From Minisyncoccota bacterium (GTDB lineage: Bacteria > Patescibacteriota > Minisyncoccia > Phycocordibacterales > JAQTLZ01): DNA of 64,000 bases. Positions within the stretch are counted from its first letter, which is position 1, and each line of letters starts with the position of its first letter. Positions 1 to 64,000 of the stretch are shown piece after piece. The notes under the pieces were generated by a model that did no database searches, was not told the origin of the DNA, and saw nothing but the letters and a program-made list of their open reading frames with translations. The DNA lies in NCBI GenBank assembly GCA_028711065.1, contig JAQTSY010000001.1, positions 86,610 through 150,609 of the forward strand, in the 5' to 3' direction. The position numbers were made by a program, and so were the translations under genes.

Positions 1-812
1 ACAAAGTTGAGCACGATCCTGTAAATCTTCCAATCTGGGGAACCTATTACAATCTGGCGAAACCAAGTATCTATCCGATAAAAACATACATTGATTTTCG
101 AATGCACGAAAATCCGAAGGAGGAATACAAAATCGAGCCGATGACTCCGCTTCTTGAGTATTTGGGCTCAATGAAAAAAGGAGAAACGGTTTGGATTCAA
201 GTACTTTTCCAATGCCATAGGAAACAGGGACTCAAAGAAGGTTTTCTCTACAAACAGCCATTTTGGTCTGATGCCGGAAAAGCAGAAGTAAATAAGATCA
301 TGAAGCGCGATCCAGAAACTAAGGGGCCAGACGTAGTTTCGGAGACAGGATTTCCAATTCACCCTGTGATGAGCGAAGGAGACAAGAATGCAATTACCGC
401 GATCGAACGCAATATCGCGAAATATCCTTTCGAAACAACCATCCGTGCCTTTTACATCGCAAAAGCGGAGGCTTACAATCCAATATCGAACACGGGTATC
501 ATCGGGATCTTCAACCAATTCAATTCGAAAGAATTAAATGAAATTAAGCTCGCGTGGTTTACCGATTTCGATTACCCATGGCAGGACTGGAGGCGGATCC
601 GAAGAAACAGAATGGAAAAGCAGATGCTCGACGCGTACAAGAAGCGTTCGTTCTTCCAAGGTCCCTATCACCATTTCCGAGAAGCCGGTTTCATCATGAA
701 CGCAGAAAGCCTCGCCTCTATTTACCACTTCCCAGGAGAGGCGGCGACAACGCCATCATTCACCAGAATTCCTTCAAAGAAAGTGGAACCTCCTTCGAAT
801 TTGCCAACTTGA
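1..812 (+). CDS. hypothetical protein, 5'-partial (reading frame open to window start)
   Basis: The frame of ORF 102..812 has no stop codon back to nt 3, so the CDS continues upstream of the window. No recognisable motifs. Confidence 0.4.
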   Translation, partial: KVEHDPVNLPIWGTYYNLAKPSIYPIKTYIDFRMHENPKEEYKIEPMTPLLEYLGSMKKGETVWIQVLFQCHRKQGLKEGFLYKQPFWSDAGKAEVNKIMKRDPETKGPDVVSETGFPIHPVMSEGDKNAITAIERNIAKYPFETTIRAFYIAKAEAYNPISNTGIIGIFNQFNSKELNEIKLAWFTDFDYPWQDWRRIRRNRMEKQMLDAYKKRSFFQGPYHHFREAGFIMNAESLASIYHFPGEAATTPSFTRIPSKKVEPPSNLPT

Positions 813-836
813 TTCTAAAGGCGTATTCGAAATTTT

Positions 837-1796
837 ATGCGTTTTCCTAAATATCTTTTGAAAAGAAAAACCATCCTCATCATTGTGGGGTGCACATTGC
901 TGGTCGCTTTTTATTTTTTCACTCTGCCCCCCTCAAGTTTTCCCTCAAACAAAATAGTGATGATCGAATCTGGCAGTTCTTTAAAGGAAGTTGGTTCGTT
1001 TTTGAAAGAGAGGGGAATTATTCGCTCATCTTTTCTTTTTGATAACTTTATGATCTTTCTCAATCACGAGAAAGGAGTTATTTCCGGGGAATATGTCTTC
1101 ACCAAGCCGATTTCTGTTTTCCAAATCGCCAAAAGAGTGAGCGCTGGAGACTTCGGATTTCCCTTGAAGCGGGTTACCCTTCCCGAAGGAACAAATTTGA
1201 AACAGATTGCTTCGCTTATGCCAGCAGATCTTTTCCATTTCAATAAAGATGAGTTCTTGAAACTTACAAAAGACAAAGAGGGATATCTCTTTCCAGATAC
1301 TTACTTTTTTCCGACAAATATAACTACAGCAAATGTTATTAAAACTCTTTCTGATAATTTCGAAAAGAAAACCTCCTCTCTCAAAGCTGACGTTCTTATT
1401 TCAGGAAGATCACTAAAAGACGCGATTACTATGGCTTCGATTGTTGAGGAAGAAGCGCTCACGCCGACAGATAGAAGAATCGTCGCCGGAATTCTCTGGA
1501 AGAGAATCAAAGTGGGTATGCGTCTTCAAGTTGACCCTCCGCTTTCCTACGTAACAGGAAAGACGACATATCAACTTACCACCGCAGATTTAAGATCGAA
1601 ATCGCCATACAACACTTACACTCACGACGGCCTTCCTCCGGGCCCAATCTCAAATCCAGGATTTGATGCGATAGAAGCAACCATTCACCCAACTGAAACA
1701 AAATATTTCTTTTATCTTTCAGGAAGAGACGGGGTAATGCATTATGCCGCAACATACGCAGAACATTTAGCAAACAAGAAAAAATATTTGAATTAA
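837..1796 (+). CDS. mltG: endolytic murein transglycosylase MltG (YceG-like)
   Basis: N-terminal TM helix followed by a YceG-like domain with the conserved 'HDGLPPGPISNPG' region; about 320 aa. Confidence 0.8.
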   Translation: MRFPKYLLKRKTILIIVGCTLLVAFYFFTLPPSSFPSNKIVMIESGSSLKEVGSFLKERGIIRSSFLFDNFMIFLNHEKGVISGEYVFTKPISVFQIAKRVSAGDFGFPLKRVTLPEGTNLKQIASLMPADLFHFNKDEFLKLTKDKEGYLFPDTYFFPTNITTANVIKTLSDNFEKKTSSLKADVLISGRSLKDAITMASIVEEEALTPTDRRIVAGILWKRIKVGMRLQVDPPLSYVTGKTTYQLTTADLRSKSPYNTYTHDGLPPGPISNPGFDAIEATIHPTETKYFFYLSGRDGVMHYAATYAEHLANKKKYLN

Positions 1797-1852
1797 AAAA
1801 AACGGCTCCGCTCGGAACCGTCTTCAGCTAAAATAAATACCACCGGAAGAAC

Positions 1853-2581
1853 TCACGACGCGATCCTCCCTGACACTTTCGCGACTCCTTTTTGGGGAAC
1901 GCGAAGCCCTGAAAGTTTCTCCTCCGGGACCTCGATGAGGAGCCGCGTGCCTGTGAGAATGCTCCGGGAATAACAACCAAGAGCATTGACGTGGCAAATT
2001 GGCACTTCAGAATGGGTTACGTAGATCAGAACCGATCCAGTCGCGTTCGTGTAAATGTTCTGGATCGGGATGTAGTTCCCGCTTTCTTCTGCACCTTTGT
2101 GCCAAATCTTGCTGCGCGTCACCGACCAGAGCACCAGTTGCCGGCATTCGAGCATGAGGTCAAACGCCCGCTTATTGGTCGAGCCGACCATAAGCGCTTT
2201 CCCTTGCGGAAACCCGCGCATCACGATGACAGGCCTGATTTCCTTTCCGTCCGCGAACTTGGGCTCATTCTTCGCGGGGAAAAGCTCATCCCTCTCCACG
2301 CAACAAAGCGGCATTAATTCATCTGCTGACGGCTTCACTACCGACACCAAAAGCGAATTTCCTTCGCAGTTGATAGCGACGCCGCTGACCAAAAGCTTTC
2401 TCTCGCAGACCTTCAACGTTCCAGTACGAAGCATCCCGAAGAACCGGTTTCGGTTCAAGTACACGAGATCTATCACAATCCCGTTTCCCTCGATCTGTAC
2501 GATTGCGGGAATTGTCTCGAACGGACGATCTGGACGCTGTCTGAAATCCGGAATCAGGATCTCCTTTAGACCAGTGGGCAT
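1853..2581 (-). CDS. hypothetical protein (GC-rich, likely horizontally acquired)
   Basis: 242-aa ORF with an AAGGAG-type RBS on the minus strand. Local GC is clearly higher (about 53%) than flanking mltG and mnmA. No confident family assignment. Confidence 0.5.
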   Translation of the reverse strand: MPTGLKEILIPDFRQRPDRPFETIPAIVQIEGNGIVIDLVYLNRNRFFGMLRTGTLKVCERKLLVSGVAINCEGNSLLVSVVKPSADELMPLCCVERDELFPAKNEPKFADGKEIRPVIVMRGFPQGKALMVGSTNKRAFDLMLECRQLVLWSVTRSKIWHKGAEESGNYIPIQNIYTNATGSVLIYVTHSEVPICHVNALGCYSRSILTGTRLLIEVPEEKLSGLRVPQKGVAKVSGRIAS

Positions 2582-2682
2582 CTTGCATTCTCCTTAAACA
2601 GAGGCTAAAAGAAACGATCAACTTCCGCCGAAAATAGTATACATTTCTCAAAGCTTGTCAATTGTGGCATACTGTGTTCGAA

Positions 2683-3768
2683 ATGGCCGAAAATAAGAGG
2701 AAAAAAAAGGTATATGTTGGACTTTCGGGGGGAGTAGACTCCTCTGTTTCTGCCGCACTCCTTAAAAAGGCTGGGTACGACGTAACCGGGGTTTTTATCA
2801 AAGTCTGGCAGGCAGATTTTCTGCCATGCAACTGGAAAGAAGAACGGCTTGATGCAATGCGAATTTGTGCTCGCCTTGGTATTCCATTTCTCACCTTCGA
2901 CCTTCAAAAAGAATACAAAAGGGAGGTTGTGGATTATATGATCCGCGAATACAAGGCCGGACGGACTCCGAATCCCGATGTGATGTGCAACCGCCATGTG
3001 AAATTCCGCGCGTTTTTTGATAAGGCCCGTAAAATGGGAGCTGATTATGTTGCCACTGGGCATTATGCTCAAGTTGCGAAGACAAAAAGCGGAAAATTTG
3101 AAATGAAAGCTGGAACTGACGCGAACAAAGACCAGAGTTATTTTTTGTGGACTTTAACACAAAAAGAACTTTCAAAAACATTTTTTCCTGTTGGAAATAT
3201 CGAGAAACCAGAAGTGCGAAAGCTTGCAGAAAAGTTCAACCTTCATACAGCAACAAAAAAAGACAGCCAGGGGCTTTGTTTTATCGGCAAAGTAGACCTG
3301 AAAGTTTTCCTTAGCCATTTTGTGAAAGAAAAACCTGGAAAAGTCCTCGATGAATCCGGAAAGACGATAGGGAAGCACGAAGGTGCATTTTTCTACACCT
3401 TGGGACAGAGACACGGGTTCACCATAACCAAAAAAACTCCTCACGACACTCCATATTACATTGTGAAAAAAGATATCAAGAAAAATATCCTCATTGTTTC
3501 AGAGAAAAAACCAGAAAATAATTTCCTCAAAGACACTCGCATTGTAAAAATAGAGGATACCAATTGGATTTCAGAAATTCCTCAAAAAGGAAAGCTGTTC
3601 TGCGCCCGGGTGAGATACCGCCAACCTCTCGAAAAATGCACAATCCAAATAAAAAGTAAAAAAACAGCCATAGTAACCTTTGAAAAGCCGATTCAGGCAG
3701 TCACTTCGGGGCAATCTCTAGTCGTATACGACAAAGATGTTTGCTTGGGCGGTGGAGTCATCTCCTAG
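2683..3768 (+). CDS. mnmA: tRNA-specific 2-thiouridylase MnmA
   Basis: PP-loop 'VGLSGGVDSS', conserved Cys residues, and overall MnmA-like layout. Start taken at 'MAENKRKKKVYVGL'. Confidence 0.85.
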   Translation: MAENKRKKKVYVGLSGGVDSSVSAALLKKAGYDVTGVFIKVWQADFLPCNWKEERLDAMRICARLGIPFLTFDLQKEYKREVVDYMIREYKAGRTPNPDVMCNRHVKFRAFFDKARKMGADYVATGHYAQVAKTKSGKFEMKAGTDANKDQSYFLWTLTQKELSKTFFPVGNIEKPEVRKLAEKFNLHTATKKDSQGLCFIGKVDLKVFLSHFVKEKPGKVLDESGKTIGKHEGAFFYTLGQRHGFTITKKTPHDTPYYIVKKDIKKNILIVSEKKPENNFLKDTRIVKIEDTNWISEIPQKGKLFCARVRYRQPLEKCTIQIKSKKTAIVTFEKPIQAVTSGQSLVVYDKDVCLGGGVIS

Positions 3769-3827
3769 CGGGAAAGTTTCGGGTGCGATAAAATAAAGCC
3801 ACATTAATTAATCCAATTTAAAATTAC

Positions 3828-4310
3828 ATGGATACATTTTTCTCGAATCCGAATACTATTATGTTCTTCCAGCTTCTCCTCGCGCTGGTACTCGGTGGAA
3901 TTTTAGGAATTCAAAGAAGCCTTTCGCATAAAGGTGCGGGAATGCGAACCTTTTCTCTTGTGGCAATGGGTTCTTGTCTTTTTGTCATGATTTCAGAGAT
4001 CATACATGCTCGGGCGCTTGGGGTAGGCGATGTTATCCCCACACAGATTCCCGGAGCGATCATAACCGGCATCGGATTTCTCGGCGCAGGCCTCATCATT
4101 TTCAAAGATGATAAATTGAAAGGACTTACCACAGCGGCAGGACTTTGGGTCGCCTGCGGAATCGGCATCGCTACTGGATTTCAACTCTACGTACTTTCTA
4201 TTTTCGCAACAGTCCTCACCCTCGTCGTCTTTACTGTCCTTTGGAAAGTAGAGACAGCGATCAAAGAAACTGGTTCTGAATATTCTGAAGAGAGCGGGGA
4301 AATAAAGTAG
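3828..4310 (+). CDS. MgtC/SapB family membrane protein
   Basis: 160 aa with 4-5 TM helices and the MgtC-like 'GIRTFSLVAMGS...GAGLI' pattern. Confidence 0.65.
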   Translation: MDTFFSNPNTIMFFQLLLALVLGGILGIQRSLSHKGAGMRTFSLVAMGSCLFVMISEIIHARALGVGDVIPTQIPGAIITGIGFLGAGLIIFKDDKLKGLTTAAGLWVACGIGIATGFQLYVLSIFATVLTLVVFTVLWKVETAIKETGSEYSEESGEIK

Positions 4311-4318
4311 CATCAAAA

Positions 4319-4570
4319 ATGAAGATGTTTAAGGAAAAAGTATTTGCGGTAGTGGCGAAGATTCCAAAAGGAAAAGTTCTGACGTACAAAGAAGTGGCGG
4401 TACGCGCGAAAAGCCCTCGGGCTTTTCGCGCTGTTGGTTCAATCCTAAAGACTAACTACAACCCGGCAATTCCATGCCACCGAGTGATCCGCTCCGATGG
4501 CAAAATGGGACACTATAACCGCGGGGATATGCGAAAAGTCGCACTTCTCAAAAAAGAAAAAGCAATTTAA
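4319..4570 (+). CDS. MGMT-family DNA-binding domain protein (stand-alone O6-alkylguanine alkyltransferase C-terminal domain)
   Basis: 83 aa with the 'IPCHRVI' active-site motif of Ogt/Ada C-terminal domains. The N-terminal domain is absent. Confidence 0.7.
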   Translation: MKMFKEKVFAVVAKIPKGKVLTYKEVAVRAKSPRAFRAVGSILKTNYNPAIPCHRVIRSDGKMGHYNRGDMRKVALLKKEKAI

Positions 4571-4577
4571 AACAATC

Positions 4578-4853
4578 ATGATAGAAATAGTCGGCATAGC
4601 TGTCAGTATCACGGGTATAGGAATGTCGCTTGCGTATTATCCGCAAGTTTGGAAAATATATAAAAATAAATCCGCCGATGACATCTCGGTGCCCTCATAC
4701 CTTATGTTCTTTTTCGGCACTTCTATTTGGACGCTCTACGGATTTCTCATACGGGATACAAAAATAATTGCGGGATTTGCGCTCGGTGTTATCGGTTCAT
4801 TTCTCATTCTTGTCCTTACTTTTTACTACCGCCGCAAACCGGACATTTCCTAA
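4578..4853 (+). CDS. SemiSWEET / PQ-loop sugar transporter
   Basis: About 91 aa with 3 TM helices and a PQ motif ('YYPQVWKIYKNK'), typical of bacterial SemiSWEETs. Start chosen at ATG 4578, just after the stop of the upstream gene. Confidence 0.65.
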   Translation: MIEIVGIAVSITGIGMSLAYYPQVWKIYKNKSADDISVPSYLMFFFGTSIWTLYGFLIRDTKIIAGFALGVIGSFLILVLTFYYRRKPDIS

Positions 4854-4855
4854 AC

Positions 4856-5449
4856 ATGAGCGACCACACCGCACAGCTCAAAATAATAAAAGACGAGCTT
4901 CTGGCAATGGAAAGTCCGCTTGCCGACGAGCGCCGAAGAAATAAAGTTTTCCCCGTCATCGGAGAAGGGGACCATTACGCAAAAATAATGTTCATCGGTG
5001 AAGCGCCTGGAAAAAATGAGGCAAAAACTGGCAAGCCTTTTTGCGGAGCCTCCGGAAGAATTCTTGACGAACTTTTGGCAAGCGTCGGAATTGACAGAAA
5101 AGGCGTCTATGTAACAAACATCGTCAAGGATAGGCCTACCGACAATCGTGACCCGCTACCATCAGAAATAGACGCTTACGGGCCCTTCCTAGACCGCCAA
5201 ATCATAATTATAGAGCCTAAAATCATAGCTACCCTAGGCAGATTCTCGATGGACTACATTATGAAAAAATTCGGTCTTGGTGCACAACTTCAATCAATAA
5301 GCCAAATGCATGGAAAGACATTTGAAGTAGAAGTTTCCTACGGCACCCTCACGGTCATCCCGCTCTATCACCCCGCCGCCGCAATCTACAATCAGCATCT
5401 CAAAGATACGCTCAAAAAAGATTTTGAGGCTTTAAAAAAATATAAATAG
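4856..5449 (+). CDS. udg: uracil-DNA glycosylase, family 4
   Basis: 'GEGDHYAKIMFIGEAPGKNE...GKPFCGASG' and a C-terminal 'HPAAAIY' motif. Start at MSDHTAQ; the longer ORF start overlaps the upstream gene. Confidence 0.8.
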   Translation: MSDHTAQLKIIKDELLAMESPLADERRRNKVFPVIGEGDHYAKIMFIGEAPGKNEAKTGKPFCGASGRILDELLASVGIDRKGVYVTNIVKDRPTDNRDPLPSEIDAYGPFLDRQIIIIEPKIIATLGRFSMDYIMKKFGLGAQLQSISQMHGKTFEVEVSYGTLTVIPLYHPAAAIYNQHLKDTLKKDFEALKKYK

Positions 5450-5454
5450 AAAGA

Positions 5455-5496
5455 GCCCCACGAAATGGAACCGTGAGGTTCTTTCGTGGGGCTTTG
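5455..5496. terminator. bidirectional intrinsic terminator between convergent genes
   Basis: Hairpin 'gccccacgaaa...tttcgtggggc' flanked by an A-run and a T-run, lying between udg (+) and the small ORF (-). Confidence 0.6.
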
Positions 5497-5513
5497 AATG
5501 CTACTTTTTCGGC

Positions 5514-5735
5514 CTAGTTCGGCTGAATGGACTGAAACGTCAGACACGCGGTGTTAACAATGAAGTACCCATTATCAACCTCGGGACTGACCACTTTAGC
5601 GAGGGTCCCTTCAACTGAGTCCAGGATGCCAACGACCATTGTGGGTTGAAAGCCCGCTTTTTGACCCCTATCTGCTCCTGCCCACTGAAGGAACAGGACG
5701 CGAACAGGTTTTCCGACAAGACTTTGAAGAATCAT
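5514..5735 (-). CDS. small hypothetical protein (73 aa)
   Basis: A perfect AGGAGG sits 7 nt upstream of the internal ATG ('MILQSLVGKPV...'). No family recognised. Confidence 0.45.
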   Translation of the reverse strand: MILQSLVGKPVRVLFLQWAGADRGQKAGFQPTMVVGILDSVEGTLAKVVSPEVDNGYFIVNTACLTFQSIQPN

Positions 5736-5858
5736 GAATCTTCCTCCTGTGATGTTTAAGCTCATTCCAAACCTCTTTGTATTATACACCTTTTTTAGTA
5801 AATGGTCAATAGTCTACAAAACGGCTCAAAATAGGAGCTTTATGCTATAGTATTTTCC

Positions 5859-7631
5859 ATGCAATCCGAAGAAATTCGAAGCCGATTTCTAGAGTTTTTT
5901 AAGAAACGCGGGCATACAATTATTCCGTCGGCATCTCTCGTACCGGAGAATGACTCGTCCGTCCTTTTTACCACTGCCGGAATGCATCCGCTTGTGCCAT
6001 ATATTCTCGGAGAGAAACATCCTGGAGGAAAGCGTGTCGCTAATGTTCAGAAATGCGTTCGCACCCAAGATATAGACGAAGTCGGAGATAACACTCACGA
6101 CACTTTTTTTGAAATGCTCGGCAATTGGTCCTTTGGCGATTATTTCAAAAAAGAAGCGATTGGCTTTAGCTACGAATTTCTGACCAGCAAATCTGAAGGG
6201 CTCGGTCTCGATCCAAAGCGGATCTATGTAACTTGTTTCGAAGGCGACGAGAATGCGCCAAAAGATACCGAATCGGCAGAAATCTGGGAATCAATAGGAA
6301 TTCCAAAAGACCGTATCTATTTCCTTCCCGCAAAAAATAATTGGTGGCAAGCAGGGGAGAACGGCCCATGCGGCCCCGACACGGAAGTTTTCTACGACCT
6401 CACCAAAAAAGGTCTGGGTAAAATGACAAAAGAAGAGTACCTCGAAGCTGATAGCAAACAGGAGGTTGTAGAAATCGGCAACGATGTCTTCATGGGTTAT
6501 GAAAAAAAGAACGGGGTTGTGGTTGGAAAACTCAAACAGCAAAATGTGGATTTCGGCGGAGGCTTTGAACGACTCTGTATGGTTTCGCAAGGAGTCACAA
6601 ATGTTTTTGCTACTGACCTTTTTCAGCCGATAATGGCAAAAATAAATGAATTCACAACTTTGGCTGACGAAAAAGCGAAGAGAATTGTCGCGGATCATAT
6701 TCGCACTGCTGTTTTCATGATAGGCGACGGAGTCATTCCATCAAATACAGATGCTGGATACGTTTTACGCCGGCTTCTTCGGCGAGCAGTTCGCTTTGCA
6801 GACAAATTAGAGATGAAGCACGATTCGCTTTCTTGGATTACAGAAACGGTTATCGAAAAATACGGCCACATTTACAAAAATCTTGCGGAGAAAAAAGATG
6901 AAATTAAAAAAGAGATCGATGCGGAAGAGCAGAAATTCAGAAAAACCCTCGCAAGCGGACTGAAATTGTTTGAAAAGATCTCTGAAAAGAATATTTCTGG
7001 AGAAGAAGCCTTCGACCTTTTCTCGAGCCATGGTTTTCCGCTTGAAGTAACTCTGGAGCTTGCAAAAGAAAAGGGTAAGACAGTGGACGTTGCCGGTTTC
7101 AACAAAAGATTCAAGGAACACCAAGAGCTTTCCCGAAAAGGTGCGGAACAGAAATTTAAAGGGGGATTGGCAGGACATTCTGATAAAGAGCTCCAATATC
7201 ATACGGCTACACACCTCTTGAATGCGGCTCTTCATGCAATCCTCGGAGAACACGTGATGCAGAAGGGAAGTAATATCACTCCTGACAGGCTTCGCTTTGA
7301 TTTTGTTCATACGACAAAGATGACTCCGGAAGAGATCAAAAAAGTGGAAGATTTTGTAAATGAAAAAATTACCGAGAAATTACTAGTTTCATTTGAAGAA
7401 ATGCCAATAGAGAAGGCTCGCGAGCTCAAAGCCATCGGAGTCTTTGGCGACAAATACGGCGAATTGGTAAAAGTCTATTCCATCGGCAGTGAAAAAACCG
7501 GCATTGTGAGCATGGAGCTCTGCGGTGGCCCACACGTCACCAACACATCCGAATTAAAGGGAACTTTCAAAATCCAAAAAGAAGAAGCCGTCTCCGCCGG
7601 TGTTCGCCGAATCAAAGCAGTACTCGAGTAA
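5859..7631 (+). CDS. alaS: alanine--tRNA ligase (compact form lacking the C-Ala domain)
   Basis: Class II AlaRS catalytic core with the tRNA-recognition domain, plus the editing-domain motifs 'HTATHLLNAALHAILG' and 'CGGPHV'. Only 590 aa. Confidence 0.85.
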   Translation: MQSEEIRSRFLEFFKKRGHTIIPSASLVPENDSSVLFTTAGMHPLVPYILGEKHPGGKRVANVQKCVRTQDIDEVGDNTHDTFFEMLGNWSFGDYFKKEAIGFSYEFLTSKSEGLGLDPKRIYVTCFEGDENAPKDTESAEIWESIGIPKDRIYFLPAKNNWWQAGENGPCGPDTEVFYDLTKKGLGKMTKEEYLEADSKQEVVEIGNDVFMGYEKKNGVVVGKLKQQNVDFGGGFERLCMVSQGVTNVFATDLFQPIMAKINEFTTLADEKAKRIVADHIRTAVFMIGDGVIPSNTDAGYVLRRLLRRAVRFADKLEMKHDSLSWITETVIEKYGHIYKNLAEKKDEIKKEIDAEEQKFRKTLASGLKLFEKISEKNISGEEAFDLFSSHGFPLEVTLELAKEKGKTVDVAGFNKRFKEHQELSRKGAEQKFKGGLAGHSDKELQYHTATHLLNAALHAILGEHVMQKGSNITPDRLRFDFVHTTKMTPEEIKKVEDFVNEKITEKLLVSFEEMPIEKARELKAIGVFGDKYGELVKVYSIGSEKTGIVSMELCGGPHVTNTSELKGTFKIQKEEAVSAGVRRIKAVLE

Positions 7632-7818
7632 AGGAAGGCGAGTAACAACTTTTATCAAACATCGCGGAAACTCGCGGGCATGGTCTGTCAACGACCCGCC
7701 CTTTGGGGACGGGCTCATTGACAGCCGCGAGTTGAGCGAGAGGAAAGTTTTCCCGCTGGGGAAAACTATTCTGTTTTGAGAAAAGTTGTTAGGAGCCCAT
7801 TTGTGTTATAATTTCAGG

Positions 7819-9027
7819 ATGTTCCTCTCGTCCCTGTTCAAAAAACCAGAGCAAGAAATTTCAGTTCTCTTTGATATAAGCTCTCGCTCGGTCGGCGGAG
7901 CGCTCCTTAAACTTTCTCGCCACGAAAAGCCAAAAATCCTCTACACCGCGAGATTACCGATTCTCTTTCGCAGAACTCCCGATCCGAGAGAACTCGTTAC
8001 TTCTACAATTGCCGCTCTTACAAAAGTGGTCGAGGCGATAGATACAGAGGGAATTGCCCACCTCACATTCACGGAATTCAAAGACCATAAGGTTAAGGAG
8101 ATATTTTTAGTTTTCTCCTCTCCTTGGTATATTTCTCAAACAAAAATCGCCCGCCTAGAAAAAGAGAAACCTTTTGTATTTACAGAAAGTATGCTGAAAG
8201 GGATGCTCGCTCATGAAAAAACGGCTTACGAAAAAGCGGCGGACATTGCACCAGAAAAAGCCGGAAAAAATGCAATTAATCTTCTTGAGCAGAAAGTCAT
8301 ACAAATCAGATTAAACGGTTACGAAACAGCAAAGCCGTTCGGACAAAGCTCCCGCTCGGCGGAAGTAAATATATTTTCAAGTTTCATTGACTCGCTTCTT
8401 CTTGATCGAGTCAAAGACGTTGCGCTCCATTCTTTTCATCCGCAACGTCTCGAGATACACTCTTTTCCAGGAGTGGCATTTTCAGTATTAAGAGACATTT
8501 TCCCTGGTCAAAATGATTTTCTAATCGTCGACGTCGGAGGAGAAGCGACCGAAATCTCTCTTGTGAAAAATGGCGGACTGCTTGAAACTTTTTCCTTCCC
8601 TATGGGACACAATCATGCATTGCGAAAAATATCCGGGGTTTTAGATGTATCACATGAAATCGCTCTCTCTTCGCTCTCTCTTTTCCTCGAGGGAAAAACA
8701 TTCGTGAAAACAAGCGGGAAAATTGAGGGCGTCGTCAAAGATACGCAAAAAGAATGGAATATATTGTTCCAATCTGCACTTGGCAATCTCGGCGAACAAA
8801 CGGCGATCCCGTCTTCTGCATTTGTGATAGCAGAAAGGCCGTTTTCAAACTTTTTTAAAGATGCTATGAAGACCGAAAAGACGGATGAAAAGAATTTTGA
8901 TGAAAAAAATGTCACCCAAATCGAACCTGGACTGCTCGCTCTTCACTACGAAAGAAATGGCATTGGAGAAGGAGATCTTTTTCTTTCCCTTGAAGCTATC
9001 TTTCTTAATAAAGTATTTTCAAAATAG
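7819..9027 (+). CDS. actin-like ATPase, FtsA/PilM-like
   Basis: N-terminal 'VLFDISSRSVGGALL' and 'LIVDVGGEATEISLV' phosphate-binding loops of the ASKHA fold. An alternative upstream ATG at 7786 is possible. Confidence 0.5.
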   Translation: MFLSSLFKKPEQEISVLFDISSRSVGGALLKLSRHEKPKILYTARLPILFRRTPDPRELVTSTIAALTKVVEAIDTEGIAHLTFTEFKDHKVKEIFLVFSSPWYISQTKIARLEKEKPFVFTESMLKGMLAHEKTAYEKAADIAPEKAGKNAINLLEQKVIQIRLNGYETAKPFGQSSRSAEVNIFSSFIDSLLLDRVKDVALHSFHPQRLEIHSFPGVAFSVLRDIFPGQNDFLIVDVGGEATEISLVKNGGLLETFSFPMGHNHALRKISGVLDVSHEIALSSLSLFLEGKTFVKTSGKIEGVVKDTQKEWNILFQSALGNLGEQTAIPSSAFVIAERPFSNFFKDAMKTEKTDEKNFDEKNVTQIEPGLLALHYERNGIGEGDLFLSLEAIFLNKVFSK

Positions 9028-9085
9028 AAAATAGGGGAAATCGCCCTTGGAAAAGCATGCGTGTGGGCGTATAATCATAACCAGT

Positions 9086-10429
9086 ATGGCAAAAGAAATT
9101 TTTCAAGATGTAATACCTCCAGGAAAAAGAAGTATTCGGCGTATTCCATTGAAGGGACAGAAAGTTCCACCACCACCCAAACCCACCCGTGAGAAGGAAC
9201 GACTCGTGGAGACGCCCCCTAAAAGAGAGGTGAGAAGGGAAGAACCTCCTGTGCCTTTCATGAAAGAGACGCATTACTCTTACGAGGCTAAAAGGCGCTT
9301 TCCGAAGGGGCTTCTTTGGGGAGTTGTTGGTATCGTCGTTCTTGCACTCCTTGTTTTTCTCCTAACAACTTTCTCCGCAAGCGCGAAGATTACAATTACT
9401 GCTCGGGAGGCCGACACTTCTCTTGATAGTGATTTCCTAGCGCAGCAAAATCCAAGCAAGGATGCTATCGCGTATCAAATTATTCCTGTTTCAGAAGATG
9501 CAAAAGAGATTGTGAAAGCAAGCGGAACGGAAGACGCTAAAAAGAAAGCATCCGGGACTGTTGTTCTCTACAACAACTTTTCTACTACCCCCCAGAAACT
9601 CATTCGAAATACCAGAATTGCTACCGCTGATGGTCTCATTTACAGAATTGATTCGTCTGTAACAATACCCGGAAAATCAACAGTTGCAGGAAAGTCGGTA
9701 CCTGGTTCAGCAACTGTGCTTGCATACGCAGATTCTGCGGGAGAAGAATATAATGTCGGACTTGTTGATTTCACCATTCCAGGATTTAAAGGGACCACAA
9801 AATACAAAGATTTCTACGGAAGATCCAAAACTCCTATGCAAGGGGGGCTGATTGGGAAAATAAATACTATAACTCTTCAAGAACGCTCCGATGCAATTAA
9901 AAGATTGCAGACGAAAGCGGTAGCAGAACTTATCTCGCAAGCAAATACTCAAAGACAAGATGGTGCTGTGATCTTTTCAAATTCATATACAACAGATTTC
10001 TCAAATCTTCCAGACAGGCAAGCAGAAGGGAATTCCATTGAGGTAGGAGTTCATGCGAATCTCAAAGCGATCGCATTTGACGAGGCTGCCCTTGGAGCTC
10101 TCATAGCAGAGAAAACAATAAAAGATTTTGATCAGAGTCCAGTTGTTGTCTTAAATATGGATAGTCTTGCTTACGAAGCCAAGAAGGCTGATCCGAAACA
10201 CCCATTTGATCCTGGGGCAATTCCATTTCACTTAAAAGGCCAGCCAAAAATCCAATGGATTTTCGATTCCGCAAAAATTAAATCTGACGTTGCAGGGAAG
10301 CCACGCGGCGATCTCCAAAATATCCTTGCAGCATACCACGGAATAGAAAAAGCCGAGGTAGTCGTCAAACCATTCTGGCTTCGTTCTTTCCCCTCTGATA
10401 CCTCAAAAATCGCTATCGAACAGCACTAA
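9086..10429 (+). CDS. membrane-anchored hypothetical protein
   Basis: Pro/Lys-rich N-terminus, a single TM helix ('LLWGVVGIVVLALLVFLL') and a large extracytoplasmic domain. Sits downstream of the FtsA-like gene. Confidence 0.5.
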   Translation: MAKEIFQDVIPPGKRSIRRIPLKGQKVPPPPKPTREKERLVETPPKREVRREEPPVPFMKETHYSYEAKRRFPKGLLWGVVGIVVLALLVFLLTTFSASAKITITAREADTSLDSDFLAQQNPSKDAIAYQIIPVSEDAKEIVKASGTEDAKKKASGTVVLYNNFSTTPQKLIRNTRIATADGLIYRIDSSVTIPGKSTVAGKSVPGSATVLAYADSAGEEYNVGLVDFTIPGFKGTTKYKDFYGRSKTPMQGGLIGKINTITLQERSDAIKRLQTKAVAELISQANTQRQDGAVIFSNSYTTDFSNLPDRQAEGNSIEVGVHANLKAIAFDEAALGALIAEKTIKDFDQSPVVVLNMDSLAYEAKKADPKHPFDPGAIPFHLKGQPKIQWIFDSAKIKSDVAGKPRGDLQNILAAYHGIEKAEVVVKPFWLRSFPSDTSKIAIEQH

Positions 10430-10519
10430 TTTTGGCCAAACGCCCGAAAAACCCCTTAGGGTGTTGACTTTTTGCCCATTCTTTTGCTAGTATTGTGAAG
10501 CTCAAAGTTTTAAAAGGAG

Positions 10520-10738
10520 ATGCAGAACCCACAACAGAGACCCGAATCCGTGCTCGGTATAGTTACCGAAGCACTTCCAAATGCTCTTTTTAAGGTCAAA
10601 ATTGAAGGGAAAGATGAGTTGCTCACGTACCTTTCAGGCAAAATGCGCCTGAATCGAATTCGAGTACTCATCGGCGACAAAGTAGAAGTTGAGCTCGAAC
10701 CTTACGGAGGAAAGGGAAGGATCATCAGACGTTTGTAA
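10520..10738 (+). CDS. infA: translation initiation factor IF-1
   Basis: 72-aa S1-like fold; '[23 protein letters not shown]' is diagnostic of IF-1. Confidence 0.9.
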
Positions 10739-10801
10739 AATTTAATGTCCGGTAGATTTGCCGGAGCAGAAACAGTTACATACTGTTTTTCTTGTATTTA
10801 A

Positions 10802-10918
10802 ATGAAGGTAAAATCATCAGTTAAAAAAATGTGTCCGCAATGCAAAGTAGTCCGACGAAAGGGCTATGTTTATGTCATTTGCAAAAGCGACCCGCGGCAC
10901 AAACAGCGACAAGGCTAA
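10802..10918 (+). CDS. rpmJ: 50S ribosomal protein L36
   Basis: 38-aa '[38 protein letters not shown]'. Below the ORF-track length cutoff; found by manual translation. Confidence 0.85.
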
Positions 10919-10939
10919 TTTTAATAAAAATTATTTATC

Positions 10940-11320
10940 ATGCGAATCGTAGGAATCACAATACCAGACAATAAGAGACTCGAAATCGGACTTACCTCCC
11001 TCTATGGTATTGCGCGCTCACGTGCTCAAAGCATTCTCGACGAAGCAAAGATCGAACACGGACGAAAAGCGAAAGATTTGAAACCTGAAGAAGAAAACGA
11101 GATCCGAAAGATCATCGAAAAGATGAAGATCGAAGGAGATTTGAAACGAGAAGTCGGCGCAAACATTAAGCGTTTGAAAGACATCAAAGCATACCGAGGA
11201 ATCCGACATCTTCGAAGCCTTCCATCACGAGGCCAGCGAACAAAGACCAATTCCCGAACACGACGAGGAAACGTACGAAAGACTATGGGTACCGGACGAC
11301 GAAAAGAAACAAAGACATAA
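10940..11320 (+). CDS. rpsM: 30S ribosomal protein S13
   Basis: 'MRIVGITIPDNKRLEIGLTSLYGIARSRA' and an Arg/Lys-rich C-terminus. Confidence 0.9.
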   Translation: MRIVGITIPDNKRLEIGLTSLYGIARSRAQSILDEAKIEHGRKAKDLKPEEENEIRKIIEKMKIEGDLKREVGANIKRLKDIKAYRGIRHLRSLPSRGQRTKTNSRTRRGNVRKTMGTGRRKETKT

Positions 11321-11330
11321 AATAATTTAA

Positions 11331-11765
11331 ATGGGAAAGAAAAGAATCACAACAGAAGCGGGAGCCAGTGGAAGTGCTGCGAAAACAGACGCTTCTTCGC
11401 GCGCTTCAACAAAAAAGAAGTACGACCGAGGAATTCTCCACGTTGAATCTACGTACAACAACACTAAGCTCCTCCTCACAGACGAGAAGGGAAATGCCCT
11501 CTGCGCTTCTTCATCCGGTTCTATCGGTTTTGCGGGTGCAAAGAAGGGAACTCCTTTCGCAGCTGCAAAGATCGGCGAAACCCTTGCAGCAAAGGCCGCA
11601 GTTTTGGGCATCAAAGAAGTATCTGTCGTTGTAAAAGGTGTCGGTTCAGGGCGAGAATCAGCGATCAGAGGATTTATTTCAAAAGGAATCAATTTGCTCG
11701 AAATTTCAGACCGAACACCGGTTCCGCATAACGGCCCAAAGCCTCCAAAACCTCGACGCGTATAA
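11331..11765 (+). CDS. rpsK: 30S ribosomal protein S11
   Basis: 'GILHVESTYNNTKLLLTDEKGNAL...SSGS' S11 signature. Confidence 0.9.
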   Translation: MGKKRITTEAGASGSAAKTDASSRASTKKKYDRGILHVESTYNNTKLLLTDEKGNALCASSSGSIGFAGAKKGTPFAAAKIGETLAAKAAVLGIKEVSVVVKGVGSGRESAIRGFISKGINLLEISDRTPVPHNGPKPPKPRRV

Positions 11766-11777
11766 TTTTTAATACCT

Positions 11778-12389
11778 ATGAAAATTGGACCACGATACAA
11801 AATAGCACGACGCCTCGGCGCTCCCATCTACGAAAAGACGCAGAATCCTAAATTTGCGATTCGAGAAGCTCGACGCGGAAGAAAGGAATACAAGCACCCA
11901 AAACAGCGCTCTGAATTCGGTATTCAGCTTATCGAAAAGCAGAAAGCTCGACTCACCTACGGAATGGGAGAAAGACAATTCGGCCGATACGTCGAAGAAT
12001 CAATGACAAAGAAAGGAGTAAAGCCTACGGAAGAGCTCTACACCATGCTTGAATCTCGACTCGACAATGTCGTCTATCGAATGGGACTTGCTCCGACACG
12101 AGCCGCTGCACGACAGATGGTAAACCACGGCCATATCAATTTGAATGGAAAAAGAGTTTCTATTCCTTCTGCGCAGACAAAGATTGGCGATGTTATCTCT
12201 ATCCGAGAGCGAAGCGTCAAGAAGCCTCTTTTTGGCCCGCTTGAAGAGAGACTCAAGACCTACACTTGCCCTTCATGGATCAAATTCGACAATGAAAAGA
12301 AGACTGGAACGATACAAGGAGCGCCAAAGGCAGAACCGATAAATACCGTGTTTAATCTGGCAATGGTACTGGAATTTTATAGCAGATAA
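11778..12389 (+). CDS. rpsD: 30S ribosomal protein S4
   Basis: 'RLDNVVYRMGLAPTRAAARQMVNHGHINLNGKRV' S4 domain. Confidence 0.9.
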   Translation: MKIGPRYKIARRLGAPIYEKTQNPKFAIREARRGRKEYKHPKQRSEFGIQLIEKQKARLTYGMGERQFGRYVEESMTKKGVKPTEELYTMLESRLDNVVYRMGLAPTRAAARQMVNHGHINLNGKRVSIPSAQTKIGDVISIRERSVKKPLFGPLEERLKTYTCPSWIKFDNEKKTGTIQGAPKAEPINTVFNLAMVLEFYSR

Positions 12390-12497
12390 TTAAACGGGGG
12401 AATGGTCGCTTTCCTCCAATACAATCCACATTTGCAAAATTGTCAAAAATAAGGTATATTTTTCAAGTCATTTTTTAACTTTTTAACCACAAAAACC

Positions 12498-13466
12498 ATG
12501 TTTGATCCAACAATCGTTCTTCCTTCAAAGCCAAAGATCATCTCCGAAAAAGAATTCGACGGAGTCTATGAAATAGACGGTTTTTATCCTGGATACGGAC
12601 ACACCATCGGCAACTCCCTCCGCCGAATCATCCTTTCGTCTCTCCCCGGCGCAGCCATCACCTCTGTGAAGATCAGCGGAGTAAGCCATGAATTTTCAAC
12701 TATCGCTGGCGTGAAGGAAGATGTTGTTACGATAATCCTCAATTTGAAACGAGTTCGGATCAAAATGCTCACCAACGAGCCTCAAACCCTTACCCTGAAA
12801 GTAAAAGGCGCGAAGGAAGTGACTGCAGAAGACATCAAAGCTTCCGGACAAGTTGAAATTTTGAACCCTGAACTTCACCTCGCAAGCATTACAGAAAAAA
12901 ATACCGAGCTTGAAATTGAGCTCAAGGTTGAAAAAGGTCTCGGATACATTCCAAAGGAAATTCTTATGAAAGAGCGAGTAGACATCGGAGCAATTACTCT
13001 TGATGCTATTTTCTCTCCCATCCGACGTGTAAACTACGAAGTAGAAAATATGCGAGTCGGCGACCGAACAGATTTCAACCGAATCAAGCTCTTCATTCAG
13101 ACTGACGGCACTATCACTCCAAAAGAAGCTCTCGAGAAATCGATCGAGATCATGATCCATCAATTGAAAGCCATCGTCGGCTTCAAGGAAGAAGAGGTGA
13201 AGAATGAAAAAGCTGATTCAAAAGAAGAGGCTGGAGCAGAAGGCAAGCCAAAGAAAGAGCTTGATGCAGAATTCTTGAAGACTCGAATCGAAACTTTGAA
13301 TCTCTCTCCTCGTACCCTCAACGCTCTCGCAAGCGCAAACATCCGAACTGTCGGAGGCCTTGTACGAAAGAAAGAAGAGGATATTTTGGATATCGACGGT
13401 CTTGGCAACAAGGGCGTTCAGGAGATCAAGAAAGCTTTGAGTAATTTCGGAATCGCGCTTAAATAA
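12498..13466 (+). CDS. rpoA: DNA-directed RNA polymerase subunit alpha
   Basis: 'GYGHTIGNSLRRILLSS' N-terminal domain and a C-terminal alphaCTD region. Confidence 0.9.
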   Translation: MFDPTIVLPSKPKIISEKEFDGVYEIDGFYPGYGHTIGNSLRRIILSSLPGAAITSVKISGVSHEFSTIAGVKEDVVTIILNLKRVRIKMLTNEPQTLTLKVKGAKEVTAEDIKASGQVEILNPELHLASITEKNTELEIELKVEKGLGYIPKEILMKERVDIGAITLDAIFSPIRRVNYEVENMRVGDRTDFNRIKLFIQTDGTITPKEALEKSIEIMIHQLKAIVGFKEEEVKNEKADSKEEAGAEGKPKKELDAEFLKTRIETLNLSPRTLNALASANIRTVGGLVRKKEEDILDIDGLGNKGVQEIKKALSNFGIALK

Positions 13467-13476
13467 TTACACTTCG

Positions 13477-13827
13477 ATGCGTCACCATAATTCAAACAGA
13501 AAATTCGGACGAGAAACAGATCAGAGACGAGCTCTCATGCGATCTTTGGCGTATTCTCTCATCAAGCACGGCCACATCACTACAACCGAAGCAAAAGCAA
13601 AGGAACTCCGACCATACATGGAGAAGCTTGTTACCGCGTCTCGAGTAGACAACCGCGAAGCAATCCGACTTGTACAAGCAAAGCTTCCTATGAAATCCGC
13701 TGTAAACACGCTTTTCAAAACCATTTCACCAAAGTATAAAGATCGAAAAGGAGGCTACACACGAATCGTCAAGCTCCCACAGCGACTAAGCGACGGTGCG
13801 CGAATGGCAATGATCGCATTTGTATAA
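13477..13827 (+). CDS. rplQ: 50S ribosomal protein L17
   Basis: 'MRHHNSNRKFGRETDQRRALMRSLA...TTTEAKAKELRP'. Confidence 0.9.
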   Translation: MRHHNSNRKFGRETDQRRALMRSLAYSLIKHGHITTTEAKAKELRPYMEKLVTASRVDNREAIRLVQAKLPMKSAVNTLFKTISPKYKDRKGGYTRIVKLPQRLSDGARMAMIAFV

Positions 13828-13835
13828 ACACCATC

Positions 13836-14180
13836 ATGAAATACACAATTGACGCAACAAATCAGAAACTCGGCCGACTTGCTAGTAAGACAGCGAGCCT
13901 TCTTATGGGCAAGAACGAAGCGAGCTACACAAAGAACGCAATGCCTGAAGTGAAAGTGGAAATCACCAACGCTTCAAAAGTTTCTGTTACCGAGAAAAAG
14001 CTTACAGAAAAGATCTACAAGCAGTATTCCGGCTATCCGGGAGGTTTGAAATCAAAGAGTATGAAGCAGGTTGTCGCAAAGCTCGGCCATCAAGAAATTA
14101 TTTCTGACGCAGTCTACGGAATGCTTCCAAAGAACAAGCTCCAGAGAAAAATGATGAAGAACCTAACTATCACCGCATAA
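13836..14180 (+). CDS. rplM: 50S ribosomal protein L13
   Basis: 'GRLASKTASLLMGK...YSGYPGG' L13 pattern. Confidence 0.85.
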   Translation: MKYTIDATNQKLGRLASKTASLLMGKNEASYTKNAMPEVKVEITNASKVSVTEKKLTEKIYKQYSGYPGGLKSKSMKQVVAKLGHQEIISDAVYGMLPKNKLQRKMMKNLTITA

Positions 14181-14185
14181 ACAAA

Positions 14186-14599
14186 ATGACACCAACAGAT
14201 ACAAAAGAAGGACGATATATTGAATGCGTAGGACGACGAAAGACCGCGATTGCGCGAGTGCGAATGACTCCGTCTGCAAAAGGTTCTTTCACCGTAAACA
14301 ACAAAGATCTTCAGAGCTACTTTGGAACAAACGAGCTCCGCGTGTCAGTCATGAATCCGCTCACAGAAGCAAAGCTCGCAGGTAAATTCAAAATTACAGC
14401 AATGGTCAAAGGTGGGGGAATCACCGGTCAAGCAGAAGCGCTCCGACACGGAGTAGCCCGAGCACTCGTAGAACACGATGCAGAACTGCGAAAATCAATG
14501 AAAAAACTCGGTTTCCTAAAACGAGATCCAAGAGCAAAAGAAAGACGAAAATTCGGATTGAAAAAGGCCCGCAAATCTCCACAGTGGTCGAAGAGATAA
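14186..14599 (+). CDS. rpsI: 30S ribosomal protein S9
   Basis: 'GRRKTAIARV' and a C-terminal 'RDPRAKERRKFGLKKARKSPQWSKR'. Confidence 0.9.
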   Translation: MTPTDTKEGRYIECVGRRKTAIARVRMTPSAKGSFTVNNKDLQSYFGTNELRVSVMNPLTEAKLAGKFKITAMVKGGGITGQAEALRHGVARALVEHDAELRKSMKKLGFLKRDPRAKERRKFGLKKARKSPQWSKR

Positions 14600-14605
14600 C
14601 AAACA

Positions 14606-14632
14606 AAGCCCCCCTGCGGGGCTTTTTTGTAT
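14606..14632 (+). terminator. intrinsic terminator of the ribosomal-protein operon
   Basis: 'aagcccccctgcggggcttttttgt'. Confidence 0.7.
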
Positions 14633-14777
14633 CTCTTTGACGGCCGGAGCGATGTTTCGTCAGTAGGCGAAACCGCGAGGCGGGCTCGCGAGTACTTACG
14701 TCCGCGCAACCTTGCGAAGACAAGGTGAGCAGACTTAGTAACTTGTGAGGTAAACGATAATTCTGTATCCTATCTGC

Positions 14778-15014
14778 ATGAAGTTGAAATTCTCCGTACA
14801 TTTCAAATTCCGTCTTGCAGAACGAGGTATCGACATAGATTATATAAAACGAGTAATACAGAGCCCTGACCAGACGTCTCATTCTCTAGAAGGACAGACA
14901 GTGGCTATTAAGGCTATATCGAGCAGAAAATTGAAGGTTGTTTATGCGAGAAAACTCGATAGAAAAGGAAGTATTGAATATATAATCATTTCAGCGTATT
15001 ATTTAGATAAATAG
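14778..15014 (+). CDS. DUF4258-family putative toxin
   Basis: 78 aa with 'HFKFRLAERGIDIDYIKRVI' resembling DUF4258. Separated by 1 nt from the downstream DUF2283 gene. Confidence 0.5.
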   Translation: MKLKFSVHFKFRLAERGIDIDYIKRVIQSPDQTSHSLEGQTVAIKAISSRKLKVVYARKLDRKGSIEYIIISAYYLDK

Positions 15015-15015
15015 G

Positions 15016-15240
15016 ATGAAAATAACATACGACAAATTAGCTGATGCAATGTATATCTATTTCCGAAAGGGAAAGATAAAAAAGACTGTTGAAATGAACA
15101 GGAATTTTATTGCTGATATGGATACAAAGGGTAATGTTTTAGGATTAGAAATTCTCAATGCGTCTTCACAGTTGCCTAAAAATCAGATTGCAAAAAGTAT
15201 TAAAACTGGGATTCCTCTTGTTCCAGCATTGGCGAGATAG
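15016..15240 (+). CDS. DUF2283-family putative antitoxin
   Basis: 'MKITYDKLADAMYIYF' is the characteristic DUF2283 N-terminus. 74 aa. Confidence 0.6.
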   Translation: MKITYDKLADAMYIYFRKGKIKKTVEMNRNFIADMDTKGNVLGLEILNASSQLPKNQIAKSIKTGIPLVPALAR

Positions 15241-15352
15241 TTTGTTTTAGTAAATTAAAGGTACCTGACCCCTTTATCCTTTATCTTTGGGAAAGATTGA
15301 AATTAGCATAACTAGCAAGGATCGTCTTTACCAAAGTAAAGAGAAAACATTT

Positions 15353-16060
15353 ATGAAACTCCATATCGTCATGCATGAAAGTTTTGAATCGCCAGCGGCG
15401 ATCGAAAACTGGGCCAAGAAAAAAGGCAGCGACATCACGTACACAAGACTGTATGCAGGAGACACATTTCCAGAAAAATTGGATTTTGATTTTCTAGTAG
15501 TGATGGGCGGGCCACAATCTCCGCACACCACGCTTGAAGAATGTCCGCATTTTGATGCAAAGAGAGAACTCGCTTTTATAAAGAAAACTATCGACAAGAA
15601 AAAGATCGTATTGGGGGTGTGTCTTGGAGCCCAATTTATTGGAGAAGCTTTTGGTGCTAGAGTAGAACATAGTCCAACCAGAGAAATTGGAATTTTTCCG
15701 ATTACACTTACCGAAGAGGGAAAGAAGGACCCGATATTTTCCAAATTTCCCGAAACATTCTCAATCGGCCATTGGCACGGAGATATGCCCGGACTCACGG
15801 CAAAATCGAAAGTGCTTGCGACAAGCAAGGGCTGTCCGAGGCAGATAGTCCACTACGCGCCTAAGGTTTATGGCTTTCAGTGTCATTTTGAGTTTACGCC
15901 CGAGGCTATGGAGGGAATGATAGAAAATAACTCGGAAGAACTCAAGAAATACAAAGGACTGCCATACATAGAAACAGCCGAACAACTACGCACGCATGAT
16001 TATACGGAAATGAACAAACTCCTGTTCGGCTTTTTGGATAAAATAACTAATCAAAATTAA
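15353..16060 (+). CDS. class I glutamine amidotransferase-like protein
   Basis: 'LVVMGGPQS', nucleophile elbow 'GVCLGAQ' and 'HF' GATase1 motifs. Start taken at MKLHIVMHE. Confidence 0.65.
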   Translation: MKLHIVMHESFESPAAIENWAKKKGSDITYTRLYAGDTFPEKLDFDFLVVMGGPQSPHTTLEECPHFDAKRELAFIKKTIDKKKIVLGVCLGAQFIGEAFGARVEHSPTREIGIFPITLTEEGKKDPIFSKFPETFSIGHWHGDMPGLTAKSKVLATSKGCPRQIVHYAPKVYGFQCHFEFTPEAMEGMIENNSEELKKYKGLPYIETAEQLRTHDYTEMNKLLFGFLDKITNQN

Positions 16061-16139
16061 GAACTGGCAAGGACTTTCCTTACTACTTGCCAAAACAAAA
16101 AAATCGCCAAATTAGGGATTTTTTGTTATATTTACTGAC

Positions 16140-16709
16140 ATGGAAAATTCTACAATCAGGTCAGTAAAAAAACCATTTTACAAAAGATGGTGGTTTTGGG
16201 CTGTCATTATCATTATAATCTACATTTTTTTTAGCTTTTTTCACACAATATATCCGTATGAAAGTATAGATGGTTCAATAAATTACAACCTCAGTGATGC
16301 AAATTTCAATTTGAAGCAAGCAACACCAACATTTAATTTGAAGATGGGTGTTCTTACGCAGCATAAAATTGTTTTCTTGGGTAAACTTGAAGATGCGGGA
16401 GGAAGTCTTTGGAGCGGTTTTTTATACAAGCCAGTCGTATACGCAACTATCAGTGATTCCTATGTAATCGAGTCTAAAGATTGCGAACTCAATTATCTGG
16501 GTAACGCTAATTCATTGCGAGTAGATGCTCCTACCAGTGAATCTTTATACCAATTGAAATGTTCTGACGTAGAACCCCAAGATAAATACGTAAAAGATAC
16601 TTACTATAGCAATCAGCTTTCCTCAGAAGAAGTAGATGCTCTTTCAAAAAACGGATACCAAATGCCCACAAAAGATGCTCCAACAGTGAAAATTACTCCG
16701 AGGATTTAG
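16140..16709 (+). CDS. membrane-anchored hypothetical protein
   Basis: N-terminal TM helix 'WWFWAVIIIIIYIFF'. AT-rich; no motifs. Confidence 0.4.
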   Translation: MENSTIRSVKKPFYKRWWFWAVIIIIIYIFFSFFHTIYPYESIDGSINYNLSDANFNLKQATPTFNLKMGVLTQHKIVFLGKLEDAGGSLWSGFLYKPVVYATISDSYVIESKDCELNYLGNANSLRVDAPTSESLYQLKCSDVEPQDKYVKDTYYSNQLSSEEVDALSKNGYQMPTKDAPTVKITPRI

Positions 16710-16766
16710 ATTAATTTTTCTTATCTCAAAAATCTGCTATAATGCTGTTTCAAACAGTAATTTTCT

Positions 16767-17348
16767 ATGAATACCGACGACCAAAATACAAAAAAAGAGC
16801 CTGAAATCGAGGTTGAAAAGGACGATGTCGTCATCGAAAACATCGAAGAAGGGGAGAATCCTGCCGCTGCTTTGAAAAAGCTTCGGGAAAAGCTCAAGAC
16901 CGCTGTGGCTGAAAAACAACAGTATCTCGATGGCTGGCAGAGGACACAGGCTGACTTTTCCAATTACAAAAAGCGGGAGAAAGAGGAGCGGGAAAATCTT
17001 ATCAAATTTTCAAACGAGCAAATCATCCTCGACCTCATTCCTGCACTCGACAGCTTCGATATGGCAATGGCGAATAAAGAGGCTTGGAATGCTGCACCAG
17101 AGAACTGGCGAAAAGGCGTAGAGTATATATACTCGCAAATACTTTCCGTACTCGAGGGATACGGCGTGAAGCAGGTCAATCCGATAGGCGAGGAGTACAA
17201 TCACCTTCATCACGAGCCGTCTGTCATGACGCCAGTTGAAGAGGGAGAGAAAGATGGCAAAATTATTGCAGTGCTTCAGAAGGGATATTTGCTGAATGGA
17301 AAGGTGATTCGACCTTCAAAAGTGAACGTGGGGGAATTGAAGAAATAA
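16767..17348 (+). CDS. grpE: nucleotide exchange factor GrpE
   Basis: Coiled-coil N-terminus and GrpE C-terminal beta domain ('QGYLLNGKVIRPSKVNV'). An extended -10 'TGcTATAAT' lies at about 16727. Confidence 0.85.
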   Translation: MNTDDQNTKKEPEIEVEKDDVVIENIEEGENPAAALKKLREKLKTAVAEKQQYLDGWQRTQADFSNYKKREKEERENLIKFSNEQIILDLIPALDSFDMAMANKEAWNAAPENWRKGVEYIYSQILSVLEGYGVKQVNPIGEEYNHLHHEPSVMTPVEEGEKDGKIIAVLQKGYLLNGKVIRPSKVNVGELKK

Positions 17349-17355
17349 TAAATTT

Positions 17356-17949
17356 ATGAAAAAACAAATTTCTTTACTTTTAATCGGTGTGGTTGTAATC
17401 ATTCTGTTGAGTCTTGTCCCCTCCAATAAAAATGGAAGCACAAAAATTTCTTCTGAAACTCCATACTCTTCTCCTGCAATATTGGAAGAAAAAGTACCGG
17501 GGACAGAAAGCTGGAAAACCTACAAAAATGATACATATGGGTTTGAGTTTAAATATCCCGCAGAATTTGGAGACCCAAATCCTCATCAATTTGGCGACCC
17601 GAAAGAATTCCCAGTAGATACTTTGAAGAGTTGCGTTCACTCAGAATACTCGGACATGGGTCTGGTATCTTTTAAAAACATCGATGTTGGTCTTGCCTGT
17701 CCCGGTGTTCTGGAGAATAGATATAAAGGCGGAAAGGAATTTTTTCTTGTGGATGGTAAAACAGCTTATCTTTTTGATTACATATCTCCTGTAGGCTTTT
17801 CAAACAAAGAAGCATACATACCACTTTCAAACGGTGCCTACTACTTATCAATTGTCCATACGACGTATGAAGGAGGTCGCCCTGAAAAATATTTAGAATT
17901 GTCAAACGATGAATTCAGAAAAATTCTTTCCACTCTCAAATTCAAATAG
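17356..17949 (+). CDS. hypothetical secreted/membrane-anchored protein
   Basis: Signal/TM segment 'LLLIGVVVIILLSLV'. Inserted between grpE and dnaK. Confidence 0.45.
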   Translation: MKKQISLLLIGVVVIILLSLVPSNKNGSTKISSETPYSSPAILEEKVPGTESWKTYKNDTYGFEFKYPAEFGDPNPHQFGDPKEFPVDTLKSCVHSEYSDMGLVSFKNIDVGLACPGVLENRYKGGKEFFLVDGKTAYLFDYISPVGFSNKEAYIPLSNGAYYLSIVHTTYEGGRPEKYLELSNDEFRKILSTLKFK

Positions 17950-17954
17950 AAAAA

Positions 17955-18287
17955 ATGAAAACAATACAGCAAAAAAATAATCATATAGTTAAATTCTTCA
18001 CTGTCGACAAGGGAACGTCGGTGGTGATTTATGCTGTCGCTTTTCGCAAAGAGGGGAGCGAGCTTATTGCCGTTTCTGAACCTCGGATTGTACGAATCAT
18101 TGCAAAGGAACAGACGGTGCTCAAAGGGGAGGTTTCGAGCGGAAATTTTTCCTTGCCAGGAAAAATTTCCGCTTCCGTCCGACGACTTACGAAAACCCTT
18201 CCCGTCCTTTCACCATTTTTTAATACCTCAATTTTTCAAACTGGAATGATCGCGCAAATCGGCGCAAGACCTCCGTGCTTGCAATAA
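17955..18287 (+). CDS. hypothetical protein
   Basis: 110-aa ORF with no motifs, between grpE and dnaK. Confidence 0.35.
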   Translation: MKTIQQKNNHIVKFFTVDKGTSVVIYAVAFRKEGSELIAVSEPRIVRIIAKEQTVLKGEVSSGNFSLPGKISASVRRLTKTLPVLSPFFNTSIFQTGMIAQIGARPPCLQ

Positions 18288-18301
18288 GCGCGATAAATCC
18301 G

Positions 18302-18402
18302 AAGCACTAAATTTCGAAATCCGAAAAAAGCATTAATTTTAAAAATTTTAGATATTTGAATTTAGATATTGTTTCGGATTTCGATATTCGAATTTCGTGC
18401 TT
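18302..18402. promoter_or_regulatory. long-range imperfect inverted repeat with CIRCE-like half-sites upstream of dnaK
   Basis: Arm 1 'aagcactaaatttcgaaatccgaaa' and arm 2 'tttcggatttcgatattcgaatttcgtgctt' are reverse complements. The AGCACT/GTGCT cores resemble the CIRCE consensus TTAGCACTC-N9-GAGTGCTAA, but the spacer is about 45 nt. The direct repeat 'tttagatatt' occurs twice in between. Confidence 0.4.
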
Positions 18403-18439
18403 ATTTAAACTTATTAATTTCTAACTTGAAAACAAACAT

Positions 18440-20362
18440 ATGAGCAAAGTAATCGGTATAGATTTGGGCACTACATATTCCGCTGTCGCTGTCATGGAAG
18501 GAGGCGAGCCGAAAATTCTCGAAAATGCAGAAGGAGTGCGAACCACGCCTTCGATAGTAGCAAAAGCAAAGACCGGAGAGACGCTCGCGGGCCTTCTCGC
18601 GCGCCGACAAGCAGTGACCAACCCAAAGAACACGATCTATCAGATCAAGCGTTTTATGGGCCACCAGTTCGACGAAGAAGCGGTGCAGAAAGACAAAGCA
18701 TCTGTGCCCTACGAAGTCGTAAAAGGGACAAACGGAGGAGTGGAAGTGAAAATGGGAGATAAGAATTATCGTCCAGAGGAAATTTCCGCCATCTTTCTTC
18801 AGAAATTGAAAGCTGACGCAGAAGCAAAGCTCGGAGAAAAAGTGACCGAGGCAATCATCACCGTTCCCGCATACTTCAATGACTCGCAGAGACAGGCGAC
18901 AAAGAACGCCGGAGAAATCGCAGGACTCACCGTGCTTCGTGTATTACCAGAGCCGACAGCAGCTGCTCTCGCCTATGGTTTTAACAAAAAGAAAAATGAA
19001 AAGCTCGTCGTCTTCGACTTCGGAGGCGGTACGTTCGATATTTCCGTGCTTGAAACAGGAGATGATGTTATCGAAGTGAAATCAACCGACGGAGACTCGC
19101 ACCTCGGAGGAAAGGACATCGACCAGAAGATCATGAACTACCTCGCAGATGCATTCATGAAAGAGAATCCGGGAATTGATCTGCGAAAAGACCCGCTTGC
19201 AAAACAGCGACTCGACGAAGCGGCAGAAAAGGCAAAGATCGAGCTCTCGACCGCAACACAAAGTGAGATAAACATTCCGTTCATTTCATCCGGAGCAAAC
19301 GGCCCGCTTCACCTCGTTCAGACGCTCACACGAGCAAAATTGGAGGAATTGTCGGCAGAGTTCATCGACCGAGCAATGGCAATCACCAAGCGAGCGATGG
19401 AAGCATCTCCATTCAAAGTAAATGAGATAAACGAAGTGGTGCTCGTCGGAGGCCAGACTCGAATGCCAAAGATGCAGGAAGTGGTGAAGGCATATTTCGG
19501 AAAAGAATTGAACCGCACAATCAACCCCGATGAAGTGGTAGCGCTCGGTGCGGCGATTCAAGGAGGCATCATCAAAGGAGATGTAAAAGATGTGCTTCTT
19601 CTTGATGTCATTCCGCTTTCTCTTGGTATCGAGACGATGGGACAGGTTGCAACAAAGCTCATCGACAAAAACACAACTATTCCAACATCAAAATCGCAAA
19701 CATTCTCAACAGCGAGCGACAATCAGACTTCAGTAGAGATCCACGTCGTACAAGGAGAGCGAGCAATGGCAAAAGACAATAAGTCGCTCGGTAAATTCAT
19801 TCTTGATGGAATCCCACCAGCACCGCGAGGCATGCCACAGGTAGAAGTAACTTTTGATGTGGATACGAACGGAATCCTCACCGTGAAAGCAAAAGAAAAG
19901 ACTACAGGAAAGGAGCAGTCGATCAAAGTGACCGGCTCAAGCGGTCTTTCAAAAGAGGAGATCGAGAAGATGAAAAAAGAGGCGGAAGTAAATGCCGCAG
20001 AAGATCAGAAGCAGAAAGATATGGTGGATGCGAAGAACTTCGCAGAACAGCTCGTCTACACGTCAGAAAAGGCATTGAAAGACGGAGGCGATAAAGTGCC
20101 AGCGGATCTCAAGAAAAGTATTGAAGATAAAATCGCAACAGTAAAAAAGGAACGAGAAAGCGGTACGCTCGAATCACTCAAGAAAGTGACGGAAGAACTT
20201 TCGACCGAACTCTCAAAGATCGGCGAAATAATGCAAAAAGCAGCGGGCGCACAGAGCGCGCCAGGAGCAGGTCCTGCTGGAGCGGAGGCTAAGTCGGAAG
20301 AAAAGGTACGGGATGCGGATTTTAAAGAGGGGGACGCGAAAAAGGACGAAGGAGCGAAGTAA
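18440..20362 (+). CDS. dnaK: molecular chaperone DnaK (Hsp70)
   Basis: '[14 protein letters not shown]', 'DLGGGTFD' and full Hsp70 architecture; 640 aa. Confidence 0.95.
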
Positions 20363-20372
20363 TGAAGAAGCG

Positions 20373-20400
20373 AAAAAGTTGCCTTGCAAGGCAACTTTTT
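20373..20400 (+). terminator. dnaK intrinsic terminator
   Basis: 'aaaaagttgccttgcaaggcaacttttt'. A second hairpin, 'agccacagaaa..tttctgtggct' at 20416-20444, serves the convergent minus-strand gene. Confidence 0.7.
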
Positions 20401-20462
20401 CGCGCACAAACAGAAAGCCACAGAAAATGTGACTTTCTGTGGCTGAAAACTTCTCAAACCAC

Positions 20463-20939
20463 TCAAACCCCCCTTCCTCTTGGACCCCCCATCGGCCAAG
20501 GCTTTGCTTGAGAGGTGAGTAGAAGCTTGGGAGGACAAGGCTGTCCATCCTTCTCTTCTCCCTTGATGAATAGCTTTGCTGAATCAACGCGCACGAGAGC
20601 GATGTCAACCCCTGCAACCCCCATCTCCCGATTAATCTCCTCGAGGAGTATTTTGAGTTTATCATCCGGGAAAAAATCTCTGCCTTCGCGAATGACTGCA
20701 GGATACCTCTGCGCTTTCACATAAAGAAGTGCGTGCAGCCTCGTTGCGAATTTCACTGGATCAAACCCCCCCACCGGATTGGAATCTCCGGACGGGCTGA
20801 TCACCATGTGGAAGTGAAATGCACACTGATCCGCACTCTCCACGTAGAAAATGTGCGAGATGTGCTTCTTTCGCCGAAGAAGAGAAACTACTGCAACAAT
20901 GACGCCAACAACGATCGCAACTACGCCAGCGTAGAACAT
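20463..20939 (-). CDS. membrane-anchored hypothetical protein
   Basis: N-terminal TM helix 'FYAGVVAIVVGVIVAVVSLL' with a downstream hairpin. Sits between dnaK and dnaJ on the opposite strand. A weak resemblance to Zn peptidase motifs is unconfirmed. Confidence 0.4.
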   Translation of the reverse strand: MFYAGVVAIVVGVIVAVVSLLRRKKHISHIFYVESADQCAFHFHMVISPSGDSNPVGGFDPVKFATRLHALLYVKAQRYPAVIREGRDFFPDDKLKILLEEINREMGVAGVDIALVRVDSAKLFIKGEEKDGQPCPPKLLLTSQAKPWPMGGPRGRGV

Positions 20940-21086
20940 GATTGACCCCCTTCGTTTGGGTTAAATTAAAAAGGAAGAGATCCACGAGGATCAATCCTGA
21001 CTTGCCAGACTACTTTATACCGCCATAAAGTATGTTTGTCAAGGAGAATCCTTGCACTATTTCCTGGGCGGTGTAATATAGTTTTC

Positions 21087-22163
21087 ATGGCAAAAGATTA
21101 CTATCAAATTCTCGGCGTAGAAAAGGGCGCTTCGACGGACGAAATCAAAAAAGCGTTCCGTACGCTCGCGCACAAACATCATCCTGACAAAAAAGGAGGC
21201 GATGCAGCAAAATTCAAAGAAGCGAGCGAGGCATACTCGGTGCTTTCCGACGAAAAGAAGCGCGCGGAATACGACACCTACGGACGAGTGTTCAGCGAAG
21301 GCGGAAATACCGGAGGAGGGAACGCGAGCGGATTCGAAGGATTTGATTTCTCACAATTTACTCAAGGTGGGGAAGGATTTGGAGGCTTTGATTTCGGCGA
21401 TATTTTCGGAGATTTCTTTGGAGGCAGAAATTCGAGAACAAAACGAGGCCGTGATATTTCGATTGACCTTGAACTTAGCTTTGCGGAATCAATTTTTGGT
21501 TCTGATAGGAAAGTACTTCTGACAAAAACAAGCGCTTGCGAACACTGCAAAGGAAGCGGAGCGGAAACTGGCTCGGAGATGATCACTTGTTCCACCTGTA
21601 ACGGAAAAGGAAAGATTCGCGAAACTAAGCGTTCGCTTCTCGGCTCGTTTATGGTTGAGAAAACCTGCGAGACCTGTCTCGGAAAAGGAAAAGTGCCGAA
21701 AGAAAAATGCCATGTCTGCCGAGGCGCTGGTGTGACGCGAAAAGAACAGGAGATCGAAGTCAAAATTCCTGTTGGAGTTGATGACGGAGAAATGGTGCGC
21801 CTCACTGGAATGGGAGAAGCTGTGGCTGGAGGGGTTTCTGGAGACCTCTACATCAAGCTTCACGTGCACCGACATCCGCTTTTCAAGAAAGAAGGAAATA
21901 ATCTTGTTACTGATCTTAAAATTAAATTGACTGACGCGCTTCTCGGGACTGAATACACTTTGCAGACGCTCGATGGAGAAATTAAGGTGAAAGTGCCAGC
22001 AGGAGTGACTTTCGGCGAAGTGCTGCGAGTGAAAGGAAAAGGCGTTCCGATGGAGAAAAATCACCGTGGAGACCTCCTTATCCGACTTCATATCCAATTA
22101 CCGACAAAGCTATCTCGCGAGGCACAGAAGGCATTGGAGGCTCTTAAAAAGGAAGGGCTCTAG
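21087..22163 (+). CDS. dnaJ: molecular chaperone DnaJ
   Basis: J-domain 'YYQILGV...HPDK', a G/F region and four CxxCxGxG zinc-finger repeats. Start at MAKDYY. Confidence 0.9.
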   Translation: MAKDYYQILGVEKGASTDEIKKAFRTLAHKHHPDKKGGDAAKFKEASEAYSVLSDEKKRAEYDTYGRVFSEGGNTGGGNASGFEGFDFSQFTQGGEGFGGFDFGDIFGDFFGGRNSRTKRGRDISIDLELSFAESIFGSDRKVLLTKTSACEHCKGSGAETGSEMITCSTCNGKGKIRETKRSLLGSFMVEKTCETCLGKGKVPKEKCHVCRGAGVTRKEQEIEVKIPVGVDDGEMVRLTGMGEAVAGGVSGDLYIKLHVHRHPLFKKEGNNLVTDLKIKLTDALLGTEYTLQTLDGEIKVKVPAGVTFGEVLRVKGKGVPMEKNHRGDLLIRLHIQLPTKLSREAQKALEALKKEGL

Positions 22164-22179
22164 ACTGAAAACAACAAAC

Positions 22180-22215
22180 AGCCCCCCACAAAAGCTTTTG
22201 TGGGGGGCTGTTTGC
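22180..22215 (+). terminator. dnaJ intrinsic terminator
   Basis: 'cagccccccacaaaagcttttgtggggggctgtttg'. Confidence 0.75.
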
Positions 22216-22297
22216 ATAATACCCCCAATATTGCTTAAATAGCCTAGGAATGAACGTTTCGAGCCCACGAGAGAGGCTTACACCCAAGGAGGTCGCA

Positions 22298-22681
22298 ATG
22301 TTCGAGAAATTGCTGAAAAATCTGACCCCTTGGCCAAAAGCCAAATGGGTCGCAGGAAGAAAGAAGAGCGTGTTCAAAGATGATCTGGACGAGTGCCGTT
22401 ACCTCGTTGGTAAATTGAGGGTCTGCTTCTTCGGCGGATGGAGTGCTGAAATGCAGGCCCAAAAAATCATTGCCATGGTCAAGGATGGCAAAGTAACTTG
22501 GAAAGCACTTCTTACAGACGAGGAAGAAATCAAGGAACTTGTCGTTAAGGCCAGAGAAAAAGAAGCGCGCGAAACTCTTCCATCGCCAAAGCGATGCGAA
22601 CAAGTCTTCAGCTACATCGGCCCGCCAAGAGTAAAAAAGGTGGAACCGCCCAAGTGGGTTCCACCTGGAGAGCGTAAATAG
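22298..22681 (+). CDS. hypothetical protein
   Basis: AGGAGG lies 7 nt upstream of 'MFEKLLKNL'. Followed by its own terminator at 22681-22716. Confidence 0.5.
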   Translation: MFEKLLKNLTPWPKAKWVAGRKKSVFKDDLDECRYLVGKLRVCFFGGWSAEMQAQKIIAMVKDGKVTWKALLTDEEEIKELVVKAREKEARETLPSPKRCEQVFSYIGPPRVKKVEPPKWVPPGERK

Positions 22682-22716
22682 CGGATTGGTTCACCCAATT
22701 CCGCTTTTTGTTTTTA
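22681..22716 (+). terminator. intrinsic terminator (member of a repeated hairpin family)
   Basis: 'gcggattggttcacccaattccgctttttgttttt'. A near-copy follows hisE at 23280-23316. Confidence 0.65.
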
Positions 22717-22951
22717 CATTATTGATAAAGGTTTGACTTTGATATAGAAATATTGTTATAGTGCAATCATGAATAACGGACTTCAGAAATCAATCCATCA
22801 TCGCAACTCAACCAAACTTGGCGAGGGGTTGTCTTGATATTTCTTCAAATTTCATATAAAGAAAACCCCTTCTCAAGTTTGAGAGGGGGTTTTCTTTTGT
22901 CTACCCGCATTCCGCAAAATGGCAAAATAGTTCTTTGAGAGGAGAGTCCCC

Positions 22952-23272
22952 ATGAGTGGAACCATTCGTGCACTTGAACTTCGAATAAGGAAACGGGCGA
23001 AATCTTCGCCGGATATTTCGTATACGCGAAAACTTCTCAACACAGGCACCCAAGGATGTGCTAAGAAATTTGGCGAGGAGGCTGTTGAGCTCATTATTGC
23101 AAGTTCATGCGAAGATGACCGAAGAGTCATTTCCGAGAGCGCAGACGTGATATACCACTTGTTGGTCTTGCTCAAATCGCGCGAGGTATCCTTCTCGGCA
23201 ATCAAGAAAGAATTGAAACGCCGCGAAAGTCAGTCCGGACTTGCAGAAAAAGCGGGACGCGAAAGGAAATGA
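22952..23272 (+). CDS. hisE: phosphoribosyl-ATP pyrophosphohydrolase-like (HisE/MazG-type NTP pyrophosphatase)
   Basis: 'PDISYTRKLLNTGTQGCAKKFGEEAVELIIAS...ADVIYHLLVLL' matches the HisE fold. No other his genes are nearby. Confidence 0.7.
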   Translation: MSGTIRALELRIRKRAKSSPDISYTRKLLNTGTQGCAKKFGEEAVELIIASSCEDDRRVISESADVIYHLLVLLKSREVSFSAIKKELKRRESQSGLAEKAGRERK

Positions 23273-23279
23273 GCAAACA

Positions 23280-23316
23280 GCGGATAGGTTCAAACCGATT
23301 CCGCTTTTTTATTTTT
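23280..23316 (+). terminator. intrinsic terminator (second copy of the hairpin family)
   Basis: 'gcggataggttcaaaccgattccgcttttttattttt'. Confidence 0.65.
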
Positions 23317-23378
23317 AAAATCCACAAGAAAAATCAATGGTTTCCTCACCTTCACCATAGTGCTAGAATGCTAGCGTT

Positions 23379-23864
23379 ATGGAAACCAAAGACCCAAAGG
23401 CAGCATTTCATTGGATTATCGGCATCCTCCAAAAGCACAAAGTCCCATTTCAAATAGAGGGGGGTCTTGCAGCCCGTGCATACGGTTCAAAAAGGGAACT
23501 CGCAGATATCGATATTGTCTTCCCCGATGACAGATTTGATGAATTGCTTCCTGAATTAAAAAAATACATTACATTCGGGCCCGCGCGGGATAAAGATGAA
23601 GCCTGGGCCTATACGCTGATGACTCTGGAACATAGCGGTCAAAAAATTGATATTGCAGGATCGTCTGGACAAGAATACTTTGATAAAACGAGGAAGCAAT
23701 GGATACCTTATTCTTCTGATTTTTCAGATTGCGAGTATAGAGAGATATATGGTCTCAAAGTCCCGGTCATCTCAAAAAAGAAATTGATAGCGTACAAAAT
23801 GAAACTCGGAAGGGAAGTAGATTTAGAAGATATTCAATTTCTCACAGGAAAAGATGTAAAGTAA
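23379..23864 (+). CDS. Lnu/ANT-family nucleotidyltransferase (lincosamide/aminoglycoside nucleotidyltransferase-like)
   Basis: 161 aa. 'IEGGLAARAYGSKRELADIDIVFPDD' carries the GG..G / hD[ILV]D minimal nucleotidyltransferase signature, and the C-terminal 'KVPVISKKKLIAYKMKLGREVDLEDIQFL' resembles the Lnu(A)/ANT(2'') C-terminus. Confidence 0.6.
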   Translation: METKDPKAAFHWIIGILQKHKVPFQIEGGLAARAYGSKRELADIDIVFPDDRFDELLPELKKYITFGPARDKDEAWAYTLMTLEHSGQKIDIAGSSGQEYFDKTRKQWIPYSSDFSDCEYREIYGLKVPVISKKKLIAYKMKLGREVDLEDIQFLTGKDVK

Positions 23865-23939
23865 AAATCATGAAAACAAAAAGCTTAGGAGAATATCCTA
23901 GCAAAAGAATTAAAAAAGTATATTATATTATACAAGCAT

Positions 23940-24329
23940 ATGACCCGAACAAACATATCATCAGGTTCTTCTTTCGAAAAACCCATAGGATTTTCGCGAG
24001 CAGTTCGAATTGGAAATACCATAGCCGTAGCTGGAACTGCCCCGATTGGTCCTGATGGTAAAACAGCCCATCCAGGAGATGCCTATTTGCAGACAAAACG
24101 CTGTTTTGAAATTATAAAAATTGCCATTGAAAAAGCCGGCGGAAAACTGGAAGATGTAATCCGAACAAGAGTAATGCTTACAGATATATCAAAATGGAAA
24201 GATGCTGCGAAAGCACATGGAGAATTTTTTAGCGAAATACGTCCAGCTTGTACTTTTGTTGGAGTAAAAAGACTTATCGAATCTGATTGGTTGGTAGAAA
24301 TCGAAGTCGATTGCATATTAGAGGACTAA
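23940..24329 (+). CDS. ridA: RidA/YjgF family reactive-intermediate deaminase
   Basis: 'IGFSRAVRIGNTIAVAGT...' and a C-terminal 'FVGVKRL...VEIEV' of the YjgF/L-PSP fold. Confidence 0.75.
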   Translation: MTRTNISSGSSFEKPIGFSRAVRIGNTIAVAGTAPIGPDGKTAHPGDAYLQTKRCFEIIKIAIEKAGGKLEDVIRTRVMLTDISKWKDAAKAHGEFFSEIRPACTFVGVKRLIESDWLVEIEVDCILED

Positions 24330-24479
24330 ATCCCTTACTATCTTGAGCGAAGTAACAAGAATCGTTCTGGCTAAAAATTTAACCCTTATGTTTTGTGGCA
24401 AGTTTCTTTTTTGCATGCTAACATTCTTTCATTCATATTTTTATTGTTTCAATAAATCTGCTTTCACTTAAATACATAT

Positions 24480-24550
24480 CGGGGTGTGGTGTAACGGTAG
24501 CATCCATGATTTGGGATCATGTAGTCAGAGTTCGAATCTCTGCACCCCGA
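24480..24550 (+). tRNA. tRNA-Pro (anticodon TGG)
   Basis: Manual fold: acceptor cggggtg/caccccg, D-arm gtgt..gcat, anticodon stem catga/tcatg with loop tttGGGa (anticodon TGG), T-arm cagag-ttcgaat-ctctg, discriminator A. No encoded CCA. Confidence 0.8.
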
Positions 24551-24618
24551 CAAATAAAAACCTCGCATTACTTATCTTTATAAAATAAAGAGTAGAGATG
24601 CGAGGCTGTTGTTATGTT

Positions 24619-26355
24619 TTAGAATCTGTTGATTACGTCCTCCAAACCCAGTTCAGTAACCTCCTGGGTTCTGCGATTTCGCAATTCAACGATGCCTTCG
24701 GCAGCACGCCGGCCGACAGTTATTCGCCAAGGACAACCAATGAGGTCCGCGTCTTTAAACTTCGCACCTCCTTGCAGACTTTCACGATCGTCGAGGAGTA
24801 CCGGTATCCCTCGTCCAGCCAGACGCTCATAAAGCGTATCTGATACCTTTCGCTGGTCTGGGTTGTCATACTTGACCGGTATAATCTCGACCCTGAATGG
24901 GGCGACTGATACGGGCCAGATGATTCCATCTTTGTCCCGATTTTGTTCCACGATTGCCTGCATAAGGCGGGTTGTTCCGATACCGTAGCAACCCATCCAG
25001 AGAGGGTGTGGCTTGCCATCCTCGCCTTTGTATGTTGCTCCCATCTTATCTGTATAAAGGCTTTGAAGCATAAAGATGTGCCCCACTTCAATGCCGTGAC
25101 TTTCCTGTAACAAGCCCATTTTGCATTCAGGGCATGTATGGCCAGCCACTGCGAGGTGAAGGTCAAAATAGCACTCCGGCGCGGCGAAATCACGTCCCGG
25201 TACCACATCAAGGAAGTGGTGCTCGGTCTTGTTTCCGCCGCATAGGATGTTGATCAGTCCTTCGACCGAACGGTCGAAGAGAATGGCGCGCACGTTCTGA
25301 AGTCCGATCGGGCCTGCAAAGCCAACGTCAGCGCCCGTGACAGCGCGTACGACGTCCGGTTTTGCCGGTTCCACCGATTGCGCGCTGAGCGCGTTTTTGA
25401 GTTTGATGATATTGATTTCCAGATCGCCTCGGATGCAGACCGCGACTTGGTACGATTGGCTTGGGCCAAGTTCCTCGTCGGCGGTGAGAATAATGGTCTT
25501 CACCATACGAGTTGCATCAAGGTCCGGAAACAGCTTGACCAGATCTTCCACGGTGCGTGTATTCGGCGTGTATTCAAGACGCATTGTCGCCGAGGGCTTG
25601 CTTTGCGGTGTGGGCGTCGGAACAACACTCGTTGCCTTTTCGGCATTTGCTCCATAATTGCAAGTGGGGCAGGTCAGGAGTATGTCTTCCCCACCCTCTT
25701 CCGAAACCGCCATAAATTCCGAGGAACCTTTTCCCCCGATGGCGCCTGAATCCGCTTGCACGTTGATGCAATTGGTCAGTCCGACCCGCTGAAATATCTC
25801 CGTATAGATTAGGCGGAAGAGATCGAAACTCTTCTGCATACCAGCTTGGTCGCGATCGAACGAGTAGGCGTCCGACATATCGAATTCGCGACACCGAAGC
25901 AGTCCGTGCCGAGGCCGGATTTCATCTCTGAATTTCCATCCGATTTGATGCCAAATGACCGGCAAATCGCGGTAACTGTCAATCGTTTCTGCCGCGAGTT
26001 GTGTTACCACTTCTTCTGCGGTTGGAGCCAGGCCAAACTTCGCGCCAGTGTGCCGTTCGGTGGTCTCGAACATCACCTTTGTGCCGGTATACTTATCCCA
26101 GCGTTCGGTTTTCAGCCAAAGTTCTTGCGGTTGCAAAATCGGCAACTGCAAGTTTTGCACATCGTGGCTTTCCATCACGTCCCAGACGATCGCCTGGATT
26201 TGTCTCCAGACGCGAAAGCCGAGTGGCAACAGAATGTAAGATCCCGGTGCCAATTGCTTAATGAAGCCTGCCTTCAGGAGGAAGGAGTGGGCCGCTGTCA
26301 TCGCCGCACCGACCTCGCCGTAGCGAGTTCGGGGAAACAATTTGGTCATTCTCAT
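24619..26355 (-). CDS. proS: proline--tRNA ligase (bacterial type with editing insertion)
   Basis: 578-aa class II ProRS with motif-2/3 regions and an INS domain. GC content is markedly higher than genome background. Confidence 0.9.
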   Translation of the reverse strand: MRMTKLFPRTRYGEVGAAMTAAHSFLLKAGFIKQLAPGSYILLPLGFRVWRQIQAIVWDVMESHDVQNLQLPILQPQELWLKTERWDKYTGTKVMFETTERHTGAKFGLAPTAEEVVTQLAAETIDSYRDLPVIWHQIGWKFRDEIRPRHGLLRCREFDMSDAYSFDRDQAGMQKSFDLFRLIYTEIFQRVGLTNCINVQADSGAIGGKGSSEFMAVSEEGGEDILLTCPTCNYGANAEKATSVVPTPTPQSKPSATMRLEYTPNTRTVEDLVKLFPDLDATRMVKTIILTADEELGPSQSYQVAVCIRGDLEINIIKLKNALSAQSVEPAKPDVVRAVTGADVGFAGPIGLQNVRAILFDRSVEGLINILCGGNKTEHHFLDVVPGRDFAAPECYFDLHLAVAGHTCPECKMGLLQESHGIEVGHIFMLQSLYTDKMGATYKGEDGKPHPLWMGCYGIGTTRLMQAIVEQNRDKDGIIWPVSVAPFRVEIIPVKYDNPDQRKVSDTLYERLAGRGIPVLLDDRESLQGGAKFKDADLIGCPWRITVGRRAAEGIVELRNRRTQEVTELGLEDVINRF

Positions 26356-26482
26356 GGTTTTTGCCCTTTCTGTGGCTTGTGTTACTCTAAAGAACGGCTT
26401 TCCATCACAAGTTTTAGCTTAATATTGAAGCCGTCCTCTTGTCAAATGCGATTAAAATGGGTATTCTGCGCTAATAAATATA

Positions 26483-27303
26483 TGGATACAAAAACAAAAA
26501 CGACAACTATCGGTATCTTGGGCTATGGAAATATGGGTCAAGCAATTGTAGCACAACTCCAGACCATGAAAGCGTCAAAGATGAATATTGAGATTGTCAT
26601 TCATTCTTTGGGAGTGAGTAATGTTCCAGGCGCTCGCTGTGTCGAATCCTCCATTGATTTATTTGAAGCTAGTGATTTTGTATTTGTTTGCGTAAAGCCT
26701 CAGGATTTTTACCAGCTCAAGACGCTAACTATAAAAAATGCCAAACATTTGATTGTTGTTTCAATTATGGCCGGTGTTCGTATAGTCAATATTCAGAAAG
26801 TATTTCCTGGAGCTAAAGTCGTGCGAGTAATGCCAAATTTACCGCTCCAAATCGGGCAAGGCGTCATTGGCTGGTATTTGAAAAAAGATTCTTTGACTTC
26901 AGACGAGCAAGCTTTTCTTGAAAAAGTCTTTTCAGTATTTGGCTTGAGTGTCCCGTTGCAAGAGGAAAAAATGCTCGATGCATTGACGGCTGTCTCCGGT
27001 TCAGGTCCTGCTTATGTTTTTCTCTTTGCAAACGCTCTTATAAAGTCAGCACGAGAACTTGGATTTAGCCAAGATGTTGCCGAAAAGATTGTGATAAAAG
27101 CAATTACCGGTTCGATTGCCTATGCTGTTTCGAAAGAGCATCCTGATTTTGAGCGCCTTATTCAGATGGTGCAGTCAAAAGGAGGGACAACGGAAGCGGC
27201 GCTTAACACTTTGGATGTTGAAAATTATTATACAGAGTGGCAAAAGGCAATTAAAAAAGCCTACGAGCGCGCTCAAGAAATTTCTTCTCATGACAGCAAA
27301 TGA
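26483..27303 (+). CDS. proC: pyrroline-5-carboxylate reductase
   Basis: Rossmann 'IGILGYGNMGQAI' and a C-terminal 'SKGGTTEAAL' ProC signature. The longer 25846 ORF start is antisense to proS and was rejected. Confidence 0.85.
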
Positions 27304-28555
27304 ACTTAAAAAAAATATAGCTGACGCTAAAAGAGCAAGTACTTCTTTGCTCATTTTAACTGCGCTTGAACGACGAGAGGTTTTACTAAAACTTGCGGAG
27401 CTTCTCGAACGAAATAGCGGACGAATCATCGTTTTGAACCAGAAGGATATTTCTATCGCAAAACAAAATGGTAAAGCAGATAGTTTTATCGAACGGTTGT
27501 CTCTTGATAAGAATAAAATTATAGCGATGGCGAATGCAACTCGTGCAGTCGCAAAACAGCAAGATATTCTTTTTAAAACTCTAGAACAACGTCGACGGCC
27601 GAACGGACTTCTCATTAAAAAGGTTCGCTTCCCTCTTGGGCTTGTTGCTATGATTTACGAATCACGCCCGAATGTGACCATCGACGCTTTCACACTTTCT
27701 TTTAAAAGTGGTAATGCGCTTTTGTTGAAAGGAGGAAAAGAAATTCTGTTTACAAACAAGATTCTTGTCAGGCTTATTCACGAAGCGCTTGCGACGCGAC
27801 ATATTGACACGAATGTTGTTAAAAATCTAAGCGGATTGGATAAAAAATTCGTCATTGAATTAATGAGTAATCCTTCGATTGATTGTCTCATTCCGCGTGG
27901 GGGGAAAAACTTGATTGATTTTGTGAGAAAATACGCTCGCGTCCCGGTTATTGTCACTGGCGCTTCAGTTGTACACACCTATGTTGACTCCGATGCGAAC
28001 ATTGAAAGCGCCACACGAATTATTTTGAATGCAAAGATGCGACGTGTTTCTATCTGTAACGCGCTTGATGTCGTCCTTTTGCATCGAAAGGTATATGCGC
28101 AAATGTTACGAAAACTTGGGCCTGATTTGGCGGAAAAGCGCGTTCAAATTCGCGCCGACCGGCGGAGTTTCGACGTGCTCAAGAAATCCCGTTACCCATA
28201 TTTGAAACATGCTCTTGCGAAAGATTTCGATACTGAATTCCTTGATTATGTGCTTGCAATAAAAGTCGTCAACAATTTTGAAGAGGCGCTTCAGCATATT
28301 TCGGAGCATAGCTTAGGCCATAGCGAAGCCATTATCACTCGCTCGAAAAAGCATGCTGAAGTATTCTTTCGTACGATCGATGCGGCTTGTCTCTATCTCA
28401 ATACCTCAACTCAATTCAGCGATGGCGGAGAATTCGGAATGGGAGGAGAGATTGGCATTAGTACCCAGAAACTTCATGCTCGGGGGCCTTTTAGCGCGCT
28501 TGAACTCACGACATATAAATATCTCGTGAAGAGCGACGGAGCAATCAGGAAATAA
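27290..28555 (+). CDS. proA: gamma-glutamyl phosphate reductase
   Basis: Aldehyde-dehydrogenase-type ProA with a 'CNALDVVLLH' catalytic Cys region. Overlaps the proC stop by 14 nt. Confidence 0.85.
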   Translation: MTANELKKNIADAKRASTSLLILTALERREVLLKLAELLERNSGRIIVLNQKDISIAKQNGKADSFIERLSLDKNKIIAMANATRAVAKQQDILFKTLEQRRRPNGLLIKKVRFPLGLVAMIYESRPNVTIDAFTLSFKSGNALLLKGGKEILFTNKILVRLIHEALATRHIDTNVVKNLSGLDKKFVIELMSNPSIDCLIPRGGKNLIDFVRKYARVPVIVTGASVVHTYVDSDANIESATRIILNAKMRRVSICNALDVVLLHRKVYAQMLRKLGPDLAEKRVQIRADRRSFDVLKKSRYPYLKHALAKDFDTEFLDYVLAIKVVNNFEEALQHISEHSLGHSEAIITRSKKHAEVFFRTIDAACLYLNTSTQFSDGGEFGMGGEIGISTQKLHARGPFSALELTTYKYLVKSDGAIRK

Positions 28556-28630
28556 CACATTGCGTTTTCTGTCCGCAAAAGAAAAAACCTTCTGTCGCGG
28601 TGAAGCGAAAGAAGGTCTCATGCGTGTTAA

Positions 28631-29782
28631 TTATTTGGCGAAGACAAAGTCGTTGGCATGGATGGCGATGACCGCCGCTCCCCGCAATTGCTCCTTTTCG
28701 GCTTCTGGCAATATGCGGTACTTGTCGACTTTTTCTCGCAACTCATGGCTGGTGTGGCGGGTCAGTCCGCGTCCGAGGAGAATGCCGTCGTCATCAATAA
28801 TTTCGACGACGTCTCTTTTCCCGAACTCGCCCCTAACCTCTTCGATGCCGGCCAAGAGAACCGAAGGGGTTCTCCGCTCGCTTTTGTTCTGAGTTCCGCC
28901 TTCGCGAAGCCTGTCAGCTAGATAAGTTGAGACCACAATTTTTCCCGCTCCGACTGCCGCTGTGAGAAGCCAGCTTTTCAAGGCCTCTTCTTTTTCGGCT
29001 GTTGTGGGGAAGAATGTGCCGAGCTTCTCGCCCCCGATAATCCGCATAAGCGGTGTTTTCTCGGTTCCGGCGGCAATATGCATAGGAATGCCGAGCGAAG
29101 TTACTTTCTCGGCACAGAGGAGCTTGCTCTGAATGCCTCCCTTGCCGGTGTGTTTCCCCGCCTCAAATGTTTCCATAAAGGTGGAGACATCGGCAATTTC
29201 CGGTATAAGTTTGGCGCCCTCTTCCTGTGGCGGACGATCATACACTCCTGCCACGTTGGTGAGGAGGATGAGTTCGTCAGCCGATATCATCGCTGCAATA
29301 ACAAGCGCGAGCTGGTCATTGTCGCTGAAATCCAGTTCTTCCGGCGAGAGCACATCGTTCTCGTTGAAGATTGGAATAACGCCGTATCGGAGGAGTTCTC
29401 CGGTAACGACGCGCAAGCTCAAGTAGAACCTGCGATCAGCGAAGTCGGATCTTGTCGTCAGGAGTTGCCCGCAGCTCAAGTTATGTTTGGCGAATTCTTC
29501 GCTATACAACGCCATGAGCTTCGGTTGGCCTACAGACGCGAGAATTTGCTCCCGAAGAAGCCTCGAGTCATACCGGTCTGGCGCATTGACGGCGAACGTT
29601 GGGTTCGCGAATTGCGAGACGGTTTTCCCCAGGATGACTGCCCCCGAGGAGATAATGACGACTTGATGGCCTTGCTTTACGAGTCCGGCAACGTCTTCCA
29701 CGAGGTTTGCGATAACCTCGTGCTTGATGCCGTCCGGCCCGGAAAGCACAGCGGAACCGATTTTTACTGCGATGCGTTTCAT
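28631..29782 (-). CDS. proB: glutamate 5-kinase (with PUA domain)
   Basis: 'IAVKIGSAVL' amino-acid kinase N-terminus and a C-terminal PUA domain. GC-rich like proS. Confidence 0.85.
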   Translation of the reverse strand: MKRIAVKIGSAVLSGPDGIKHEVIANLVEDVAGLVKQGHQVVIISSGAVILGKTVSQFANPTFAVNAPDRYDSRLLREQILASVGQPKLMALYSEEFAKHNLSCGQLLTTRSDFADRRFYLSLRVVTGELLRYGVIPIFNENDVLSPEELDFSDNDQLALVIAAMISADELILLTNVAGVYDRPPQEEGAKLIPEIADVSTFMETFEAGKHTGKGGIQSKLLCAEKVTSLGIPMHIAAGTEKTPLMRIIGGEKLGTFFPTTAEKEEALKSWLLTAAVGAGKIVVSTYLADRLREGGTQNKSERRTPSVLLAGIEEVRGEFGKRDVVEIIDDDGILLGRGLTRHTSHELREKVDKYRILPEAEKEQLRGAAVIAIHANDFVFAK

Positions 29783-29831
29783 GTGGATGTTCCTCCTAAA
29801 AGGGTTACGCGGCAACAACAAAAGTCAAACT

Positions 29832-30167
29832 TCACTGATAGAGATGAATTTCCGCTGACCGCTCCTTCAACTCTTTTTCCGATAAATGTTTACCGGTGCG
29901 CGTATCATAAAAACGTTCTTCTCCCGACTTAAGCTTGCACCAGATTACCGTTCCCTCAACTGAAGGACAAAACAGATCGACAGGTGAGCCGCCCTCGATT
30001 GAAATTACCACATCAGGTGGCTCTCCTTTCTTAGCTTTAGTGCCAAACAGCACAAGCAGGGCATTACAGTTAGTATTGGTTTTGATGAAGCATGATAGAA
30101 CTGTCCCTTTATGCATCGCCACAATTTCCGACATTGCCCCTTTCCGGGAAGCTTTGGCTTTTTTCAT
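29832..30167 (-). CDS. hypothetical protein co-transcribed upstream of proB
   Basis: AAGGAG lies 8 nt before the ATG on the minus strand. 111 aa; no motifs. Confidence 0.45.
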   Translation of the reverse strand: MKKAKASRKGAMSEIVAMHKGTVLSCFIKTNTNCNALLVLFGTKAKKGEPPDVVISIEGGSPVDLFCPSVEGTVIWCKLKSGEERFYDTRTGKHLSEKELKERSAEIHLYQ

Positions 30168-30403
30168 CTGAATTCTCCTTCTTCGAGGTCGTCAAAGTTG
30201 ACAGAGGACGTCTTAACAGCACAGTCTTCAGCTTAAATCGAAGTCATTGTTTTGTCAAATCTATTCAACACCCCCTTTGATACTGAAATATAATCAAAAT
30301 AATGCTAAAATAAACCACCGACAAACTTGTTTTTCTTGCCAAACCTCCTGTGCATAAGAAACTCCCTTTTTCCCGCTATTTTGATAGAATAAAGCCTAAT
30401 AAA

Positions 30404-30886
30404 ATGGAAAAAATCATAAAAATTACGAAGGGTTCTGGGATGGGAGAGACAAAATTATCCGCTTTTGACGCCGCATTATTTGACGCGGGAATTGCTAACT
30501 ATAATTTGATTCGCCTTTCTTCAATTATGCCCGAGGGATACGAACCGAAAGTAGAGAAAATAAAAATGAATGGATCAACAGACTTTGGCAATAAACTTTA
30601 TGTCGTCTACGCATCACAGATCGAGAACGAAATAGGGAAGGAGGCATGGGCTGGTGTCGGCTGGGTGATGTCAAAAACAGATCCGAAACGGGGCCTCTTT
30701 GTCGAACACGAAGGAGCAGACCGAGCTCAGATCGAACGGCTCATCAGCGAAAGTCTCACAAGCATGGTCAAATACCGCAAAGAAGAATACGGAGAGATCA
30801 GGAGCGAAATCTGCGGAATAAAATGCGAGTCAAAACCAGTTTGCGCCCTTGTTGCTGCGGTTTACAAATCTGAAGGATGGGAGTAG
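30404..30886 (+). CDS. pdaD: pyruvoyl-dependent arginine decarboxylase (archaeal PdaD / AaxB type)
   Basis: 'GETKLSAFDAALFDAGIANYNLIRLSSIMP' is nearly identical in pattern to the PdaD self-cleavage region (the Ser-Ser pyruvoyl site). Confidence 0.85.
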   Translation: MEKIIKITKGSGMGETKLSAFDAALFDAGIANYNLIRLSSIMPEGYEPKVEKIKMNGSTDFGNKLYVVYASQIENEIGKEAWAGVGWVMSKTDPKRGLFVEHEGADRAQIERLISESLTSMVKYRKEEYGEIRSEICGIKCESKPVCALVAAVYKSEGWE

Positions 30887-30914
30887 GGTATTGAATACAT
30901 TTTCTTTTTTATCT

Positions 30915-31823
30915 ATGCACTGGTTTCTCTTTGCTCTTATCAACCCCGTACTCCACGCGGCAGCAAACCATATAGACAAACACCTCATCTCGAAATATTT
31001 TAAGTCGGGAAGCGTTGGTGCTCTTGTCATTTTCACGGCAATTTTCGCGCTCTTTGCGCTTCCTATAATCTGGCTGATCCACCCGGCAATTACCGCAGTC
31101 AGTCCAGTGCACGCGCTTATTCTTGTTTTGAACGGAACACTTGCGTTGGGCTATGTTATTTTATACCTCTATGCTTTGGAAAAAGACGAAGCCTCAATCA
31201 TAGCTCCTTTCTTCCAGATGATTCCAATCTTCGCTTTCATTCTTGGATTTTTTATTTTGAAAGAATTGCCCTCGGCCAAACAAATTGTCGCTGGTCTTCT
31301 TATCATCTGCGGAGCTATCACGTTGTCGCTTGATTTTTCTGGTGCAAAAATAAAATTCAAAAAAGCAGTCGTGCAACTGATGCTTGCTTCATCGCTTCTT
31401 TTGGCCGTAAACGGTGTCATTTTTAAATTCATTGCGCTCAATGAAGGATTTCTGACATCACTTTTCTGGGGAATGCTTGGCCAAATCATTCTAGGAATTC
31501 TCCTCTTTTTGTTTGTAACCTCATACAAAAAACAATTTATACAAGTAGTACGGCAAAATACTTTACCGGTTCTTGGACTTAACTTTCTGAACGGACTGAT
31601 CATTCTCATGGGGGATGTCGCGCTCAATTTCGCAATACTTCTCGCACCAGTCAGTCTTGTCCTCGCAGTAAGCGGTTTCCAGCCTCTCTTCGTATTCATT
31701 TTTGGAATTCTTTTGACTTTTTTTTACCCAGCATTCGGTAAAGAATCGTTCGAGAGAAAAGTACTTGCGCAGAAAATCGCCGGAATAGCCATTATTATTT
31801 TGGGAAGCGTTCTCATAAACTAA
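30915..31823 (+). CDS. EamA/DMT-family transporter
   Basis: About 300 aa with 10 predicted TM helices in a duplicated EamA-like arrangement. Immediately downstream of pdaD. Confidence 0.6.
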   Translation: MHWFLFALINPVLHAAANHIDKHLISKYFKSGSVGALVIFTAIFALFALPIIWLIHPAITAVSPVHALILVLNGTLALGYVILYLYALEKDEASIIAPFFQMIPIFAFILGFFILKELPSAKQIVAGLLIICGAITLSLDFSGAKIKFKKAVVQLMLASSLLLAVNGVIFKFIALNEGFLTSLFWGMLGQIILGILLFLFVTSYKKQFIQVVRQNTLPVLGLNFLNGLIILMGDVALNFAILLAPVSLVLAVSGFQPLFVFIFGILLTFFYPAFGKESFERKVLAQKIAGIAIIILGSVLIN

Positions 31824-31828
31824 AATCT

Positions 31829-32734
31829 ATGATTCCAGAATTTCCAAAATTTAAAAAATTAGAGCTCTCTGACAAAGCGGATGTGGAGGCTTTTACCCAT
31901 AAATACCCGCCATATTCTGATTTTAATTTTACTAGTATGTGGTCCTGGAATATAAAAGATGAGATGAGTATTTCACAGATGAATAATAATTTTGTCGTCC
32001 GTTTTACAGACTACGTCACAGGCAAACCGTTCTTATCATTTCTCGGTACAAATAAAGTAAATGAGACAGCACAGGCACTCTTGGAATTTTCAAAATCTGA
32101 AGGCCTAGAAGAGCAGATGAAATTAATTCCCGAAGATGTAATAAAACATCTCAATAAGGAACAATTTAAAATCCAGGAGGATAGAGATAATCACGATTAC
32201 ATTTTTTCTGTAGAGAAATTAAAGCCGCGGGCCAGTGCGGGAAGAAAATTAAGTACGAGAAGAAAGATCGTAAATAGGCTCCGACAACTCTCTCATTATT
32301 CCGTAACTCCAATTGATTTAAACGACAAAACTGTAAAAGAAAAAATCGAAAAAGTTTCTCTTGTATGGGAAGAGCAAAGGGGTATAGCAGAGAAAGATGC
32401 GAGGCATCTTTCTCGAGCCATGAACCGCATACTCACCATGGAACACTCGAAAAATACTTTATCTTTGGGGGTATTTATTAGAGAACAATTTGTCGGCTAT
32501 TCAATAAATGAAATCGTGAACGATGAGTACGCGATGGGAGATTTTCAACAGGCCGATCTAAAATCTTCTCTGGGAATATATGCCTTTCTCATGGAAGAAA
32601 CGGGTCTCTATTTAGACAAAATCGGCTGTAAATATATAAATCTTGAGCAAGATTTGGGTATTCCGGGACTTAGGAAGTGGAAAATGTCTTATCATCACGA
32701 TTTCTTCCTTAAAAAGTATATTGTAAGCCTGTAG
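31829..32734 (+). CDS. DUF2156 domain protein (MprF C-terminal aminoacyl-transferase-like)
   Basis: N-terminal 'FKKLELSDKADVEAFTHKY..YSDFNFTSMWSW' matches the DUF2156 / LysPG-synthase C-domain pattern (L.LeDk..f..y......s#f.F.n$%.W). Confidence 0.55.
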   Translation: MIPEFPKFKKLELSDKADVEAFTHKYPPYSDFNFTSMWSWNIKDEMSISQMNNNFVVRFTDYVTGKPFLSFLGTNKVNETAQALLEFSKSEGLEEQMKLIPEDVIKHLNKEQFKIQEDRDNHDYIFSVEKLKPRASAGRKLSTRRKIVNRLRQLSHYSVTPIDLNDKTVKEKIEKVSLVWEEQRGIAEKDARHLSRAMNRILTMEHSKNTLSLGVFIREQFVGYSINEIVNDEYAMGDFQQADLKSSLGIYAFLMEETGLYLDKIGCKYINLEQDLGIPGLRKWKMSYHHDFFLKKYIVSL

Positions 32735-32778
32735 ATAAGTGACTCCTCATAAAGTTATCATCTGGTATAATAAATTTC

Positions 32779-33606
32779 ATGAAAGAACACTCTCTCAATA
32801 TGAGAAAAAATAAAGAAATACAAACAGTATTTTCTATTTTTATTATCCTTACACTTTGGAGAGTTGCTTTATTCCTCTTTCATGTAGAAGAGGGCCAGTC
32901 TTGGTCATTTTGGTGGGGAGCAACTTATCAAATTATCGCGCTCTGGGGAGGAATTCGGGGTTTAATGGCATCTCGCGCTTGGGGAGGACACAAGAGCAAA
33001 TTAGGAAGACTTATAATAGCATTCTCGATTGGACTTCTGTTCCAGGTATTTGGTCAGACGGTCTCAAGCTATTTCGTGTACACAACCGGAGATATTCCAT
33101 ATCCCTCATTGGGTGATCTGGGTTTCTTTGGCAGTATTCCTTTCTACATGTATGGAGTTTTCTTGCTGGCTCAAGTATCAGGAGTTTCTTTTTCTCTCAA
33201 GAAAAATATAACAAAACAAACAATAGCCTTCGGGGCATTCTTAGCAATGATATTTGTATCGTATCTCATCTTTCTGAATGGGCAGCAGTTTGATTGGTCT
33301 GATCGCCTCGGGACATTTCTGAATATCGCTTACCCCCTTACGCAAGCAGGATACGTGGCATTGGCAATTCTCACTTATCTGTTGTCGAGAAAATATTTAG
33401 GGGGAATGATGAAAATCCCGATTCTCCTTTTTCTTGCTGCCTTGGTCATAGAATATTTGTCTGATTTCACTTTTCTCTACCAGGCGGTTCACAATTTGTA
33501 TATTCCTGAGGGAATAAACGATTACATGTACTGTGTAGCATACTTTATCATGGCAATTGCCCTCATATCGGTAAGTATTACATTCAACAAAATAAGAGAA
33601 TCATAA
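32779..33606 (+). CDS. polytopic membrane protein, hypothetical
   Basis: About 7 TM helices; no motifs. Lies upstream of a soluble histidine kinase. Confidence 0.45.
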   Translation: MKEHSLNMRKNKEIQTVFSIFIILTLWRVALFLFHVEEGQSWSFWWGATYQIIALWGGIRGLMASRAWGGHKSKLGRLIIAFSIGLLFQVFGQTVSSYFVYTTGDIPYPSLGDLGFFGSIPFYMYGVFLLAQVSGVSFSLKKNITKQTIAFGAFLAMIFVSYLIFLNGQQFDWSDRLGTFLNIAYPLTQAGYVALAILTYLLSRKYLGGMMKIPILLFLAALVIEYLSDFTFLYQAVHNLYIPEGINDYMYCVAYFIMAIALISVSITFNKIRES

Positions 33607-33613
33607 AATTACC

Positions 33614-33889
33614 ATGGCCACCCTCGACCAAATTGCCACAAAGATAATCACGGAGCAGGAGCTTGTTATCGGCCCTCTTGCTTGGAGTGAGGCGGGGAAG
33701 GTCCAGGGATTACAAGTTAGCGATCACCACATTACTTTCAACGATGGGGATCAAAAAGAAGTGGTAAACCGTCTTGTCAGCCAGTATGAACGACTTTTCG
33801 GCAGAGCTTCTCACGAAGTGTGTCGGGAAGCTGTTGCTAGCATGATTGCTGATCTTAAGCCCGAAGAGATTCCCTCCAGCCTAAGATAG
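33614..33889 (+). CDS. small hypothetical protein
   Basis: 91-aa ORF tightly following the membrane protein. Confidence 0.35.
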   Translation: MATLDQIATKIITEQELVIGPLAWSEAGKVQGLQVSDHHITFNDGDQKEVVNRLVSQYERLFGRASHEVCREAVASMIADLKPEEIPSSLR

Positions 33890-34017
33890 GACTTCCGCCT
33901 TTGGCGAACTTCTTCGTTACTTCACTCGTTTGTTCCCGCACTGTATAATAATACAGCTTGGTCACAAGCTCGCTTGCGCCTCGAATTTCATCCAAATGCG
34001 CAAGTCCTTCATGAAAA

Positions 34018-35394
34018 ATGTTTCTTCGAAAAACAAAAACCCAGGCTATACAAAGCCCGTCGTCTCCTAATGACGATGAATTCAAAAAGGCTACGGAAAG
34101 CCTCTACAAGCAAAATCACGAGCTTGCGATAAAAAACAAGACCCTTTCTCTTCTTCGAGAGCTCTATCAAATCAGCATCCAGAATTTTCGGCCCGAAACT
34201 CTTGCGGAAAGATTAACGAAAACAATTCGCGATGCGTTTGAGTATGAATTAGTGGGGCTTTTTTCATATCAGGTTGAAAAAGACACTTTTACTCCGGTTC
34301 GATTTTCAAGATCAGAACGGTGGGATAAAACACGCGCCGAGATGAAGCTCTCTTTTGATTCTCTTACTATTGCGGAAGCTTCACAGGGCATACTTTCTCC
34401 GCTTGTTCGCGAAAAGACAATGGTGCATGTAGAAAATCTTGCCGATATCTGGATAGAAAATCTGCCAGCTAAAGTTATCAAAGAATTTCAGGAGAAAGTG
34501 CACGTAAAAAGTCTCTTGACGTATCCGCTCCTTACAGAGAACAGAATAATAGGAGTACTCGCTATCGGCCTCAACAGAAACTACAACGAGCTGATTCAAT
34601 ACGAAAAAGATTCGATTGCAAGCTTCATTAACGTCATAGCAATCGCGCTCGACAAAGCATATTTGTATAAAGAGTTACAGATCACGAATAAAGAGCTCGC
34701 GGAAGCGAACGAAAGACAAACTACCCTTATCCACTTCATAACCCATCAGGTCAAAGGCTTTCTTACTAATTCACGAAACGTCTTCTCAATGATCCTTGAG
34801 GGAGATTTCGGCGAGATATCTGATGAAGTGCGCAAGATGGCCCAAGGGGGACTTGAATCCGGTACGAAAGGCGTTAATACTGTTCAAGACATCTTGAACG
34901 CGGCAAATATAAAAACAGGGAAAATGGGTTATATTATGGCGTCCATGGATGTCCGCCCATTAGTCGAGAGTACAACTTCAGAATTAAAAGGAGCAGCAGA
35001 GAAAAAAGGACTGAAACTTACACTCAACAATTCTGCTGATTCATACATGATAGAGGGCGACAAAGAACAACTAAAGCATGTCTTCAAAAATCTTATCGAC
35101 AACTCGATCAAGTACACCCCGACAGGCAGCGTAAATGTCTCGCTCGAAAAGAAAGATGGGAAAATACTTTTTGCGGTCAAAGATACGGGAGTCGGAATTA
35201 CAGATGAGGACAAGAAACGCCTCTTTACGGAAGGTGGACATGGAGCAGAGTCACAAACAATCAATGTTGAGTCTACTGGCTTTGGACTTTTTATCGTAAA
35301 AGGAATTGTCGAGGCACACCATGGCCGCGTTTGGGCAGAGTCAGAAGGGAAGGGAAAAGGCTCGCAGTTCTATGCAGAATTCCCAGCTAAGTAA
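34018..35394 (+). CDS. GAF-domain sensor histidine kinase (cytoplasmic)
   Basis: HisKA H-box 'IHFITHQVKG' and HATPase_c N/G boxes ('NLIDNSIKYT', 'DTGVGI', 'GFGLFIVKGIVEAHHG'). No TM segment. No response regulator in the window. Confidence 0.8.
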   Translation: MFLRKTKTQAIQSPSSPNDDEFKKATESLYKQNHELAIKNKTLSLLRELYQISIQNFRPETLAERLTKTIRDAFEYELVGLFSYQVEKDTFTPVRFSRSERWDKTRAEMKLSFDSLTIAEASQGILSPLVREKTMVHVENLADIWIENLPAKVIKEFQEKVHVKSLLTYPLLTENRIIGVLAIGLNRNYNELIQYEKDSIASFINVIAIALDKAYLYKELQITNKELAEANERQTTLIHFITHQVKGFLTNSRNVFSMILEGDFGEISDEVRKMAQGGLESGTKGVNTVQDILNAANIKTGKMGYIMASMDVRPLVESTTSELKGAAEKKGLKLTLNNSADSYMIEGDKEQLKHVFKNLIDNSIKYTPTGSVNVSLEKKDGKILFAVKDTGVGITDEDKKRLFTEGGHGAESQTINVESTGFGLFIVKGIVEAHHGRVWAESEGKGKGSQFYAEFPAK

Positions 35395-35401
35395 GTCGAA
35401 T

Positions 35402-35716
35402 TTGACACTATTTTTACCTCCTGTATAGTAAATACAGATTCTTTACAACTGCAATATCTACGTATAGGTCCCTTGGCTTAGGCTTAAGGGATTGGGCCTA
35501 TGCAGTTCGCGTAAGCGAGCAAGATGATTTCTGCGCAAGTGGAAATCCGGTCTCCTCCGTTACAAGGATAATCGATGTCTGCCGAAAGGCGTATGAGTCG
35601 ATGAGTGGAACAAAAAAGACCCGCTCGGGTATTTTTTGTTCCTGAAACCCAAGGTGGTACCGCGGAAAACCCGCCCTTGATGCATATTTCGATATGCGTC
35701 GAAGGCGGGTTTTTTG
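35402..35716 (+). promoter_or_regulatory. T-box riboswitch leader (probable tRNA-Trp specificity) with its own sigma70-type promoter
   Basis: Promoter TTGACA-N16-TATAGT at 35402-35429. F-box 'CCGTTA' at 35558-35563. T-box sequence 'aaGGTGGTACCGCGG' at 35651-35665 (13 of 14 matches to AGGGUGGNACCGCG). Terminator 'cccgccc..ggcggg' followed by TTTTTT at 35670-35716. Candidate specifier 'UGG-A' lies in 'gcaagUGGAaauc'. Downstream are trpB-trpA-trpS. Confidence 0.75.
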
Positions 35717-35844
35717 CGTGTGATTGTAAAAATGGTTCATTTAAAAAGAGAGATTTCACCAAGTCAACGGAGTTCGCTTCCAATGTGGCAAGCGATCCCG
35801 AAATTACCGAGCGTCACCCGAAGGCGAGTAGAAAGGAAAAAACG

Positions 35845-36039
35845 ATGGAAACAAGAACTGACCGGACAGAGCTCCTTGAGCTTCTCCTCAAGGAACACCT
35901 CACCCCAGAGGAAGAGGCGAAGCTCGCTCAGAACGAGGGCGTGGCCAACGGACTCGTGGATACAATGCGGGGACGTTTGGTGAGTTTTGGTCTCCGCCCC
36001 AAAAACGGCGAGAAAGATCCACGCTGTTGGGCGCAGTAA
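35845..36039 (+). CDS. small GC-rich hypothetical ORF (64 aa) between the T-box leader and trpB
   Basis: RBS-like 'gaaaggaaaaaacgATG'. About 57% GC versus 40% background. Followed by hairpin 'ggcctcgtgcaatcacgacgaggcc' at 36064-36088 with a weak U-tract. Confidence 0.35.
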   Translation: METRTDRTELLELLLKEHLTPEEEAKLAQNEGVANGLVDTMRGRLVSFGLRPKNGEKDPRCWAQ

Positions 36040-36133
36040 CAGAAGTACTCTCTGAGAGATAAGGGCCTCGTGCAATCACGACGAGGCCTTCTATTAAAAT
36101 CAAATGTTTTCAGCTACTATTAGTTAAAATGCA

Positions 36134-37360
36134 ATGAAAAGAAAGGAAAAACAAAAAAATACATACGGCGGAGCATATGTTCCAGAAATGCTCGTTCACG
36201 CACTCAAAGAAATAGAAATTGAATTTGAGAAAGCTTTGAAAGATAAGCGGTTTCAGAAAGAATTTCGAGAACTTCTGCGCTCTTACAGCGGACGGCCAAC
36301 TCCGCTTATTTATGCTGGAAATCTCACCAAACATTTTGGCGGTGGTAAGTTATATCTTAAAAATGAAGGCGCAAACCATACAGGAGCTCATAAAATCACT
36401 CATTGCTTAGGCCAAGCGCTCATCGCAAAAAGACTCGGGAAGAAAGAGCTAATTGCAGAGACTGGGGCAGGCCAGCATGGAGTCGCAACAGCAACTGTTG
36501 CCGCAAAGTTCGGTTTTAAATGCAAAATATTTATGGGAGAAGTTGATATCGCCCGTCAAAGACCGAACGTTTTCTGGATGGAACAACTTGGGGCGGAAGT
36601 CATAAGCGTTTCTTCGGGAAGTAAGACTTTGAAAGATGCCGTGAACGAAGCCCTCAAATATTGGATGGCTCATTCGGATGAGAGTTATTACGTGATTGGT
36701 TCTGTCCTCGGCCCCCATCCATATCCGGAAATGAATAGAACTTTCCAGTCGATTATCGGAGAAGAAATTCGTGAGCAAACAAGAAAAGCAGAAAAAAAGC
36801 TTCCTGATGTAGTTGTCGCCTGCGTGGGAGGCGGAAGCAACGCAATCGGCGCATTTTACGATTTTGTGAAAGAAAAAAATGTCCGACTTATCGGAGTTGA
36901 AGCGGGAGGAATCGGAAAAAGAGTCGGGGAAAATGCCATGCGAAAAGAAAATGGCAGCCTCGGAATCTTTCAGGGATACAAATCACTTTTTCTTCAGACG
37001 AGCGAAGGACATATCGCCCCCACGCATAGCGTAGCGGCAGGATTAGATTATCCGGGAATGGGGCCGGAACTCGCGACACTGTTTCGAGAGAAAAGAGTTG
37101 AACTTCAATCTGCAACTGATAAAGAAGCCGTCGAAGCATGTCTTCTTACGGCAAAACATGAGGGAGTTATTCCCGCACTTGAATCTTCACACGCACTTGC
37201 ATATGCGTATAAAATACTGCCGAAACTCTCGAAAAAAGAAGTGGTGGTGGTAAACGTATCAGGAAGAGGGGATAAAGACCTTTTCAATCTCACCAGATAC
37301 CTAAACCACAAGGAATTTAAAAAGTTTCTCGCAGAAGAAATTCAAAGATATGAAAAATAA
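36134..37360 (+). CDS. trpB: tryptophan synthase beta chain
   Basis: PLP-lysine region 'GGAHKITHCLGQA' and 'GGGSNAIG' motifs. TrpB1 length, 408 aa. Confidence 0.9.
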   Translation: MKRKEKQKNTYGGAYVPEMLVHALKEIEIEFEKALKDKRFQKEFRELLRSYSGRPTPLIYAGNLTKHFGGGKLYLKNEGANHTGAHKITHCLGQALIAKRLGKKELIAETGAGQHGVATATVAAKFGFKCKIFMGEVDIARQRPNVFWMEQLGAEVISVSSGSKTLKDAVNEALKYWMAHSDESYYVIGSVLGPHPYPEMNRTFQSIIGEEIREQTRKAEKKLPDVVVACVGGGSNAIGAFYDFVKEKNVRLIGVEAGGIGKRVGENAMRKENGSLGIFQGYKSLFLQTSEGHIAPTHSVAAGLDYPGMGPELATLFREKRVELQSATDKEAVEACLLTAKHEGVIPALESSHALAYAYKILPKLSKKEVVVVNVSGRGDKDLFNLTRYLNHKEFKKFLAEEIQRYEK

Positions 37361-38138
37361 TCTTGATCACATAATAGAAAAATTTGGCGAGAGAAAAAAG
37401 ACGGCAATTATGGCCCATCTTGTAACGGGATATCCGACTCTTGCTCTCTCGAAAAAAATTGCGCAGTCGCTTGTAGCCGGCGGAGCAGATATTATCGAAA
37501 TCCAGGTCCCTTTTTCTGACCCAATGGCAGACGGACCACTTATCGTTGAAGCTTGTCAGAAGTCCCTCGATAATGGAACCAAAGTAAAAGATAGTTTTGC
37601 GTTGGCTGAATTCGTAGAGGAGACTTTAAAAACTCCGGTGGTGCTTATGACATATGCAAATATTGTTATTCATATGGGTATCGAAAAATTCTGCGATGAG
37701 TGCAGAAAGTATAAAATTTCTGGAGTAATTGTCCCCGATCTTCCTTACGACTCAAAAGAGGGAAGGGAATTAAAGAAGCAGGCCGCGAGAAAAGAAATTC
37801 ATTTGATTTATGTTCTCTCTCCAGCGATAGAAAAAGAGAGGCTTGAGAAAATTTCTAGACAAGCAACTGGCTTTCTCTACTGCACATCGAGGCAGGGAAC
37901 TACCGGAACAGGAAAAAGATTTGCGAATGATTTGCATTCATATCTTAAAAGAGTTAAAAAAAGTTCTCATCTGCCTTTAGCTGTCGGATTTGGAATTTCC
38001 TCTCACAAAGACGTAAAAGAAATAAAACCCGAGGGAGATATTGCAGTCATTGGCAGTGCAATTATTGATCTTATACAAAAAACTCCAACACAAAAAACAT
38101 TGAAGACTATCGAAAAGTTCGTAGAAAGGTTGAAATAG
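37350..38138 (+). CDS. trpA: tryptophan synthase alpha chain
   Basis: TIM-barrel TrpA with 'IEIQVPFSDPMADGP' and a C-terminal 'GFGIS' phosphate-binding loop. Overlaps trpB by 11 nt. Confidence 0.85.
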   Translation: MKNNLDHIIEKFGERKKTAIMAHLVTGYPTLALSKKIAQSLVAGGADIIEIQVPFSDPMADGPLIVEACQKSLDNGTKVKDSFALAEFVEETLKTPVVLMTYANIVIHMGIEKFCDECRKYKISGVIVPDLPYDSKEGRELKKQAARKEIHLIYVLSPAIEKERLEKISRQATGFLYCTSRQGTTGTGKRFANDLHSYLKRVKKSSHLPLAVGFGISSHKDVKEIKPEGDIAVIGSAIIDLIQKTPTQKTLKTIEKFVERLK

Positions 38139-38181
38139 AGTTGGTTATACATAACAGCCTTATTTTGGTATTATTAACGCC

Positions 38182-39126
38182 ATGAAAAAAATCTTGCTTT
38201 CAGGGGTAAAGCCGACTGGCCGGCCTCATATCGGCAATTATTTCGGCGCAATGAAGCAATTTGTGGATCTTCAAGAGAATCACGAGAGCTACATTTTCAT
38301 CGCCGATCTCCACGCGCTCACTACAGTTCAGAATAAAGAAGAGATGAGCGAAAATATTTTGGGCGTTGCGCTTGATTATCTTGCAATCGGACTTGATCCG
38401 AAAAAAGTTACGCTTTACAAACAATCAGATGTCCCGCAAGTGGCCGAGCTTGGCTGGATATTCAACTGTCTTACTACGATGCCGTACCTTTCTCGCGCGC
38501 ACGCCTACAAAGATGCCGAGGCGAAAAATAAGGAGGTAAGCGTTGGTCTCTTTGATTATCCGCTTCTTATGGCGGCTGATATATTGATTCAAGACGCAAA
38601 CGTCGTACCAACAGGCCTCGACCAGAAACAGCATATTGAAATCACACGGGATACTGCGGAGAAATTCAATAGAATTTTCGGAGAAACGTTCAAAATGCCA
38701 GAACCGCTTATTCTCGAATCAGTAAAAGTGGTTCCAGGAATTGATGGCCAGAAAATGTCAAAGAGTTACAACAATACTATTTCACTTTTTGCCACAGACG
38801 AAGAAATCAAAAAAGCTGTAATGGGAATTGTCACGGATTCAAGCGCGGGAGTGCCAACCAATGTATATGCGATTCATTCACTCATCAGAAACAAGACAGC
38901 ACTCGACAAGTTGTATGAAGAGAAAAAAGGAAAGTACAAAGATCTGAAAGACGCGCTTATAGAAGATTTGATTGCGTTCATAAAACCAATGCGAGAAAAA
39001 AGGGAAGCGTTGGCGAAAGACAAAAAAGCAATCATCAAAATTCTGAAAGGAGGGGGCGAGCGAGCCCGCGAGCGAGCCGAAGCAAAGATGCAGATTGTAC
39101 GAGAGAAAATAGGAGTTGCACTCTAG
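38182..39126 (+). CDS. trpS: tryptophan--tRNA ligase
   Basis: 'GVKPTGRPHIGNYFGA' (the HIGH motif), 'KMSKS' and a length of 314 aa typical of TrpRS. Confidence 0.9.
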   Translation: MKKILLSGVKPTGRPHIGNYFGAMKQFVDLQENHESYIFIADLHALTTVQNKEEMSENILGVALDYLAIGLDPKKVTLYKQSDVPQVAELGWIFNCLTTMPYLSRAHAYKDAEAKNKEVSVGLFDYPLLMAADILIQDANVVPTGLDQKQHIEITRDTAEKFNRIFGETFKMPEPLILESVKVVPGIDGQKMSKSYNNTISLFATDEEIKKAVMGIVTDSSAGVPTNVYAIHSLIRNKTALDKLYEEKKGKYKDLKDALIEDLIAFIKPMREKREALAKDKKAIIKILKGGGERARERAEAKMQIVREKIGVAL

Positions 39127-39134
39127 AAGAAAAG

Positions 39135-39356
39135 TGGTATTATTTATCCATGCCAACGACCCGGCTGACACCGGCGAGGATGAAGAAAGAACGGAGTGAA
39201 GCCAAGGCCTAAATCGGCCAAAGCCGATCGGCCAAGTAGATTCTTCCGGGTAAGCCCGATATAGCGAGACAAGAGAAAGAAAGCGAGGTGGCACCGCGAC
39301 ACTCGTTCGCCCTCGCAAAAACAAAATTAATTTTGTTTTTGCGAGGGCGATTTTCT
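39135..39356 (+). promoter_or_regulatory. T-box riboswitch leader (probable tRNA-Asp specificity) upstream of aspS
   Basis: Extended -10 'TGgTATTAT' at 39135-39143. Hairpin 'ccggCUGACAccgg' at 39161-39174 and 'gGAUg' provide Asp-codon specifier candidates. T-box 'GGTGGCACCGCG' at 39287-39298, whose N=C pairs with the G73 of tRNA-Asp. Perfect terminator hairpin 'cgccctcgcaaaaac...gtttttgcgagggcg' plus a U-tract at 39308-39356. Confidence 0.7.
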
Positions 39357-39398
39357 TTTATTAACTAATCTGTACTACGATATATCGTAGTGAAAAAA

Positions 39399-40802
39399 AT
39401 GAAAGGACGAACATACATTGGTGAGTTGAAAGATATGGCAGGAAAAGAGGTGATGATAGCCGGCTGGGTGGATGTTCGGCGCGATCAGGGAAAACTTATC
39501 TTTTTTGATTTCCGCGATATGACGGGAACGGTGCAGGGCGTTATTTTACCGAAAGCAACCGAAGCTCACGCAGTAGGAGAAAAATTGCGTTCAGAATGGG
39601 TTGTCCAGGTCCACGGAAAAGTAAACGCTCGTCCAGAAAAAAATGTTCAAAAAGAGAAACTCAATGGCGCGGTAGAAATTGAAATTCTGTCAATACAAGT
39701 CCTAAACGAAGCGACAACTCCAGCATTTGATGTTGCGGGAGCGGGCTCTGAAATAAACGAGGAAACCCGGCTTAAATATCGATATCTCGACCTCCGTCGT
39801 CCTCGGATGCAGAAAAATGTTCGAGCACGGCACAAAATCCAGCAACTCGTCCGTAATTTCTTTACAGCAGAAAAATTCACCGAAATTGAAACTCCGCTCC
39901 TTTCTGCAACAACTCCGGAAGGTTCGCGAGATTATGTAGTTCCATCACGCCTTGAACCAGGGCATTTCTACGCACTTCCACAATCACCCCAGCAATACAA
40001 ACAGCTTCTTATGTCCGCTGGATTCGAAAAATATTTCCAATTTGCCCGATGTATGCGAGATGAAGATACGAGAGGGGATAGACAGCCGGAATTTACCCAA
40101 CTCGATATGGAGATGAGTTTTGTCGAACGCGATGATGTGATGGCGATAAATGAGAAAGTGCTTATCGAAGTGGTAAAAACGCTCTATCCTGAAAAGAAAA
40201 TCCAACAAATTCCTTTTCCGCGAATGACATATGACGAAGTAATGAAAAAATATGGAGTTGATAAGCCGGATATCCGAGAAAATAAAGAAGATCCGAATCT
40301 TTTGGCATTTCTCTGGGTAATTGATTTTCCGTTCTTTGAGAAAGATGACAAAGGAGGATGGACATTTACTCATAATCCATTTTCACGCCCGCAGAAAGAG
40401 CATACGGAATGGCTTATGGAAAAGAAAAATATCGGCGAAATAAAAACAACGCAGTACGATGTAGTGTTGAACGGCTACGAGATTGGTGGGGGTTCTATCC
40501 GAAATCACGACCCCAAAGCACTCAAAAAAGTGTTTGAAATTATGGGATATTCCGAAGAGAGAATTCAGCATAATTTCGGCCATATGCTCACAGCACTTGG
40601 CTCCGGCACACCCCCGCACGGAGGAATTGCGTGGGGTTTTGATCGATTTCTTATGCTTCTTCATAACGAACCAAATATCCGCGAGGTTATTCCATTCGCG
40701 AAAACTGGAGAGGGAAAGGATCCGATGATGGGCGCGCCGACGACGATTACCGACGAACAACTTCATGAACTCGGCATAAGCATCACCAAAAAGAAAAAAT
40801 AA
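39399..40802 (+). CDS. aspS: aspartate--tRNA ligase (compact, no GAD insertion)
   Basis: OB-fold N-terminus and class II core with the AspRS-specific 'LPQSPQQYKQLLM'. 467-470 aa. An alternative GTG start at 39390 is possible. Confidence 0.85.
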   Translation: MKGRTYIGELKDMAGKEVMIAGWVDVRRDQGKLIFFDFRDMTGTVQGVILPKATEAHAVGEKLRSEWVVQVHGKVNARPEKNVQKEKLNGAVEIEILSIQVLNEATTPAFDVAGAGSEINEETRLKYRYLDLRRPRMQKNVRARHKIQQLVRNFFTAEKFTEIETPLLSATTPEGSRDYVVPSRLEPGHFYALPQSPQQYKQLLMSAGFEKYFQFARCMRDEDTRGDRQPEFTQLDMEMSFVERDDVMAINEKVLIEVVKTLYPEKKIQQIPFPRMTYDEVMKKYGVDKPDIRENKEDPNLLAFLWVIDFPFFEKDDKGGWTFTHNPFSRPQKEHTEWLMEKKNIGEIKTTQYDVVLNGYEIGGGSIRNHDPKALKKVFEIMGYSEERIQHNFGHMLTALGSGTPPHGGIAWGFDRFLMLLHNEPNIREVIPFAKTGEGKDPMMGAPTTITDEQLHELGISITKKKK

Positions 40803-40805
40803 TTC

Positions 40806-41534
40806 GTGGAAAATCAGGGCTACAAAATAAAGACGGAGAAATTCGAGGGACCGCTCGACCTTCTGCTTTCTCTTATCGAAAAGCGCAAACTGCTCATCAA
40901 CGAAATTTCGCTCGCCCAAATCACCGACGATTATATCGGCTATATAAAAAATAACGGCAAGGAGACGTTGGGGGAGAGTGCCAACTTTATTTTAATCGCC
41001 TCCACGCTTCTCCTTATCAAATCCCGCTCGCTGTTGCCCAATCTTTCGCTGTCCGAAGAAGAGGAGCAGTCAATTAATGAGCTCGAACGCCGCCTGAAAA
41101 TCTACAAAGAAATCAAAGAGCTCTCTGTACATATTGCCGAACGTTTCGGAAAAGAGATGATTTTCGCCCCGCAGATGCGGAAATTCGATCCTGTTTTCTC
41201 GCCAGACAAAGATACAACGCTTCCGAATATGCTCTCTGCGATGGAGCGGGTGCTTCAGAGCTTGCCGAAGAAAGAATTTCTACCGAAAGCAGTCGTGAAA
41301 AAAATCATAAGCCTCGAGGAGATGATAGGGAATCTCACGGTACGCATCCAAAAAAGCTTGAAAATCGGCTTTAAAGACCTCGCAAAAGTCGGAAAGGATG
41401 ATAAAATCAATGTCATCGTTAGTTTTCTGGCAATTCTTGAACTGGTAAAACAGGGTGTTGTCTCTGTTGTGCAAGAATCAAAGCATGACGATATTATGAT
41501 CGAATCGAATGATCTCGGAGTACCGAGATACTGA
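40806..41534 (+). CDS. scpA: segregation and condensation protein A
   Basis: 'FEGPLDLLLSLIEKRKL...EISLAQITDDY' ScpA N-terminus. GTG start immediately after the aspS stop. Confidence 0.8.
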   Translation: MENQGYKIKTEKFEGPLDLLLSLIEKRKLLINEISLAQITDDYIGYIKNNGKETLGESANFILIASTLLLIKSRSLLPNLSLSEEEEQSINELERRLKIYKEIKELSVHIAERFGKEMIFAPQMRKFDPVFSPDKDTTLPNMLSAMERVLQSLPKKEFLPKAVVKKIISLEEMIGNLTVRIQKSLKIGFKDLAKVGKDDKINVIVSFLAILELVKQGVVSVVQESKHDDIMIESNDLGVPRY

Positions 41535-41627
41535 GTAAAAAGGCAAAAGGAGAAAGTCGAAAGTCCGAAAATATTAAATATAATTAAATTAACTTTACAC
41601 TTTTCACTTTAAACTTTTAACTATTTT

Positions 41628-42188
41628 ATGGAATTAGACGCAACATTAGAAGCAGTTTTGTTTTTCAAAGGCGAAGCTGTTTCGATAAAAAAACTTTCTC
41701 AAATCCTCGAGAAAAATCCTGCGGAAATCCAGGATGGTTTGAGGGTGCTTGAAGAAAAGTTAAAAACCAGAGGAATCCGGCTTCTGCGTATTGGAGATGA
41801 AGTGGCGCTTGGCACAGCATCGAAAGCAGATGAAATAATAGAAAAACTCACCAAAGAAGAACTTTCAAGGGATATTGGGCGTGCGGGACTTGAGACACTT
41901 TCCATCATTATTTACCGTGGGCCGATTGCAAGAAGGGAAATCGACTACATCCGAGGAGTGAACTCAACCTTTATTCTTCGAAATCTCCTTATTCGCGGAC
42001 TTGTGGAAAAAGTTCAGGCTGAAAAAGATCAGAGAAGCTTCCTCTATAAACCAACGCTTGAACTCCTTTCGCATTTGGGACTCGAAAAGATCGAAGATTT
42101 ACCAGAATATACGAGAGTGAAAGAAGAGATAAAGAAGTTTGAAGAGAGTGAAAAGCAGACAGAAGAGGGGGAAAATGGGACGCACTAA
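41628..42188 (+). CDS. scpB: segregation and condensation protein B
   Basis: Winged-helix ScpB pattern 'LEAVLFFKGEAVSIKKLSQIL'. Confidence 0.8.
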   Translation: MELDATLEAVLFFKGEAVSIKKLSQILEKNPAEIQDGLRVLEEKLKTRGIRLLRIGDEVALGTASKADEIIEKLTKEELSRDIGRAGLETLSIIIYRGPIARREIDYIRGVNSTFILRNLLIRGLVEKVQAEKDQRSFLYKPTLELLSHLGLEKIEDLPEYTRVKEEIKKFEESEKQTEEGENGTH

Positions 42189-42196
42189 AAGAAATT

Positions 42197-44128
42197 ATGA
42201 AGCAAATACTTATTTTTGTTGCTGTTATTATCATCCTCGTTGTTGGAGGATTTTTTTTGCAAAACAAAAATAATCTCGAGAAAGTCCAGAATATAATTAC
42301 GAGAGCAACTCCGACCCCGACACCAACACCCGAAATTGACCCAAGCTCGCTTACCTGGACACAGACAAAAACAAACGCGGAAGGCTGGCCAAAACGCGAC
42401 TCTCATTCGGTATTTGTATTTGATAATAAGATGTGGGTGCTTGGCGGGCTTGATGCCGATAGTTCAAAAATTGCCGGAGTACCTGATTATGAATCAGCAA
42501 TTTATTACAACGATATTTGGAATACTTCAGACGGCGTGAATTGGACGAGAGTAGTGGAACATGCCGATTTTCCTTACATCCGCTCGGCATCGGTCGTCAA
42601 TTTCAAAGGAGTGCTCTATATGTACGGAGGCTGGAGCCCGCATGATGGGCTTGAATATAAAAACGGTATTTGGAGCTCGACTGATGGAATTCATTGGAAA
42701 AAAGTGGTTGAGAAACCGGAATATCCTGAAAGGGAGGGACAAATCGTGCTCGAATGGAATGGGAAACTGTGGCTCGTCGCGGGTGTGGATTATTTTGGGA
42801 GGAAAACGTTCAACGACGTTTGGTCTTCTGACGACGGGATCCACTGGACAGCGGCAACCACAGACGCCCCTTGGCATTCAAGGTGGGACCACGCGCTCGG
42901 TGTATGGAACGGAAAAATGTATATCGCCGGAGGAATGAATTTTCACGGAGTTGGCTACAGCGATGAATGGGTCTCAAGCGATGGCGCTCATTGGGACCTC
43001 GTAAGTCCGAACGCTGCATGGGGAGAAAGGCAAGGACAAGAAATAGTAAATTACCATGGATACATGTGGCTCATTAGTGGGCTTCATTCTGCAAGCAACG
43101 AGGGTAAAGGTGACGCGTGGTATAGCACTGACGGAATTGAATGGAAAAAAGCTTCGGACGATTACCAATGGAAGGGTAGGGAAGACCACGGCGTCATTGT
43201 GTTCAACGATAAAATCTGGGTAATGGGAGGAATGGACAGCGATTGGCACTGGAATGGAGATGTGTGGTCTTCCGGTTTTTTGCCGATGTTTAGCGCACCA
43301 AGAGAAAAAATATCGCCAACACCATCACCAGAACCCACAGTAGATCTTTCAAAGCCGGACGTTTCAGCACTTGAATATTTTTCCATTCTTTTAGATGCGC
43401 AAGGGAAACAGACAATCCTCGCGGAGAAGAATAAAAATATGCCGGTACCAATTGCAAGCATAACCAAACTTATGACAGCAGTGATTGCAAGCGAAGAGCT
43501 GCCTGCAGACAGAAACATAACCGTACCAGCAAGCGCTCTAGCGGGGAAGGGAAGTGCGGGAGAAATAAAGGCTGGAGAAACATTTTCTCTGAATGACCTG
43601 CTTTCTATACTTCTTCTTCCTTCCGATAACGATACTGCGGAACTTTTAGCGCAAACAGTTGGTGAAGAAAAGTTTATTAATCTCATGAATAAGAAGGCCC
43701 AAGAGATCGGAATGACTCACACAAAATACGTAAATGCCATGGGACTTGATAACGGAACTGCAATTGATTCAAATCAGTCTACAGCTGAAGATCTTTCTAA
43801 ATTGGCTATCTATATTATTAAAAATCATCCAAAGATTCTTGCGATAACCGGCACAAAAGAAAAAACTGTTTCAGATACCGCAGGAATACAGCATACGCTC
43901 AAGTCTACAAACCATATGTTTGATATTAAAATGGCGGTTGATGTTCTTGGAGGAAAAACTGGAGAAACGCCACTTGCGAAGAAAAACCTTGTTCTCATCA
44001 CGAACGGATTTTCTCCCCAATCTTCTAGCCCAGATGACCGCATGATTTCGGTTGTTCTCCATTCAGACGATAATTTTTTTGATATGCAAAAACTTATATT
44101 CTGGATAGTAAGCAACTGGAAAAAATAA
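42197..44128 (+). CDS. membrane-anchored beta-propeller / D-alanyl-D-alanine carboxypeptidase (S11, PBP5-like) fusion protein
   Basis: N-terminal TM helix, then five or more ~47-aa repeats with 'W.S.DG..W' and 'GG' (Kelch/Asp-box-like). The C-terminal domain carries 'SITK' (SxxK), 'SDN' and 'KTG' serine-peptidase motifs. Confidence 0.75.
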   Translation: MKQILIFVAVIIILVVGGFFLQNKNNLEKVQNIITRATPTPTPTPEIDPSSLTWTQTKTNAEGWPKRDSHSVFVFDNKMWVLGGLDADSSKIAGVPDYESAIYYNDIWNTSDGVNWTRVVEHADFPYIRSASVVNFKGVLYMYGGWSPHDGLEYKNGIWSSTDGIHWKKVVEKPEYPEREGQIVLEWNGKLWLVAGVDYFGRKTFNDVWSSDDGIHWTAATTDAPWHSRWDHALGVWNGKMYIAGGMNFHGVGYSDEWVSSDGAHWDLVSPNAAWGERQGQEIVNYHGYMWLISGLHSASNEGKGDAWYSTDGIEWKKASDDYQWKGREDHGVIVFNDKIWVMGGMDSDWHWNGDVWSSGFLPMFSAPREKISPTPSPEPTVDLSKPDVSALEYFSILLDAQGKQTILAEKNKNMPVPIASITKLMTAVIASEELPADRNITVPASALAGKGSAGEIKAGETFSLNDLLSILLLPSDNDTAELLAQTVGEEKFINLMNKKAQEIGMTHTKYVNAMGLDNGTAIDSNQSTAEDLSKLAIYIIKNHPKILAITGTKEKTVSDTAGIQHTLKSTNHMFDIKMAVDVLGGKTGETPLAKKNLVLITNGFSPQSSSPDDRMISVVLHSDDNFFDMQKLIFWIVSNWKK

Positions 44129-44153
44129 GCGTTCCACTATATAATCTCCCAAC

Positions 44154-45227
44154 ATGGTCATAGATATCGTAAAAGTTTTTCTACCCTCAACCGTGGCTTT
44201 CTGTATGGGTATTTTCATCACCCCGTTTCTTACAGACTACCTCTACAAACACGAAATGTGGAAGAAAAAAGCGGGCAAAGTTGATATGCAGGGAAATGCT
44301 ACGCCCATTTTTAACTCCCTTCATAAAGAAAAAGAAGTGGGAACTCCAAGAATGGGAGGTATTGTAATTTGGGGAAGCACTATTGTAACAGTGCTCTTTT
44401 TCTTTTTGCTCGCAAGAATTTTCCCGAGCGCCCTTTCGCACAAAATTGATTTTCTTTCCCGAAATCAAACGTGGCTTCCGCTCTCAACCCTTTTTCTCGG
44501 GGCGATCGTAGGACTCATTGATGATTGGCTCGAGATAAAAGGAAGCCGAGATCATATCGCCGGGGGACTTTCTCTGAAAAAAAGACTTACCGCCGTTTTG
44601 GTCATAAGCCTTCTTTGCGCGCTGTGGTTTTATTTCAAACTTGGAGTTTCTTCGATTGGACTTCCGTTTCATTTTGAATTGCCACTCGGACTCCTCTTTA
44701 TTCCGTTTTTTATGGCAGTAACTGTTTTTATTTATTCCGGCGGGGTTATCGATGGGCTGGACGGCCTCGCGGGAGGAGTTTTTGCAAGTATGTTTGCCGC
44801 ATATGCTGGAATCGCTTTTTATCAAAATCAAATAGACCTTGCAGCGCTTTGCGCCACCTTTGTCGGGGGAATAATGGCATTTTTGTGGTTTAACATTCCT
44901 CCGGCTCGATATTATATGTCTGAAACGGGAACAATGGGCCTCACCATCGCTCTTGCCGTAGTGGCATTTCTTACCGATTCACTCGCAGGCGGATATGGCA
45001 TTTTGGTGCTTCCAGTCATTGCATTACCGCTTGTGTTAACAACCCTTTCAAACATTATCCAGGTCCTTTCAAAAAAATACAGAGGGAAGAAAGTGTTTCT
45101 CGTCGCACCGCTCCATCATCATTTCGAAGCCCTCGGCTGGCCGGCATATAAAGTGACGATGCGTTATTGGATCATAGGAATTATTTTTGCAATTTTGGGA
45201 CTCATTTTGGCGTTGATTGGAAAATAG
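44154..45227 (+). CDS. mraY: phospho-N-acetylmuramoyl-pentapeptide transferase
   Basis: 'GLIDDWLEI', 'DGLDGLAGG' and 'PLHHHFE' MraY motifs across 10 TM helices. Confidence 0.9.
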   Translation: MVIDIVKVFLPSTVAFCMGIFITPFLTDYLYKHEMWKKKAGKVDMQGNATPIFNSLHKEKEVGTPRMGGIVIWGSTIVTVLFFFLLARIFPSALSHKIDFLSRNQTWLPLSTLFLGAIVGLIDDWLEIKGSRDHIAGGLSLKKRLTAVLVISLLCALWFYFKLGVSSIGLPFHFELPLGLLFIPFFMAVTVFIYSGGVIDGLDGLAGGVFASMFAAYAGIAFYQNQIDLAALCATFVGGIMAFLWFNIPPARYYMSETGTMGLTIALAVVAFLTDSLAGGYGILVLPVIALPLVLTTLSNIIQVLSKKYRGKKVFLVAPLHHHFEALGWPAYKVTMRYWIIGIIFAILGLILALIGK

Positions 45228-45232
45228 AAAGC

Positions 45233-45405
45233 TCGCCCACACCTTTTGGAAAACAGCCCCACTGGTTCTTTGATTGCGGAATAGTCGGTTTTCTTCACGG
45301 AAAATTGAAAACTCCTCGCGTGGGCTTTGTCAGACAGTTCAATTTTCCTAAAAACCTCCTTTCCGCTGCACAAAGCCCAGTGAGTTTCCCAAAAGGTGTG
45401 GGACT
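45233..45405. repeat. nested long inverted-repeat element (MITE-like or structured RNA)
   Basis: Outer arms 'cccacaccttttggaaaacagcccc' (45236-) and 'cccagtgagtttcccaaaaggtgtggg' (-45402) are reverse complements. Inner palindrome 'ggaaaattgaa...ttcaattttcc' at 45298-45348. Confidence 0.5.
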
Positions 45406-45503
45406 CGCTTGCGTGGTAAAAAATTGACATAACAAAACATAAATTGTAAAGTTTGGTTTGGCTTCATTGACATACAACCAAAACCCCATTCGGAGGTACC
45501 GCC

Positions 45504-47561
45504 ATGAAAAAGGTTTGTTTTTTGGGGGCTTTTGTGGCCCTGATCCTTTGCAGTGTTGATGTCACGATGACCAGAGAAGGCCTCGTGACATGGACAAGCG
45601 TAAATTACGACAGCGATCCGATGTACGTTCACTTCGAAGATGGGCGATCCGTAACCCTCCACAAAGGGCAAAGTCTGATCGTCTCAGAGCCTTGTGTTCT
45701 TCACGTTCATTCGTGCGGTTGGGATAAGATCCCGTTCACCCCGCAGAAATCGATGAGGTTTAGTCCCCGGCAGGCAAGTATGCTTCCCGTAGTACCAATG
45801 TCGAACAACAAGAGGCGGAAAATTATTCTCAATTATCCACCAGTGTCGTCCGTGTGGCATCTGCCGTTCGGAATCGCACAACTCGCCGCGTGTCTCAAAG
45901 AGCGCGGGCACGAAGTGCGTCAGCGATACGGTCACATCATAGGCCTCGAGCATATACTCCGTGAATATGGAGGAGATGAAGCCGAAGGAGCAATCGCCAC
46001 GATTCGAGATCCAAAGAGTGATATTCTGGCACTTTATAATGTCCAGCAATCGCTCAAAAAGATTTCGAAAAGTGTGCCGACAAGGGATAAATTCGTCGTG
46101 TACGGCAACAACGCAAACTATGTTTCAGCCGACAACGACGGAAGCATTGAAGGAATCCTATGTGCTATCGAAAACCGGAAAAGCAATATGTGGTATCGCT
46201 ACTTCGCCGAAGTGGAAATTCCTCTGGCGGAAGATTGTCAGCCGGATATTTACGGCGTGAGCATCGCGGACGAACGTCATCTGGTGCAAGGATTTATTCT
46301 TGCATCGCTTGTGAAGGAAGCCCTGCCCAAGACCCTCGTGGTCATCGGCGGAAATTTCTTCGCACGCACACCGGATGCATTCAAGACGCCTGAGTTTGCA
46401 AAGCTTTTCGACCATTGCGACGCAATCGTCTGGAGCGAAGGCTTCGAGCCGATCTGCAAACTCGCCGACTCACTTGACCCTTCCTCTACACCCGGAACGG
46501 CGTGGAGAAATGGAGACAAAGTAATCGTCAATCCACCGTCGGTAGATGCAACGTCGTTTGAATCACTACCAACTCCCATCTTTGATGGGGGAGCTCGGCA
46601 GTGGTCGCCTGATGACGTGTATCCGCTTTATACGATGTCGAATTGTCCAATGCAATGCGGCTTCTGCGCCATCGCGGCCGGAAGCGACACATTCCTTGGA
46701 CGATCACGAATGATGAGTCCGCAGCGGGTAGCAGAGCATATGCAAAAGCTCGACGGACATCGGTTTGATATCATCAACGAACTCATGCCGGTTCCATACC
46801 AACTCGCTCTCGGGGCTGAACTGAAAAAAATCGGCCACGAAGCGACCTGGCAGTGTTACCTGACTGTCACGAACGACCTCGCCGACCCGGCAAAGTGCAA
46901 GCAATTGTACGATGCGGGTTGCCGTGGCGTTCAGCTCGGTCTCGAAACACTTTCGCGCGAAACGCTTCTCCGCGAGAAAAAGGGGTGGAACCATCCCGAA
47001 CACTACGTGGAGATACTTCGCAATCTGAAAGATGCCGGAATACAAACACACGTGTTCCTGCTTCTCGGATTGCCGGGACAGCCACTTCATCACGATCTGC
47101 GCTGGCTGGCGTTTCTTGAAGAGCACGGCGACCTTATCTTGACTATCAAAAGCGGACGCTACCGGCTCGCGAGGAAAGCGCCGGAAGAACAATTCGGCAC
47201 GCACAGCTCCCTTATCAAAGTTGCAGAGAGCATCAAGCCGCTTCGGCTCAATCGGGACTTCCAGTATACGAGCAAATTCTTGAGCCGGTCCCGAGTCGAG
47301 GCGGTTCGAGACATTCTTGAAGAAGCATGTCGGCGGCACTGGGCATATCAAACCACAACGATTCTCCCTTGGTGGATCAATCGGGGCAGATATTCGTGGA
47401 ATGATTTCTCCGAGATGGCGAAGGTACTGCCGCGAGAAGAGCCAGTCCGACACATCGACGAGGCGGTAAAAAAGATGGAGCGGCTCGTCTTCGACGAGCT
47501 TGGCAGAAAAGAGACCTTTTCGTCATTTGAAGATTTGGTCGCTTTCTCCCACACCATCTAG
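45504..47561 (+). CDS. B12-binding domain / radical SAM protein (GC-rich insertion in the dcw cluster)
   Basis: 'RKIILNYPP' plus 'VVIGGNFFARTP' B12-binding-like N-domain. 'CPMQCGFC' is a CxxxCxxC radical-SAM cluster motif. 685 aa at about 55% GC. The N-terminal ~98 aa is hydrophobic and signal-peptide-like. GGAGG RBS at 45491-45495. An alternative internal start is M99 at 45798. Confidence 0.75.
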   Translation: MKKVCFLGAFVALILCSVDVTMTREGLVTWTSVNYDSDPMYVHFEDGRSVTLHKGQSLIVSEPCVLHVHSCGWDKIPFTPQKSMRFSPRQASMLPVVPMSNNKRRKIILNYPPVSSVWHLPFGIAQLAACLKERGHEVRQRYGHIIGLEHILREYGGDEAEGAIATIRDPKSDILALYNVQQSLKKISKSVPTRDKFVVYGNNANYVSADNDGSIEGILCAIENRKSNMWYRYFAEVEIPLAEDCQPDIYGVSIADERHLVQGFILASLVKEALPKTLVVIGGNFFARTPDAFKTPEFAKLFDHCDAIVWSEGFEPICKLADSLDPSSTPGTAWRNGDKVIVNPPSVDATSFESLPTPIFDGGARQWSPDDVYPLYTMSNCPMQCGFCAIAAGSDTFLGRSRMMSPQRVAEHMQKLDGHRFDIINELMPVPYQLALGAELKKIGHEATWQCYLTVTNDLADPAKCKQLYDAGCRGVQLGLETLSRETLLREKKGWNHPEHYVEILRNLKDAGIQTHVFLLLGLPGQPLHHDLRWLAFLEEHGDLILTIKSGRYRLARKAPEEQFGTHSSLIKVAESIKPLRLNRDFQYTSKFLSRSRVEAVRDILEEACRRHWAYQTTTILPWWINRGRYSWNDFSEMAKVLPREEPVRHIDEAVKKMERLVFDELGRKETFSSFEDLVAFSHTI

Positions 47562-47585
47562 GTTGCATATCAAAAAGTACTTTCT

Positions 47586-47617
47586 GTAGCACTGCGCAAG
47601 CGGTGCTATTTTATTTA
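47586..47617 (+). terminator. intrinsic terminator after the radical SAM gene
   Basis: 'agcactgcgcaagcggtgctattttattt'. Confidence 0.65.
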
Positions 47618-47654
47618 TTGAAAAGTGTTATTGAGTGTGTGTTATAATAATTCG

Positions 47655-48755
47655 ATGAGCCACGCTCGCATAGATAAAGTCCTCCTCGCTTCTTTTGCCA
47701 TCCTCGTCTTTGTGGGATTTTTTATTTTCACTTCCGCCTCTCTAGGACTCCTTACTCGCGGAGAGGGCGTATTTTCTCAAGTCGCGATCAAACAAATATT
47801 GGTGGGGATCATCCTTGGCTCGATCGCTTTTTTTATCACATTAAAAACTGATTATACTCATTGGCGCAAATATGCTTTTTTTATCGCTATTGCTTCCATT
47901 TGCTCTGCCGTACTCGTTTTCATACCGGGAATCGGATTCGCCCACGGCGGAGCGAAACGATGGATAGACATTGCAGGAATCTCTCTCCAGCCAGCAGAAT
48001 TTTTGAAACTGGGACTGATTATCTATTATGCAGCGTGGCTTTCGAAAGTGCGCGAAAAGATTTCCAAACTTCAATACGGTCTTTTTCCGCTTCTTATTGT
48101 TATTTTCATCGCAGCCGTTTTAGTCCTCCTCGAGCCTGACACTGGCACCTTTTTAGTTATTTTCGCAAGTCTTGTTGGAATGTTTATAGCTGCTCACGGA
48201 CGGTGGAGAGATATTCTCATACTTTTCCTTCTTTGTGCCATTGGCATATCTGGACTTTTTTATATGCGGCCATACATTCGCGAGAGATTTCTCACTTTTC
48301 TTGATCCAGCTCGCGACCCGCAAGGTTCCGGATATCAAATTCAACAGTCCCTCATTGCGATAGGCTCCGGTGGCATTTTCGGAAGGGGATTCGGGCAAAG
48401 CGTCCAGAAATTCAATTATCTTCCGGAGCCGATAGGGGATTCCATTTTCGCAGTAGCGGGAGAAGAATTCGGCTTCATTGGGAGTCTTCTTCTTGTCCTT
48501 CTCTACATTTTCTTTGCGCTTCGAGCTCTCCGGATGGCTTCAAAAGTCAATGATCTCTTTGGTAGACTGCTTATCGTAGGAATTGTTATACTAATTGTGT
48601 CCCAATCGTTCCTGAATATCGGCTCTATGCTTGGGATTCTTCCGCTCACCGGCGTTCCGCTTATCTTCGTGAGCCAGGGAGGCACAGCACTTCTTGTCGG
48701 AATGGCAGAAGTCGGTATTCTTCTTAATATTTCACGACGGAGAGCGATTGGATAA
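47655..48755 (+). CDS. ftsW: SEDS-family peptidoglycan glycosyltransferase FtsW
   Basis: About 10 TM helices and the SEDS loop 'GRGFGQSVQKFNYLPEPIGDSIFAVAGEEFGFIGS'. Adjacent to murG. Confidence 0.85.
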   Translation: MSHARIDKVLLASFAILVFVGFFIFTSASLGLLTRGEGVFSQVAIKQILVGIILGSIAFFITLKTDYTHWRKYAFFIAIASICSAVLVFIPGIGFAHGGAKRWIDIAGISLQPAEFLKLGLIIYYAAWLSKVREKISKLQYGLFPLLIVIFIAAVLVLLEPDTGTFLVIFASLVGMFIAAHGRWRDILILFLLCAIGISGLFYMRPYIRERFLTFLDPARDPQGSGYQIQQSLIAIGSGGIFGRGFGQSVQKFNYLPEPIGDSIFAVAGEEFGFIGSLLLVLLYIFFALRALRMASKVNDLFGRLLIVGIVILIVSQSFLNIGSMLGILPLTGVPLIFVSQGGTALLVGMAEVGILLNISRRRAIG

Positions 48756-48768
48756 ATTTAAAATATAA

Positions 48769-49896
48769 ATGAAAATTGTTTTAACAGGAGGAGGCACGGG
48801 TGGGCATTTTTATCCCCTCATAGCCATCGCGGAGGAATTACAAAAGGAAGCGCGGGAAAATAAACTTCTTGACGCAAAATTATATTATATGGCTCCGACT
48901 CCTTACCACGAGGCGCGACTTTTCGATAATGACATTACTTTTGTAAGAATTCCGGCAGGCAAAAGAAGGCTTTATTTTTCAGTCGCGAATTTTTTTGATT
49001 TGTTTATTACCGCACTCGGCATCCTTGTCGCTCTTTGGAAAATGTTTAGTATCTTCCCAGATGTCGTTTTTGCAAAAGGAGGATATGCAAGTTACCCAGC
49101 GCTTTTCGCAGCGAGATTTTTCGGCATACCTGTTGTAATCCATGAGTCAGACAGTGTTCCAGGAAGAGTGAATCTTTGGGCAGGGAAATTCGCCAAAAAA
49201 ATCGCTCTCTCATACCCAAGCGCGGCTGATTATTTTGAGAAGGAGAAGACTGCTTATACAGGAAATCCTGTTAGGAAAGAGCTTATGGTAGTACAGAAAA
49301 GCGGCGCGCATGAATTTCTGAAACTTGAAGAGAATATCCCCGTTCTTTTGATTCTCGGAGGTTCGCTTGGCTCGGAAGTCATCAATGATGTGATTATAGA
49401 TTCGCTTCCAAGACTTCTCCTCAAATATCAAATCATCCATCAGACCGGAAAAGGGAATTTTGCGGAAATTCTCAACACTTCAAAAGTGATATTGAAAGAC
49501 AACGAATTTGCCCATAGATATCATCCGCTCGATTATCTCAATGACCTTGCTATGCAAATGAGCGCCGGTGCAGCGGATCTCATAATTTCTCGCGCGGGTT
49601 CTACCATATTTGAAATTGCAGTATGGGGAATTCCATCAATTCTCATTCCAATCACTGATTCGCAAGGCGATCATCAGAGAAAAAATGCTTATGCATATGC
49701 GAGAAGCGGAGCAGCGGTGATCATCGAAGAGGCGAATCTCAACGCAAATATTCTTTTCGAAGAAATACGGAGACTTATGGAAAATCCTGCCGAACGCGAG
49801 AGAATGAAGGAGGCGGCGAAAGGTTTCGCTCGATTAGATTCTGCGGAGGTGATTGCTAAAGAAATCATTCAAATCGGATTGGGACACGAGAAGTGA
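48769..49896 (+). CDS. murG: UDP-GlcNAc:undecaprenyl-PP-MurNAc-pentapeptide GlcNAc transferase
   Basis: 'LTGGGTGGHFYP' N-terminus and GT28 C-terminal domain. Confidence 0.9.
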   Translation: MKIVLTGGGTGGHFYPLIAIAEELQKEARENKLLDAKLYYMAPTPYHEARLFDNDITFVRIPAGKRRLYFSVANFFDLFITALGILVALWKMFSIFPDVVFAKGGYASYPALFAARFFGIPVVIHESDSVPGRVNLWAGKFAKKIALSYPSAADYFEKEKTAYTGNPVRKELMVVQKSGAHEFLKLEENIPVLLILGGSLGSEVINDVIIDSLPRLLLKYQIIHQTGKGNFAEILNTSKVILKDNEFAHRYHPLDYLNDLAMQMSAGAADLIISRAGSTIFEIAVWGIPSILIPITDSQGDHQRKNAYAYARSGAAVIIEEANLNANILFEEIRRLMENPAERERMKEAAKGFARLDSAEVIAKEIIQIGLGHEK

Positions 49897-49925
49897 CCAC
49901 TCGGAACAGTTTTTGAGAAACCCGG

Positions 49926-49950
49926 AAAAACCGCCAGCGGCGGTTTTTCC
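49926..49950 (+). terminator. murG intrinsic terminator
   Basis: 'aaaaaccgccagcggcggtttttcc'. Confidence 0.65.
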
Positions 49951-50023
49951 TTGCTTTTGTGCTTAAACCATAGACTAAGCCATTAAACAGCATATTTGGA
50001 ATATATGGTAGAATAGAGAGATT

Positions 50024-51358
50024 ATGGCAAACAAACACATTGTTACTCGTTTTGCTCCAAGCCCCACTGGGCTTTTGCATGCGGGGAATTACCGTACTGC
50101 TGTTTTTGCTTATCTTTTTGCTCGTCAAAATAAGGGAAAATTTGTCCTTCGCATTGAGGATACTGATCGAGAGCGCTCAAAGAAAGAATATGAAGAAAAT
50201 GTTATTGAGAGCTTGAAATGGCTTGGGCTTGAATACGATGAATTTTCTCGGCAGTCAGAAAAAGTTGCTGGTCACAAAAAACATCTTCAAAACCTTATTG
50301 AGAAAGGCTTCGCATACATTTCGCACGAAGAAAAAGATGGAAAGCCGAGCGACGTCATTCGTTTCAAAAATCCTGGCACAAAAGTGACATTCAAAGATCT
50401 GATTCGTGGAGAAATAACGATGGATACGACCGACCTTCATGATTTCGTTATTGCTAAAAACTTAGAAGAACCAGTCTGGCATCTGGCAGTTGTTATTGAT
50501 GATTTTGAAATGGGAATTACCCACGTAATTCGTGGGGAAGACCACATTTCGAATACTCCTCGGCAAATCCTCATCCAGAGGGCAATCGGCGCACCAGAGC
50601 CAATATACGCTCATTTACCGCTTGTTTTGGCACCAGACAGGACAAAGCTTTCCAAGCGAAAAGGGGCTTTGGCAATAAGCGAATATCGCGACCGGGGATA
50701 CCTTCCAGAGGCGCTTTTGAATTTTATGGCGCTTCTTGGATGGAACCCCGGGGGAGAGCAGGAAATCTTCAGCCTCAAAGAGTTAGTTGAAAAATTTAAT
50801 ATTGAAAAAATCCAGAAGGGAGGAGCTATTTTCAATGAAGAGAAGCTGAAATGGTTCAATGAAGAATATATGAAAAGATTGCCTGAAAAAGAAATTGGAG
50901 CGCGAGTGTCAGCAGAATTTGAGAAAGCTGGCAAGAAATTTGACCCGCATACAGCCAAAAAAATTCTTCCTCTCATTGTGGACCGAATTTCAACTTTTGG
51001 CGAAGCGAAAGAGATCGCACAGTCGGGAGAATTTGATTTTTTTGAAAACCAACCTGAATACGAAATTGAAAAAGTGCTTGCCAAAAAAGAACCTAGCAAA
51101 ACAAAAACGGCAGAGCGACTTTCAGAAGTTTCAAAACTTCTTGCCGGAGTTTCAGAAGCAGAGTGGAATCAGGCCGAAATTAAAAACGCGGTATGGGACT
51201 ACGCAACGAAAGAGGGGAGAGGGGAGGTGCTTTGGCCTCTTCGCGTCTGTCTTTCGGGACTCGATAAATCTCCGGACCCATTCATCATTGCGGAAATTTT
51301 GGGCAAAACAGAAACGCTCGAAAGAATTAAAGTTGCGATTGAAAAGCTCCACGCTTAA
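50024..51358 (+). CDS. gltX: glutamate--tRNA ligase
   Basis: 'RFAPSPTGLLHAGN' (HIGH motif), 'KLSKRKG' (KMSKS motif); 444 aa. Confidence 0.9.
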   Translation: MANKHIVTRFAPSPTGLLHAGNYRTAVFAYLFARQNKGKFVLRIEDTDRERSKKEYEENVIESLKWLGLEYDEFSRQSEKVAGHKKHLQNLIEKGFAYISHEEKDGKPSDVIRFKNPGTKVTFKDLIRGEITMDTTDLHDFVIAKNLEEPVWHLAVVIDDFEMGITHVIRGEDHISNTPRQILIQRAIGAPEPIYAHLPLVLAPDRTKLSKRKGALAISEYRDRGYLPEALLNFMALLGWNPGGEQEIFSLKELVEKFNIEKIQKGGAIFNEEKLKWFNEEYMKRLPEKEIGARVSAEFEKAGKKFDPHTAKKILPLIVDRISTFGEAKEIAQSGEFDFFENQPEYEIEKVLAKKEPSKTKTAERLSEVSKLLAGVSEAEWNQAEIKNAVWDYATKEGRGEVLWPLRVCLSGLDKSPDPFIIAEILGKTETLERIKVAIEKLHA

Positions 51359-51360
51359 TC

Positions 51361-52650
51361 ATGAATAAATATGTCATATCTTTTCTTTTCATATTTCTCA
51401 CGCTTCTAGGGACTTTTAGCGCTCCCAGAAGCGTTCGCGCCCTGACTACAGCAGAAGAGCTCCGACAAAAAATAGACGAGAGAAATAATCTCATCGCGCA
51501 ACTTGAAGCGGAGATCGCAAAATATTCAACTGTAGTGGGGAAAATCAGCTCCCAAGCGCAGACGCTCAAAAACGCGATAGCGCTTCTTGATACGAGCATA
51601 AAAAAACTGGAGACAGAGATAAAAGCCACTCAAAATAAAATTGCTTCTACCAATCTCACCATTGAATCGCTCCAAGATCAGATTGTCGACAAGAAAACAA
51701 AAATTCAAGATGATCAATCGGCAATACGAGAAACAATACGCCAGCAAGAATATGCGGAATCGAACTCTCTCGTAGAAACAATGCTCAACAATACCAATCT
51801 TTCAGAATATTGGGATGGAATCGCGACTCTGGAAAAATTCCGGGGAACGGTGCGAGACAAGGCAATCGCACTCGCCAACGAGAAAAAAGATTTGGAAGAC
51901 CAGCAAAATCAAGTGGTTTCCAAAAAGAAAACGCTGGTAGACTACCAAACACAACTAGCCGACCAGAAAAAAATCGTAGAGGGCACAAAAACTGATAAAG
52001 CAAAAGTACTCACTCAAACAAAAAGCCAAGAAACTCAATACAAAGCAATTATCAACCAAAAAACAGCACAGAAAAATGCTTTCGAACAAGAGCTCTTTAA
52101 CTTCGAATCACAGCTCAAAGTAGCCATTGATCCAAACAGCCTGCCATCCACTCGCCCAGGCGTTCTTTCGTGGCCACTTGGACACATTGTCATCACCCAG
52201 CTTTTCGGAAAAACAGTAGATTCAAAACGTCTGTACGCATCCGGAACGCATAGCGGAGTTGATTTCGGCACACCAATCGGTACACCCGTGAAAGCGGCTC
52301 TCTCTGGGACTGTCGTCGGGGTTGGGAACAGCGATCTGTATCGAGGATGCCAATCATTCGGCAAATGGATTATGATCGCTCATCCAAATGGTATTTCAAC
52401 CCTTTACGGACACCTTTCACTGATGAAAGTGGCAAAAGGAGATGCTGTTTCAACTGGGCAAATAATCGCCTACAGCGGAAATACCGGCTATTCGACAGGA
52501 CCGCATCTCCATTTCGGGGTATACGCTACGCAAGGAGTGAAAATCCAACCGTATCCTTCTGGTTCATATTGCAAGGGGGCTCTTCTTCCGCTTGCTGCCC
52601 ACGAGGCCTACCTGGATCCGCTTGTCTACCTACCCGAACAGAAGCCTTAA
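51361..52650 (+). CDS. M23-family peptidoglycan DD-endopeptidase with N-terminal coiled coil (EnvC-like)
   Basis: Signal peptide, a long coiled-coil, then LytM motifs 'HSGVDFG' and 'GPHLHFGV'. Confidence 0.85.
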   Translation: MNKYVISFLFIFLTLLGTFSAPRSVRALTTAEELRQKIDERNNLIAQLEAEIAKYSTVVGKISSQAQTLKNAIALLDTSIKKLETEIKATQNKIASTNLTIESLQDQIVDKKTKIQDDQSAIRETIRQQEYAESNSLVETMLNNTNLSEYWDGIATLEKFRGTVRDKAIALANEKKDLEDQQNQVVSKKKTLVDYQTQLADQKKIVEGTKTDKAKVLTQTKSQETQYKAIINQKTAQKNAFEQELFNFESQLKVAIDPNSLPSTRPGVLSWPLGHIVITQLFGKTVDSKRLYASGTHSGVDFGTPIGTPVKAALSGTVVGVGNSDLYRGCQSFGKWIMIAHPNGISTLYGHLSLMKVAKGDAVSTGQIIAYSGNTGYSTGPHLHFGVYATQGVKIQPYPSGSYCKGALLPLAAHEAYLDPLVYLPEQKP

Positions 52651-52699
52651 ACGTGTGGATTACCTTTGAACACTCAAAACTATTCCTGGGGTATAATAA

Positions 52700-52963
52700 A
52701 TGTTAATGAAGAGAGCGAACAACCGCGGATTTATACGCCTTATCATTCTCATCCTCGTGGTGCTTATAGCATTAAGTTACCTCGGCTTTGACGTAAAGAA
52801 AATTATTTACTCTCCCACAGTTACGAAAATTGCTTCACTCGTCTGGAGTGTCCTTGTTTTGGTCTTTAAGTTACTTTTTGCCGTCCTTCAAGCAGCATGG
52901 GGAACAATTAGCCAAGGACTTAAATATACGCTTACTCTGGTTCAAAATATAAAGACGCCTTAG
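52700..52963 (+). CDS. small membrane protein, hypothetical
   Basis: 87 aa with 2 TM helices. Confidence 0.35.
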   Translation: MLMKRANNRGFIRLIILILVVLIALSYLGFDVKKIIYSPTVTKIASLVWSVLVLVFKLLFAVLQAAWGTISQGLKYTLTLVQNIKTP

Positions 52964-53652
52964 TTTGTAAATTTCGCTATTTCTTCGGCGACAATTTTAG
53001 GATGAGTGATGTGGGGGGAATGTTTCGCTCCACCTATCACCACAAGTTTTGAATCTTTAATATTTTTCTGCATAAGGTATGCATCTGAAAGAGGTGTTAT
53101 TTTGTCTTCTTTGCCCCAGAGGATGAGGGTGGGGATGGAAATTTTTGTAAGCTCGGGTGTGAGGTCGCGTGAGATGAGATTTTTCATTGTCTCCCGCATA
53201 TTTTCGCCTGCTCGGCCGTAATCATTGGCACCAATTATTTTATAGAAAATTTTTCGGACGAGGGAAGAGTTGAGAAAAAATTTCCCGATTCGCGCGAGAC
53301 CCCCGAACACCGCACGCTTTGCGCGCAGAGGAAATTCATTGTGAACAATTCCTGCGGAATCTAAAAGGATAAGTTTCCGGATAAGGCTTGGATTTTTGGC
53401 AATAGCTGCAATGGCAATTCTGCCTCCATTTGAATGCCCGAGAAGCGTCACATTTTGTTCACCGACCAGAGCTTTTTCCAGCCAAATAACATACTCGGGA
53501 AGCGTCCACACTTTATCTGATTTCTCTGCGAGTCCAGGAACACGAAGCATAACAGGTTCAAACCCGCGTGAACGAAGTTCTGCGAGACACGGCTCCCAAG
53601 CATCGAGCGTGTATGTCCAGCCGTGAATAATGTGAATCTTTATATTTGCCAT
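52960..53652 (-). CDS. alpha/beta hydrolase
   Basis: Nucleophile elbow 'GHSNGG' with an Asp/His triad arrangement. Last gene of the minus-strand operon. Confidence 0.75.
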   Translation of the reverse strand: MANIKIHIIHGWTYTLDAWEPCLAELRSRGFEPVMLRVPGLAEKSDKVWTLPEYVIWLEKALVGEQNVTLLGHSNGGRIAIAAIAKNPSLIRKLILLDSAGIVHNEFPLRAKRAVFGGLARIGKFFLNSSLVRKIFYKIIGANDYGRAGENMRETMKNLISRDLTPELTKISIPTLILWGKEDKITPLSDAYLMQKNIKDSKLVVIGGAKHSPHITHPKIVAEEIAKFTN

Positions 53653-54974
53653 TTTTTACGTTGATTAACCCAGATTGCTTCCCGACGGCACAGTTTTGAG
53701 GCGTCAGACGGATTCAAGAGAAGTTTTTCTACAACGCCCTCTAAATATCTTGCCCCTTTGAAAAGAATTGTTTCTCCTCCTTTCAATTCTCTTTTGAGAT
53801 ACAAGAGGGCTTCACCGGGCATAAGAAAGGCTATGACTTTTTGAGTTCCTAGATGTTTTACAAGCGGGGGATAGGTATATTTTGTGAGTCTCGGCCCAAC
53901 AAGAATAACCCGCGCAGGGGAGACAGACAAGATGTCTTTTGCAATATCTATGTGCTCTGCCTCCTCGCTCTTGCCTTGTTCAATCATATCTCCGAGGACA
54001 AGCCACTTTTCGCCTATGGCCGGATGGCGACGAGTAAGATCAAGCATCGTCCGCATTCCATCCATTGTTGCATTGTAGGTGCTATCAATAAGCGTCGTGT
54101 TTTCTATTCCCTGAAATACCGAGCTTCTGCCAGGAGGAAGTTCGAAATTTCTAAACGTGGAATCAACTTTAAATCCAAGAGTTTTCACAGCCGTCGAAAC
54201 CGCGACAACCGAGAGGGAAGAGGCGGGTGGAACCAACCGAGGGAGCGAGAAATTCCCGACCAGAGTCTCAATCTCTACGCCCTCGTTTACAATTTTAAAG
54301 CTCCGGATCTCCTTTTCAGAAACTGGAATTACTTTTGATTTTGTCCGTTTTGATTGTTTTGTTATGAAACGATTGTCAGCGTTTAAAATAGAAAACCCCT
54401 TGGTAGTCTCCAGAAAATGGCCAAATTCGTTTGCCATCGCTTCTTTGACTGCCTCGCGATGATTATCTCCGGAAGATGCAACAATGCGATCAAAATTTAT
54501 TCCGTGCGCTTCTTCCAAGGAAAGCCACACAAGCCCTTCGGGCTTTAGAAGTTGCGCCAAGAATTTTCCTTCACCCGGCCGTTCTGCGTCAGCCTCCACT
54601 ACATATAATTTCTCTTTTGGAAGGCCTCGAAATGCTCGAAATGGCGAGAGGAGAGCAAAAAGCGGCCATTCGATTATATTAAAAGATTTCCGCTGAAGCC
54701 CCAGAATATGAAATGGAATCCCAAAAGTGCTGTTTGCGTGGTGCGAATATCGAGCCCTTTCGCCAAGTTCGGCTTCAAATAAATGAAGGAGGGTTGTTTT
54801 CCCACTTGAGCCGATAACCGCTATGATTTTCGGATTCCATCGGCGCAAATAGATTTTTGCCCAAAATCGAAAGTAGCTGGCTACAAAAAAATAAATTTTC
54901 TTTTTTATTGTTCTTAGAATTTTCATATGCCGCGTTTTATTTTTCGTACCGTTTCGACAACAAAATTGATCCAA
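53640..54974 (-). CDS. Mur ligase family protein (MurF-like, short N-terminus)
   Basis: 'IIAVIGSSGKTT' Mur-ligase P-loop and a central/C-terminal Mur ligase fold. Overlaps the neighbouring genes, consistent with an operon. Confidence 0.55.
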   Translation of the reverse strand: MDQFCCRNGTKNKTRHMKILRTIKKKIYFFVASYFRFWAKIYLRRWNPKIIAVIGSSGKTTLLHLFEAELGERARYSHHANSTFGIPFHILGLQRKSFNIIEWPLFALLSPFRAFRGLPKEKLYVVEADAERPGEGKFLAQLLKPEGLVWLSLEEAHGINFDRIVASSGDNHREAVKEAMANEFGHFLETTKGFSILNADNRFITKQSKRTKSKVIPVSEKEIRSFKIVNEGVEIETLVGNFSLPRLVPPASSLSVVAVSTAVKTLGFKVDSTFRNFELPPGRSSVFQGIENTTLIDSTYNATMDGMRTMLDLTRRHPAIGEKWLVLGDMIEQGKSEEAEHIDIAKDILSVSPARVILVGPRLTKYTYPPLVKHLGTQKVIAFLMPGEALLYLKRELKGGETILFKGARYLEGVVEKLLLNPSDASKLCRREAIWVNQRKKWQI

Positions 54975-57187
54975 TATCTCGGGCTTAAAACATAATCCTG
55001 TGCAGGAACATACTTTCCTTCTCCACCGCCGAAACCGCGCTTAAATTGTGACAACCCGTACCACGGATGTTTTTTATCATCTTCAGAAACAATTCCCCAA
55101 AAATTATACGAATCACATCCGCGTTTTTTCGCTTCTTTTATCGCCTCCCATTGCAAAAGCTCCGATGCGGAAATAGAAGGGAAGGGGGTATTTGAAGCTC
55201 CGTGGTGATAAAATCCTGAATTCGAAGTATAGATGATAAATGCCGTTGAAATATATTGGCCTTTGTATTTTCCAAACCACAAAAGCGCCTGATTATTTTC
55301 TAGAAATGTTTTAAATTCATTCTCTAAATATTTTCTTGAAAACGGCGTAAAATTTTGCCGCTTCACCGTGTCCATATAAATTGACCAGAATTTTTCAAAA
55401 TCCTCCATTGATTTTGATGATTCAATCTCGACGCCATCTTTAATAGCCTTACGGACCGCATAACGAGTATTTTTCCTCATTCCAGTTTGAATTTCCTCCT
55501 CTGTTTTCGAAAGAGAGAGAACAGAGGTGTGTTCACTGTGGAGATGAATCGGAGCTTTTTTAAATCCTAGTTCAGTAAAAATTTTAGAATGAGCAGGGGA
55601 GTCCGCGAGTATACTACTGACCCGGATAAAGTGACAATTCTCCTTTCTACCAATCGCGACTGATTCATCTTTCAAGAGTTCGAGAATTTCTGAAGTTTTT
55701 CCCGAGTATGCGGGATCAATCGCTGGACTATGATGCCAAGCAAGAAAAGTCCCCCGGCGAGCGACAATTTTTGTAACACTCGAGGCCGCGACAAGCTTCC
55801 CTTCGTCATACACACCTAGTCTCCAAAGTTTATTTCCCATTTTCTTTTCAAACTCTCCCCAATTCCAAGAAATAAGAAAAGTTGCTGGTTTAACCCGCAT
55901 GAGAAATGACTCGAGCTCTTCTTTTGAATTAATTTCCCTTACTTGCATGAAAGAATCTTTTATTGCATTTGCGATTTTTTTCGCGTCCTGCACCGATATC
56001 TGGATACTAGTCGGCAAATTTATCGATTTTTCTGAAAGTTCTTTCGCGCGAGGATTCTCGGAGAGCGCAAATTGAATTTTTTCATACTGAACTCCTTCTG
56101 GGGCTATCGCGTCCGTATACCAATTACCAAGGCGCACTCCTCGCGTCTTCAAAAACAATGCGAGCTTTGATGGCAGATCGATAAGAATTGTGTAGCGGAG
56201 ATAGATGCTCTTTCTTATTTCATCTTTCACTTTGAGAGGCTTCACGATTCGAGAAATCGAAGCGAGTTCCCGTTCATATACTTCTGCTATCTGGCGGCGA
56301 TGCTCATTAAATGCAGAAAGCTTCGCGAATTGATGAAGTGCAACAAAAGCCAAAATATCTGACATTTTATGAAAGACGAAGCTTGGTTTGCCCCCGGAAA
56401 GTTCTGCCTTCTCAACTGCTTTTGAAAAAAATCCTAGGCGCTTGCAAATTTCGATGAAAATCTTGCCGATATTTGCTACTGAATAAAGAGGTTTTCCCAA
56501 AGCAAAGATGATTGGATGATTGAGTTGTTTCTTCACCCAACCCCATTTTGATTCAGAATATGATGCGTAGAGCGTCCGGACATCGTTTGCGATTCGCGCG
56601 TCTTTCACTAACAGTACACCTCCGAAGACCGAAGAAAGAACTTTATCCCGCCCGAAACTAAAGAAACTCGCATCGCCGAAACTTCCAACCTTTTTACCTT
56701 TATATTCTGCACCAAGCGCATGCGCGCAGTCTTCAATGACAAAAAGATTATGTCTTCGGGCGATAAGAAGCAACTCCTCCAGATGTGCCGGCGTGCCGAA
56801 TGTATGCTGGATGATGAGTACCCTGGCTTTCGAAGTAATTTTTTTCTCGAGATCTTCAGGATTCATCGTAAAGTCATCCAAACTATCGACATAAATAGGC
56901 TTCGCACCCACCCAAAGTATCGGCCCCGGCACTGCAACGCAGGTATAAGCTTGCAAAAGAACCTCATCAGTTGAGGAAAGATTCAGCGCGGATAAAATTG
57001 CAAAAAGAGATGTTCGCCCGCTATCAAAAGCAAAAGCATGGGGAAGGGGAATATAGGTCGAAATCGCATGCTCAAGGCGAGCTCTGGAACCGAGGGTCTT
57101 ATTCCTCGTCCACGGAAAAAATCGCAAACGAATTGCGAGGGAAATATCGTCACGCTCTGTGTTTGGCGAAAGGCTCGTAAAAATCAT
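54923..57187 (-). CDS. DegT/DnrJ/EryC1-family PLP aminotransferase fused to a FemAB-family aminoacyl-tRNA-dependent peptidyltransferase
   Basis: N-terminal half: 'DCAHALGAEYKGKKVGSFGDASFFSFGRDKVL' (DegT PLP-lysine region). C-terminal half: 'MRKNTRYAVRKAIKDGVEI', 'LLQWEAIKEAKKRGCDSYNFWGI' and 'GLSQFKRGFGG' (FemAB PF02388 signatures). A single 754-aa ORF. Confidence 0.8.
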   Translation of the reverse strand: MIFTSLSPNTERDDISLAIRLRFFPWTRNKTLGSRARLEHAISTYIPLPHAFAFDSGRTSLFAILSALNLSSTDEVLLQAYTCVAVPGPILWVGAKPIYVDSLDDFTMNPEDLEKKITSKARVLIIQHTFGTPAHLEELLLIARRHNLFVIEDCAHALGAEYKGKKVGSFGDASFFSFGRDKVLSSVFGGVLLVKDARIANDVRTLYASYSESKWGWVKKQLNHPIIFALGKPLYSVANIGKIFIEICKRLGFFSKAVEKAELSGGKPSFVFHKMSDILAFVALHQFAKLSAFNEHRRQIAEVYERELASISRIVKPLKVKDEIRKSIYLRYTILIDLPSKLALFLKTRGVRLGNWYTDAIAPEGVQYEKIQFALSENPRAKELSEKSINLPTSIQISVQDAKKIANAIKDSFMQVREINSKEELESFLMRVKPATFLISWNWGEFEKKMGNKLWRLGVYDEGKLVAASSVTKIVARRGTFLAWHHSPAIDPAYSGKTSEILELLKDESVAIGRKENCHFIRVSSILADSPAHSKIFTELGFKKAPIHLHSEHTSVLSLSKTEEEIQTGMRKNTRYAVRKAIKDGVEIESSKSMEDFEKFWSIYMDTVKRQNFTPFSRKYLENEFKTFLENNQALLWFGKYKGQYISTAFIIYTSNSGFYHHGASNTPFPSISASELLQWEAIKEAKKRGCDSYNFWGIVSEDDKKHPWYGLSQFKRGFGGGEGKYVPAQDYVLSPRYWINFVVETVRKIKRGI

Positions 57188-57253
57188 AACAGTAGTACTA
57201 GAATATCATATTCCAAATTTTCTTTTTTGATTGAGAGGGAAGGGCCTCCTCTG

Positions 57254-57279
57254 GCTTCATGTCGCACAAGATACATTGT
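57254..57279. promoter_or_regulatory. operator-like perfect palindrome upstream of the DegT-FemAB operon
   Basis: 'TGTCGCACA-N8-TGTGCGACA', about 70-90 nt upstream of the minus-strand start at 57187. Confidence 0.4.
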
Positions 57280-57341
57280 GCGACGTATAGGTACCTCTAG
57301 AAAGGACTCTCCCCTAAAGTTATCCACACCACTAATTCGAA

Positions 57342-57372
57342 CGACAAAGGCCGACCTTTTAAAAGGTCGGCC
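57342..57372. terminator. palindromic terminator-like hairpin
   Basis: 'aaaggccgaccttttaaaaggtcggccttt' followed by a T-rich tract. Confidence 0.5.
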
Positions 57373-57381
57373 TTTGTATTT

Positions 57382-57807
57382 TTATTTCATCGCAAGATAT
57401 GCCGCAGACTTACTCCAACAAGGCTTTGATGCACTCCATGGTGCAGTCCCTTCCTTTTCGTAGAGCACCTTTGCGTACGCGATGTTGCCATCAAGCGTAT
57501 AAAGGTCGAGTCCGAGCTTTTCTGCTTGTTCTGCGTGGTAACCTTCATTGATCTGCATAAGACCAACGTCGTGTTTGTTTACCTCGCCGCGAATGATCTT
57601 TCCATCGGTACCAAACTGTCGAAATTGCGATTCACATCGGGCAACTTCAGCCAAGATCGGAGTATCCTTGAAAACTTCACGAACGTGAGCTTCAAGAGTA
57701 ACCGGCTGATCAACTACAGTACTTGTAAGATTGAGATCAGGAGATACTCCAGGATTTATCGCGCTCACAAGCATCATCATTCCAATACCAGTTGTAAGTC
57801 CTAACAT
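57382..57807 (-). CDS. secreted lytic transglycosylase (SLT) domain protein
   Basis: Signal peptide; 'ARCESQFRQF' carries the catalytic Glu, and 'GLMQINEGYH' carries the SLT 'GLMQ' motif. Confidence 0.65.
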   Translation of the reverse strand: MLGLTTGIGMMMLVSAINPGVSPDLNLTSTVVDQPVTLEAHVREVFKDTPILAEVARCESQFRQFGTDGKIIRGEVNKHDVGLMQINEGYHAEQAEKLGLDLYTLDGNIAYAKVLYEKEGTAPWSASKPCWSKSAAYLAMK

Positions 57808-58103
57808 AATTTTTTTTATTAAAATATCGGCCGTTAAGCCTTTATTTTTAATCCGACCCAGAAGATAGTGCTGACTGATAACTGCATCTTCCTGCCCTTA
57901 AAAGAAAAAATCAGATTGCGTCTGATTTCCTATATACTAACATATTTGATACCCTCCTGTCAAGGGTTAGACAAGGTTTTTCCTCCCCTGTCAACTCAAT
58001 TAAATGGCTCTAAATATAGCTTAAAATGAAAAAAGAGGCCTCTTTTGTTAGACCATAAGTATGACCCTTTTGGCTAGTTGCCGGCCATCCGAGGCCTTTT
58101 TCT

Positions 58104-58712
58104 CTAAATCCAGGGAATTTTGAAGTTTTTGTACTCCGGAAAGAGCGATTTTTCGTAAAAAAGCCTCGAAAACACTTCGGCTTCAAGTTTGGCACCGTTT
58201 ATAGCAACATGTGGCTTCCCTTCTTCAGGCATGCCGACATACACGAGTATGGCGTCCAAATTAAGCGCAGAGCGGTTCTTTTCCATCGGTGGCTCAATCC
58301 CCTTTCTTTTCATATGGAAATAGCATATCGAATGAAGGTCTATCGTCCTGTGGGTCAAAGGCCAATTCAAATGATAACGCTCTACTGTAGCTTTCAAGAA
58401 ATCCCTATCGAAAGAGGGGTTTTGCCCTGCCGTCGTGTGATCAGAACTTTTCAAAGCCCAAGCAAGAAAATGCTCGACGATCTCTTTATCAGTTTGTTTC
58501 TTGCTATCCCCTGCCCCCTCCTTGGTGTAGCCGTTAATTTTCAGAGATTCTTCAGAAATATGGGCGCCCTCAAAGACTCGGCACTCCTCATAAAATTGTC
58601 GGCTTGGATCAAGAAAATCAACCGCTCCGATAGAAAGAATAGAGTTTTTAATTGGATCAACACCCGATGTTTCGATATCTACAACGATCATAGAAATTAA
58701 GGGGTCTGGCAT
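58104..58712 (-). CDS. DEDD-family 3'-5' exonuclease (DnaQ-like)
   Basis: Exo I 'VVDIETSG', plus Exo II/III-like H and D residues. Confidence 0.7.
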   Translation of the reverse strand: MPDPLISMIVVDIETSGVDPIKNSILSIGAVDFLDPSRQFYEECRVFEGAHISEESLKINGYTKEGAGDSKKQTDKEIVEHFLAWALKSSDHTTAGQNPSFDRDFLKATVERYHLNWPLTHRTIDLHSICYFHMKRKGIEPPMEKNRSALNLDAILVYVGMPEEGKPHVAINGAKLEAEVFSRLFYEKSLFPEYKNFKIPWI

Positions 58713-59071
58713 CCCGGGCCAATATGGAGACCGAAGGCTTCGGCTTCTTTTGCTGATGGGAAAGTTATTTTATTTTTTTCTGTAATTCTTTTTGCTCCGC
58801 TGCAAGTCGGGTAGTAATAAGAAGTGCCGGTTTTTGATGCCAAAACCATAGAAGCAGAGAGCCCACTTCCCTGCCCCTCTGCCACGACTTCGCTGGTTGA
58901 ACTTGCAAAATTTTCTATTCGAATTGGTGTCTTCTCCCCTTCGGAAACAGAGAGACGACCGAGTCCGAATGAAGCCGAACCGACCAAAATGATGAGAATT
59001 ACTACAAAAATCCGCTCTTTTGCCGAAGAATCGAGGGTCTTGATTTTTAGAGGAATATCATTTATACTCAT
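58697..59071 (-). CDS. membrane-anchored hypothetical protein with Cys-containing C-terminal motif
   Basis: TM helix '[15 protein letters not shown]'. C-terminus '[12 protein letters not shown]...[18 protein letters not shown]'. Confidence 0.4.
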
Positions 59072-59093
59072 TGAACTTAATTATAGCAATATT

Positions 59094-59366
59094 ATGGCAC
59101 ACACCAAGGCGGGCGGAACAGCTCGCAACCTGACAGATTCAAACGCAAAATATCTCGGTATTAAGCTTTACGGAGGAGAGAAAGCGAAACCGGGGAGCAT
59201 CATCGTCCGACAAAGAGGAACGAAAATTTTGGCTGGCAAAAATGTAAAAATCGGATTGGATCACACTCTCTATGCAATCAAAGCGGGCCTCGTGAAGTAC
59301 GGAAATAAGAGACACATGAACTTCAACGGCAAAACTCAAGTAAAGAAGATTGTGAGTGTAAACTAA
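59094..59366 (+). CDS. rpmA: 50S ribosomal protein L27
   Basis: '[29 protein letters not shown]...IIVRQRGTK'. Start inside the longer spurious ORF 58824. Confidence 0.9.
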
Positions 59367-59367
59367 A

Positions 59368-59400
59368 ACAAAAAAACCGGATGAGTCCGGTTTTTTTGTT
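59368..59400. terminator. bidirectional terminator between rpmA and rplI
   Basis: 'aaaaaaaccggatgagtccggttttttt'. Confidence 0.7.
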
Positions 59401-59416
59401 TTAGTGTTTTTAGAAT

Positions 59417-59860
59417 TTAAGCCGGCTCTACGGAGAGCGCGAACACAGTATTTTTCTGCCCAGCCTTCACTTCAATCTTGTGTTCCCCTACTTCCTTAAT
59501 TGGCTTTTCGAGCGTAATAAAATCAGGAAGAATATCAATTTGGGATTGTGCCTTTACCGCCTTTGCAATTTCTTCTTTATGAATTTGTGCGAAAAGATGG
59601 CCTTTTTCGTTTGCTTTTTCCTTGATAACGATCTTCAAAGCTCCAACCGCCTTCAAATTCTTCTCCAAAAGATTTTCTTGGATTTTCTTATCTTCCACAT
59701 CTCGCATCTTTAAAACCTCAACCTTTTTGAGGCTTCCAGGCGTTGCTACCTCCCCTATCCCCTGCGGAATGAGATGATTCAAAGCGTGCCCGTCAGAGAC
59801 GTCTTTTATGTCGTATTTCTTGCCTATATTCTTTGCGTCTTTCAATAATATGATCTTCAT
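59417..59860 (-). CDS. rplI: 50S ribosomal protein L9
   Basis: 'MKIILLKDAKNIGKKYDIKDVSDGHALNHLIPQG'. Confidence 0.85.
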   Translation of the reverse strand: MKIILLKDAKNIGKKYDIKDVSDGHALNHLIPQGIGEVATPGSLKKVEVLKMRDVEDKKIQENLLEKNLKAVGALKIVIKEKANEKGHLFAQIHKEEIAKAVKAQSQIDILPDFITLEKPIKEVGEHKIEVKAGQKNTVFALSVEPA

Positions 59861-59877
59861 AGACGGCTATCTTATAC

Positions 59878-61110
59878 CTATTCTTGCAATAATTCAACTG
59901 CTTTTTCTAATTGAACATCTTTCCCGCCTTCGGCCTGTTTTGAATCAGTTTTGACTTCCACATCAGGCTTTAATCCCTCTTGCGAGATCGAAATGCCATT
60001 CGGAGTGAGCCAACGAGCGATAGTGATCTTGAGAGATGTGTCTGGCGTGAGAGGAACAAGCTCCTGAACCGAGCCTTTACCGAACGTTTTTGTTCCAACA
60101 AGCTTTGCGACTCCATGCTCCGAAAGCGCGCCGGAAAGAATTTCTGCAGCTGAAGCAGATCCTCCATCAACAAGAATGATCATCTTCAAATCCTTTGTAA
60201 AAATATTGTACCCAGCGCTTCGATATGACTGCTCTGGCATACTTTTGCCAAAATCTTCCGTCACTACCACGTCGCCCTTCGGCAAAAACCAACTTGCCAT
60301 AGAAACCGCCGCTTCAAGATATCCTCCCGGATTTCCTCGAAGATCGAGAATGAGCTTATTGGTATGGGCATCAACAAATTCCTGGAGAGCGTTTTTGAAA
60401 AGTACTGGAGAATTTTCGGTAAAGCTATAAAGTTTGATGACAAAAACGCCATCGGGTCTTTTTTTGGTCTCGAGGGTTGGAATATTAATAACATCGCGGA
60501 CCATCGTAATTTCTATCGGCGTTTTCACTCCCTCGCGAACAAAAGTTACTTTAAGCGAAGTCCCCTTCTTGCCACGAATAAGCTGAACTGCGGCGTCAAC
60601 CGACAGGTCAGCAGTTGATTTGTCGCCAATTTTTACAATTCTATCCCCGGTTTTGACACCAGCACGGTATGCAGGCGTATCTTTAATAGCAGAGATAACA
60701 GTCAAAATTCCATCCTTGATGCCGATTTCCATTCCCACTCCTTCAAAATTTCCTGCGATTTCGCTCTTAAACATCGCCGCATCTTTCGGTGGGAAAAATA
60801 CAGTGTACGGATCGCCAAGAGATTGTGTGAGTCCTGCGATTGCTCCCCAAACCTTGTCTTGATCGGTGACTGGAGTGGTTGAAGTACCGTGAGTCGGCAC
60901 ATATTTGTCATTGAGAAGCACCCACGCTTTCCAAAATGGAGAAAAATCTACGCTAACCGGTTTTGCATCTTCTTTATTCGTAACTGTAGTGACTTTTTCA
61001 ATCGCTGGACGTTTATCGAGAGCAACATAATAGCCAGAGAAAAAAGAAGCGGCCAGAAGAAGAACCCCTCCAATAATCAAATATATTTTTTTGCCAGTGG
61101 GTGAATTCAT
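59878..61110 (-). CDS. ctpA: carboxyl-terminal processing protease (S41)
   Basis: PDZ domain with the motifs 'LDLRGNPGG', 'GGSASAAEI' and 'TFGKGSVQ'. Confidence 0.85.
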   Translation of the reverse strand: MNSPTGKKIYLIIGGVLLLAASFFSGYYVALDKRPAIEKVTTVTNKEDAKPVSVDFSPFWKAWVLLNDKYVPTHGTSTTPVTDQDKVWGAIAGLTQSLGDPYTVFFPPKDAAMFKSEIAGNFEGVGMEIGIKDGILTVISAIKDTPAYRAGVKTGDRIVKIGDKSTADLSVDAAVQLIRGKKGTSLKVTFVREGVKTPIEITMVRDVINIPTLETKKRPDGVFVIKLYSFTENSPVLFKNALQEFVDAHTNKLILDLRGNPGGYLEAAVSMASWFLPKGDVVVTEDFGKSMPEQSYRSAGYNIFTKDLKMIILVDGGSASAAEILSGALSEHGVAKLVGTKTFGKGSVQELVPLTPDTSLKITIARWLTPNGISISQEGLKPDVEVKTDSKQAEGGKDVQLEKAVELLQE

Positions 61111-61204
61111 TCTCTTTATGAAAAGAAGCCGGAAGCTCCCGGCAACTCTTACTTACGTTTCATTATCTCAAATAGAAACTCCTCCGGCAAGAGAGAAGAT
61201 TTCC

Positions 61205-61238
61205 CCCGGCGCCAACTTTTGAAAAAGTTGGCGCCGGG
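61205..61238. promoter_or_regulatory. perfect 34-nt GC-rich palindrome in the ctpA/corA divergent promoter region
   Basis: 'cccggcgccaactttttgaaaaagttggcgccggg' ends 15 nt upstream of the CorA-like ATG. Confidence 0.45.
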
Positions 61239-61252
61239 TTATACTAATTCAT

Positions 61253-62167
61253 ATGAGAAACACATACACATACGACAATGTAACCTGGATCGATCTCGAA
61301 AGGCCGACAAGAGAAGAAATTGTAGAGATCACAAAAACGTACGACATCCATCCTTTTATCGAAAAAGAACTTTCCAGCACATCTCTTAAGCCAAAAGTAG
61401 AATCCTACGATAATTCTCTCTACACCATTCTCCACTTCCCTGCCTTGAAACACGGTCATCCGCAAGAAGAGGCGCAGGAAGTTGATTTCATCATCGGCAA
61501 GGATTTTATTATTACCGTCCGTTACGACAGCGTAGACGCACTCGCTGATTTCGCAAAAGCGTTTGAAGCAAAATCCATCACGGACAAAAAATTCAAAATT
61601 ATCGAGCCGGGCGCTATCTTTATACAAATGATATTGCGTCTCTACCGAGCGGTGGATGAAGAGATTGATATTTTGAACGGCTCTCTCGAACATATCAAAA
61701 AACAAATTTTCAATGAGAAGGAGAGAGATATGGTGATTGCGATATCTCACGCAGACAGAGGACTTTTAAATCTCGAGAAAGGGCTTCTCTTCCACGAAGA
61801 AATCCTTGAATCATTGGGGCGTACCGGCGAGCATTATATGGGAAAGGATTTTATCGTAAGCCTGCATAGCGTCCGGGAAATGCAAAGAAATATCAAGCGC
61901 TCGCTTGAACAGACTGGGCGCTATTTGGGAGAGCTCCGGAAGACAAACGATTCCCTGCTCTCGTTGAAACAAAACGAGATTATGCGGGTCTTTACTGTTA
62001 TGGCATTTATAATCTTTCCGCTTTCGCTTCTCACGGATATTCTGACTATTCAGAGTCCCTCTAATCCATTGTACGGAATCCAAAATGATTTCTGGATTAT
62101 TACCGGAATTGTCGTTTTTGTAGGACTTTTTATGTATCTCTTTTTCAAAGGCAAACGCTGGCTCTAG
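61253..62167 (+). CDS. corA: CorA-family divalent cation transporter (variant signature motif)
   Basis: Cytoplasmic N-domain plus two C-terminal TM helices. The signature loop reads 'YGIQNDF' instead of the canonical 'YGMNF'. Confidence 0.65.
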   Translation: MRNTYTYDNVTWIDLERPTREEIVEITKTYDIHPFIEKELSSTSLKPKVESYDNSLYTILHFPALKHGHPQEEAQEVDFIIGKDFIITVRYDSVDALADFAKAFEAKSITDKKFKIIEPGAIFIQMILRLYRAVDEEIDILNGSLEHIKKQIFNEKERDMVIAISHADRGLLNLEKGLLFHEEILESLGRTGEHYMGKDFIVSLHSVREMQRNIKRSLEQTGRYLGELRKTNDSLLSLKQNEIMRVFTVMAFIIFPLSLLTDILTIQSPSNPLYGIQNDFWIITGIVVFVGLFMYLFFKGKRWL

Positions 62168-62231
62168 GGCAGCTATAAGTCGAGTAGCCTGTTAGCTTGT
62201 AGCTTCAATACAGAAAAAACACAAACTCAAA

Positions 62232-63608
62232 ATGCAATCGCTCAAACTCTTCGATACCCTCTCTGGCGAGAAAAAAGAATTCACTCCCCTCTCGGCGCCC
62301 GAGGTGACTATGTATAATTGTGGGCCCACAGTCTACAACTATCTTCATATTGGAAATTTACGGACATTTGTCACGAATGATATTTTGCGTCGAACGCTTG
62401 AATGGAATAAGTACAAAGTAAAACAGGTGATGAACATCACGGATGTAGATGACAAAACCATTCGCGGAGCGCAAGCAGAAAAAGAGTCACTCGCTGATTT
62501 TACAAAAAAGTATGAAGGATTTTTTCTTGAGGATATAAAGGCATTGAACATAGAAATGCCGTGGAATATGCCACACGCGACTGAATACATAACACAAATC
62601 ATTTCTCTTATCGAAAAACTTATCGCGAGTGGAGCGGGATACAAAACAGATGATGGCATTTATTTCGATGTGACCAAAGCCAAAAATTATGGCGCACTTT
62701 CTCGCCTCGAAAAACGCACTGAAACAAAAAGCAGAATTGCGAAAGATGAGTATGACAAAGAAAACCCGAGCGACTTCGCCCTCTGGAAATTTCATAAAGA
62801 AGAAGATGGAGATGTAAAATGGCCGGCGTCCTTCGGGGAGGGCCGTCCCGGCTGGCACATCGAGTGTTCTGCAATGTCCCAAGCGCTCCTCGGAGACACC
62901 ATCGACATCCACACAGGAGGAATTGATTTGATTTTCCCCCACCACACCAACGAAATCGCTCAATCAGAAACAGCGACAGGAAAGCATCCATTTGTAAGAT
63001 ACTGGCTTCATGGAGCATTCTTGAATGTCGCAGAGGGAAAAATGGCAAAATCGGCCGGCAACTTTATCCGTCTTCGAGATTTGAAAGAAAAAGGTATTCA
63101 TCCCCTTTCCTATCGATACTGGCTTCTAAGAGCACACTACCGTACACCTGTCACCTTTAGCTGGGAAGTACTTCAGGGGGCCCAAACCGGATTTGAAAAT
63201 GTCGTTAGAAAAATCGCCGATTTGAAATCAAAAAGTAATTCAGCAGGAAGTGTGATTCCGAATTTTTTTCATTTTGATGAAATAATCAATGATGACCTCG
63301 ATACACCCCTTGGATTAGGCATACTCCACGGTCTCCTTGTGAATGAATCATATACTCCGGCGGATAGGGTTGCAACAGCTCTTTCAATGGACAAAATTTT
63401 TGGCCTTAATCTTAGCGAATTAAGTGAAGAAATAGTAAAAATTCCAAAAGAAATTTTAGCACTCAATGAGCAACGAGAAATTGCCCGAAAAGAAAAAGAT
63501 TGGAAAAAGTCAGACGAGTTAAGAGCGGAAATTGAAAAGCTCGGCTATAAAGTGCTCGATGGAGCAAAAGAAACTACTATTGAAAGAAACTTGTCTTCGC
63601 TTGTATAA
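62232..63608 (+). CDS. cysS: cysteine--tRNA ligase
   Basis: 'HIGN' (the HIGH motif), 'KMAKS' (the KMSKS motif) and Zn-binding Cys residues; 458 aa. Confidence 0.9.
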
Positions 63609-63668
63609 ATAAAAACACGACCAATCTCTTGGTCGTGCACTGCACTATCCTCCTTCCATGCCAATGAA

Positions 63669-64000
63669 TCAGATGAGTCCGAGCTGGCGGGCCAAGCTCT
63701 TCGGGAGCGAAATGCCAATGCCGGAACCGAAAAGCGAGCCGGGGGCCGCGGGCATCTCATCTTCTGTCTTGTTGCGCCAGCCAATCTGCCAGCCCTTGTA
63801 AACGCCGATCTCCGGCTTCGTGGCGACGACCGGATACTGCACCCGGATGGATTCCCACATCACGGTGTTGATGGTATCGTGCTCCACCGACAGCCGATTA
63901 ATGGCGTCAATCTCGTCCTGGTGACTGCCCATGACTGCGTTGAAATCAAGACCCTTGCCGGCTGCGATCGCGTCGGCGGCCTCGTGCGCCACTTTCGCTT
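63669..64000 (-). CDS. hypothetical protein, 5'-partial (continues beyond window end), GC-rich
   Basis: Minus-strand ORF with no stop codon through nt 64000. About 62% GC, far above background. Confidence 0.35.
   Translation of the reverse strand, partial: AKVAHEAADAIAAGKGLDFNAVMGSHQDEIDAINRLSVEHDTINTVMWESIRVQYPVVATKPEIGVYKGWQIGWRNKTEDEMPAAPGSLFGSGIGISLPKSLARQLGLI

Follow-up and report, generated by a model that had tools for sequence, protein, structure and literature searches.

A candidate gene cluster for synthesis, tailoring, export and sensing of an amine-derived compound in a member of the Patescibacteria

Introduction

The pyruvoyl-dependent decarboxylase PdaD of M. jannaschii (PDB 1n2m, 1mt1 and 2qqd) belongs to the PvlArgDC family, in which serinolysis at a Ser-Ser site yields the pyruvoyl group; roles of Ser53 and of Glu109, which assists cleavage, have been reported (PMC2720952). 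The AaxABC system of Chlamydia includes a decarboxylase of the same family adjoining a membrane carrier (PMC2720952); its other components are the APC-family antiporter AaxC and the porin AaxA. Enzymes of the PF09924 family (DUF2156) consist of two GNAT halves parted by a positively charged helix, and their specificity is not predictable from sequence; every characterised member described in PMC8913301 acts on lipids, i.e. glycerolipids or ergosterol. Free-standing double-GNAT proteins of this family are the fungal ErgS (ergosteryl-glycine synthase), the substrate of which is ergosterol, and the uncharacterised Bacteroides protein of PDB 2hqy (PMC8913301). MprF, a bifunctional aminoacyl-phosphatidylglycerol synthase, has an integral-membrane flippase or anchor fused N-terminally to the synthase. 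Its association with a two-component system has been described (PMC8774646). Double-GNAT transferases that depend on aminoacyl-tRNA also act on small amine-type acceptors, as VlmA of the valanimycin pathway does on isobutylhydroxylamine (PMC12945691). Biosynthetic genes located beside a sensor kinase with many transmembrane segments are known from the staphylococcal agr system (AgrC; PMC8774646).

Here, a cluster of six genes is described from the tiny genome of a Paceibacterota (CPR) bacterium, within a 64-kb stretch of DNA referred to below as the window. The genomes of CPR bacteria measure about 1 Mb and encode very few regulators. A first-pass annotation had assigned the first three genes to a pyruvoyl arginine decarboxylase, a DMT transporter and a DUF2156 protein. 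The module to which these genes belong was not described in the literature found, as judged by titles and abstract openings with subscription journals outside the coverage, and, on the same basis, none of the literature on arginine decarboxylase in Patescibacteria deals with this subject.

Arrangement of the gene cluster

The genes lie on the same strand at 30404–35394 in the order decarboxylase, EamA, DUF2156, mem275, p91 and GAF kinase, with gaps of 28, 5, 44, 7 and 128 nt. The three open reading frames reported previously were recovered at 30404–32734 and all of their family assignments were upheld. Their proposed grouping is plausible, because the same trio was found again in the metagenome loci L103 and L104.

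Scans for regulatory signals gave results at chance level: 11 promoter-like sites were counted where 11.7 were expected, and 8 terminator-like sites where 5.9 were expected. Rfam found nothing in the cluster, its only match being a tRNA at 24480–24550, and a 111-aa ORF at 29832–30167 gave no Pfam match. Sequencing runs listed as containing the locus are three DNA runs from one landfill-metagenome study, with no RNA sequencing run among them. The 64-kb window includes no response regulator gene; the genome of origin, 99.4% complete as judged by marker genes, has five HATPase_c matches and three receiver-domain matches.

The decarboxylase and its subfamily

The first gene (30404..30886, + strand) encodes a PvlArgDC-family pyruvoyl decarboxylase proenzyme of 160 aa, which includes the peptide GETKLSAFDAALFDAGIANYNLIRLSSIMP. 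The protein is in the same Pfam family as PdaD, which has 165 aa, and matches PF01862 with 101.8 bits (cut-off 22.7) over profile positions 4–160 of 161. Its TIGR00286 match (E 5.6e-22, 78.1 bits) is under the curated equivalog cut-off of 106.95 and its NF009064 match (50.6 bits) is under the equivalog cut-off of 207; hence we assign it to the PF01862 family without calling it a proven arginine decarboxylase. The earlier PdaD assignment stands as regards the PF01862 and TIGR00286 profile matches and the intact Ser-Ser site, and falls short at the TIGR00286 equivalog cut-off.

Alignment with the M. jannaschii enzyme (1n2m, E 5e-11) showed that the Ser-Ser self-cleavage site and the residues corresponding to Asn47 and Glu109 are retained. 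The segment LIRLSSIMP aligns to LIRISSIMP of 2qqd and FVEHEG to IMEYEG, and residues S39, S40, N32, N34, D22, E101 and H102 are invariant in all nine sequences of the subfamily alignment. Self-cleavage is predicted to occur between both Ser residues of LIRLSSIMP, and arginine would be the most likely substrate. Unlike PdaD, to which the whole-protein match is just 46 bits, the subfamily has its own motifs EAWAGIGW and PVCALVAAVY, and in the genome it is accompanied by sensor kinases and transferases instead of agmatinase.

An 'archaeal or chlamydial' distribution, as given in the first-pass annotation, proved too narrow. PF01862 matches were found in 30 of 401 sampled Patescibacteria genomes, and 1909 protein clusters match the window decarboxylase at E <= 1e-10; among the best 120 of these, all nine matches with a named source are from CPR bacteria. 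A search of genome contigs with the single protein gave one locus, L001. The window decarboxylase belongs to a CPR-specific subfamily of PvlArgDC, the genes of which usually lie beside those for sensor kinases. Of the 23 subfamily loci flanked by 4 kb or more on each side, a kinase is present in 17, any two-component part in 18 and a transferase-type gene in 15, whereas none of the 11 control loci with other PvlArgDC types has any of the three. Similarly, a HisKA_7TM kinase lies within ~4 kb of the decarboxylase in 6/6 subfamily genomes having such a kinase and in 0/9 genomes with the canonical type. Because synteny is shared among related genomes, the loci counted here do not represent independent events. 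The association with kinases recurs across deep branches of the decarboxylase tree, with differing intervening genes, and one large sub-clade has neither kinase nor transferase neighbours.

Variable neighbours at the decarboxylase loci are GNAT/FeeM-like, DUF2156, GARS_C/ATP-grasp-like, Lys/Orn N-monooxygenase and methyltransferase genes, the N-monooxygenase occupying the DUF2156 slot in L128. As judged from their classes, these are enzymes able to act on a primary amine. The carriers come from three families, namely EamA (in just 9 of 89 subfamily loci), MFS and MtN3/SemiSWEET-like. Pfam gave nothing for three recurrent neighbour families (C7, C16 and C17) or for a 508-aa partner of a ThiF-like gene.

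Agmatinase is absent from the genome of origin and was found in none of eight subfamily genomes, and agmatine deiminase is absent from the genome of origin and was found in none of five. The genome of origin further has no spermidine synthase, no PLP Orn/Arg decarboxylase and no APC permease or antiporter (PF13520); a spermidine-synthase-like gene was found in three of five subfamily genomes.

The EamA carrier and the DUF2156 transferase

The second gene encodes an EamA/DMT-family membrane transporter with about ten hydrophobic segments by simple hydropathy count. Its open frame begins with a TTG at 30849 (ORF 30849–31823) and matches PF00892 with 49 bits (cut-off 28.2) in the first repeat. 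The true start is likely to be the ATG at 30915, 28 nt past the decarboxylase stop, since this matches the start in L001 (MQWFLF), the EamA of which is 75% identical; the resulting gene (30915..31823, +) would encode 302 aa. The decarboxylase-EamA pair is kept in L001 and occurs again, in divergent form, in L103, L104, L108, L117, L121 and L128.

The third gene (31829..32734, +) encodes a free-standing DUF2156 (LPG_synthase_C) transferase of 301 aa that matches PF09924 with 76.1 bits (cut-off 27.5) over profile positions 8–297 of 298. The Pfam match fills the whole protein, which has no hydrophobic segment and no membrane or flippase domain. PDB 2hqy, its nearest solved relative, was matched with E 3e-12 by the single protein and with E 3e-57 by a profile of 26 family sequences, and no other PDB chain was reached by the profile at E <= 0.01. 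This match implies a probable double-GNAT fold of the 2hqy type. A K/R-rich stretch (ASAGRKLSTRRKIVNRLRQLSH, 7 K/R in 22 residues), a putative basic helix, is located mid-protein and may correspond to the helix that parts the two halves in MprF; the family alignment shows almost no variation at G138 and R145. The profile reaches only the uncharacterised 2hqy, and tRNA dependence is predicted from Pfam membership. The phylum also has long MprF-like forms, with 11 matches in open frames of 543–739 aa.

A predicted sensor kinase divided over three genes

The last three genes encode mem275 (32779..33606, +), a polytopic membrane protein; p91 (33614..33889, +), a small soluble protein of 91 aa; and a TM-less GAF histidine kinase of 458 aa (34018..35394, +). 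The kinase gave HATPase_c (89.5 bits) and GAF (27.4 bits) matches, no Pfam HisKA match at E <= 0.01 and no hydrophobic segment, and it scored 255.6 bits against a profile of neighbouring kinases. Following a conserved N-terminal helix and the GAF domain, it has a DHp region with a phospho-acceptor His and a HATPase_c domain, as in sensor histidine kinases. The His (His243) is invariant in the kinase alignment, within the motif ..H(Q)..(G/T)(F/P)LT.

No Pfam or NCBIfam match was found for mem275. The protein is mostly membrane-embedded, and in its Atlas model it is similar to membrane domains found at the N-terminus of GGDEF and PAS proteins (TM 0.72–0.80). Among decarboxylase loci, mem275 is encoded in 7/7 of those with a TM-less kinase and in 0/22 of those with a 7TM kinase. 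We take mem275 to be a membrane sensor domain that has become detached from the downstream kinase; it belongs to a sensor-domain family separate from HisKA_7TM.

The p91 gene is present in six of the seven mem275 loci of the decarboxylase set. Its product has no Pfam match; the AlphaFold model has a pLDDT of 95.3, and a fold search with it gave nothing at E <= 0.001, the best matches being weak ones to H-NOX domains (TM 0.53–0.56, E about 0.5). We interpret p91 as an adaptor of the split kinase or as one of its input domains.

Three types of fusion show that mem275, p91 and the kinase are one sensor kinase divided over three genes. A mem275 homologue is fused to GAF-HisKA-HATPase_c in the protein P0002 (E 9e-62), mem275 is fused to p91 in L138, and p91 is fused to the kinase core in L155. 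Residues 29–451 of the window kinase align to the cytoplasmic part of P0002 (E 1e-52), the alignment beginning at a common helix, YK.N.EL..NKTL.LL. Homologues of mem275 are also fused to NB-ARC and to GGDEF, EAL and HD domains. A reading of mem275 as a diverged HisKA_7TM domain (PF16927) was considered and rejected, since no Pfam match was obtained at E <= 1 and the hhalign probability against the 7TM alignment was 0.3%.

Conservation of the five-gene module

The EamA, DUF2156, mem275, p91 and kinase genes form a module that is conserved across Patescibacteria. Twenty loci with a free-standing DUF2156 were examined in other Patescibacteria genomes; in 15 of them mem275 is encoded beside DUF2156, and these 15 modules include EamA in 13 cases, p91 in 14 and a TM-less kinase in 13. 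Together with the window, the five-gene core is thus present in at least 16 of the 401 sampled genomes. This is a minimum, the examination having covered 20 of 32 further matches to free-standing DUF2156.

All 15 module genomes are without PF01862. Five of the modules include another decarboxylase, of the PLP type in L134 and L139 and of the AdoMet_dc family in L137, L138 and L144; hence unrelated decarboxylases (PLP Orn/Arg type and AdoMetDC type) can take the place of PvlArgDC. In L150 and L155, a PLP decarboxylase and the same GNAT family adjoin 7TM kinases. Six of the 15 modules have no decarboxylase gene in the stretch examined, so that the substrate of DUF2156 need not come from a decarboxylase.

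Comparison with the related locus L001

The decarboxylase of L001 is 91% identical to that of the window, and homology between the two loci spans the decarboxylase and EamA genes and the kinase core. L001 has genes for 139-aa, ATP-grasp-like and DapF-like proteins and a 7TM input domain in place of DUF2156, mem275, p91 and the kinase input region. As a check on the assembly, contigs from X1, which may be the source sample, and from X2 cross both boundaries of this swap, the left one being covered by X1 (30808–33682) and the right one by X1 (33721–35568) and X2 (33658–35447). The biosynthetic genes and the kinase input part were thus swapped together between close relatives, and the variable regions of agr and of Bacillus comQXP resemble this exchange. 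Unlike the peptide signals of agr and comQXP, the putative chemistry of the window cluster would be amine-based, and the window kinase is split into three genes.

The proS-proB block adjoining the cluster is inverted in L001. The swap was seen in a single pair of loci, and on the right it ends within the conserved kinase core, a region that would in any case be the easiest place for recombination.

Discussion

The cluster is tentatively interpreted as serving the synthesis, tRNA-dependent tailoring, export and sensing of a small amine-derived compound, a reading that we hold at somewhat less than even confidence. The decarboxylase would convert an amino acid, most likely arginine, to a primary amine (agmatine), which would bypass polyamine synthesis and be tailored by the neighbouring transferase, DUF2156 moving an aminoacyl group from aminoacyl-tRNA onto the amine. 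EamA would export the tailored product. In response to this product, or to a surface state that it creates, mem275 would switch the GAF kinase via p91, and the kinase would pass the signal to a response regulator whose gene lies in another part of the genome.

The precedent for such tailoring is VlmA, which is likewise an aminoacyl-tRNA-dependent double-GNAT enzyme with a small amine-derived acceptor; it is grouped with the FemABX family, and neither DUF2156 nor MprF is mentioned in that review (PMC12945691). The valanimycin cluster is a Streptomyces antibiotic cluster without a sensor kinase. The valanimycin amine derives from an amino-acid decarboxylase and an N-oxygenase, and the N-monooxygenase in the DUF2156 slot of L128 is a further point of likeness. 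The option, raised in the first-pass annotation beside a lipid acceptor, that DUF2156 aminoacylates a metabolite is strengthened.

The described PF09924 enzymes favour a lipid acceptor, including the free-standing ErgS (PMC8913301), and the cluster could then act in envelope remodelling as a split counterpart of MprF. DUF2156 would aminoacylate a membrane lipid, perhaps host-derived, EamA would flip it outward, and the polytopic kinase would control the system as an intramembrane sensor of envelope or charge, with the decarboxylase adding a cationic amine or being only loosely coupled. Regulation of mprF by the GraRS two-component system in S. aureus (PMC8774646), the largely membrane-embedded mem275, the six modules without any decarboxylase and the long MprF-like forms of the phylum fit this explanation. 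We nevertheless consider it rather doubtful. The window DUF2156 is free-standing, with neither flippase nor anchor, and a separate EamA carrier is present. Three unrelated decarboxylase families, unneeded for lipid aminoacylation, have been recruited, an N-monooxygenase can take the slot of DUF2156, and the decarboxylase subfamily is found equally with genes for soluble GNAT, ATP-grasp-like and methyltransferase proteins and for carriers of small solutes. Neither ErgS nor 2hqy is described with a sensor kinase, EamA or decarboxylase in the literature found.

That the decarboxylase is a housekeeping, agmatine-forming enzyme that landed beside the DUF2156/sensor-kinase module, with no functional coupling, is an unlikely explanation. 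The module is complete without it in other genomes, one decarboxylase sub-clade lies in housekeeping contexts (e.g. Fpg and PheT), and the inverted proS-proB block attests to local rearrangement. However, chance proximity would account poorly for the excess of kinases over the control loci, for its recurrence in deep branches with different intervening genes, for the analogous decarboxylases inside the same module elsewhere, or for the tight gaps to the next genes. The acid-resistance module after AaxABC that was proposed in the first-pass annotation fares worse still. Arginine:agmatine exchange for acid resistance or energy, with a proton-consuming decarboxylase, EamA as the exchanger and DUF2156 and the kinase as bystanders or regulators, would suit the decarboxylase-EamA adjacency (28 nt), its retention in L001 and six divergent loci, and the finding of no onward agmatine metabolism in the genome of origin; AaxBC shows that the logic works with a PvlArgDC enzyme (PMC2720952). 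But 13 of the 15 modules in PvlArgDC-free genomes include EamA, where it travels with DUF2156 and the kinase, and is rare in the decarboxylase subfamily, related loci of which have MFS or SemiSWEET-like carriers instead, besides their GNAT, ATP-grasp-like, N-monooxygenase or methyltransferase genes. Unlike AaxABC, the window cluster has a DMT carrier from a module also found without a decarboxylase, no porin beside the decarboxylase and no APC antiporter, which is absent from the genome as well, and no DMT-type arginine:agmatine exchanger was encountered in the literature found. The conserved transferase and the three-piece sensor kinase into which the cluster extends would be left unexplained, and this function is thus quite improbable. 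Least credible of all is ordinary polyamine biosynthesis from arginine via agmatine to putrescine and spermidine. Source annotations name the protein arginine decarboxylase and a spermidine-synthase-like gene is present in some subfamily genomes, yet agmatinase, agmatine deiminase and spermidine synthase are all missing from the nearly complete genome of origin.

Extending the preferred reading of amine synthesis, tailoring, export and sensing beyond this locus is a speculative step, and on present evidence an unlikely one. Patescibacteria would carry a family of small circuits that make, export and sense a strain-specific cationic signal. The amine would be supplied by a pyruvoyl PvlArgDC, pyruvoyl AdoMetDC-like or PLP decarboxylase and converted to the signal by a variable tailoring enzyme, here DUF2156 (giving e.g. 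an aminoacyl-agmatine). A DMT carrier would release it, and the split mem275/p91/GAF kinase would be its polytopic receptor, the tailoring genes and the receptor input being exchanged as one unit in a pherotype-like manner. If true, this would amount to quorum-sensing-like or host-directed signalling chemistry, of a kind that the literature found does not describe, in bacteria thought to be nearly without regulatory capacity.

Six adjacent genes are devoted to the cluster in a genome with few regulators, and three unrelated decarboxylase families converge on one module. The cluster would provide the first functional context for the uncharacterised 2hqy-type DUF2156 proteins, and mem275 and p91 would add a new family of membrane sensor domains and a small partner domain. 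It offers a candidate, open to direct test, for the means by which episymbiotic bacteria produce and sense small molecules.

Genes of the cluster

The source genome (974 kb in 31 contigs, 99.4% complete) has a Candidatus Paceibacterota MAG as its nearest named relative, which places it among the CPR/Patescibacteria. The cluster at 30404–35394 consists of six genes on one strand, and the three ORFs described in the first-pass annotation are present where they had been placed. The product of the first gene (30404–30886) matches PF01862 with 101.8 bits and the structures of M. jannaschii PdaD with an E value of 5e-11. When aligned with M. jannaschii PdaD, the protein retains the Ser-Ser cleavage site as well as the positions equivalent to Asn47 and Glu109; in PMC2720952, Ser53 is given as the cleavage site and Glu109 as a residue that assists cleavage. 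The assignment to the wider PF01862 family, with its Ser-Ser site, is upheld. TIGR00286, the profile named for the decarboxylase in that annotation, is also matched, but the score of 78.1 bits is below the curated equivalog cut-off of 106.95, and the protein likewise falls under the equivalog cut-off of NF009064.

The second gene (likely start ATG 30915) encodes an EamA transporter (PF00892, 49 bits) with ~10 hydrophobic segments. The third (31829–32734) was correctly recognised as DUF2156, the match to PF09924 being full-length (76.1 bits); the closest solved structure is 2hqy, an uncharacterised Bacteroides protein. On the same strand follow mem275 (32779–33606), 44 nt past DUF2156 and coding for a polytopic membrane protein, and p91 (33614–33889), 7 nt past mem275, neither of which has a Pfam family. 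The last gene (34018–35394) encodes a 458-aa histidine kinase with GAF and HATPase_c domains and no hydrophobic segment. The family assignments and the six-gene layout are established.

A tRNA gene at 24480–24550 on the forward strand (RF00005, 61.4 bits) is the only Rfam match at gathering thresholds in the whole 64-kb window, and the related locus L001 includes a 90-nt stretch 96% identical to it. The stretch between the kinase gene and a TrpB-like gene (35400–36100) contains no ORFs other than short, overlapping ones on the two strands, and no Rfam match. The best promoter-like site of a scan (11/12) lies at 35402–35429, in a scan that as a whole was at chance level.

Distribution of the decarboxylase

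PF01862 was found in 30 of 401 sampled Patescibacteria genomes, and 1909 clusters are homologous to the decarboxylase at E <= 1e-10; all nine source-named matches within the top 120 homologue clusters are from CPR bacteria. Hence, the archaeal or chlamydial distribution suggested for this family in the first-pass annotation is too narrow. The PF01862 matches form two groups, at ~150–211 and ~60–116 bits, which are also set apart by alignment. The canonical, high-scoring form (~185 aa) has SFE.ALR, VSSIFPP, GYLSEHH and an insertion, and the short form of the low-scoring, CPR-specific subfamily, to which the window belongs, has LSAFD.AL, NYNLIRLSSVIPP, EAWAGIGW, GLFVEH.G and PVCALVAAVY.

For comparison of genomic neighbours, 89 subfamily loci were used: the window, L001, seven genome loci and 80 metagenome relatives out of at least 375, with ORFs taken as simple longest-ORF calls. 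Because the genomes are related and the metagenome sample was similarity-ranked, the locus counts are not independent events.

A sensor kinase divided between three genes

The products of mem275, p91 and the kinase gene are one sensor kinase split over three genes. A search for longer proteins gave 16 mem275 homologues, 15 of which carry a further domain. In one of these, P0002 (758 aa, E 9e-62), the mem275-like part is followed by GAF, HisKA and HATPase_c domains, and residues 29–451 of the window kinase align with its cytoplasmic part (E 1e-52) from a common helix motif on. Other homologues have NB-ARC, GGDEF, EAL or HD domains, or are PAS kinases. Moreover, a single 381-aa ORF in locus L138 covers mem275 (residues 8–276) and p91 (residues 294–381), and a 372-aa ORF in L155 combines p91 (residues 1–93) with a kinase core (residues 110–370). 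A kinase lies within 6 kb of the decarboxylase in 29 of the 89 subfamily loci, 22 being of the HisKA_7TM type and seven TM-less; mem275 is present at all seven TM-less-kinase loci, including the near-duplicates L128 and L129, versus none of the 22 HisKA_7TM loci.

In its Atlas model, mem275 is similar to membrane domains found at the N termini of GGDEF and PAS proteins (TM 0.72–0.80), a lead that is consistent with the fusions. The predicted fold of p91 is confident (pLDDT 95.3), and a fold search with it gave no significant structural match. That mem275 is a diverged HisKA_7TM domain was considered and rejected (hhalign probability 0.3%).

Two Patescibacteria proteins, P0003 and P0004 (765–767 aa), combine mem275 homology (E 1e-50 to 1e-55) with an NB-ARC/STAND NTPase domain, located at residues 122–345 in P0003. 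Within p91, the window has G at 33743 and the contigs of two sequencing runs have A, which would change residue 44, a non-conserved position, from Asp to Asn.

A conserved module with different decarboxylases

PF09924 occurs in 48 of the 401 Patescibacteria genomes; 11 of the frames are long and MprF-like, and 33, the one in the window included, are free-standing with ~220–350 aa. Twenty of the 32 other free-standing loci, chosen blind to their neighbours, were surveyed, and mem275 adjoins DUF2156 in 15. These 15 loci include EamA (13), p91 (14), a TM-less kinase (13) and a receiver-domain gene (8), and PF01862 is found in none of the 15 genomes. As its members co-occur in genomes without PF01862, the combination of EamA, DUF2156, mem275, p91 and the kinase is a conserved module, at the 5' end of which the decarboxylase is placed in the window. 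The earlier suggestion that the decarboxylase, EamA and DUF2156 genes (30404–32734) form an acid-resistance module like AaxABC fits poorly with the presence of EamA in most modules of genomes lacking any PF01862, with the continuation of the cluster into a sensor kinase, and with the other enzyme and carrier types at related decarboxylase loci. No description of the module was found in the literature searched, mostly titles and the first parts of abstracts outside subscription journals.

Unrelated decarboxylases occur in the same module. In L134 and L139, which are from one genus, DUF2156 and EamA are separated by a PLP-dependent Orn/Arg/DAP-type decarboxylase (PF02784 and PF00278), and an AdoMet_dc-family protein (PF02675) adjoins EamA in L137, L138 and L144. 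A methyltransferase adjoins DUF2156 in L140, L143, L146 and L147 (L140 and L147 again being a same-genus pair), and six of the 15 modules have none of these three types of protein.

Neighbours of the decarboxylase subfamily

Kinases and transferases are enriched beside the decarboxylase subfamily. Flanks of at least 4 kb are available in each direction for 23 subfamily loci. A kinase is present in 17 of these, a receiver gene in 13, any two-component part in 18 and a transferase-type gene in 15; none of 11 control loci of other PvlArgDC types gave matches to the same local profiles. A HisKA_7TM match lies less than ~4 kb from the decarboxylase in all six subfamily genomes that have one, and near it in none of nine canonical-type genomes. 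In the decarboxylase tree, the kinase and transferase associations extend across most deep branches and are missing from one large sub-clade.

The most frequent immediate neighbour is a GNAT-fold family (21/89 loci), one member of which matches FeeM with 40.7 bits and six of which match Acetyltransf_1. Further neighbours are a class I/II aminotransferase, an M20 peptidase, a PrmA-like methyltransferase, a SET protein and, in L001, a GARS_C-like protein (34.3 bits, slightly below the cut-off) and a DapF-like protein, and in L128 and L129 a Lys/Orn N-monooxygenase takes the slot held by DUF2156 in the window. Carriers also include MFS and MtN3/SemiSWEET-like types. The GNAT family was also found in two of 20 HisKA_7TM loci whose genomes lack the subfamily, with an adjoining PLP decarboxylase in both.

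In L150 and L155, whose genomes lack the pyruvoyl subfamily, the 7TM kinase has a PLP Orn/Arg decarboxylase and a GNAT-fold family member as neighbours; in L155, mem275 and a p91-kinase fusion also lie next to it. Four of the 20 HisKA_7TM loci, from other Patescibacteria (L153, L161, L166 and L169), have a ThiF-family gene and a 508-aa gene without Pfam match directly upstream of the 7TM kinase and, in two cases, a nitroreductase-like gene; this arrangement resembles azole-peptide (TOMM) biosynthesis genes. A 754-aa ORF on the reverse strand of the window (54923–57187) matches the GNAT-fold neighbour profile weakly (E 2.8e-9).

Comparison with locus L001

The decarboxylase of L001 is 91% identical to that of the window, and DNA homology between the two loci extends over three stretches. 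Window 24476–29560 is homologous to L001 1–5150, which is inverted relative to the decarboxylase; 30347–31822 (decarboxylase and EamA) shares 74% nucleotide identity; and 34705–35018 (kinase core) shares 82% amino-acid identity. The inverted block, upstream of the decarboxylase, carries proline synthesis-like genes (proS, P5C reductase, aldehyde dehydrogenase-family and amino-acid-kinase). Window 31823–34704 (DUF2156, mem275, p91 and the input region of the kinase) has no match in L001, which has instead genes for a 139-aa, an ATP-grasp-like and a DapF-like protein, together with a 7TM input domain. The right boundary of the swap is spanned by contigs of two runs and the left by one contig. 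The swap is known from this single pair, and recombination in the conserved kinase core, without selection, could explain the boundary.

Metabolic context and possible function

Agmatinase was found in none of eight subfamily genomes and agmatine deiminase in none of five; no spermidine synthase, PLP Orn/Arg decarboxylase or APC permease was found in the genome of the window. Agmatinase is also missing from four of five canonical-type genomes, and thus its absence alone does not distinguish the subfamily. Other PvlArgDC genes lie near an agmatinase-family gene in genomes G205 (locus L035, <100 nt) and G101 (~1.2 kb), which is the classical arrangement, unlike that of the window's subfamily. 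In G260 (locus L032), a spermidine-synthase-family match (PF01564, 40.8 bits) is located ~6 kb downstream of the decarboxylase, and L032 and L033 (G302) have a common 214–216-aa ORF family at that distance.

On our own chemical reasoning, the variable neighbours might all accept a primary amine, and aa-tRNA-dependent double-GNAT enzymes acting on small amine-type acceptors are documented in PMC12945691. The main alternative is that DUF2156 aminoacylates a lipid under the control of an envelope-sensing kinase. The characterised PF09924 enzymes described in PMC8913301 act on lipids, and such an arrangement would be comparable with the control of mprF by GraRS (PMC8774646). In the favoured reading, which is still somewhat less likely than not, the cluster modifies an amine: the decarboxylase would act on arginine and the adjoining transferase on the resulting amine, with DUF2156 using aa-tRNA; EamA would then export the product, and the kinase would sense it.

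Follow-up and report, generated by a model that had tools for sequence, protein, structure and literature searches.

A stripped-down leader, probably a tRNA-Trp T-box riboswitch, upstream of trpB-trpA-trpS in an ultrasmall bacterium

A probable tRNA-Trp T-box below the family threshold

The closest described systems are the class I T-boxes of Firmicutes (B. subtilis tyrS and the Trp T-boxes of trp operons, trpS and rtpA; RF00230), the class II ileS T-boxes of actinobacteria with a short or ultrashort Stem I (M. tuberculosis and N. farcinica structures; PMC7583486), and the E. coli-type trpL attenuator with TrpR. We analyzed a 64-kb stretch of DNA from a Minisyncoccota bacterium, hereafter the window, in which the leader at ~35436-35715 on the + strand is very probably a transcription-attenuating T-box riboswitch specific for tRNA-Trp. 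Structure, covariation, gene context and tRNA data all speak for this reading, and the leader represents a stripped-down T-box variant, as yet unannotated, from an ultrasmall (CPR/Patescibacteria) bacterium. The initial annotation of this DNA had remarked that T-boxes are seldom annotated outside Firmicutes and Actinobacteria; in agreement with this, our literature search returned no paper tying T-boxes to CPR, Patescibacteria or Parcubacteria.

At its gathering score, RF00230 gave no match to the leader. With relaxed thresholds, the RF00230 search that the initial annotation had proposed did find a full-length match (35445-35681; E-value 2.7e-7 locally and 1.9e-5 over the whole window), yet its 40.2 bits lie below the gathering score of 93. 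At less than half of that threshold, the leader is missed by a standard RNA-family scan. The alignment placed the F-box, Stem III and the T-box sequence with high posterior probability and skipped ~67 Stem I model positions. The whole leader also folds much better than shuffled sequences (z -7.6).

For comparison we used two genome loci (L011, and L022 from a Kaiserbacteria MAG), which were found through TrpB, and ~75 metagenome loci retrieved with a search pattern from which the specifier had been left out. Both sets have the same leader architecture as the window, and the genome loci score 31.1 bits (L011) and 30.0 bits (L022) against RF00230. The features of the window locus are collected in Table 1.

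Table 1. Features of the leader and the genes that follow it, in window coordinates
Feature	Position	Strand	Basis and details
Sigma-70-type promoter, TTGACA / 16-nt spacer / TATAGT	35402-35429	+	11/12 consensus matches
Base helix P0, AUCU 35456-59 with AGAU 35522-25	35456-35525	+	Covariation in alignment A3
Truncated Stem I (specifier hairpin)	35462-35503	+	Covariation and the window's own fold
Specifier codon UGG 35493-95, then purine G 35496	35493-35496	+	Invariant motif G-R-U-U-G-G-G
Hairpin 2, UCGC-GUAA-GCGA core	35505-35520	+	Comparison and fold
Stem II, GAUUUC / GAAAUC, conserved loop UGCRNNAGUG	35526-35547	+	Covariation; aligns to Rfam Stem II
Stem IIA/B pseudoknot with F-box	35548-35568	+	RF00230 alignment and covariation
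Linker hairpin, AUCGAU..GUCGAU closing GUC-[GCC GAAA GGC]-..GAG	35571-35602	+	Lineage-specific
Stem III (discriminator domain), GAGUG (RRRxG-like) before, ..GAAA.. after	35608-35641	+	RF00230 alignment and fold
Antiterminator, helix A1 35650-54 with 35675-79, A2 35662-65 with 35671-74	35650-35679	+	Fold and RF00230
Intrinsic terminator, U6 at 35710-35715	35666-35715	+	Fold; hairpin 35666-35713
64-aa ORF	35845-36039	+	Good ribosome-binding site (AAAGGAAAAAACG-ATG)
Hairpin between small ORF and trpB	36062-36090	+	-17.1 kcal/mol, z -5.2; then interrupted U-tract (UUCUAUUAAAAU)
trpB (tryptophan synthase beta, TrpB1 type)	36134-37360	+	TIGR00263, 570 bits; Pfam
trpA (tryptophan synthase alpha)	37350-38138	+	TIGR00262; Pfam; 11-nt overlap with trpB end
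trpS (tryptophan--tRNA ligase)	38182-39126	+	TIGR00233; Pfam

The predicted transcriptional switch and the genes downstream

The initial annotation had named an independent promoter, the F-box CCGUUA, a near-consensus T-box sequence, a strong terminator with its U6 tract, and downstream genes identified as trpB, trpA and trpS; each of these was borne out. The promoter is the best site within 35000-39600, a region in which the total of promoter-like sites is not raised (6 found, 6.1 expected from shuffles); transcription would start near 35436. TTGACA-type promoters also lie directly upstream of the homologous leaders in L011 and L022. The F-box is found at 35557-35562, and the T-box sequence, AAGGUGGUACCGCGG at 35651-65, was placed with a posterior probability near 1 and agrees with the consensus element of the T-box leader family, …GGUGGNACCGCG…. 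The T-box sequence is followed by a T-run in 77 of the 78 lineage members.

Comparing the antiterminator and terminator folds, as had also been suggested, revealed that both can fold and that they share one strand. The antiterminator folds alone at -10.2 kcal/mol with a canonical 7-nt bulge, UGGUACC, at 35655-61, and the terminator hairpin reaches -30.5 kcal/mol (z -7.3). The 3' strand of the former is the 5' strand of the latter (35666-79 is common to both), and the two are mutually exclusive. In the 78 members scored, the variable base of the bulge was C in 44, U in 34 and A or G in none (UGGC or UGGU). Both C and U fit the G73 discriminator of the two tRNA-Trp(CCA) genes found on metagenome member contigs (L087 and L097); the host's own tRNA-Trp does not lie within the 64-kb window. 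It has been previously reported in TBDB that U occupies this position in 46% of Trp T-boxes, where it is read as a G:U wobble (PMC7778990).

The first start codon lies 130 nt beyond the T-box terminator. It opens the 64-aa ORF, which has no Pfam or NCBIfam match and contains one Trp codon (36028-30), three codons ahead of the stop; ORFs of 57-58 aa occupy this position in L011 and L022. The products of trpB, trpA and trpS are all above NCBIfam equivalog cut-offs. We found no TrpD or TrpE-G in the 64-kb window by tblastn, no tandem-Trp-codon short ORF of a leader-peptide attenuator in the window, and no TrpR-like gene adjoining its trp operon. The indole salvage that the initial annotation had proposed, in a genome otherwise lacking the trp pathway, is a conjecture that reaches beyond a 64-kb window. 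The order of a T-box ahead of trpB-trpA-trpS, as first annotated, is supported, but the two are not directly adjacent, the small ORF and a strong hairpin, neither of them noted in the initial annotation, standing between them. Because of this hairpin, which might terminate transcription in part or stabilize the RNA, control of trpB-trpA-trpS by read-through is something we infer.

Alternatively, the T-box might govern the 64-aa ORF only, if the hairpin terminates transcription efficiently and trpB-trpA-trpS has a promoter of its own, outside T-box control. We consider this unlikely, although the hairpin is strong and leads into a U-rich stretch, the small ORFs of L011, L022 and L001-L003 have equivalent hairpins behind them, and no Shine-Dalgarno sequence is visible at trpB. 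Scanning for promoters gave no candidate site between 36090 and 36134, and the U-tract after the hairpin is interrupted or offset in all homologues. Furthermore, the order of regulatory leader, small ORF, hairpin and trpB is kept across distant genomes, and the first long gene downstream of the T-box is trpB or trpS at many loci of the lineage. The T-box has been lost from, or was never present in, the closest relatives, L001-L004; a TrpR-like gene and a tandem-Trp leader peptide are what the closest relatives have in its place. In L001-L003 this Trp-codon attenuator (SWWGA) stands where the T-box would be, ahead of the same unit of small ORF and trpB, an arrangement that is sensible only if the unit responds to Trp.

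Stem I, the specifier codon and the Stem II domain

The specifier hairpin consists of a lower helix (35462-70 with 35495-503) and an upper helix (35471-76 with 35484-89), with a loop at 35477-83 and a 3' bulge, GAUUG, at 35490-94. Across the comparison 99.8% of cells are paired and 9/11 pairs have compensatory changes, giving a covariation score of 0.837 against 0.234 in shuffles (0/500) and at most 0.18 in slid controls; folding the window sequence alone gives the same structure. P0, a covarying 4-bp Watson-Crick helix abutting Stem II, encloses this hairpin and hairpin 2 in a three-way junction that replaces the K-turn-based base of Stem I. In alignment A3 (MAFFT, 43 leaders), each of the four P0 pairs shows two-sided changes and pairing reaches 95.9% of cells, and no conserved tandem G.A signature of a K-turn was found at the Stem I base at the sequence level. 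Hairpin 2 is variable, often has a GNRA loop cap and is missing from some relatives. Above the specifier, lineage members have only a helix of 4-10 bp and a loop of 3-20 nt of variable sequence, so the distal platform that binds the tRNA elbow (AG bulge and distal loop, interdigitated T-loops) is absent. With neither the platform nor the K-turn, and with less than half of the gathering score, the leader departs from a classic or textbook T-box.

All six Stem II pairs covary in the MAFFT alignment of 43 leaders, and the AGUA/GAA S-turn consensus is replaced by the conserved loop. In the pseudoknot, CGG 35548-50 pairs with CCG 35557-59 and the loop UCCU 35553-56 with AGGA 35565-68; IIA is invariant and IIB has two covarying pairs, for example UCGC/GCGA in L022. 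The linker hairpin is an insertion relative to RF00230 with two covarying pairs (ACUGA/UCAGU, AUUGA/UCAAU), and its invariance in the metagenome set was partly imposed by the search pattern. In the unbiased MAFFT alignment (43 leaders), P0, Stem II, IIB and the linker covary, with 98.5% paired and 22/34 pairs changed on both sides. The flanking purines of Stem III follow the motif definition of PMC7583486.

The sub-threshold family score and the missing T-box in L001-L004 might suggest a decaying relic that no longer switches, its score lowered by erosion in a reduced genome. This is very improbable: the window leader retains every functional element intact, and the same reduced architecture is kept with compensatory changes over ~75 diverged sequences, which indicates purifying selection on the structure.

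UGGG is invariant across 56 distinct Stem I sequences. The bases beside it vary (CUGGG, AAUGGG, G-UGGG), and L140 and L116 carry a canonical-type GAA-UGG-G/A at the homologous specifier place. A UGG specifier agrees with the downstream genes, which either serve Trp biosynthesis or encode TrpS. When the free leader is folded, G35495 (the third base of the codon) and G35496 are predicted to pair with an invariant 5' C and U, so the codon would be only partly exposed unless those pairs open. L104 and L156 place the codon in a terminal loop. The initial annotation had instead proposed a UGG followed by A as the specifier; such a site exists at 35540-43, and the upstream hairpin would then be merely structural. 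A codon followed by a purine is canonical, and UGG-A occurs in both the window and L022. The site lies, however, in the loop and 3' strand of Stem II: it aligns to RF00230 Stem II, and its G's belong to the covarying 3' strand. Only AGUG is conserved there and many relatives read AGUGA; L085, L094, L097, L101 and L147 have AGUGA, AGUGU or AGUAG, and L011 has no UGG-A, in contrast to the invariant UGGG of Stem I. We therefore give this candidate very little credence. Sensing of another tRNA, such as tRNA-Leu through UUG at 35492-94, the 3'-most triplet of the predicted 5-nt bulge, is scarcely credible: although the 3' end of the bulge is the canonical codon place and U35492 is conserved in >90% of members, UGG is kept and UUG lost in L090 and L117 (CUGGG), L140 (AAUGGG) and L137 (GUGGG), L140 and L116 read GAA-UGG-R, Trp genes dominate downstream with no Leu genes, and the UGGC bulge of 44/78 members fits the G73 of tRNA-Trp and misfits A73, the usual discriminator of bacterial tRNA-Leu.

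Proposed mechanism, lineage and known systems

The elements and their covariation, the mutually exclusive helices, the match of codon to genes and, across the lineage, the fit to the G73 of the two tRNA-Trp genes on member contigs are established in this analysis; that the leader binds tRNA, that it senses charging and that the polymerase reads on through the 36062-90 hairpin are what we infer. RNA polymerase would start from the consensus promoter, and the short Stem I hairpin of the nascent RNA, adjoined by Stem II and the IIA/B pseudoknot, would display UGG in the invariant GRUUGGG bulge, where the CCA anticodon of tRNA-Trp could pair with it. The 3' GCCA end of an uncharged tRNA would pair with UGGU (35655-58) in the 7-nt bulge, with Stem III supporting this pairing, and the antiterminator so stabilized would let the polymerase continue into the 64-aa ORF and most likely onward into trpB-trpA-trpS. 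With a charged tRNA, the far more stable terminator would form and transcription would stop at U6.

The leader belongs to a conserved, covarying T-box lineage that occurs in CPR/Patescibacteria-like genomes and is common in groundwater metagenomes. Its architecture comprises a short Stem I hairpin, Stem II, the IIA/B pseudoknot, the linker hairpin, Stem III and the antiterminator/terminator switch. TrpB, TrpA or TrpS lie downstream in at least 21 loci, TrpD-like genes at 3 and TrpE-G at 1, and the order T-box, small ORF, trpB-trpA-trpS recurs in L022 and L105. In addition, the window holds a second T-box, of Asp type, before aspS (39147-39360), which the initial annotation had overlooked and which has its codon in a terminal loop.

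We tentatively suggest, as a possibility just short of even, that the leader is the first recognized member of an undescribed CPR/Patescibacteria-like T-box lineage that senses tRNA-Trp co-transcriptionally and defines a Trp-starvation regulon in ultrasmall bacteria. Such T-boxes would lack the elbow platform and the K-turn, both thought to position tRNA and Stem II, and would rely in their place on a GRUUGGG bulge of minimal size, a short loop in Stem II and a linker hairpin that is new. If true, the regulon would take in a YbdK/GCS2-like ligase paired with an AstE/AspA-like deacylase, as well as PEP-synthase-like proteins, EamA transporters and small Zn-ribbon proteins.

With class I T-boxes the window shares the 14-nt T-box sequence, an antiterminator with a 7-nt UGGN bulge that competes with an intrinsic terminator, Stem III, and Stem II followed by the IIA/B pseudoknot with its F-box. 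The specifier likewise lies on the 3' side of Stem I, is followed by a purine and matches the regulated genes, and a U or C that would face G73 is common to class I Trp T-boxes and the window's lineage. Unlike class I, the window has a Stem I reduced above the specifier and no tRNA-elbow platform, P0 in place of the K-turn to close a junction with an optional second hairpin, and a specifier loop cut to 5'-UC / 5'-GRUUGGG without the AGUA/GAA S-turn; its lineage adds the conserved linker hairpin, scores 30-40 bits against the gathering score of 93, and is hosted by CPR/Patescibacteria.

The class II ileS T-boxes likewise have a truncated Stem I without an elbow platform and retain the Stem II domain and IIA/B pseudoknot, which, where Stem I is truncated, would be expected to carry anticodon recognition; the ultrashort forms place the codon in a terminal loop, as do L104, L156 and the neighbouring aspS T-box. 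Class II T-boxes are, however, translational, sequestering the Shine-Dalgarno sequence, keep the K-turn and are specific for Ile, whereas the leader in the window carries an intrinsic terminator and its U-tract, no K-turn signature, a probable Trp specificity, and a UGCRNNAGUG Stem II loop with no clear AGUA/GAA S-turn. The trpL attenuator also senses Trp-tRNA charging for read-through into trp genes and is the device that L001-L003 use at the homologous position. The window has neither the tandem-Trp-codon short ORF nor a TrpR-like gene next to the operon, and its sensing is predicted to rely on direct RNA-tRNA contact in place of a stalled ribosome.

The leader and its Rfam score

The promoter is the best promoter-like site within 35000-39600, where the total count of such sites was no higher than chance. 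It is followed by a leader of 280 nt, and the features from which the initial annotation had recognized a T-box, namely the promoter, F-box, T-box sequence, U6 terminator and downstream trpB, trpA and trpS, were all present. Each of the three genes scored above its NCBIfam equivalog cut-off, and aspS and scpA come after them. The comparison of antiterminator and terminator that the annotation had proposed showed that both can fold. Folded alone, the terminator (35666-35716) reached -30.5 kcal/mol (z -7.3) and the antiterminator (35649-81) reached -10.2 kcal/mol. Helices A1 and A2 of the antiterminator flank the canonical 7-nt bulge UGGUACC, and 35666-79 is common to both structures. The fold of the complete leader gave a z of -7.6 against shuffles.

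At Rfam gathering scores, tRNA-Pro was the sole match in the full window and the T-box model RF00230 was not returned, a result that the initial annotation had held to count against its reading. At E-value thresholds, by contrast, RF00230 aligned end to end with 35445-35681 at 40.2 bits against a gathering score of 93 (E 2.7e-7 locally, 1.9e-5 over the whole window). The alignment was clean at the F-box, at Stem III and at the T-box sequence, and it skipped most of Stem I. The codon placement in this alignment (between …GUUCG and CGUA, near 35506-10) was rejected, since this segment is the variable hairpin 2. Three other sub-threshold Rfam matches were seen in the window: a ribosomal protein L10 leader at 22763-22904 (+; 29.2 bits against 44), CRISPR-DR15 at 5626-5652 (-; 26.5 against 36) and RNAI at 20370-20451 (-; 32.3 against 47).

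A second T-box, missed by the initial annotation, lies ahead of aspS, where RF00230 matched 39147-39317 at 28.1 bits (E 1.8e-4 locally, 0.025 for the window). It has the T-box sequence GCGAGGUGGCACCGCGAC with bulge UGGC, a K-turn-like GA..GAG base, a canonical GAA/AGUA Stem II and a hairpin, CCGG-CUGACA-CCGG (39162-75), which resembles an ultrashort Stem I and carries GAC (Asp) followed by A in its terminal loop. The 20-bp terminator at 39307-50 is part of this T-box and is therefore more than just a terminator for trpS.

Features of the window and of related loci; covariation refers to the MAFFT alignment of 43 leaders
Feature	Position	Strand	Remarks
Promoter TTGACA-16-TATAGT	35402-35429	+	11/12 matches
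P0, 4-bp base helix	35456-59 with 35522-25		covariation at 4/4 pairs
Stem II	35526-47		covariation at 6/6 pairs
IIB pseudoknot	35553-56 with 35565-68		covariation at two pairs
F-box CCGUUA	35557-62	+
Linker hairpin	35571-35602		covariation at two pairs
T-box sequence AAGGUGGUACCGCGG	35651-65	+
UUUUUU tract of the long hairpin closing the leader	35710-15	+
64-aa ORF	35845-36039	+	good ribosome-binding site; one Trp codon, three codons ahead of the stop
Hairpin between small ORF and trpB	36062-90	+	-17.1 kcal/mol, z -5.2; interrupted U-run
Second T-box	39147-39360	+	ahead of aspS (39390-40802)
tRNA-Trp(CCA) gene, metagenome locus L087	12342-12418	-
tRNA-Trp(CCA) gene, metagenome locus L097	4187-4263	-
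Attenuator region, TrpB-relative locus L001	2420-2660
Attenuator region, TrpB-relative locus L002	2500-2700
Attenuator region, TrpB-relative locus L003	2520-2730

Stem I architecture and the specifier codon

We searched 80 loci around TrpB relatives with the T-box motif and an nhmmer profile built from three leaders. Only two carried a T-box, L011 (an unclassified MAG) and L022 (a Candidatus Kaiserbacteria), which RF00230 scored below threshold at 31.1 and 30.0 bits, respectively. The closest TrpB sequences (83-84% identity) belong to Candidatus Nomurabacteria and Paceibacterota MAGs, which assigns the window to a CPR/Patescibacteria bacterium. The motif and profile search found no T-box in the four closest relatives. 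L011 and L022 share the layout of consensus promoter, leader, terminator, ORF of 57-58 aa, strong hairpin and trpB, with trpA and trpS continuing in L022. Metagenome contigs were scanned with the pattern CCGTWA-N2-9-GATAAYNGATGTC-N8-30-GAGTC, which derives from the F-box/linker region and leaves out the specifier, and at least 120 stretches matched. Among the matches listed, 78 of 80 loci had leader-like flanks (the exceptions being L088 and L129), nearly all had G-R-U-U-G-G-G upstream, and the T-box sequence could not be scored in three further loci (L087, L131, L137). Many member contigs come from filtered groundwater, such as the Hainich 0.1 and 0.2 µm fractions, and these contigs are probably of CPR origin.

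In a MAFFT alignment of 43 leaders, 98.5% of cells were paired and 22 of 34 pairs were altered on both sides. Stem I and, where present, a second hairpin lie inside the base helix P0, and IIA, of the pseudoknot with the F-box, was invariant. For Stem I we used a parse anchored on conserved motifs, which gave the same structure in about 65 loci among the matches listed: a lower helix of 7-12 bp whose 5' strand ends in …UC, an upper helix (4-10 bp) capped by a loop that varies, and a 3' bulge of five nucleotides, G-R-U-U-G, after which GG… closes the lower helix. Across 56 distinct Stem I sequences, 99.8% of cells were paired and 9 of 11 pairs had changed on both sides, with a covariation score of 0.837. 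Shuffles scored 0.234, none of the 500 reaching 0.837, and slid controls at most 0.18; the pairs adjoining the bulge, U.G and C-G, did not vary. The AG bulge/distal loop platform was absent from the lineage leaders in this alignment and in the Stem I parse, as was the tandem-G.A K-turn signature in the alignment. With neither platform nor K-turn, these leaders therefore form a lineage of transcriptional T-boxes in which Stem I is naturally truncated. In a MAFFT alignment of three sequences, L022 had its Stem I misplaced, and RNAalifold on that alignment paired GGGCC at long range with the bulge of the T-box; this pairing was rejected as an artefact once more sequences were aligned. Two metagenome loci, L140 (8360-8533) and L116 (3946-4119), differ in Stem II and have a specifier loop of canonical type (AGUA … GAA-UGG-G/A), so that they seem to stand midway from classical T-boxes to the truncated lineage.

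The initial annotation had placed the specifier at UGG-A (35540-43). This site belongs to the loop and 3' strand of Stem II, where the lineage conserves no more than AGUG; the reading in many members is AGUGA, AGUGU or AGUAG. From comparison of the leaders, we read the specifier as UGG 35493-95 followed by the purine G35496, an invariant UGGG in the Stem I bulge. Supporting this reading, UGG remains constant beside varying neighbours (CUGGG in L090 and L117, AAUGGG in L140, GUGGG in L137), and the reading frame GRU-UGG-G corresponds to GAA-UGG-R because the homologous loop of L140, which precedes trpB-trpA, and of L116 is GAA-UGG-G/A. L104 and L156, which have no upper helix, display G-R-U-U-G-G-G in the terminal loop. 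At least 21 loci have genes for TrpB, TrpA or TrpS downstream; among the matches listed, a TrpD-like protein is encoded behind the leader in L103, L123 and L147, and a TrpE-G fusion in L157. In the bulge of the T-box, 44 members among the matches listed have C as the variable base and 34 have U, and never A or G. The tRNA-Trp genes of L087 and L097, 4-6.5 kb away from two Trp T-box leaders, have the discriminator base G73, an encoded CCA end and the anticodon loop CUCCAAA. In TBDB, 46% of Trp T-boxes have U at this position, read as a G:U wobble (PMC7778990). A leucine (UUG) specifier is excluded by the varying neighbours of UGG, the L140/L116 frame, the Trp genes downstream and the bulge base with G73. 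One leader, L085 (4240-4412), has AUCGGGCC where others have UUGGGCC, with a possible CGG or UCG codon and a poorly formed Stem I; it precedes two proteins of ~160 aa without assigned role and then ligA, and may have another specificity or be a degenerate copy.

By analogy with the established T-box mechanism, we infer that this leader binds tRNA, senses its charging and permits read-through. The CCA anticodon of uncharged tRNA-Trp would pair with UGG 35493-95, A37 possibly with U35492, and the 3' GCCA end with UGGU 35655-58, which would stabilise the antiterminator and lead to read-through; charged tRNA-Trp would be incapable of pairing, and the terminator would halt transcription at 35710-15.

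Probable operon control and the genes behind related leaders

The small ORF between the switch and trpB encodes a protein without a protein-family match, and the unit of small ORF and hairpin also stands ahead of trpB in L011, L022 and L001-L003. This hairpin may terminate some of the transcripts, which makes it likely rather than certain that the T-box controls trpBAS directly. Were the hairpin to terminate transcription, the T-box would govern the small ORF only and trpBAS would be served by a separate promoter, which we consider improbable. A second, ribosome-mediated attenuator formed by the small ORF and hairpin was not supported: the ORF does have a Trp codon close to its stop, but no convincing alternative pairing was seen. 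The 14-mer GTTCGCTTCCAATG is common to window 35772-35785 and L001 2718-2731, in frame with the small ORFs. Its place in the window is 5' of the annotated ATG, and an earlier start of the ORF, such as GTG 35785, is therefore possible. BLASTP gave no alignment between the small ORF proteins of the window and L001. A heptamer like that of the specifier, GUUGGGC, is seen again in the window ORF, where it surrounds the only Trp codon (36026-36032), and GGGUUGGGCU is found in L001 2645-2654, just ahead of the small ORF start; this recurrence may be chance, with an expectation of ~2% per 400 nt.

L001-L003, whose TrpB is 83-84% identical to that of the window, have no T-box ahead of trpB and instead carry an E. 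coli-style trp attenuator at the position homologous to the window T-box. A leader peptide of 30-35 aa with tandem Trp codons (…SWWGA…, e.g. MMVLDKFKLNNKRTGKSWWGAELNAFALFC) is followed by GGCGCAG / UUGCGCU / AGCGCAA / GCGCUG, able to pair 1:2, 2:3 and 3:4, and then by a U-run. ACTAG repeats occur at the promoter in each of the three loci, and a TrpR-like gene lies upstream in L003 (TIGR01321, E 1.6e-11, below cut-off) and in L002, where it was read from translation only. This looks like regulatory turnover at one locus between two mechanisms that sense tRNA charging, the T-box and the leader peptide.

Two small-protein families recur directly behind Trp T-boxes, between the T-box and trpB or trpS (L083, L095, L101, L106, L109, L124, L130, L132), and L002 2715-2930 is a further site. 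One is a Zn-ribbon of ~56 aa (CxxC…CPEC…GNGWG) and the other has ~66 aa (MTLSEIAE…GIWENP.PGV…RLW), with pairwise E down to 1e-20; the arrangement resembles that of the Zn-binding anti-TRAP of B. subtilis, which is under T-box control. UGG-type T-boxes were also seen ahead of genes without obvious tryptophan link, namely a recurrent pair of YbdK/GCS2-like carboxylate-amine ligase and AstE/AspA-like deacylase (L092, L098, L115, L150, L154; in L098 with a GATase_4 protein, an LD-carboxypeptidase and a methyltransferase), PEP-synthase-like proteins of 750-840 aa (PRK05849; L094, L128, L151), EamA-family transporters (L094, L123), a GNAT acetyltransferase (L081) and a low-molecular-weight phosphatase (L087). 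These genes are candidate members of a Trp-starvation regulon, and their position behind a Trp-specific leader suggests tryptophan-acquisition functions in organisms that are host-dependent for most building blocks. With TrpD-like, TrpE-G, TrpR-like, EamA, GCS2-like, AstE-like and PPDK-like queries, tblastn found no match in the 64-kb window; TrpD-like and TrpE-G genes sit behind leaders of other lineage members. Indole salvage in a genome otherwise lacking the trp pathway, which the initial annotation suggested, is a possible reading.

Comparison with known T-boxes

In mechanism, and in most of the features that define the class, the element is a T-box, but it lacks the distal platform and the K-turn and scores below Rfam's gathering threshold. 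Relative to RF00230 T-boxes, the conserved linker hairpin is an addition of this CPR-like Trp T-box lineage. Our literature search found no paper linking T-boxes with CPR, Patescibacteria or Parcubacteria, which is not proof of absence, and nothing relevant on tryptophan synthase combined with CPR. Because the lineage leaders are missed at the Rfam gathering score, current genome records give no sign of tRNA-charging regulation in CPR/Patescibacteria. Riboswitches are listed as promising tools for inducible expression in a perspective on Patescibacteria genetics (PMC11665869), and a native compact tRNA-responsive leader would be a candidate part.

The translational actinobacterial ileS T-boxes likewise have a truncated Stem I, and in them Stem II is essential (PMC7583486); the lineage described here is, in contrast, transcriptional. 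A 2020 review raises T-box function without a K-turn and considers the K-turn likely required where Stem II is present (PMC7583486). The lineage offers a natural experiment on the minimal T-box, being transcriptional and having kept Stem II, with the elbow platform and K-turn gone.

Follow-up and report, generated by a model that had tools for sequence, protein, structure and literature searches.

The segment between trpS and aspS in this Minisyncoccota genome raises the question of whether it holds a riboswitch that senses a tRNA and, if so, whether that tRNA is tRNA-Asp or tRNA-Asn. A first-pass annotation of the window (the whole 64,000-nt stretch of DNA that was analysed) had proposed a T-box leader of the tRNA-Asp type immediately upstream of a compact aspS, and had called two T-boxes within 4 kb unusual for a CPR-like genome. 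The features on which the argument rests are as follows.

35445-35713 (+): first T-box (Trp), specifier UGG at 35493-95, with terminator; upstream of trpB-trpA-trpS (fold-based reading)
38182-39126 (+): trpS, the gene directly upstream of the aspartate leader
39116-39121 (+): -35-like hexamer TTGCAC, within the last trpS codons and 16 nt upstream of the -10 box (sequence-based prediction)
39135-39143 (+): TG-extended -10 box TGgTATTAT; predicted transcript start near 39150
39153-39179 (+): ultrashort Stem I (RF00230 alignment, 70 model positions deleted)
39153-54/39178-79 (+): Stem I C-stem, 2 bp in the window
39155-57 and 39158-59 with 39176-77 (+): Stem I K-turn, bulge AAC and tandem G.A respectively; pattern CC-AAC-GA / GA-GG
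39161-64/39171-74 (+): Stem I 4-bp helix, loop CUGACA at 39165-70
39167-39169 (+): specifier codon GAC (Asp), with the conserved purine A39170 next
39182-39246 (+): Stem II (RF00230 alignment), closing helix 39182-87/39241-46
39188-91 opposite 39235-40 (+): Stem II S-turn signature, AGAA opposite AGUAGA; UAGA and AA invariant across 25 leaders
39206-33 (+): Stem II apical module GGCC-UAAA-hairpin-UC-GGCC
39247-39261 (+): Stem IIA-like hairpin CGGG-UAAG-CCCG with F-box-like CCGAUA (RF00230 alignment)
39259-39282 (+): purine-rich linker (20/24 purines) replacing Stem III, which the RF00230 alignment deletes
39283-39316 (+): antiterminator (RF00230 alignment), helices A1 39283-88/39311-16 and A2 39296-99/39307-10
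39289-95 (+): 7-nt antiterminator bulge UGGCACC
39307-39359 (+): intrinsic terminator (terminator scan), hairpin loop UUAA
39399-40802 (+): aspS, the putatively regulated gene, encoding a bacterial-type AspRS of 467 aa (NF001750, 620 bits in two stretches)

Detection of a T-box leader between trpS and aspS

Motifs and homologs show the segment 39153-39359 to be a genuine T-box leader, located between trpS and a GAD-less aspS and provided with a predicted promoter of its own. An RF00230 search, which the first-pass annotation had named as a check with the lack of a covariance-model hit counting against it, matched 39147-39317 with 28.1 bits, against a gathering score of 93 (E=1.6e-4 for the 401 nt searched). 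This match spans the full model (1-219) and aligns Stem I, Stem II, IIA and the antiterminator in that order. At its gathering threshold RF00230 detected no T-box anywhere in the window, nor in any of 20 homologous loci, and 21/21 leaders checked (the window's and those 20 homologs) score under the Rfam threshold. Our own model, R1, built from 25 homologous leaders, scored 105.4 bits on 39153-39320. Among Patescibacteria (CPR) genomes and metagenomes it retrieved 38 homologs, 13 of them outside the seed, with scores of 39-121 bits.

The T-box core GGTGGCACCGCG sits exactly where it had been placed, at 39287-39298, and the window has two copies of the motif GGTGGNACCGCG, at 35653 and 39287, with 0.00 expected from 100 shuffles. 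On the 5' side of the antiterminator, GAGGUGGCACCGCG at 39285-98 fits the last 12 positions of the T-box consensus AGGGUGGNACCGCG exactly. Together with the GA/GA K-turn signature on its flanks, the specifier hairpin ccggCUGACAccgg (39161-39174) has no second match in the window, and 0 are expected from shuffles. The first T-box is real as well and matched RF00230 at 35445-35681 with 40.2 bits, likewise below the gathering threshold. Both T-boxes of the earlier claim thus stand; their supposed rarity does not, as the aspS leader is present in 19/80 related species. Some 60 of the 80 do without the leader and it is therefore dispensable.

A strict promoter scan missed the window's promoter because its -35 box matches only 3/6 positions. 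TTGC-type hexamers occur at an equal distance in many homologous leaders, and in 29/34 homologous leaders where a -10 box was found, 7-10 nt separate it from the first paired base downstream. The distance from the trpS stop to the K-turn is 27 nt only, -10 box included. Since the leader would have its own promoter, it is more than the tail of the trp operon, and homologous leaders are also found downstream of genes other than trpS, each with a promoter of its own.

Specifier codon and the choice between tRNA-Asp and tRNA-Asn

The Asp codon noted earlier in an upstream hairpin loop was confirmed as GAC in the Stem I loop, where it occupies a 6-nt terminal loop, not an internal one. Across 25 leaders the loop positions A, C and A are invariant and the first codon base alone varies (G or A). 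All 38 homologs have the specifier G/A-A-C, with an AspRS gene always downstream where the sequence is readable. In metagenomes, 16 of the 21 leaders with CUGACA have an AspRS frame downstream, and the others meet a contig end or a short ORF first. We considered ACA (Thr) and CUG (Leu) as alternative specifiers and rejected both: ACA is invariant in Asp- and Asn-type leaders and has a paired C after it, and what tracks leader type is the first base of xAC alone (G or A). With GAC followed by A, the window's own leader is predicted to read tRNA-Asp. The discriminator base of tRNA-Asp is normally G73, and the UGGC of the antiterminator bulge is the complement of G73-CCA.

The Asp-or-Asn question was well posed. 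The window's leader carries GAC, but orthologous leaders of a sister clade carry AAC. In that clade, 13-14 orthologous aspS leaders have the Asn codon at the same loop position, and the window's expression platform is identical to theirs at 36-37/41 positions. The presence of AAC leaders on orthologous aspS genes suggests that this AspRS family is non-discriminating. GAC leaders sit before two non-orthologous AspRS types, and the archaeal-type enzymes behind some of them bear the NCBIfam name aspartate--tRNA(Asn) ligase. All of this would also fit a GAC leader that responds to tRNA-Asn in front of a non-discriminating AspRS, with a G.U wobble to U36 of the anticodon GUU and with G73 normally present on both tRNAs. 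A U in the bulge opposite G73 is tolerated in this lineage, tRNA-Trp G73 facing U in the first T-box, and wobble thus occurs at the acceptor contact. We nevertheless consider a response of the GAC leader to tRNA-Asn improbable: GAC is a perfect tRNA-Asp match, the leader has retained the Stem II S-turn, which checks pair geometry, and a clade-wide switch to AAC would be needless if GAC already read tRNA-Asn. TBDB moreover reports a strict Watson-Crick preference in specifier-anticodon pairing (PMC7778990).

The enzyme itself is the 467-aa AspRS without a GAD domain that had been described: a Pfam search found just two domains, PF01336 and PF00152 (respectively OB anticodon and class II core), and no GAD domain, and residues 300-419 of Thermus thermophilus AspRS1, the GAD insertion, are reduced to ~5 residues. 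Among solved structures the nearest is that same discriminating T. thermophilus AspRS1, ahead of non-discriminating (ND) enzymes; overall AspRS similarity is an unreliable guide to discrimination, and we drew no conclusion from this ranking. None of the window's large ORFs is gatA, gatB or asnS; the ten large unannotated ones are alaS, dnaK, proC, proA, gltX, an M23 peptidase, murF, cysS and two unknowns. No tRNA-Asp or tRNA-Asn gene lies in the window or in more than 100 other loci (80 genome and 21 metagenome loci; for tRNA-Asp also given as 107 loci). Genes found between leader and aspS in three homologous loci (L014, L022 and L023) were considered as gatC and ruled out, being Fic/RhuM and peptidase C39 insertions.

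Reduced architecture and read-out

The most unusual feature of the leader, which the first-pass annotation missed, is a Stem I made of a K-turn and a 4-bp hairpin with the codon in its loop, together with the absence of Stem III. The distal elbow platform of Stem I (AG bulge and distal loop, forming interdigitated T-loops) is absent, with 70/74 positions deleted in the RF00230 alignment, and no hairpin is predicted in the linker at 39259-39282. The K-turn is read from its sequence signature only, in which G6, A7, G24 and A25 vary little or not at all across leaders. In an automated H-type search, the IIB pseudoknot of the window amounted to 2 bp (z = -0.2) and had no support, and several relatives gave 4-6 bp helices of differing sequence with modest z-scores. 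Two relatives (L001 and L021) lack Stem II and IIA/B.

Compensatory changes were found across the 38 homologs in Stem I, Stem II, the antiterminator and the terminator. A MAFFT alignment put Stem II out of register and was replaced by a model-fitted alignment, which carries its known bias; terminator covariation was scored on the unfitted MAFFT alignment instead. For the antiterminator form as a whole, 91.3% of cells were paired versus 42-54% when slid, with double changes in 17/21 pairs, and the observed values were reached in 0/500 shuffles. The C-stem and 4-bp helix of Stem I were 98-100% paired (double changes in 5/6 pairs), the Stem II closing helix 74% (5/5 pairs; fold z = -2.8 for Stem II) and the antiterminator helices 92-99% (7/10 pairs). 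In the unfitted alignment the terminator helix was 88.3% paired versus 36-54% when slid, with double changes in 11/13 pairs.

Truncation of Stem I, lack of Stem III, a weak IIB, loss of the leader in most relatives and a low RF00230 score could together mark a decaying relic, in which tRNA control has been lost and the terminator serves as the end of the trp operon and a constitutive attenuator. The conservation pattern makes such decay highly improbable: 38 leaders, spread over two AspRS types and over AspRS lineages that share 59-74% identity, have all retained this reduced architecture, with invariant K-turn, specifier, S-turn and T-box bases and with compensatory changes in all helices. 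The codon, moreover, always fits the substrates of the enzyme, and a 20-bp terminator that acted constitutively between promoter and essential gene should be harmful.

A 16-bp terminator hairpin with a U-tract had been annotated at 39308-39356; hairpin and U-tract are both there, and the length had to be corrected to a perfect 20 bp (39307-39350), with the U-tract UUUUCUUUU directly following at 39351-39359. Positions 39307-16 are used by both helices, the 5' arm of the terminator being the 3' half of the antiterminator, which makes the two mutually exclusive. The same shared segment serves both helices in all homologs, and a homologous terminator with its U-tract is present in all relatives. 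The evaluated energy was -12.9 kcal/mol for the antiterminator versus -32.6 kcal/mol for the terminator, and the default state is therefore OFF.

Ultrashort Stem I elements are otherwise tied to translational control, as in actinobacterial T-boxes (PMC7583486), and the 3' arm of the window's hairpin contains GAGGG, as it might if the hairpin were a sequestrator. That it acts in this way has very little chance of being right, since a U-tract follows the hairpin in all homologs and 49 nt separate the hairpin's end from the ATG (for most relatives 26-50 nt), a spacing that puts GAGGG too far away for a ribosome-binding site and excludes SD sequestration. We give next to no credence to the hairpin as the plain intrinsic terminator of trpBA-trpS with a fortuitous likeness to a T-box. 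In its favour, the terminator scan detected nothing else of the kind from the trpS stop (39126) to the hairpin. Against it, the core and K-turn/specifier motifs are expected zero times by chance, the covariance model is matched from end to end, and homologous leaders exist without an upstream trpS; together these already contradict it. The first-pass annotation had itself named a trpS terminator with no antiterminator alternative as the outcome that would undo it; the antiterminator proved to be conserved and covarying.

We think it very probable that a tRNA-Asp-sensing T-box riboswitch controls aspS through transcription attenuation, a reading that brings together the motifs, the alternative helices and their energies, the conservation and covariation, the link to an AspRS gene and the promoter boxes. 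Binding of the tRNA, sensing of its charge and actual termination would follow what is known of the T-box family. Transcription would start at the leader's promoter (-35 at 39116, extended -10 at 39135), and the nascent RNA would fold into the ultrashort Stem I, with its K-turn, 4-bp helix and 6-nt loop presenting GAC and a stacking A, and into Stem II with its S-turn. The anticodon GUC of tRNA-Asp would then pair with GAC. The 3' end of an uncharged tRNA (G73-C-C-A) would pair with UGGC (39289-92) in the 7-nt bulge and stabilise the weak antiterminator, which holds 39307-16 and would block the 20-bp terminator, allowing RNA polymerase to continue into aspS and apparently into scpA and scpB too. 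With the tRNA charged or absent, the terminator would form and transcription would stop at the U-tract; the same hairpin would also end read-through from trpS.

Relation to known T-box systems

The leader shares with canonical transcriptional T-boxes (RF00230; Bacillus subtilis tyrS and glyQS) the T-box sequence, the 7-nt UGGNACC bulge, the strand common to antiterminator and terminator, the basal K-turn of Stem I, a codon followed by a purine, the Stem II S-turn, an F-box-like IIA, an aaRS gene downstream and a default OFF state. Unlike them, its Stem I ends at the specifier, with the codon in a terminal loop and no elbow platform; it lacks Stem III, reaches 28 bits versus a gathering score of 93, and has its host in the Patescibacteria (CPR), not the Firmicutes. 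The elbow-binding double T-loop of Stem I is described as essential in transcriptional T-boxes in a 2020 review (PMC7583486), and Stem III as integral to aminoacylation sensing in TBDB (PMC7778990).

Actinobacterial ileS T-boxes (Mycobacterium tuberculosis ileS; 'class II' of TBDB) resemble the window's leader in having a truncated Stem I without the elbow-binding double T-loop and a decoding module composed of Stem I, the Stem II S-turn and IIA. Sherwood, Grundy and Henkin in 2015 reportedly predicted 'many', not all, ultrashort-Stem-I leaders to be translational. The ileS T-boxes work by SD sequestration, are Ile-specific, keep Stem III and need a solid IIA/B pseudoknot, whereas the window's leader has an intrinsic terminator, is predicted to be Asp-specific on aspS, and has neither a Stem III nor a supported IIB pairing.

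Natural scaffold reduction is also seen in minimal T-boxes of the glyQS type, which have no Stem II and no IIA/B, as in L001 and L021. The glyQS type keeps a long Stem I with the elbow platform and Stem III, unlike the window's leader, which keeps Stem II instead. T-box control of an AspRS tied to the indirect Asn pathway is represented by the NT-box on the ND-AspRS/GatCAB operon of Clostridium acetobutylicum (cited in PMC4206432 and PMC4574755). The AAC leaders of the sister clade appear to follow the same logic. The NT-box of Saad et al. (2012, 2013) is said to have two codons in a specifier loop of 8 nt, to keep the long Stem I, and to control gatCAB too. In contrast, the leader studied here carries GAC and would control aspS alone.

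In the literature searched, we found no paper joining T-boxes with CPR, Patescibacteria or Parcubacteria. We regard it as possible, if somewhat short of probable, that Patescibacteria (class Paceibacteria) carry an uncatalogued T-box class with terminator read-out, no elbow contact and no Stem III, of which the smallest members (L001 and L021) would be ~85-nt sensors without Stem II, relying on little beyond the codon-anticodon and NCCA contacts. As part of this tentative proposal, the Asp/Asn specifier switch on one orthologous aspS would report a non-discriminating AspRS and an indirect Asn pathway. If such a class exists, it would contradict the view that transcriptional T-boxes need a long Stem I for tRNA capture within transcription time, current models holding ultrashort forms to be possible only because translational control has no time limit. 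T-boxes are a textbook case of one RNA reading another, and an ultrashort Stem I combined with a terminator in a conserved family would be a natural test of the kinetic argument. Candidate compensations are a slow or pausing RNA polymerase, a high tRNA concentration, or new contacts made by Stem II insertions.

The leaders would also mean that CPR bacteria do regulate translation genes by riboswitch-type elements, yet that Rfam-based annotation does not see these, because every leader checked falls below threshold. The reported scarcity of riboswitches in CPR genomes may thus be partly a detection artefact. Within Paceibacteria, the Asp/Asn specifier switch could serve as a sequence-only indicator of use of the indirect Asn-tRNA pathway, and such very small natural T-boxes would be attractive parts for engineering tRNA-responsive switches.

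A T-box leader between trpS and aspS

The first-pass annotation proposed a tRNA-Asp T-box leader, the second T-box of the window, in front of a compact aspS, and all the features it named are present between trpS (38182-39126) and aspS (39399-40802). The T-box core GGTGGCACCGCG was recovered at the same position (39287-39298), and the 64 kb contain the motif GGTGGNACCGCG at 35653 and 39287, two occurrences where shuffles predict 0. An Asp codon had been placed in an upstream hairpin loop; GAC indeed lies in the loop CUGACA of the hairpin ccggCUGACAccgg (39161-39174), which with its flanking GA...GA is unique in the window and unexpected by chance. The perfect terminator hairpin and U-tract also held up, with a length of 20 bp rather than 16 bp. 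No T-box in the window reached the gathering threshold of the Rfam T-box model RF00230 (score 93), but with permissive filters this model matched 39147-39317 end to end below threshold (28.1 bits, E=1.6e-4), and 35445-35681, 5' of trpB-trpA-trpS, at 40.2 bits. Together with the motifs and the covariation among homologs described below, these matches support the T-box reading, and we consider the finding real.

Features of the aspS leader and of the Trp T-box (window coordinates)
39116-39121 and 39135-39143, plus strand: -35-like TTGCAC and TG-extended -10 box TGgTATTAT, spacing 16 nt
39153-39179, plus strand: Stem I, with 2-pair C-stem, bulge AAC, tandem G.A/A.G, C.C apposition, 4-bp helix and loop CUGACA
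39167-39169, plus strand: specifier GAC, followed by the usual purine (39170)
39182-39246, plus strand: Stem II, with S-turn signature AGAA/AGUAGA and an apical insertion
39247-39261, plus strand: Stem IIA-like hairpin with F-box-like CCGAUA
39259-39282, plus strand: purine-rich linker (20/24 purines) in place of Stem III
39283-39316, plus strand: antiterminator with bulge UGGCACC
39307-39350, plus strand: terminator, a perfect 20-bp hairpin followed by UUUUCUUUU
35445-35713, plus strand: Trp T-box before trpB-trpA-trpS, specifier UGG (35493-35495) followed by G

The tandem G.A/A.G pairs form the sequence signature of a K-turn, and Stem I has nothing above the codon; the RF00230 alignment deletes 70 of 74 distal Stem I positions of the model. 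Only 27 nt separate the trpS stop from Stem I, and these are occupied by the -10 box; this extended box and TTGCAC predict a transcript 5' end near 39150. The terminator 5' arm is also the antiterminator 3' half (39307-39316 is common to both helices), and since the terminator is computed to be far more stable (-32.6 versus -12.9 kcal/mol), the default state is predicted to be OFF. A perfect 16-nt palindrome, CTACGATATATCGTAG, lies 3' of the terminator at 39375-39390, ending 8 nt before the aspS ATG; it is absent from homologous leaders and may form a small hairpin or serve as a site for protein binding. The apex of Stem II (39206-39233) carries a module, GGCC-UAAA-[hairpin]-UC-GGCC, that recurs within three-way-junction versions of Stem I in some relatives (L022, L029, L038), with similar GCYNAAA motifs in L085, L101, L102 and L083. 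The module may be a mobile structural element or may stand in as a contact for the tRNA.

Covariation and probable transcription control across homologous leaders

Using the AspRS protein as query and one genome per species, we collected 80 loci (L001-L080), all from Patescibacteria (CPR), most of them carrying a Paceibacteria or Parcubacteria label; their AspRS identities are 59-74%. About a quarter carry a T-box core 5' of aspS, with a reduced Stem I in common, whose helix covaries (CCGG/CCGG, CCAG/CUGG, GCUG/CAGC, GUCG/CGAC, ACCG/CGGU and others). Record titles assign many related MAGs to 'uncultured Candidatus Saccharibacteria', 'Gammaproteobacteria' or 'Bdellovibrionales', but since the AspRS of these MAGs groups with Paceibacteria/Parcubacteria, the labels appear to be submitter errors.

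R1, a covariance model made from 25 homologous leaders, scored the window's leader at 105.4 bits and identified 38 leaders (39-121 bits), including 13 outside the seed; across the whole window it found no other full-length match and hit the Trp T-box in its core only. In the model-fitted alignment 91.3% of cells were paired, compared to 42-54% with partners slid, and 17 of 21 pairs had changes on both sides, values that 0 of 500 shuffles reached. As this alignment is fitted to structure, the terminator was tested on a plain MAFFT alignment instead, giving 88.3% paired versus 36-54% slid and double changes in 11 of 13 pairs. Both helices covary, and the antiterminator and terminator are therefore both under selection. 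The K-turn G.A pairs, the specifier-loop A-C-A, the S-turn UAGA and AA, and the T-box core are invariant in the 25 leaders. In the terminator of GAC-type leaders (L084, L085, L090, L094, L099, L105 and others), a G.G mismatch (CCCCUGCGAAUU / AAUUCGGAGGGG) is conserved at the position that closes helix A1 of the antiterminator; the terminator in the window has no mismatch.

Every homolog has a terminator of about 20 bp with a U-tract. In most, 26-50 nt lie between its end and the start codon, which excludes Shine-Dalgarno sequestration. Among the 34 leaders in which a -10 box was found, 29 have it 7-10 nt before the first paired base, and a TTGC-type -35 often accompanies it. The leader is predicted to be a transcription unit in its own right. 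No terminator was found between trpS and the leader, so the leader's terminator would also stop trp-operon read-through. Downstream, scpA begins 3 nt after aspS and is followed by scpB and a penicillin-binding/D-Ala-D-Ala carboxypeptidase-like gene (40806-44128). No terminator was seen there, and the T-box may therefore also gate chromosome-segregation genes.

The Trp T-box has a consensus-like promoter (35402-35429) and likewise no distal platform; above its specifier loop there is no more than a 6-bp helix with an 11-nt loop. About 420 nt separate its terminator from trpB (35714-36133), a region with no convincing ORF, only weak ones of 84-89 aa with odd composition. Three other aaRS genes in the window, alaS, gltX and cysS (5859-7631, 50024-51358, 62232-63608), have neither a T-box core nor an R1 match, so in this genome T-box control applies to particular genes.

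Asp and Asn specifiers and the AspRS they precede

Within the xACA loop core, only the first codon position varies: G (Asp) in the window, L001, L004, L021, L033 and L050, and A (Asn) in L014, L022, L023, L025, L029, L030, L037, L038, L040, L041, L045, L054, L062 and probably L047. Scanning metagenomes with the window's Stem I as query, which selects for the GAC loop, gave 27 matches: 21 T-box leaders, all with G, and 6 chance matches in GC-rich coding DNA. An AspRS reading frame follows 16 of the 21, while the others meet a contig end or a short unannotated ORF first. Because the genes behind these leaders are of two non-orthologous kinds, bacterial-type without GAD (as in the window) and an archaeal-type family (NCBIfam aspartate--tRNA(Asn) ligase), the CUGACA loop is tied to aspartate independently of the window.

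In a neighbour-joining tree of AspRS proteins, AAC leaders belong to what is essentially a single clade, with GAC leaders scattered around, so the specifier switch would represent only a few events. The window's Stem I is identical to GAC-type leaders at 22-27 of 27 positions and its expression platform to AAC-clade leaders at 36-37 of 41, a pattern that fits a common ancestor with Stem I later remodelled in the AAC clade. Some Asn-type leaders are separated from aspS by unrelated genes, a RhuM/Fic-domain protein (L014:1123-2109) or peptidase C39-like proteins (L022:3390-3995, L023:554-1144), which by position would be under tRNA-Asn control.

From its GAC specifier, the window's leader is predicted to read tRNA-Asp. 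The C in the bulge fits G73, normally found in tRNA-Asp and tRNA-Asn alike. Some relatives have U instead; wobble at this contact appears to be tolerated in this lineage, because the Trp T-box bulge is UGGU and relatives' tRNA-Trp genes (L006, L062, L063) have G73. No tRNA-Asp or tRNA-Asn genes were found in the window or the homologous loci searched, and no gatA, gatB or asnS in the window.

The window's AspRS scores as clearly bacterial-type (NF001750, 620 bits versus 216 for the archaeal-type model). The GAD insertion has been used to define bacterial-type AspRS (PMC4206432). As the first-pass annotation described, this 467-aa protein lacks it: the insertion is cleanly excised, with about five residues replacing 300-419 of T. 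thermophilus AspRS1, and length is equal in all 80 relatives. An Asn-specific T-box on aspS would be meaningful only where the AspRS in question can charge tRNA-Asn too, the same logic as in the Clostridium acetobutylicum NT-box, a T-box on a non-discriminating AspRS (cited in PMC4206432 and PMC4574755). By homology, the window's AspRS may be non-discriminating as well.

Comparison with known T-boxes

By analogy, the leader would work like a canonical transcriptional T-box, having most of the defining features; the three it lacks are a distal platform on Stem I, Stem III itself and a score at the Rfam threshold. Transcriptional T-boxes are held generally to need a long Stem I with an interdigitated T-loop motif and ultrashort ones to be translational, a dichotomy explained by the time limit for tRNA capture during transcription (2020 review, PMC7583486) and restated in 2024 and 2025 papers. 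The leader's Stem I is similar to the "ultrashort" form found in actinobacterial ileS T-boxes. Those T-boxes, however, control translation, whereas this leader ends in a terminator. The original 2015 paper on ultrashort Stem I reportedly called "many", not all, such leaders translational. TBDB searched its short-Stem-I model in Actinobacteria only and RF00230 elsewhere (PMC7778990), 0 of 20 homologous leaders reached the RF00230 gathering threshold, and the literature searched, which did not include the 2015 paper, gave no link between T-boxes and CPR; the class thus seems uncatalogued, and no T-box seems to have been described in this phylum in that literature. The interest lies in a stripped-down transcriptional T-box family with an Asp/Asn switch among orthologs, not in the presence of two T-boxes.

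Two GAC-type aspS leaders (L001:780-905, L021:3852-3981) lack Stem II and IIA/B altogether. They consist of the K-turn hairpin, a ~26-nt linker, T-box and terminator, about 126-130 nt in total, score 59-67 bits with R1, and would be among the smallest natural T-boxes.
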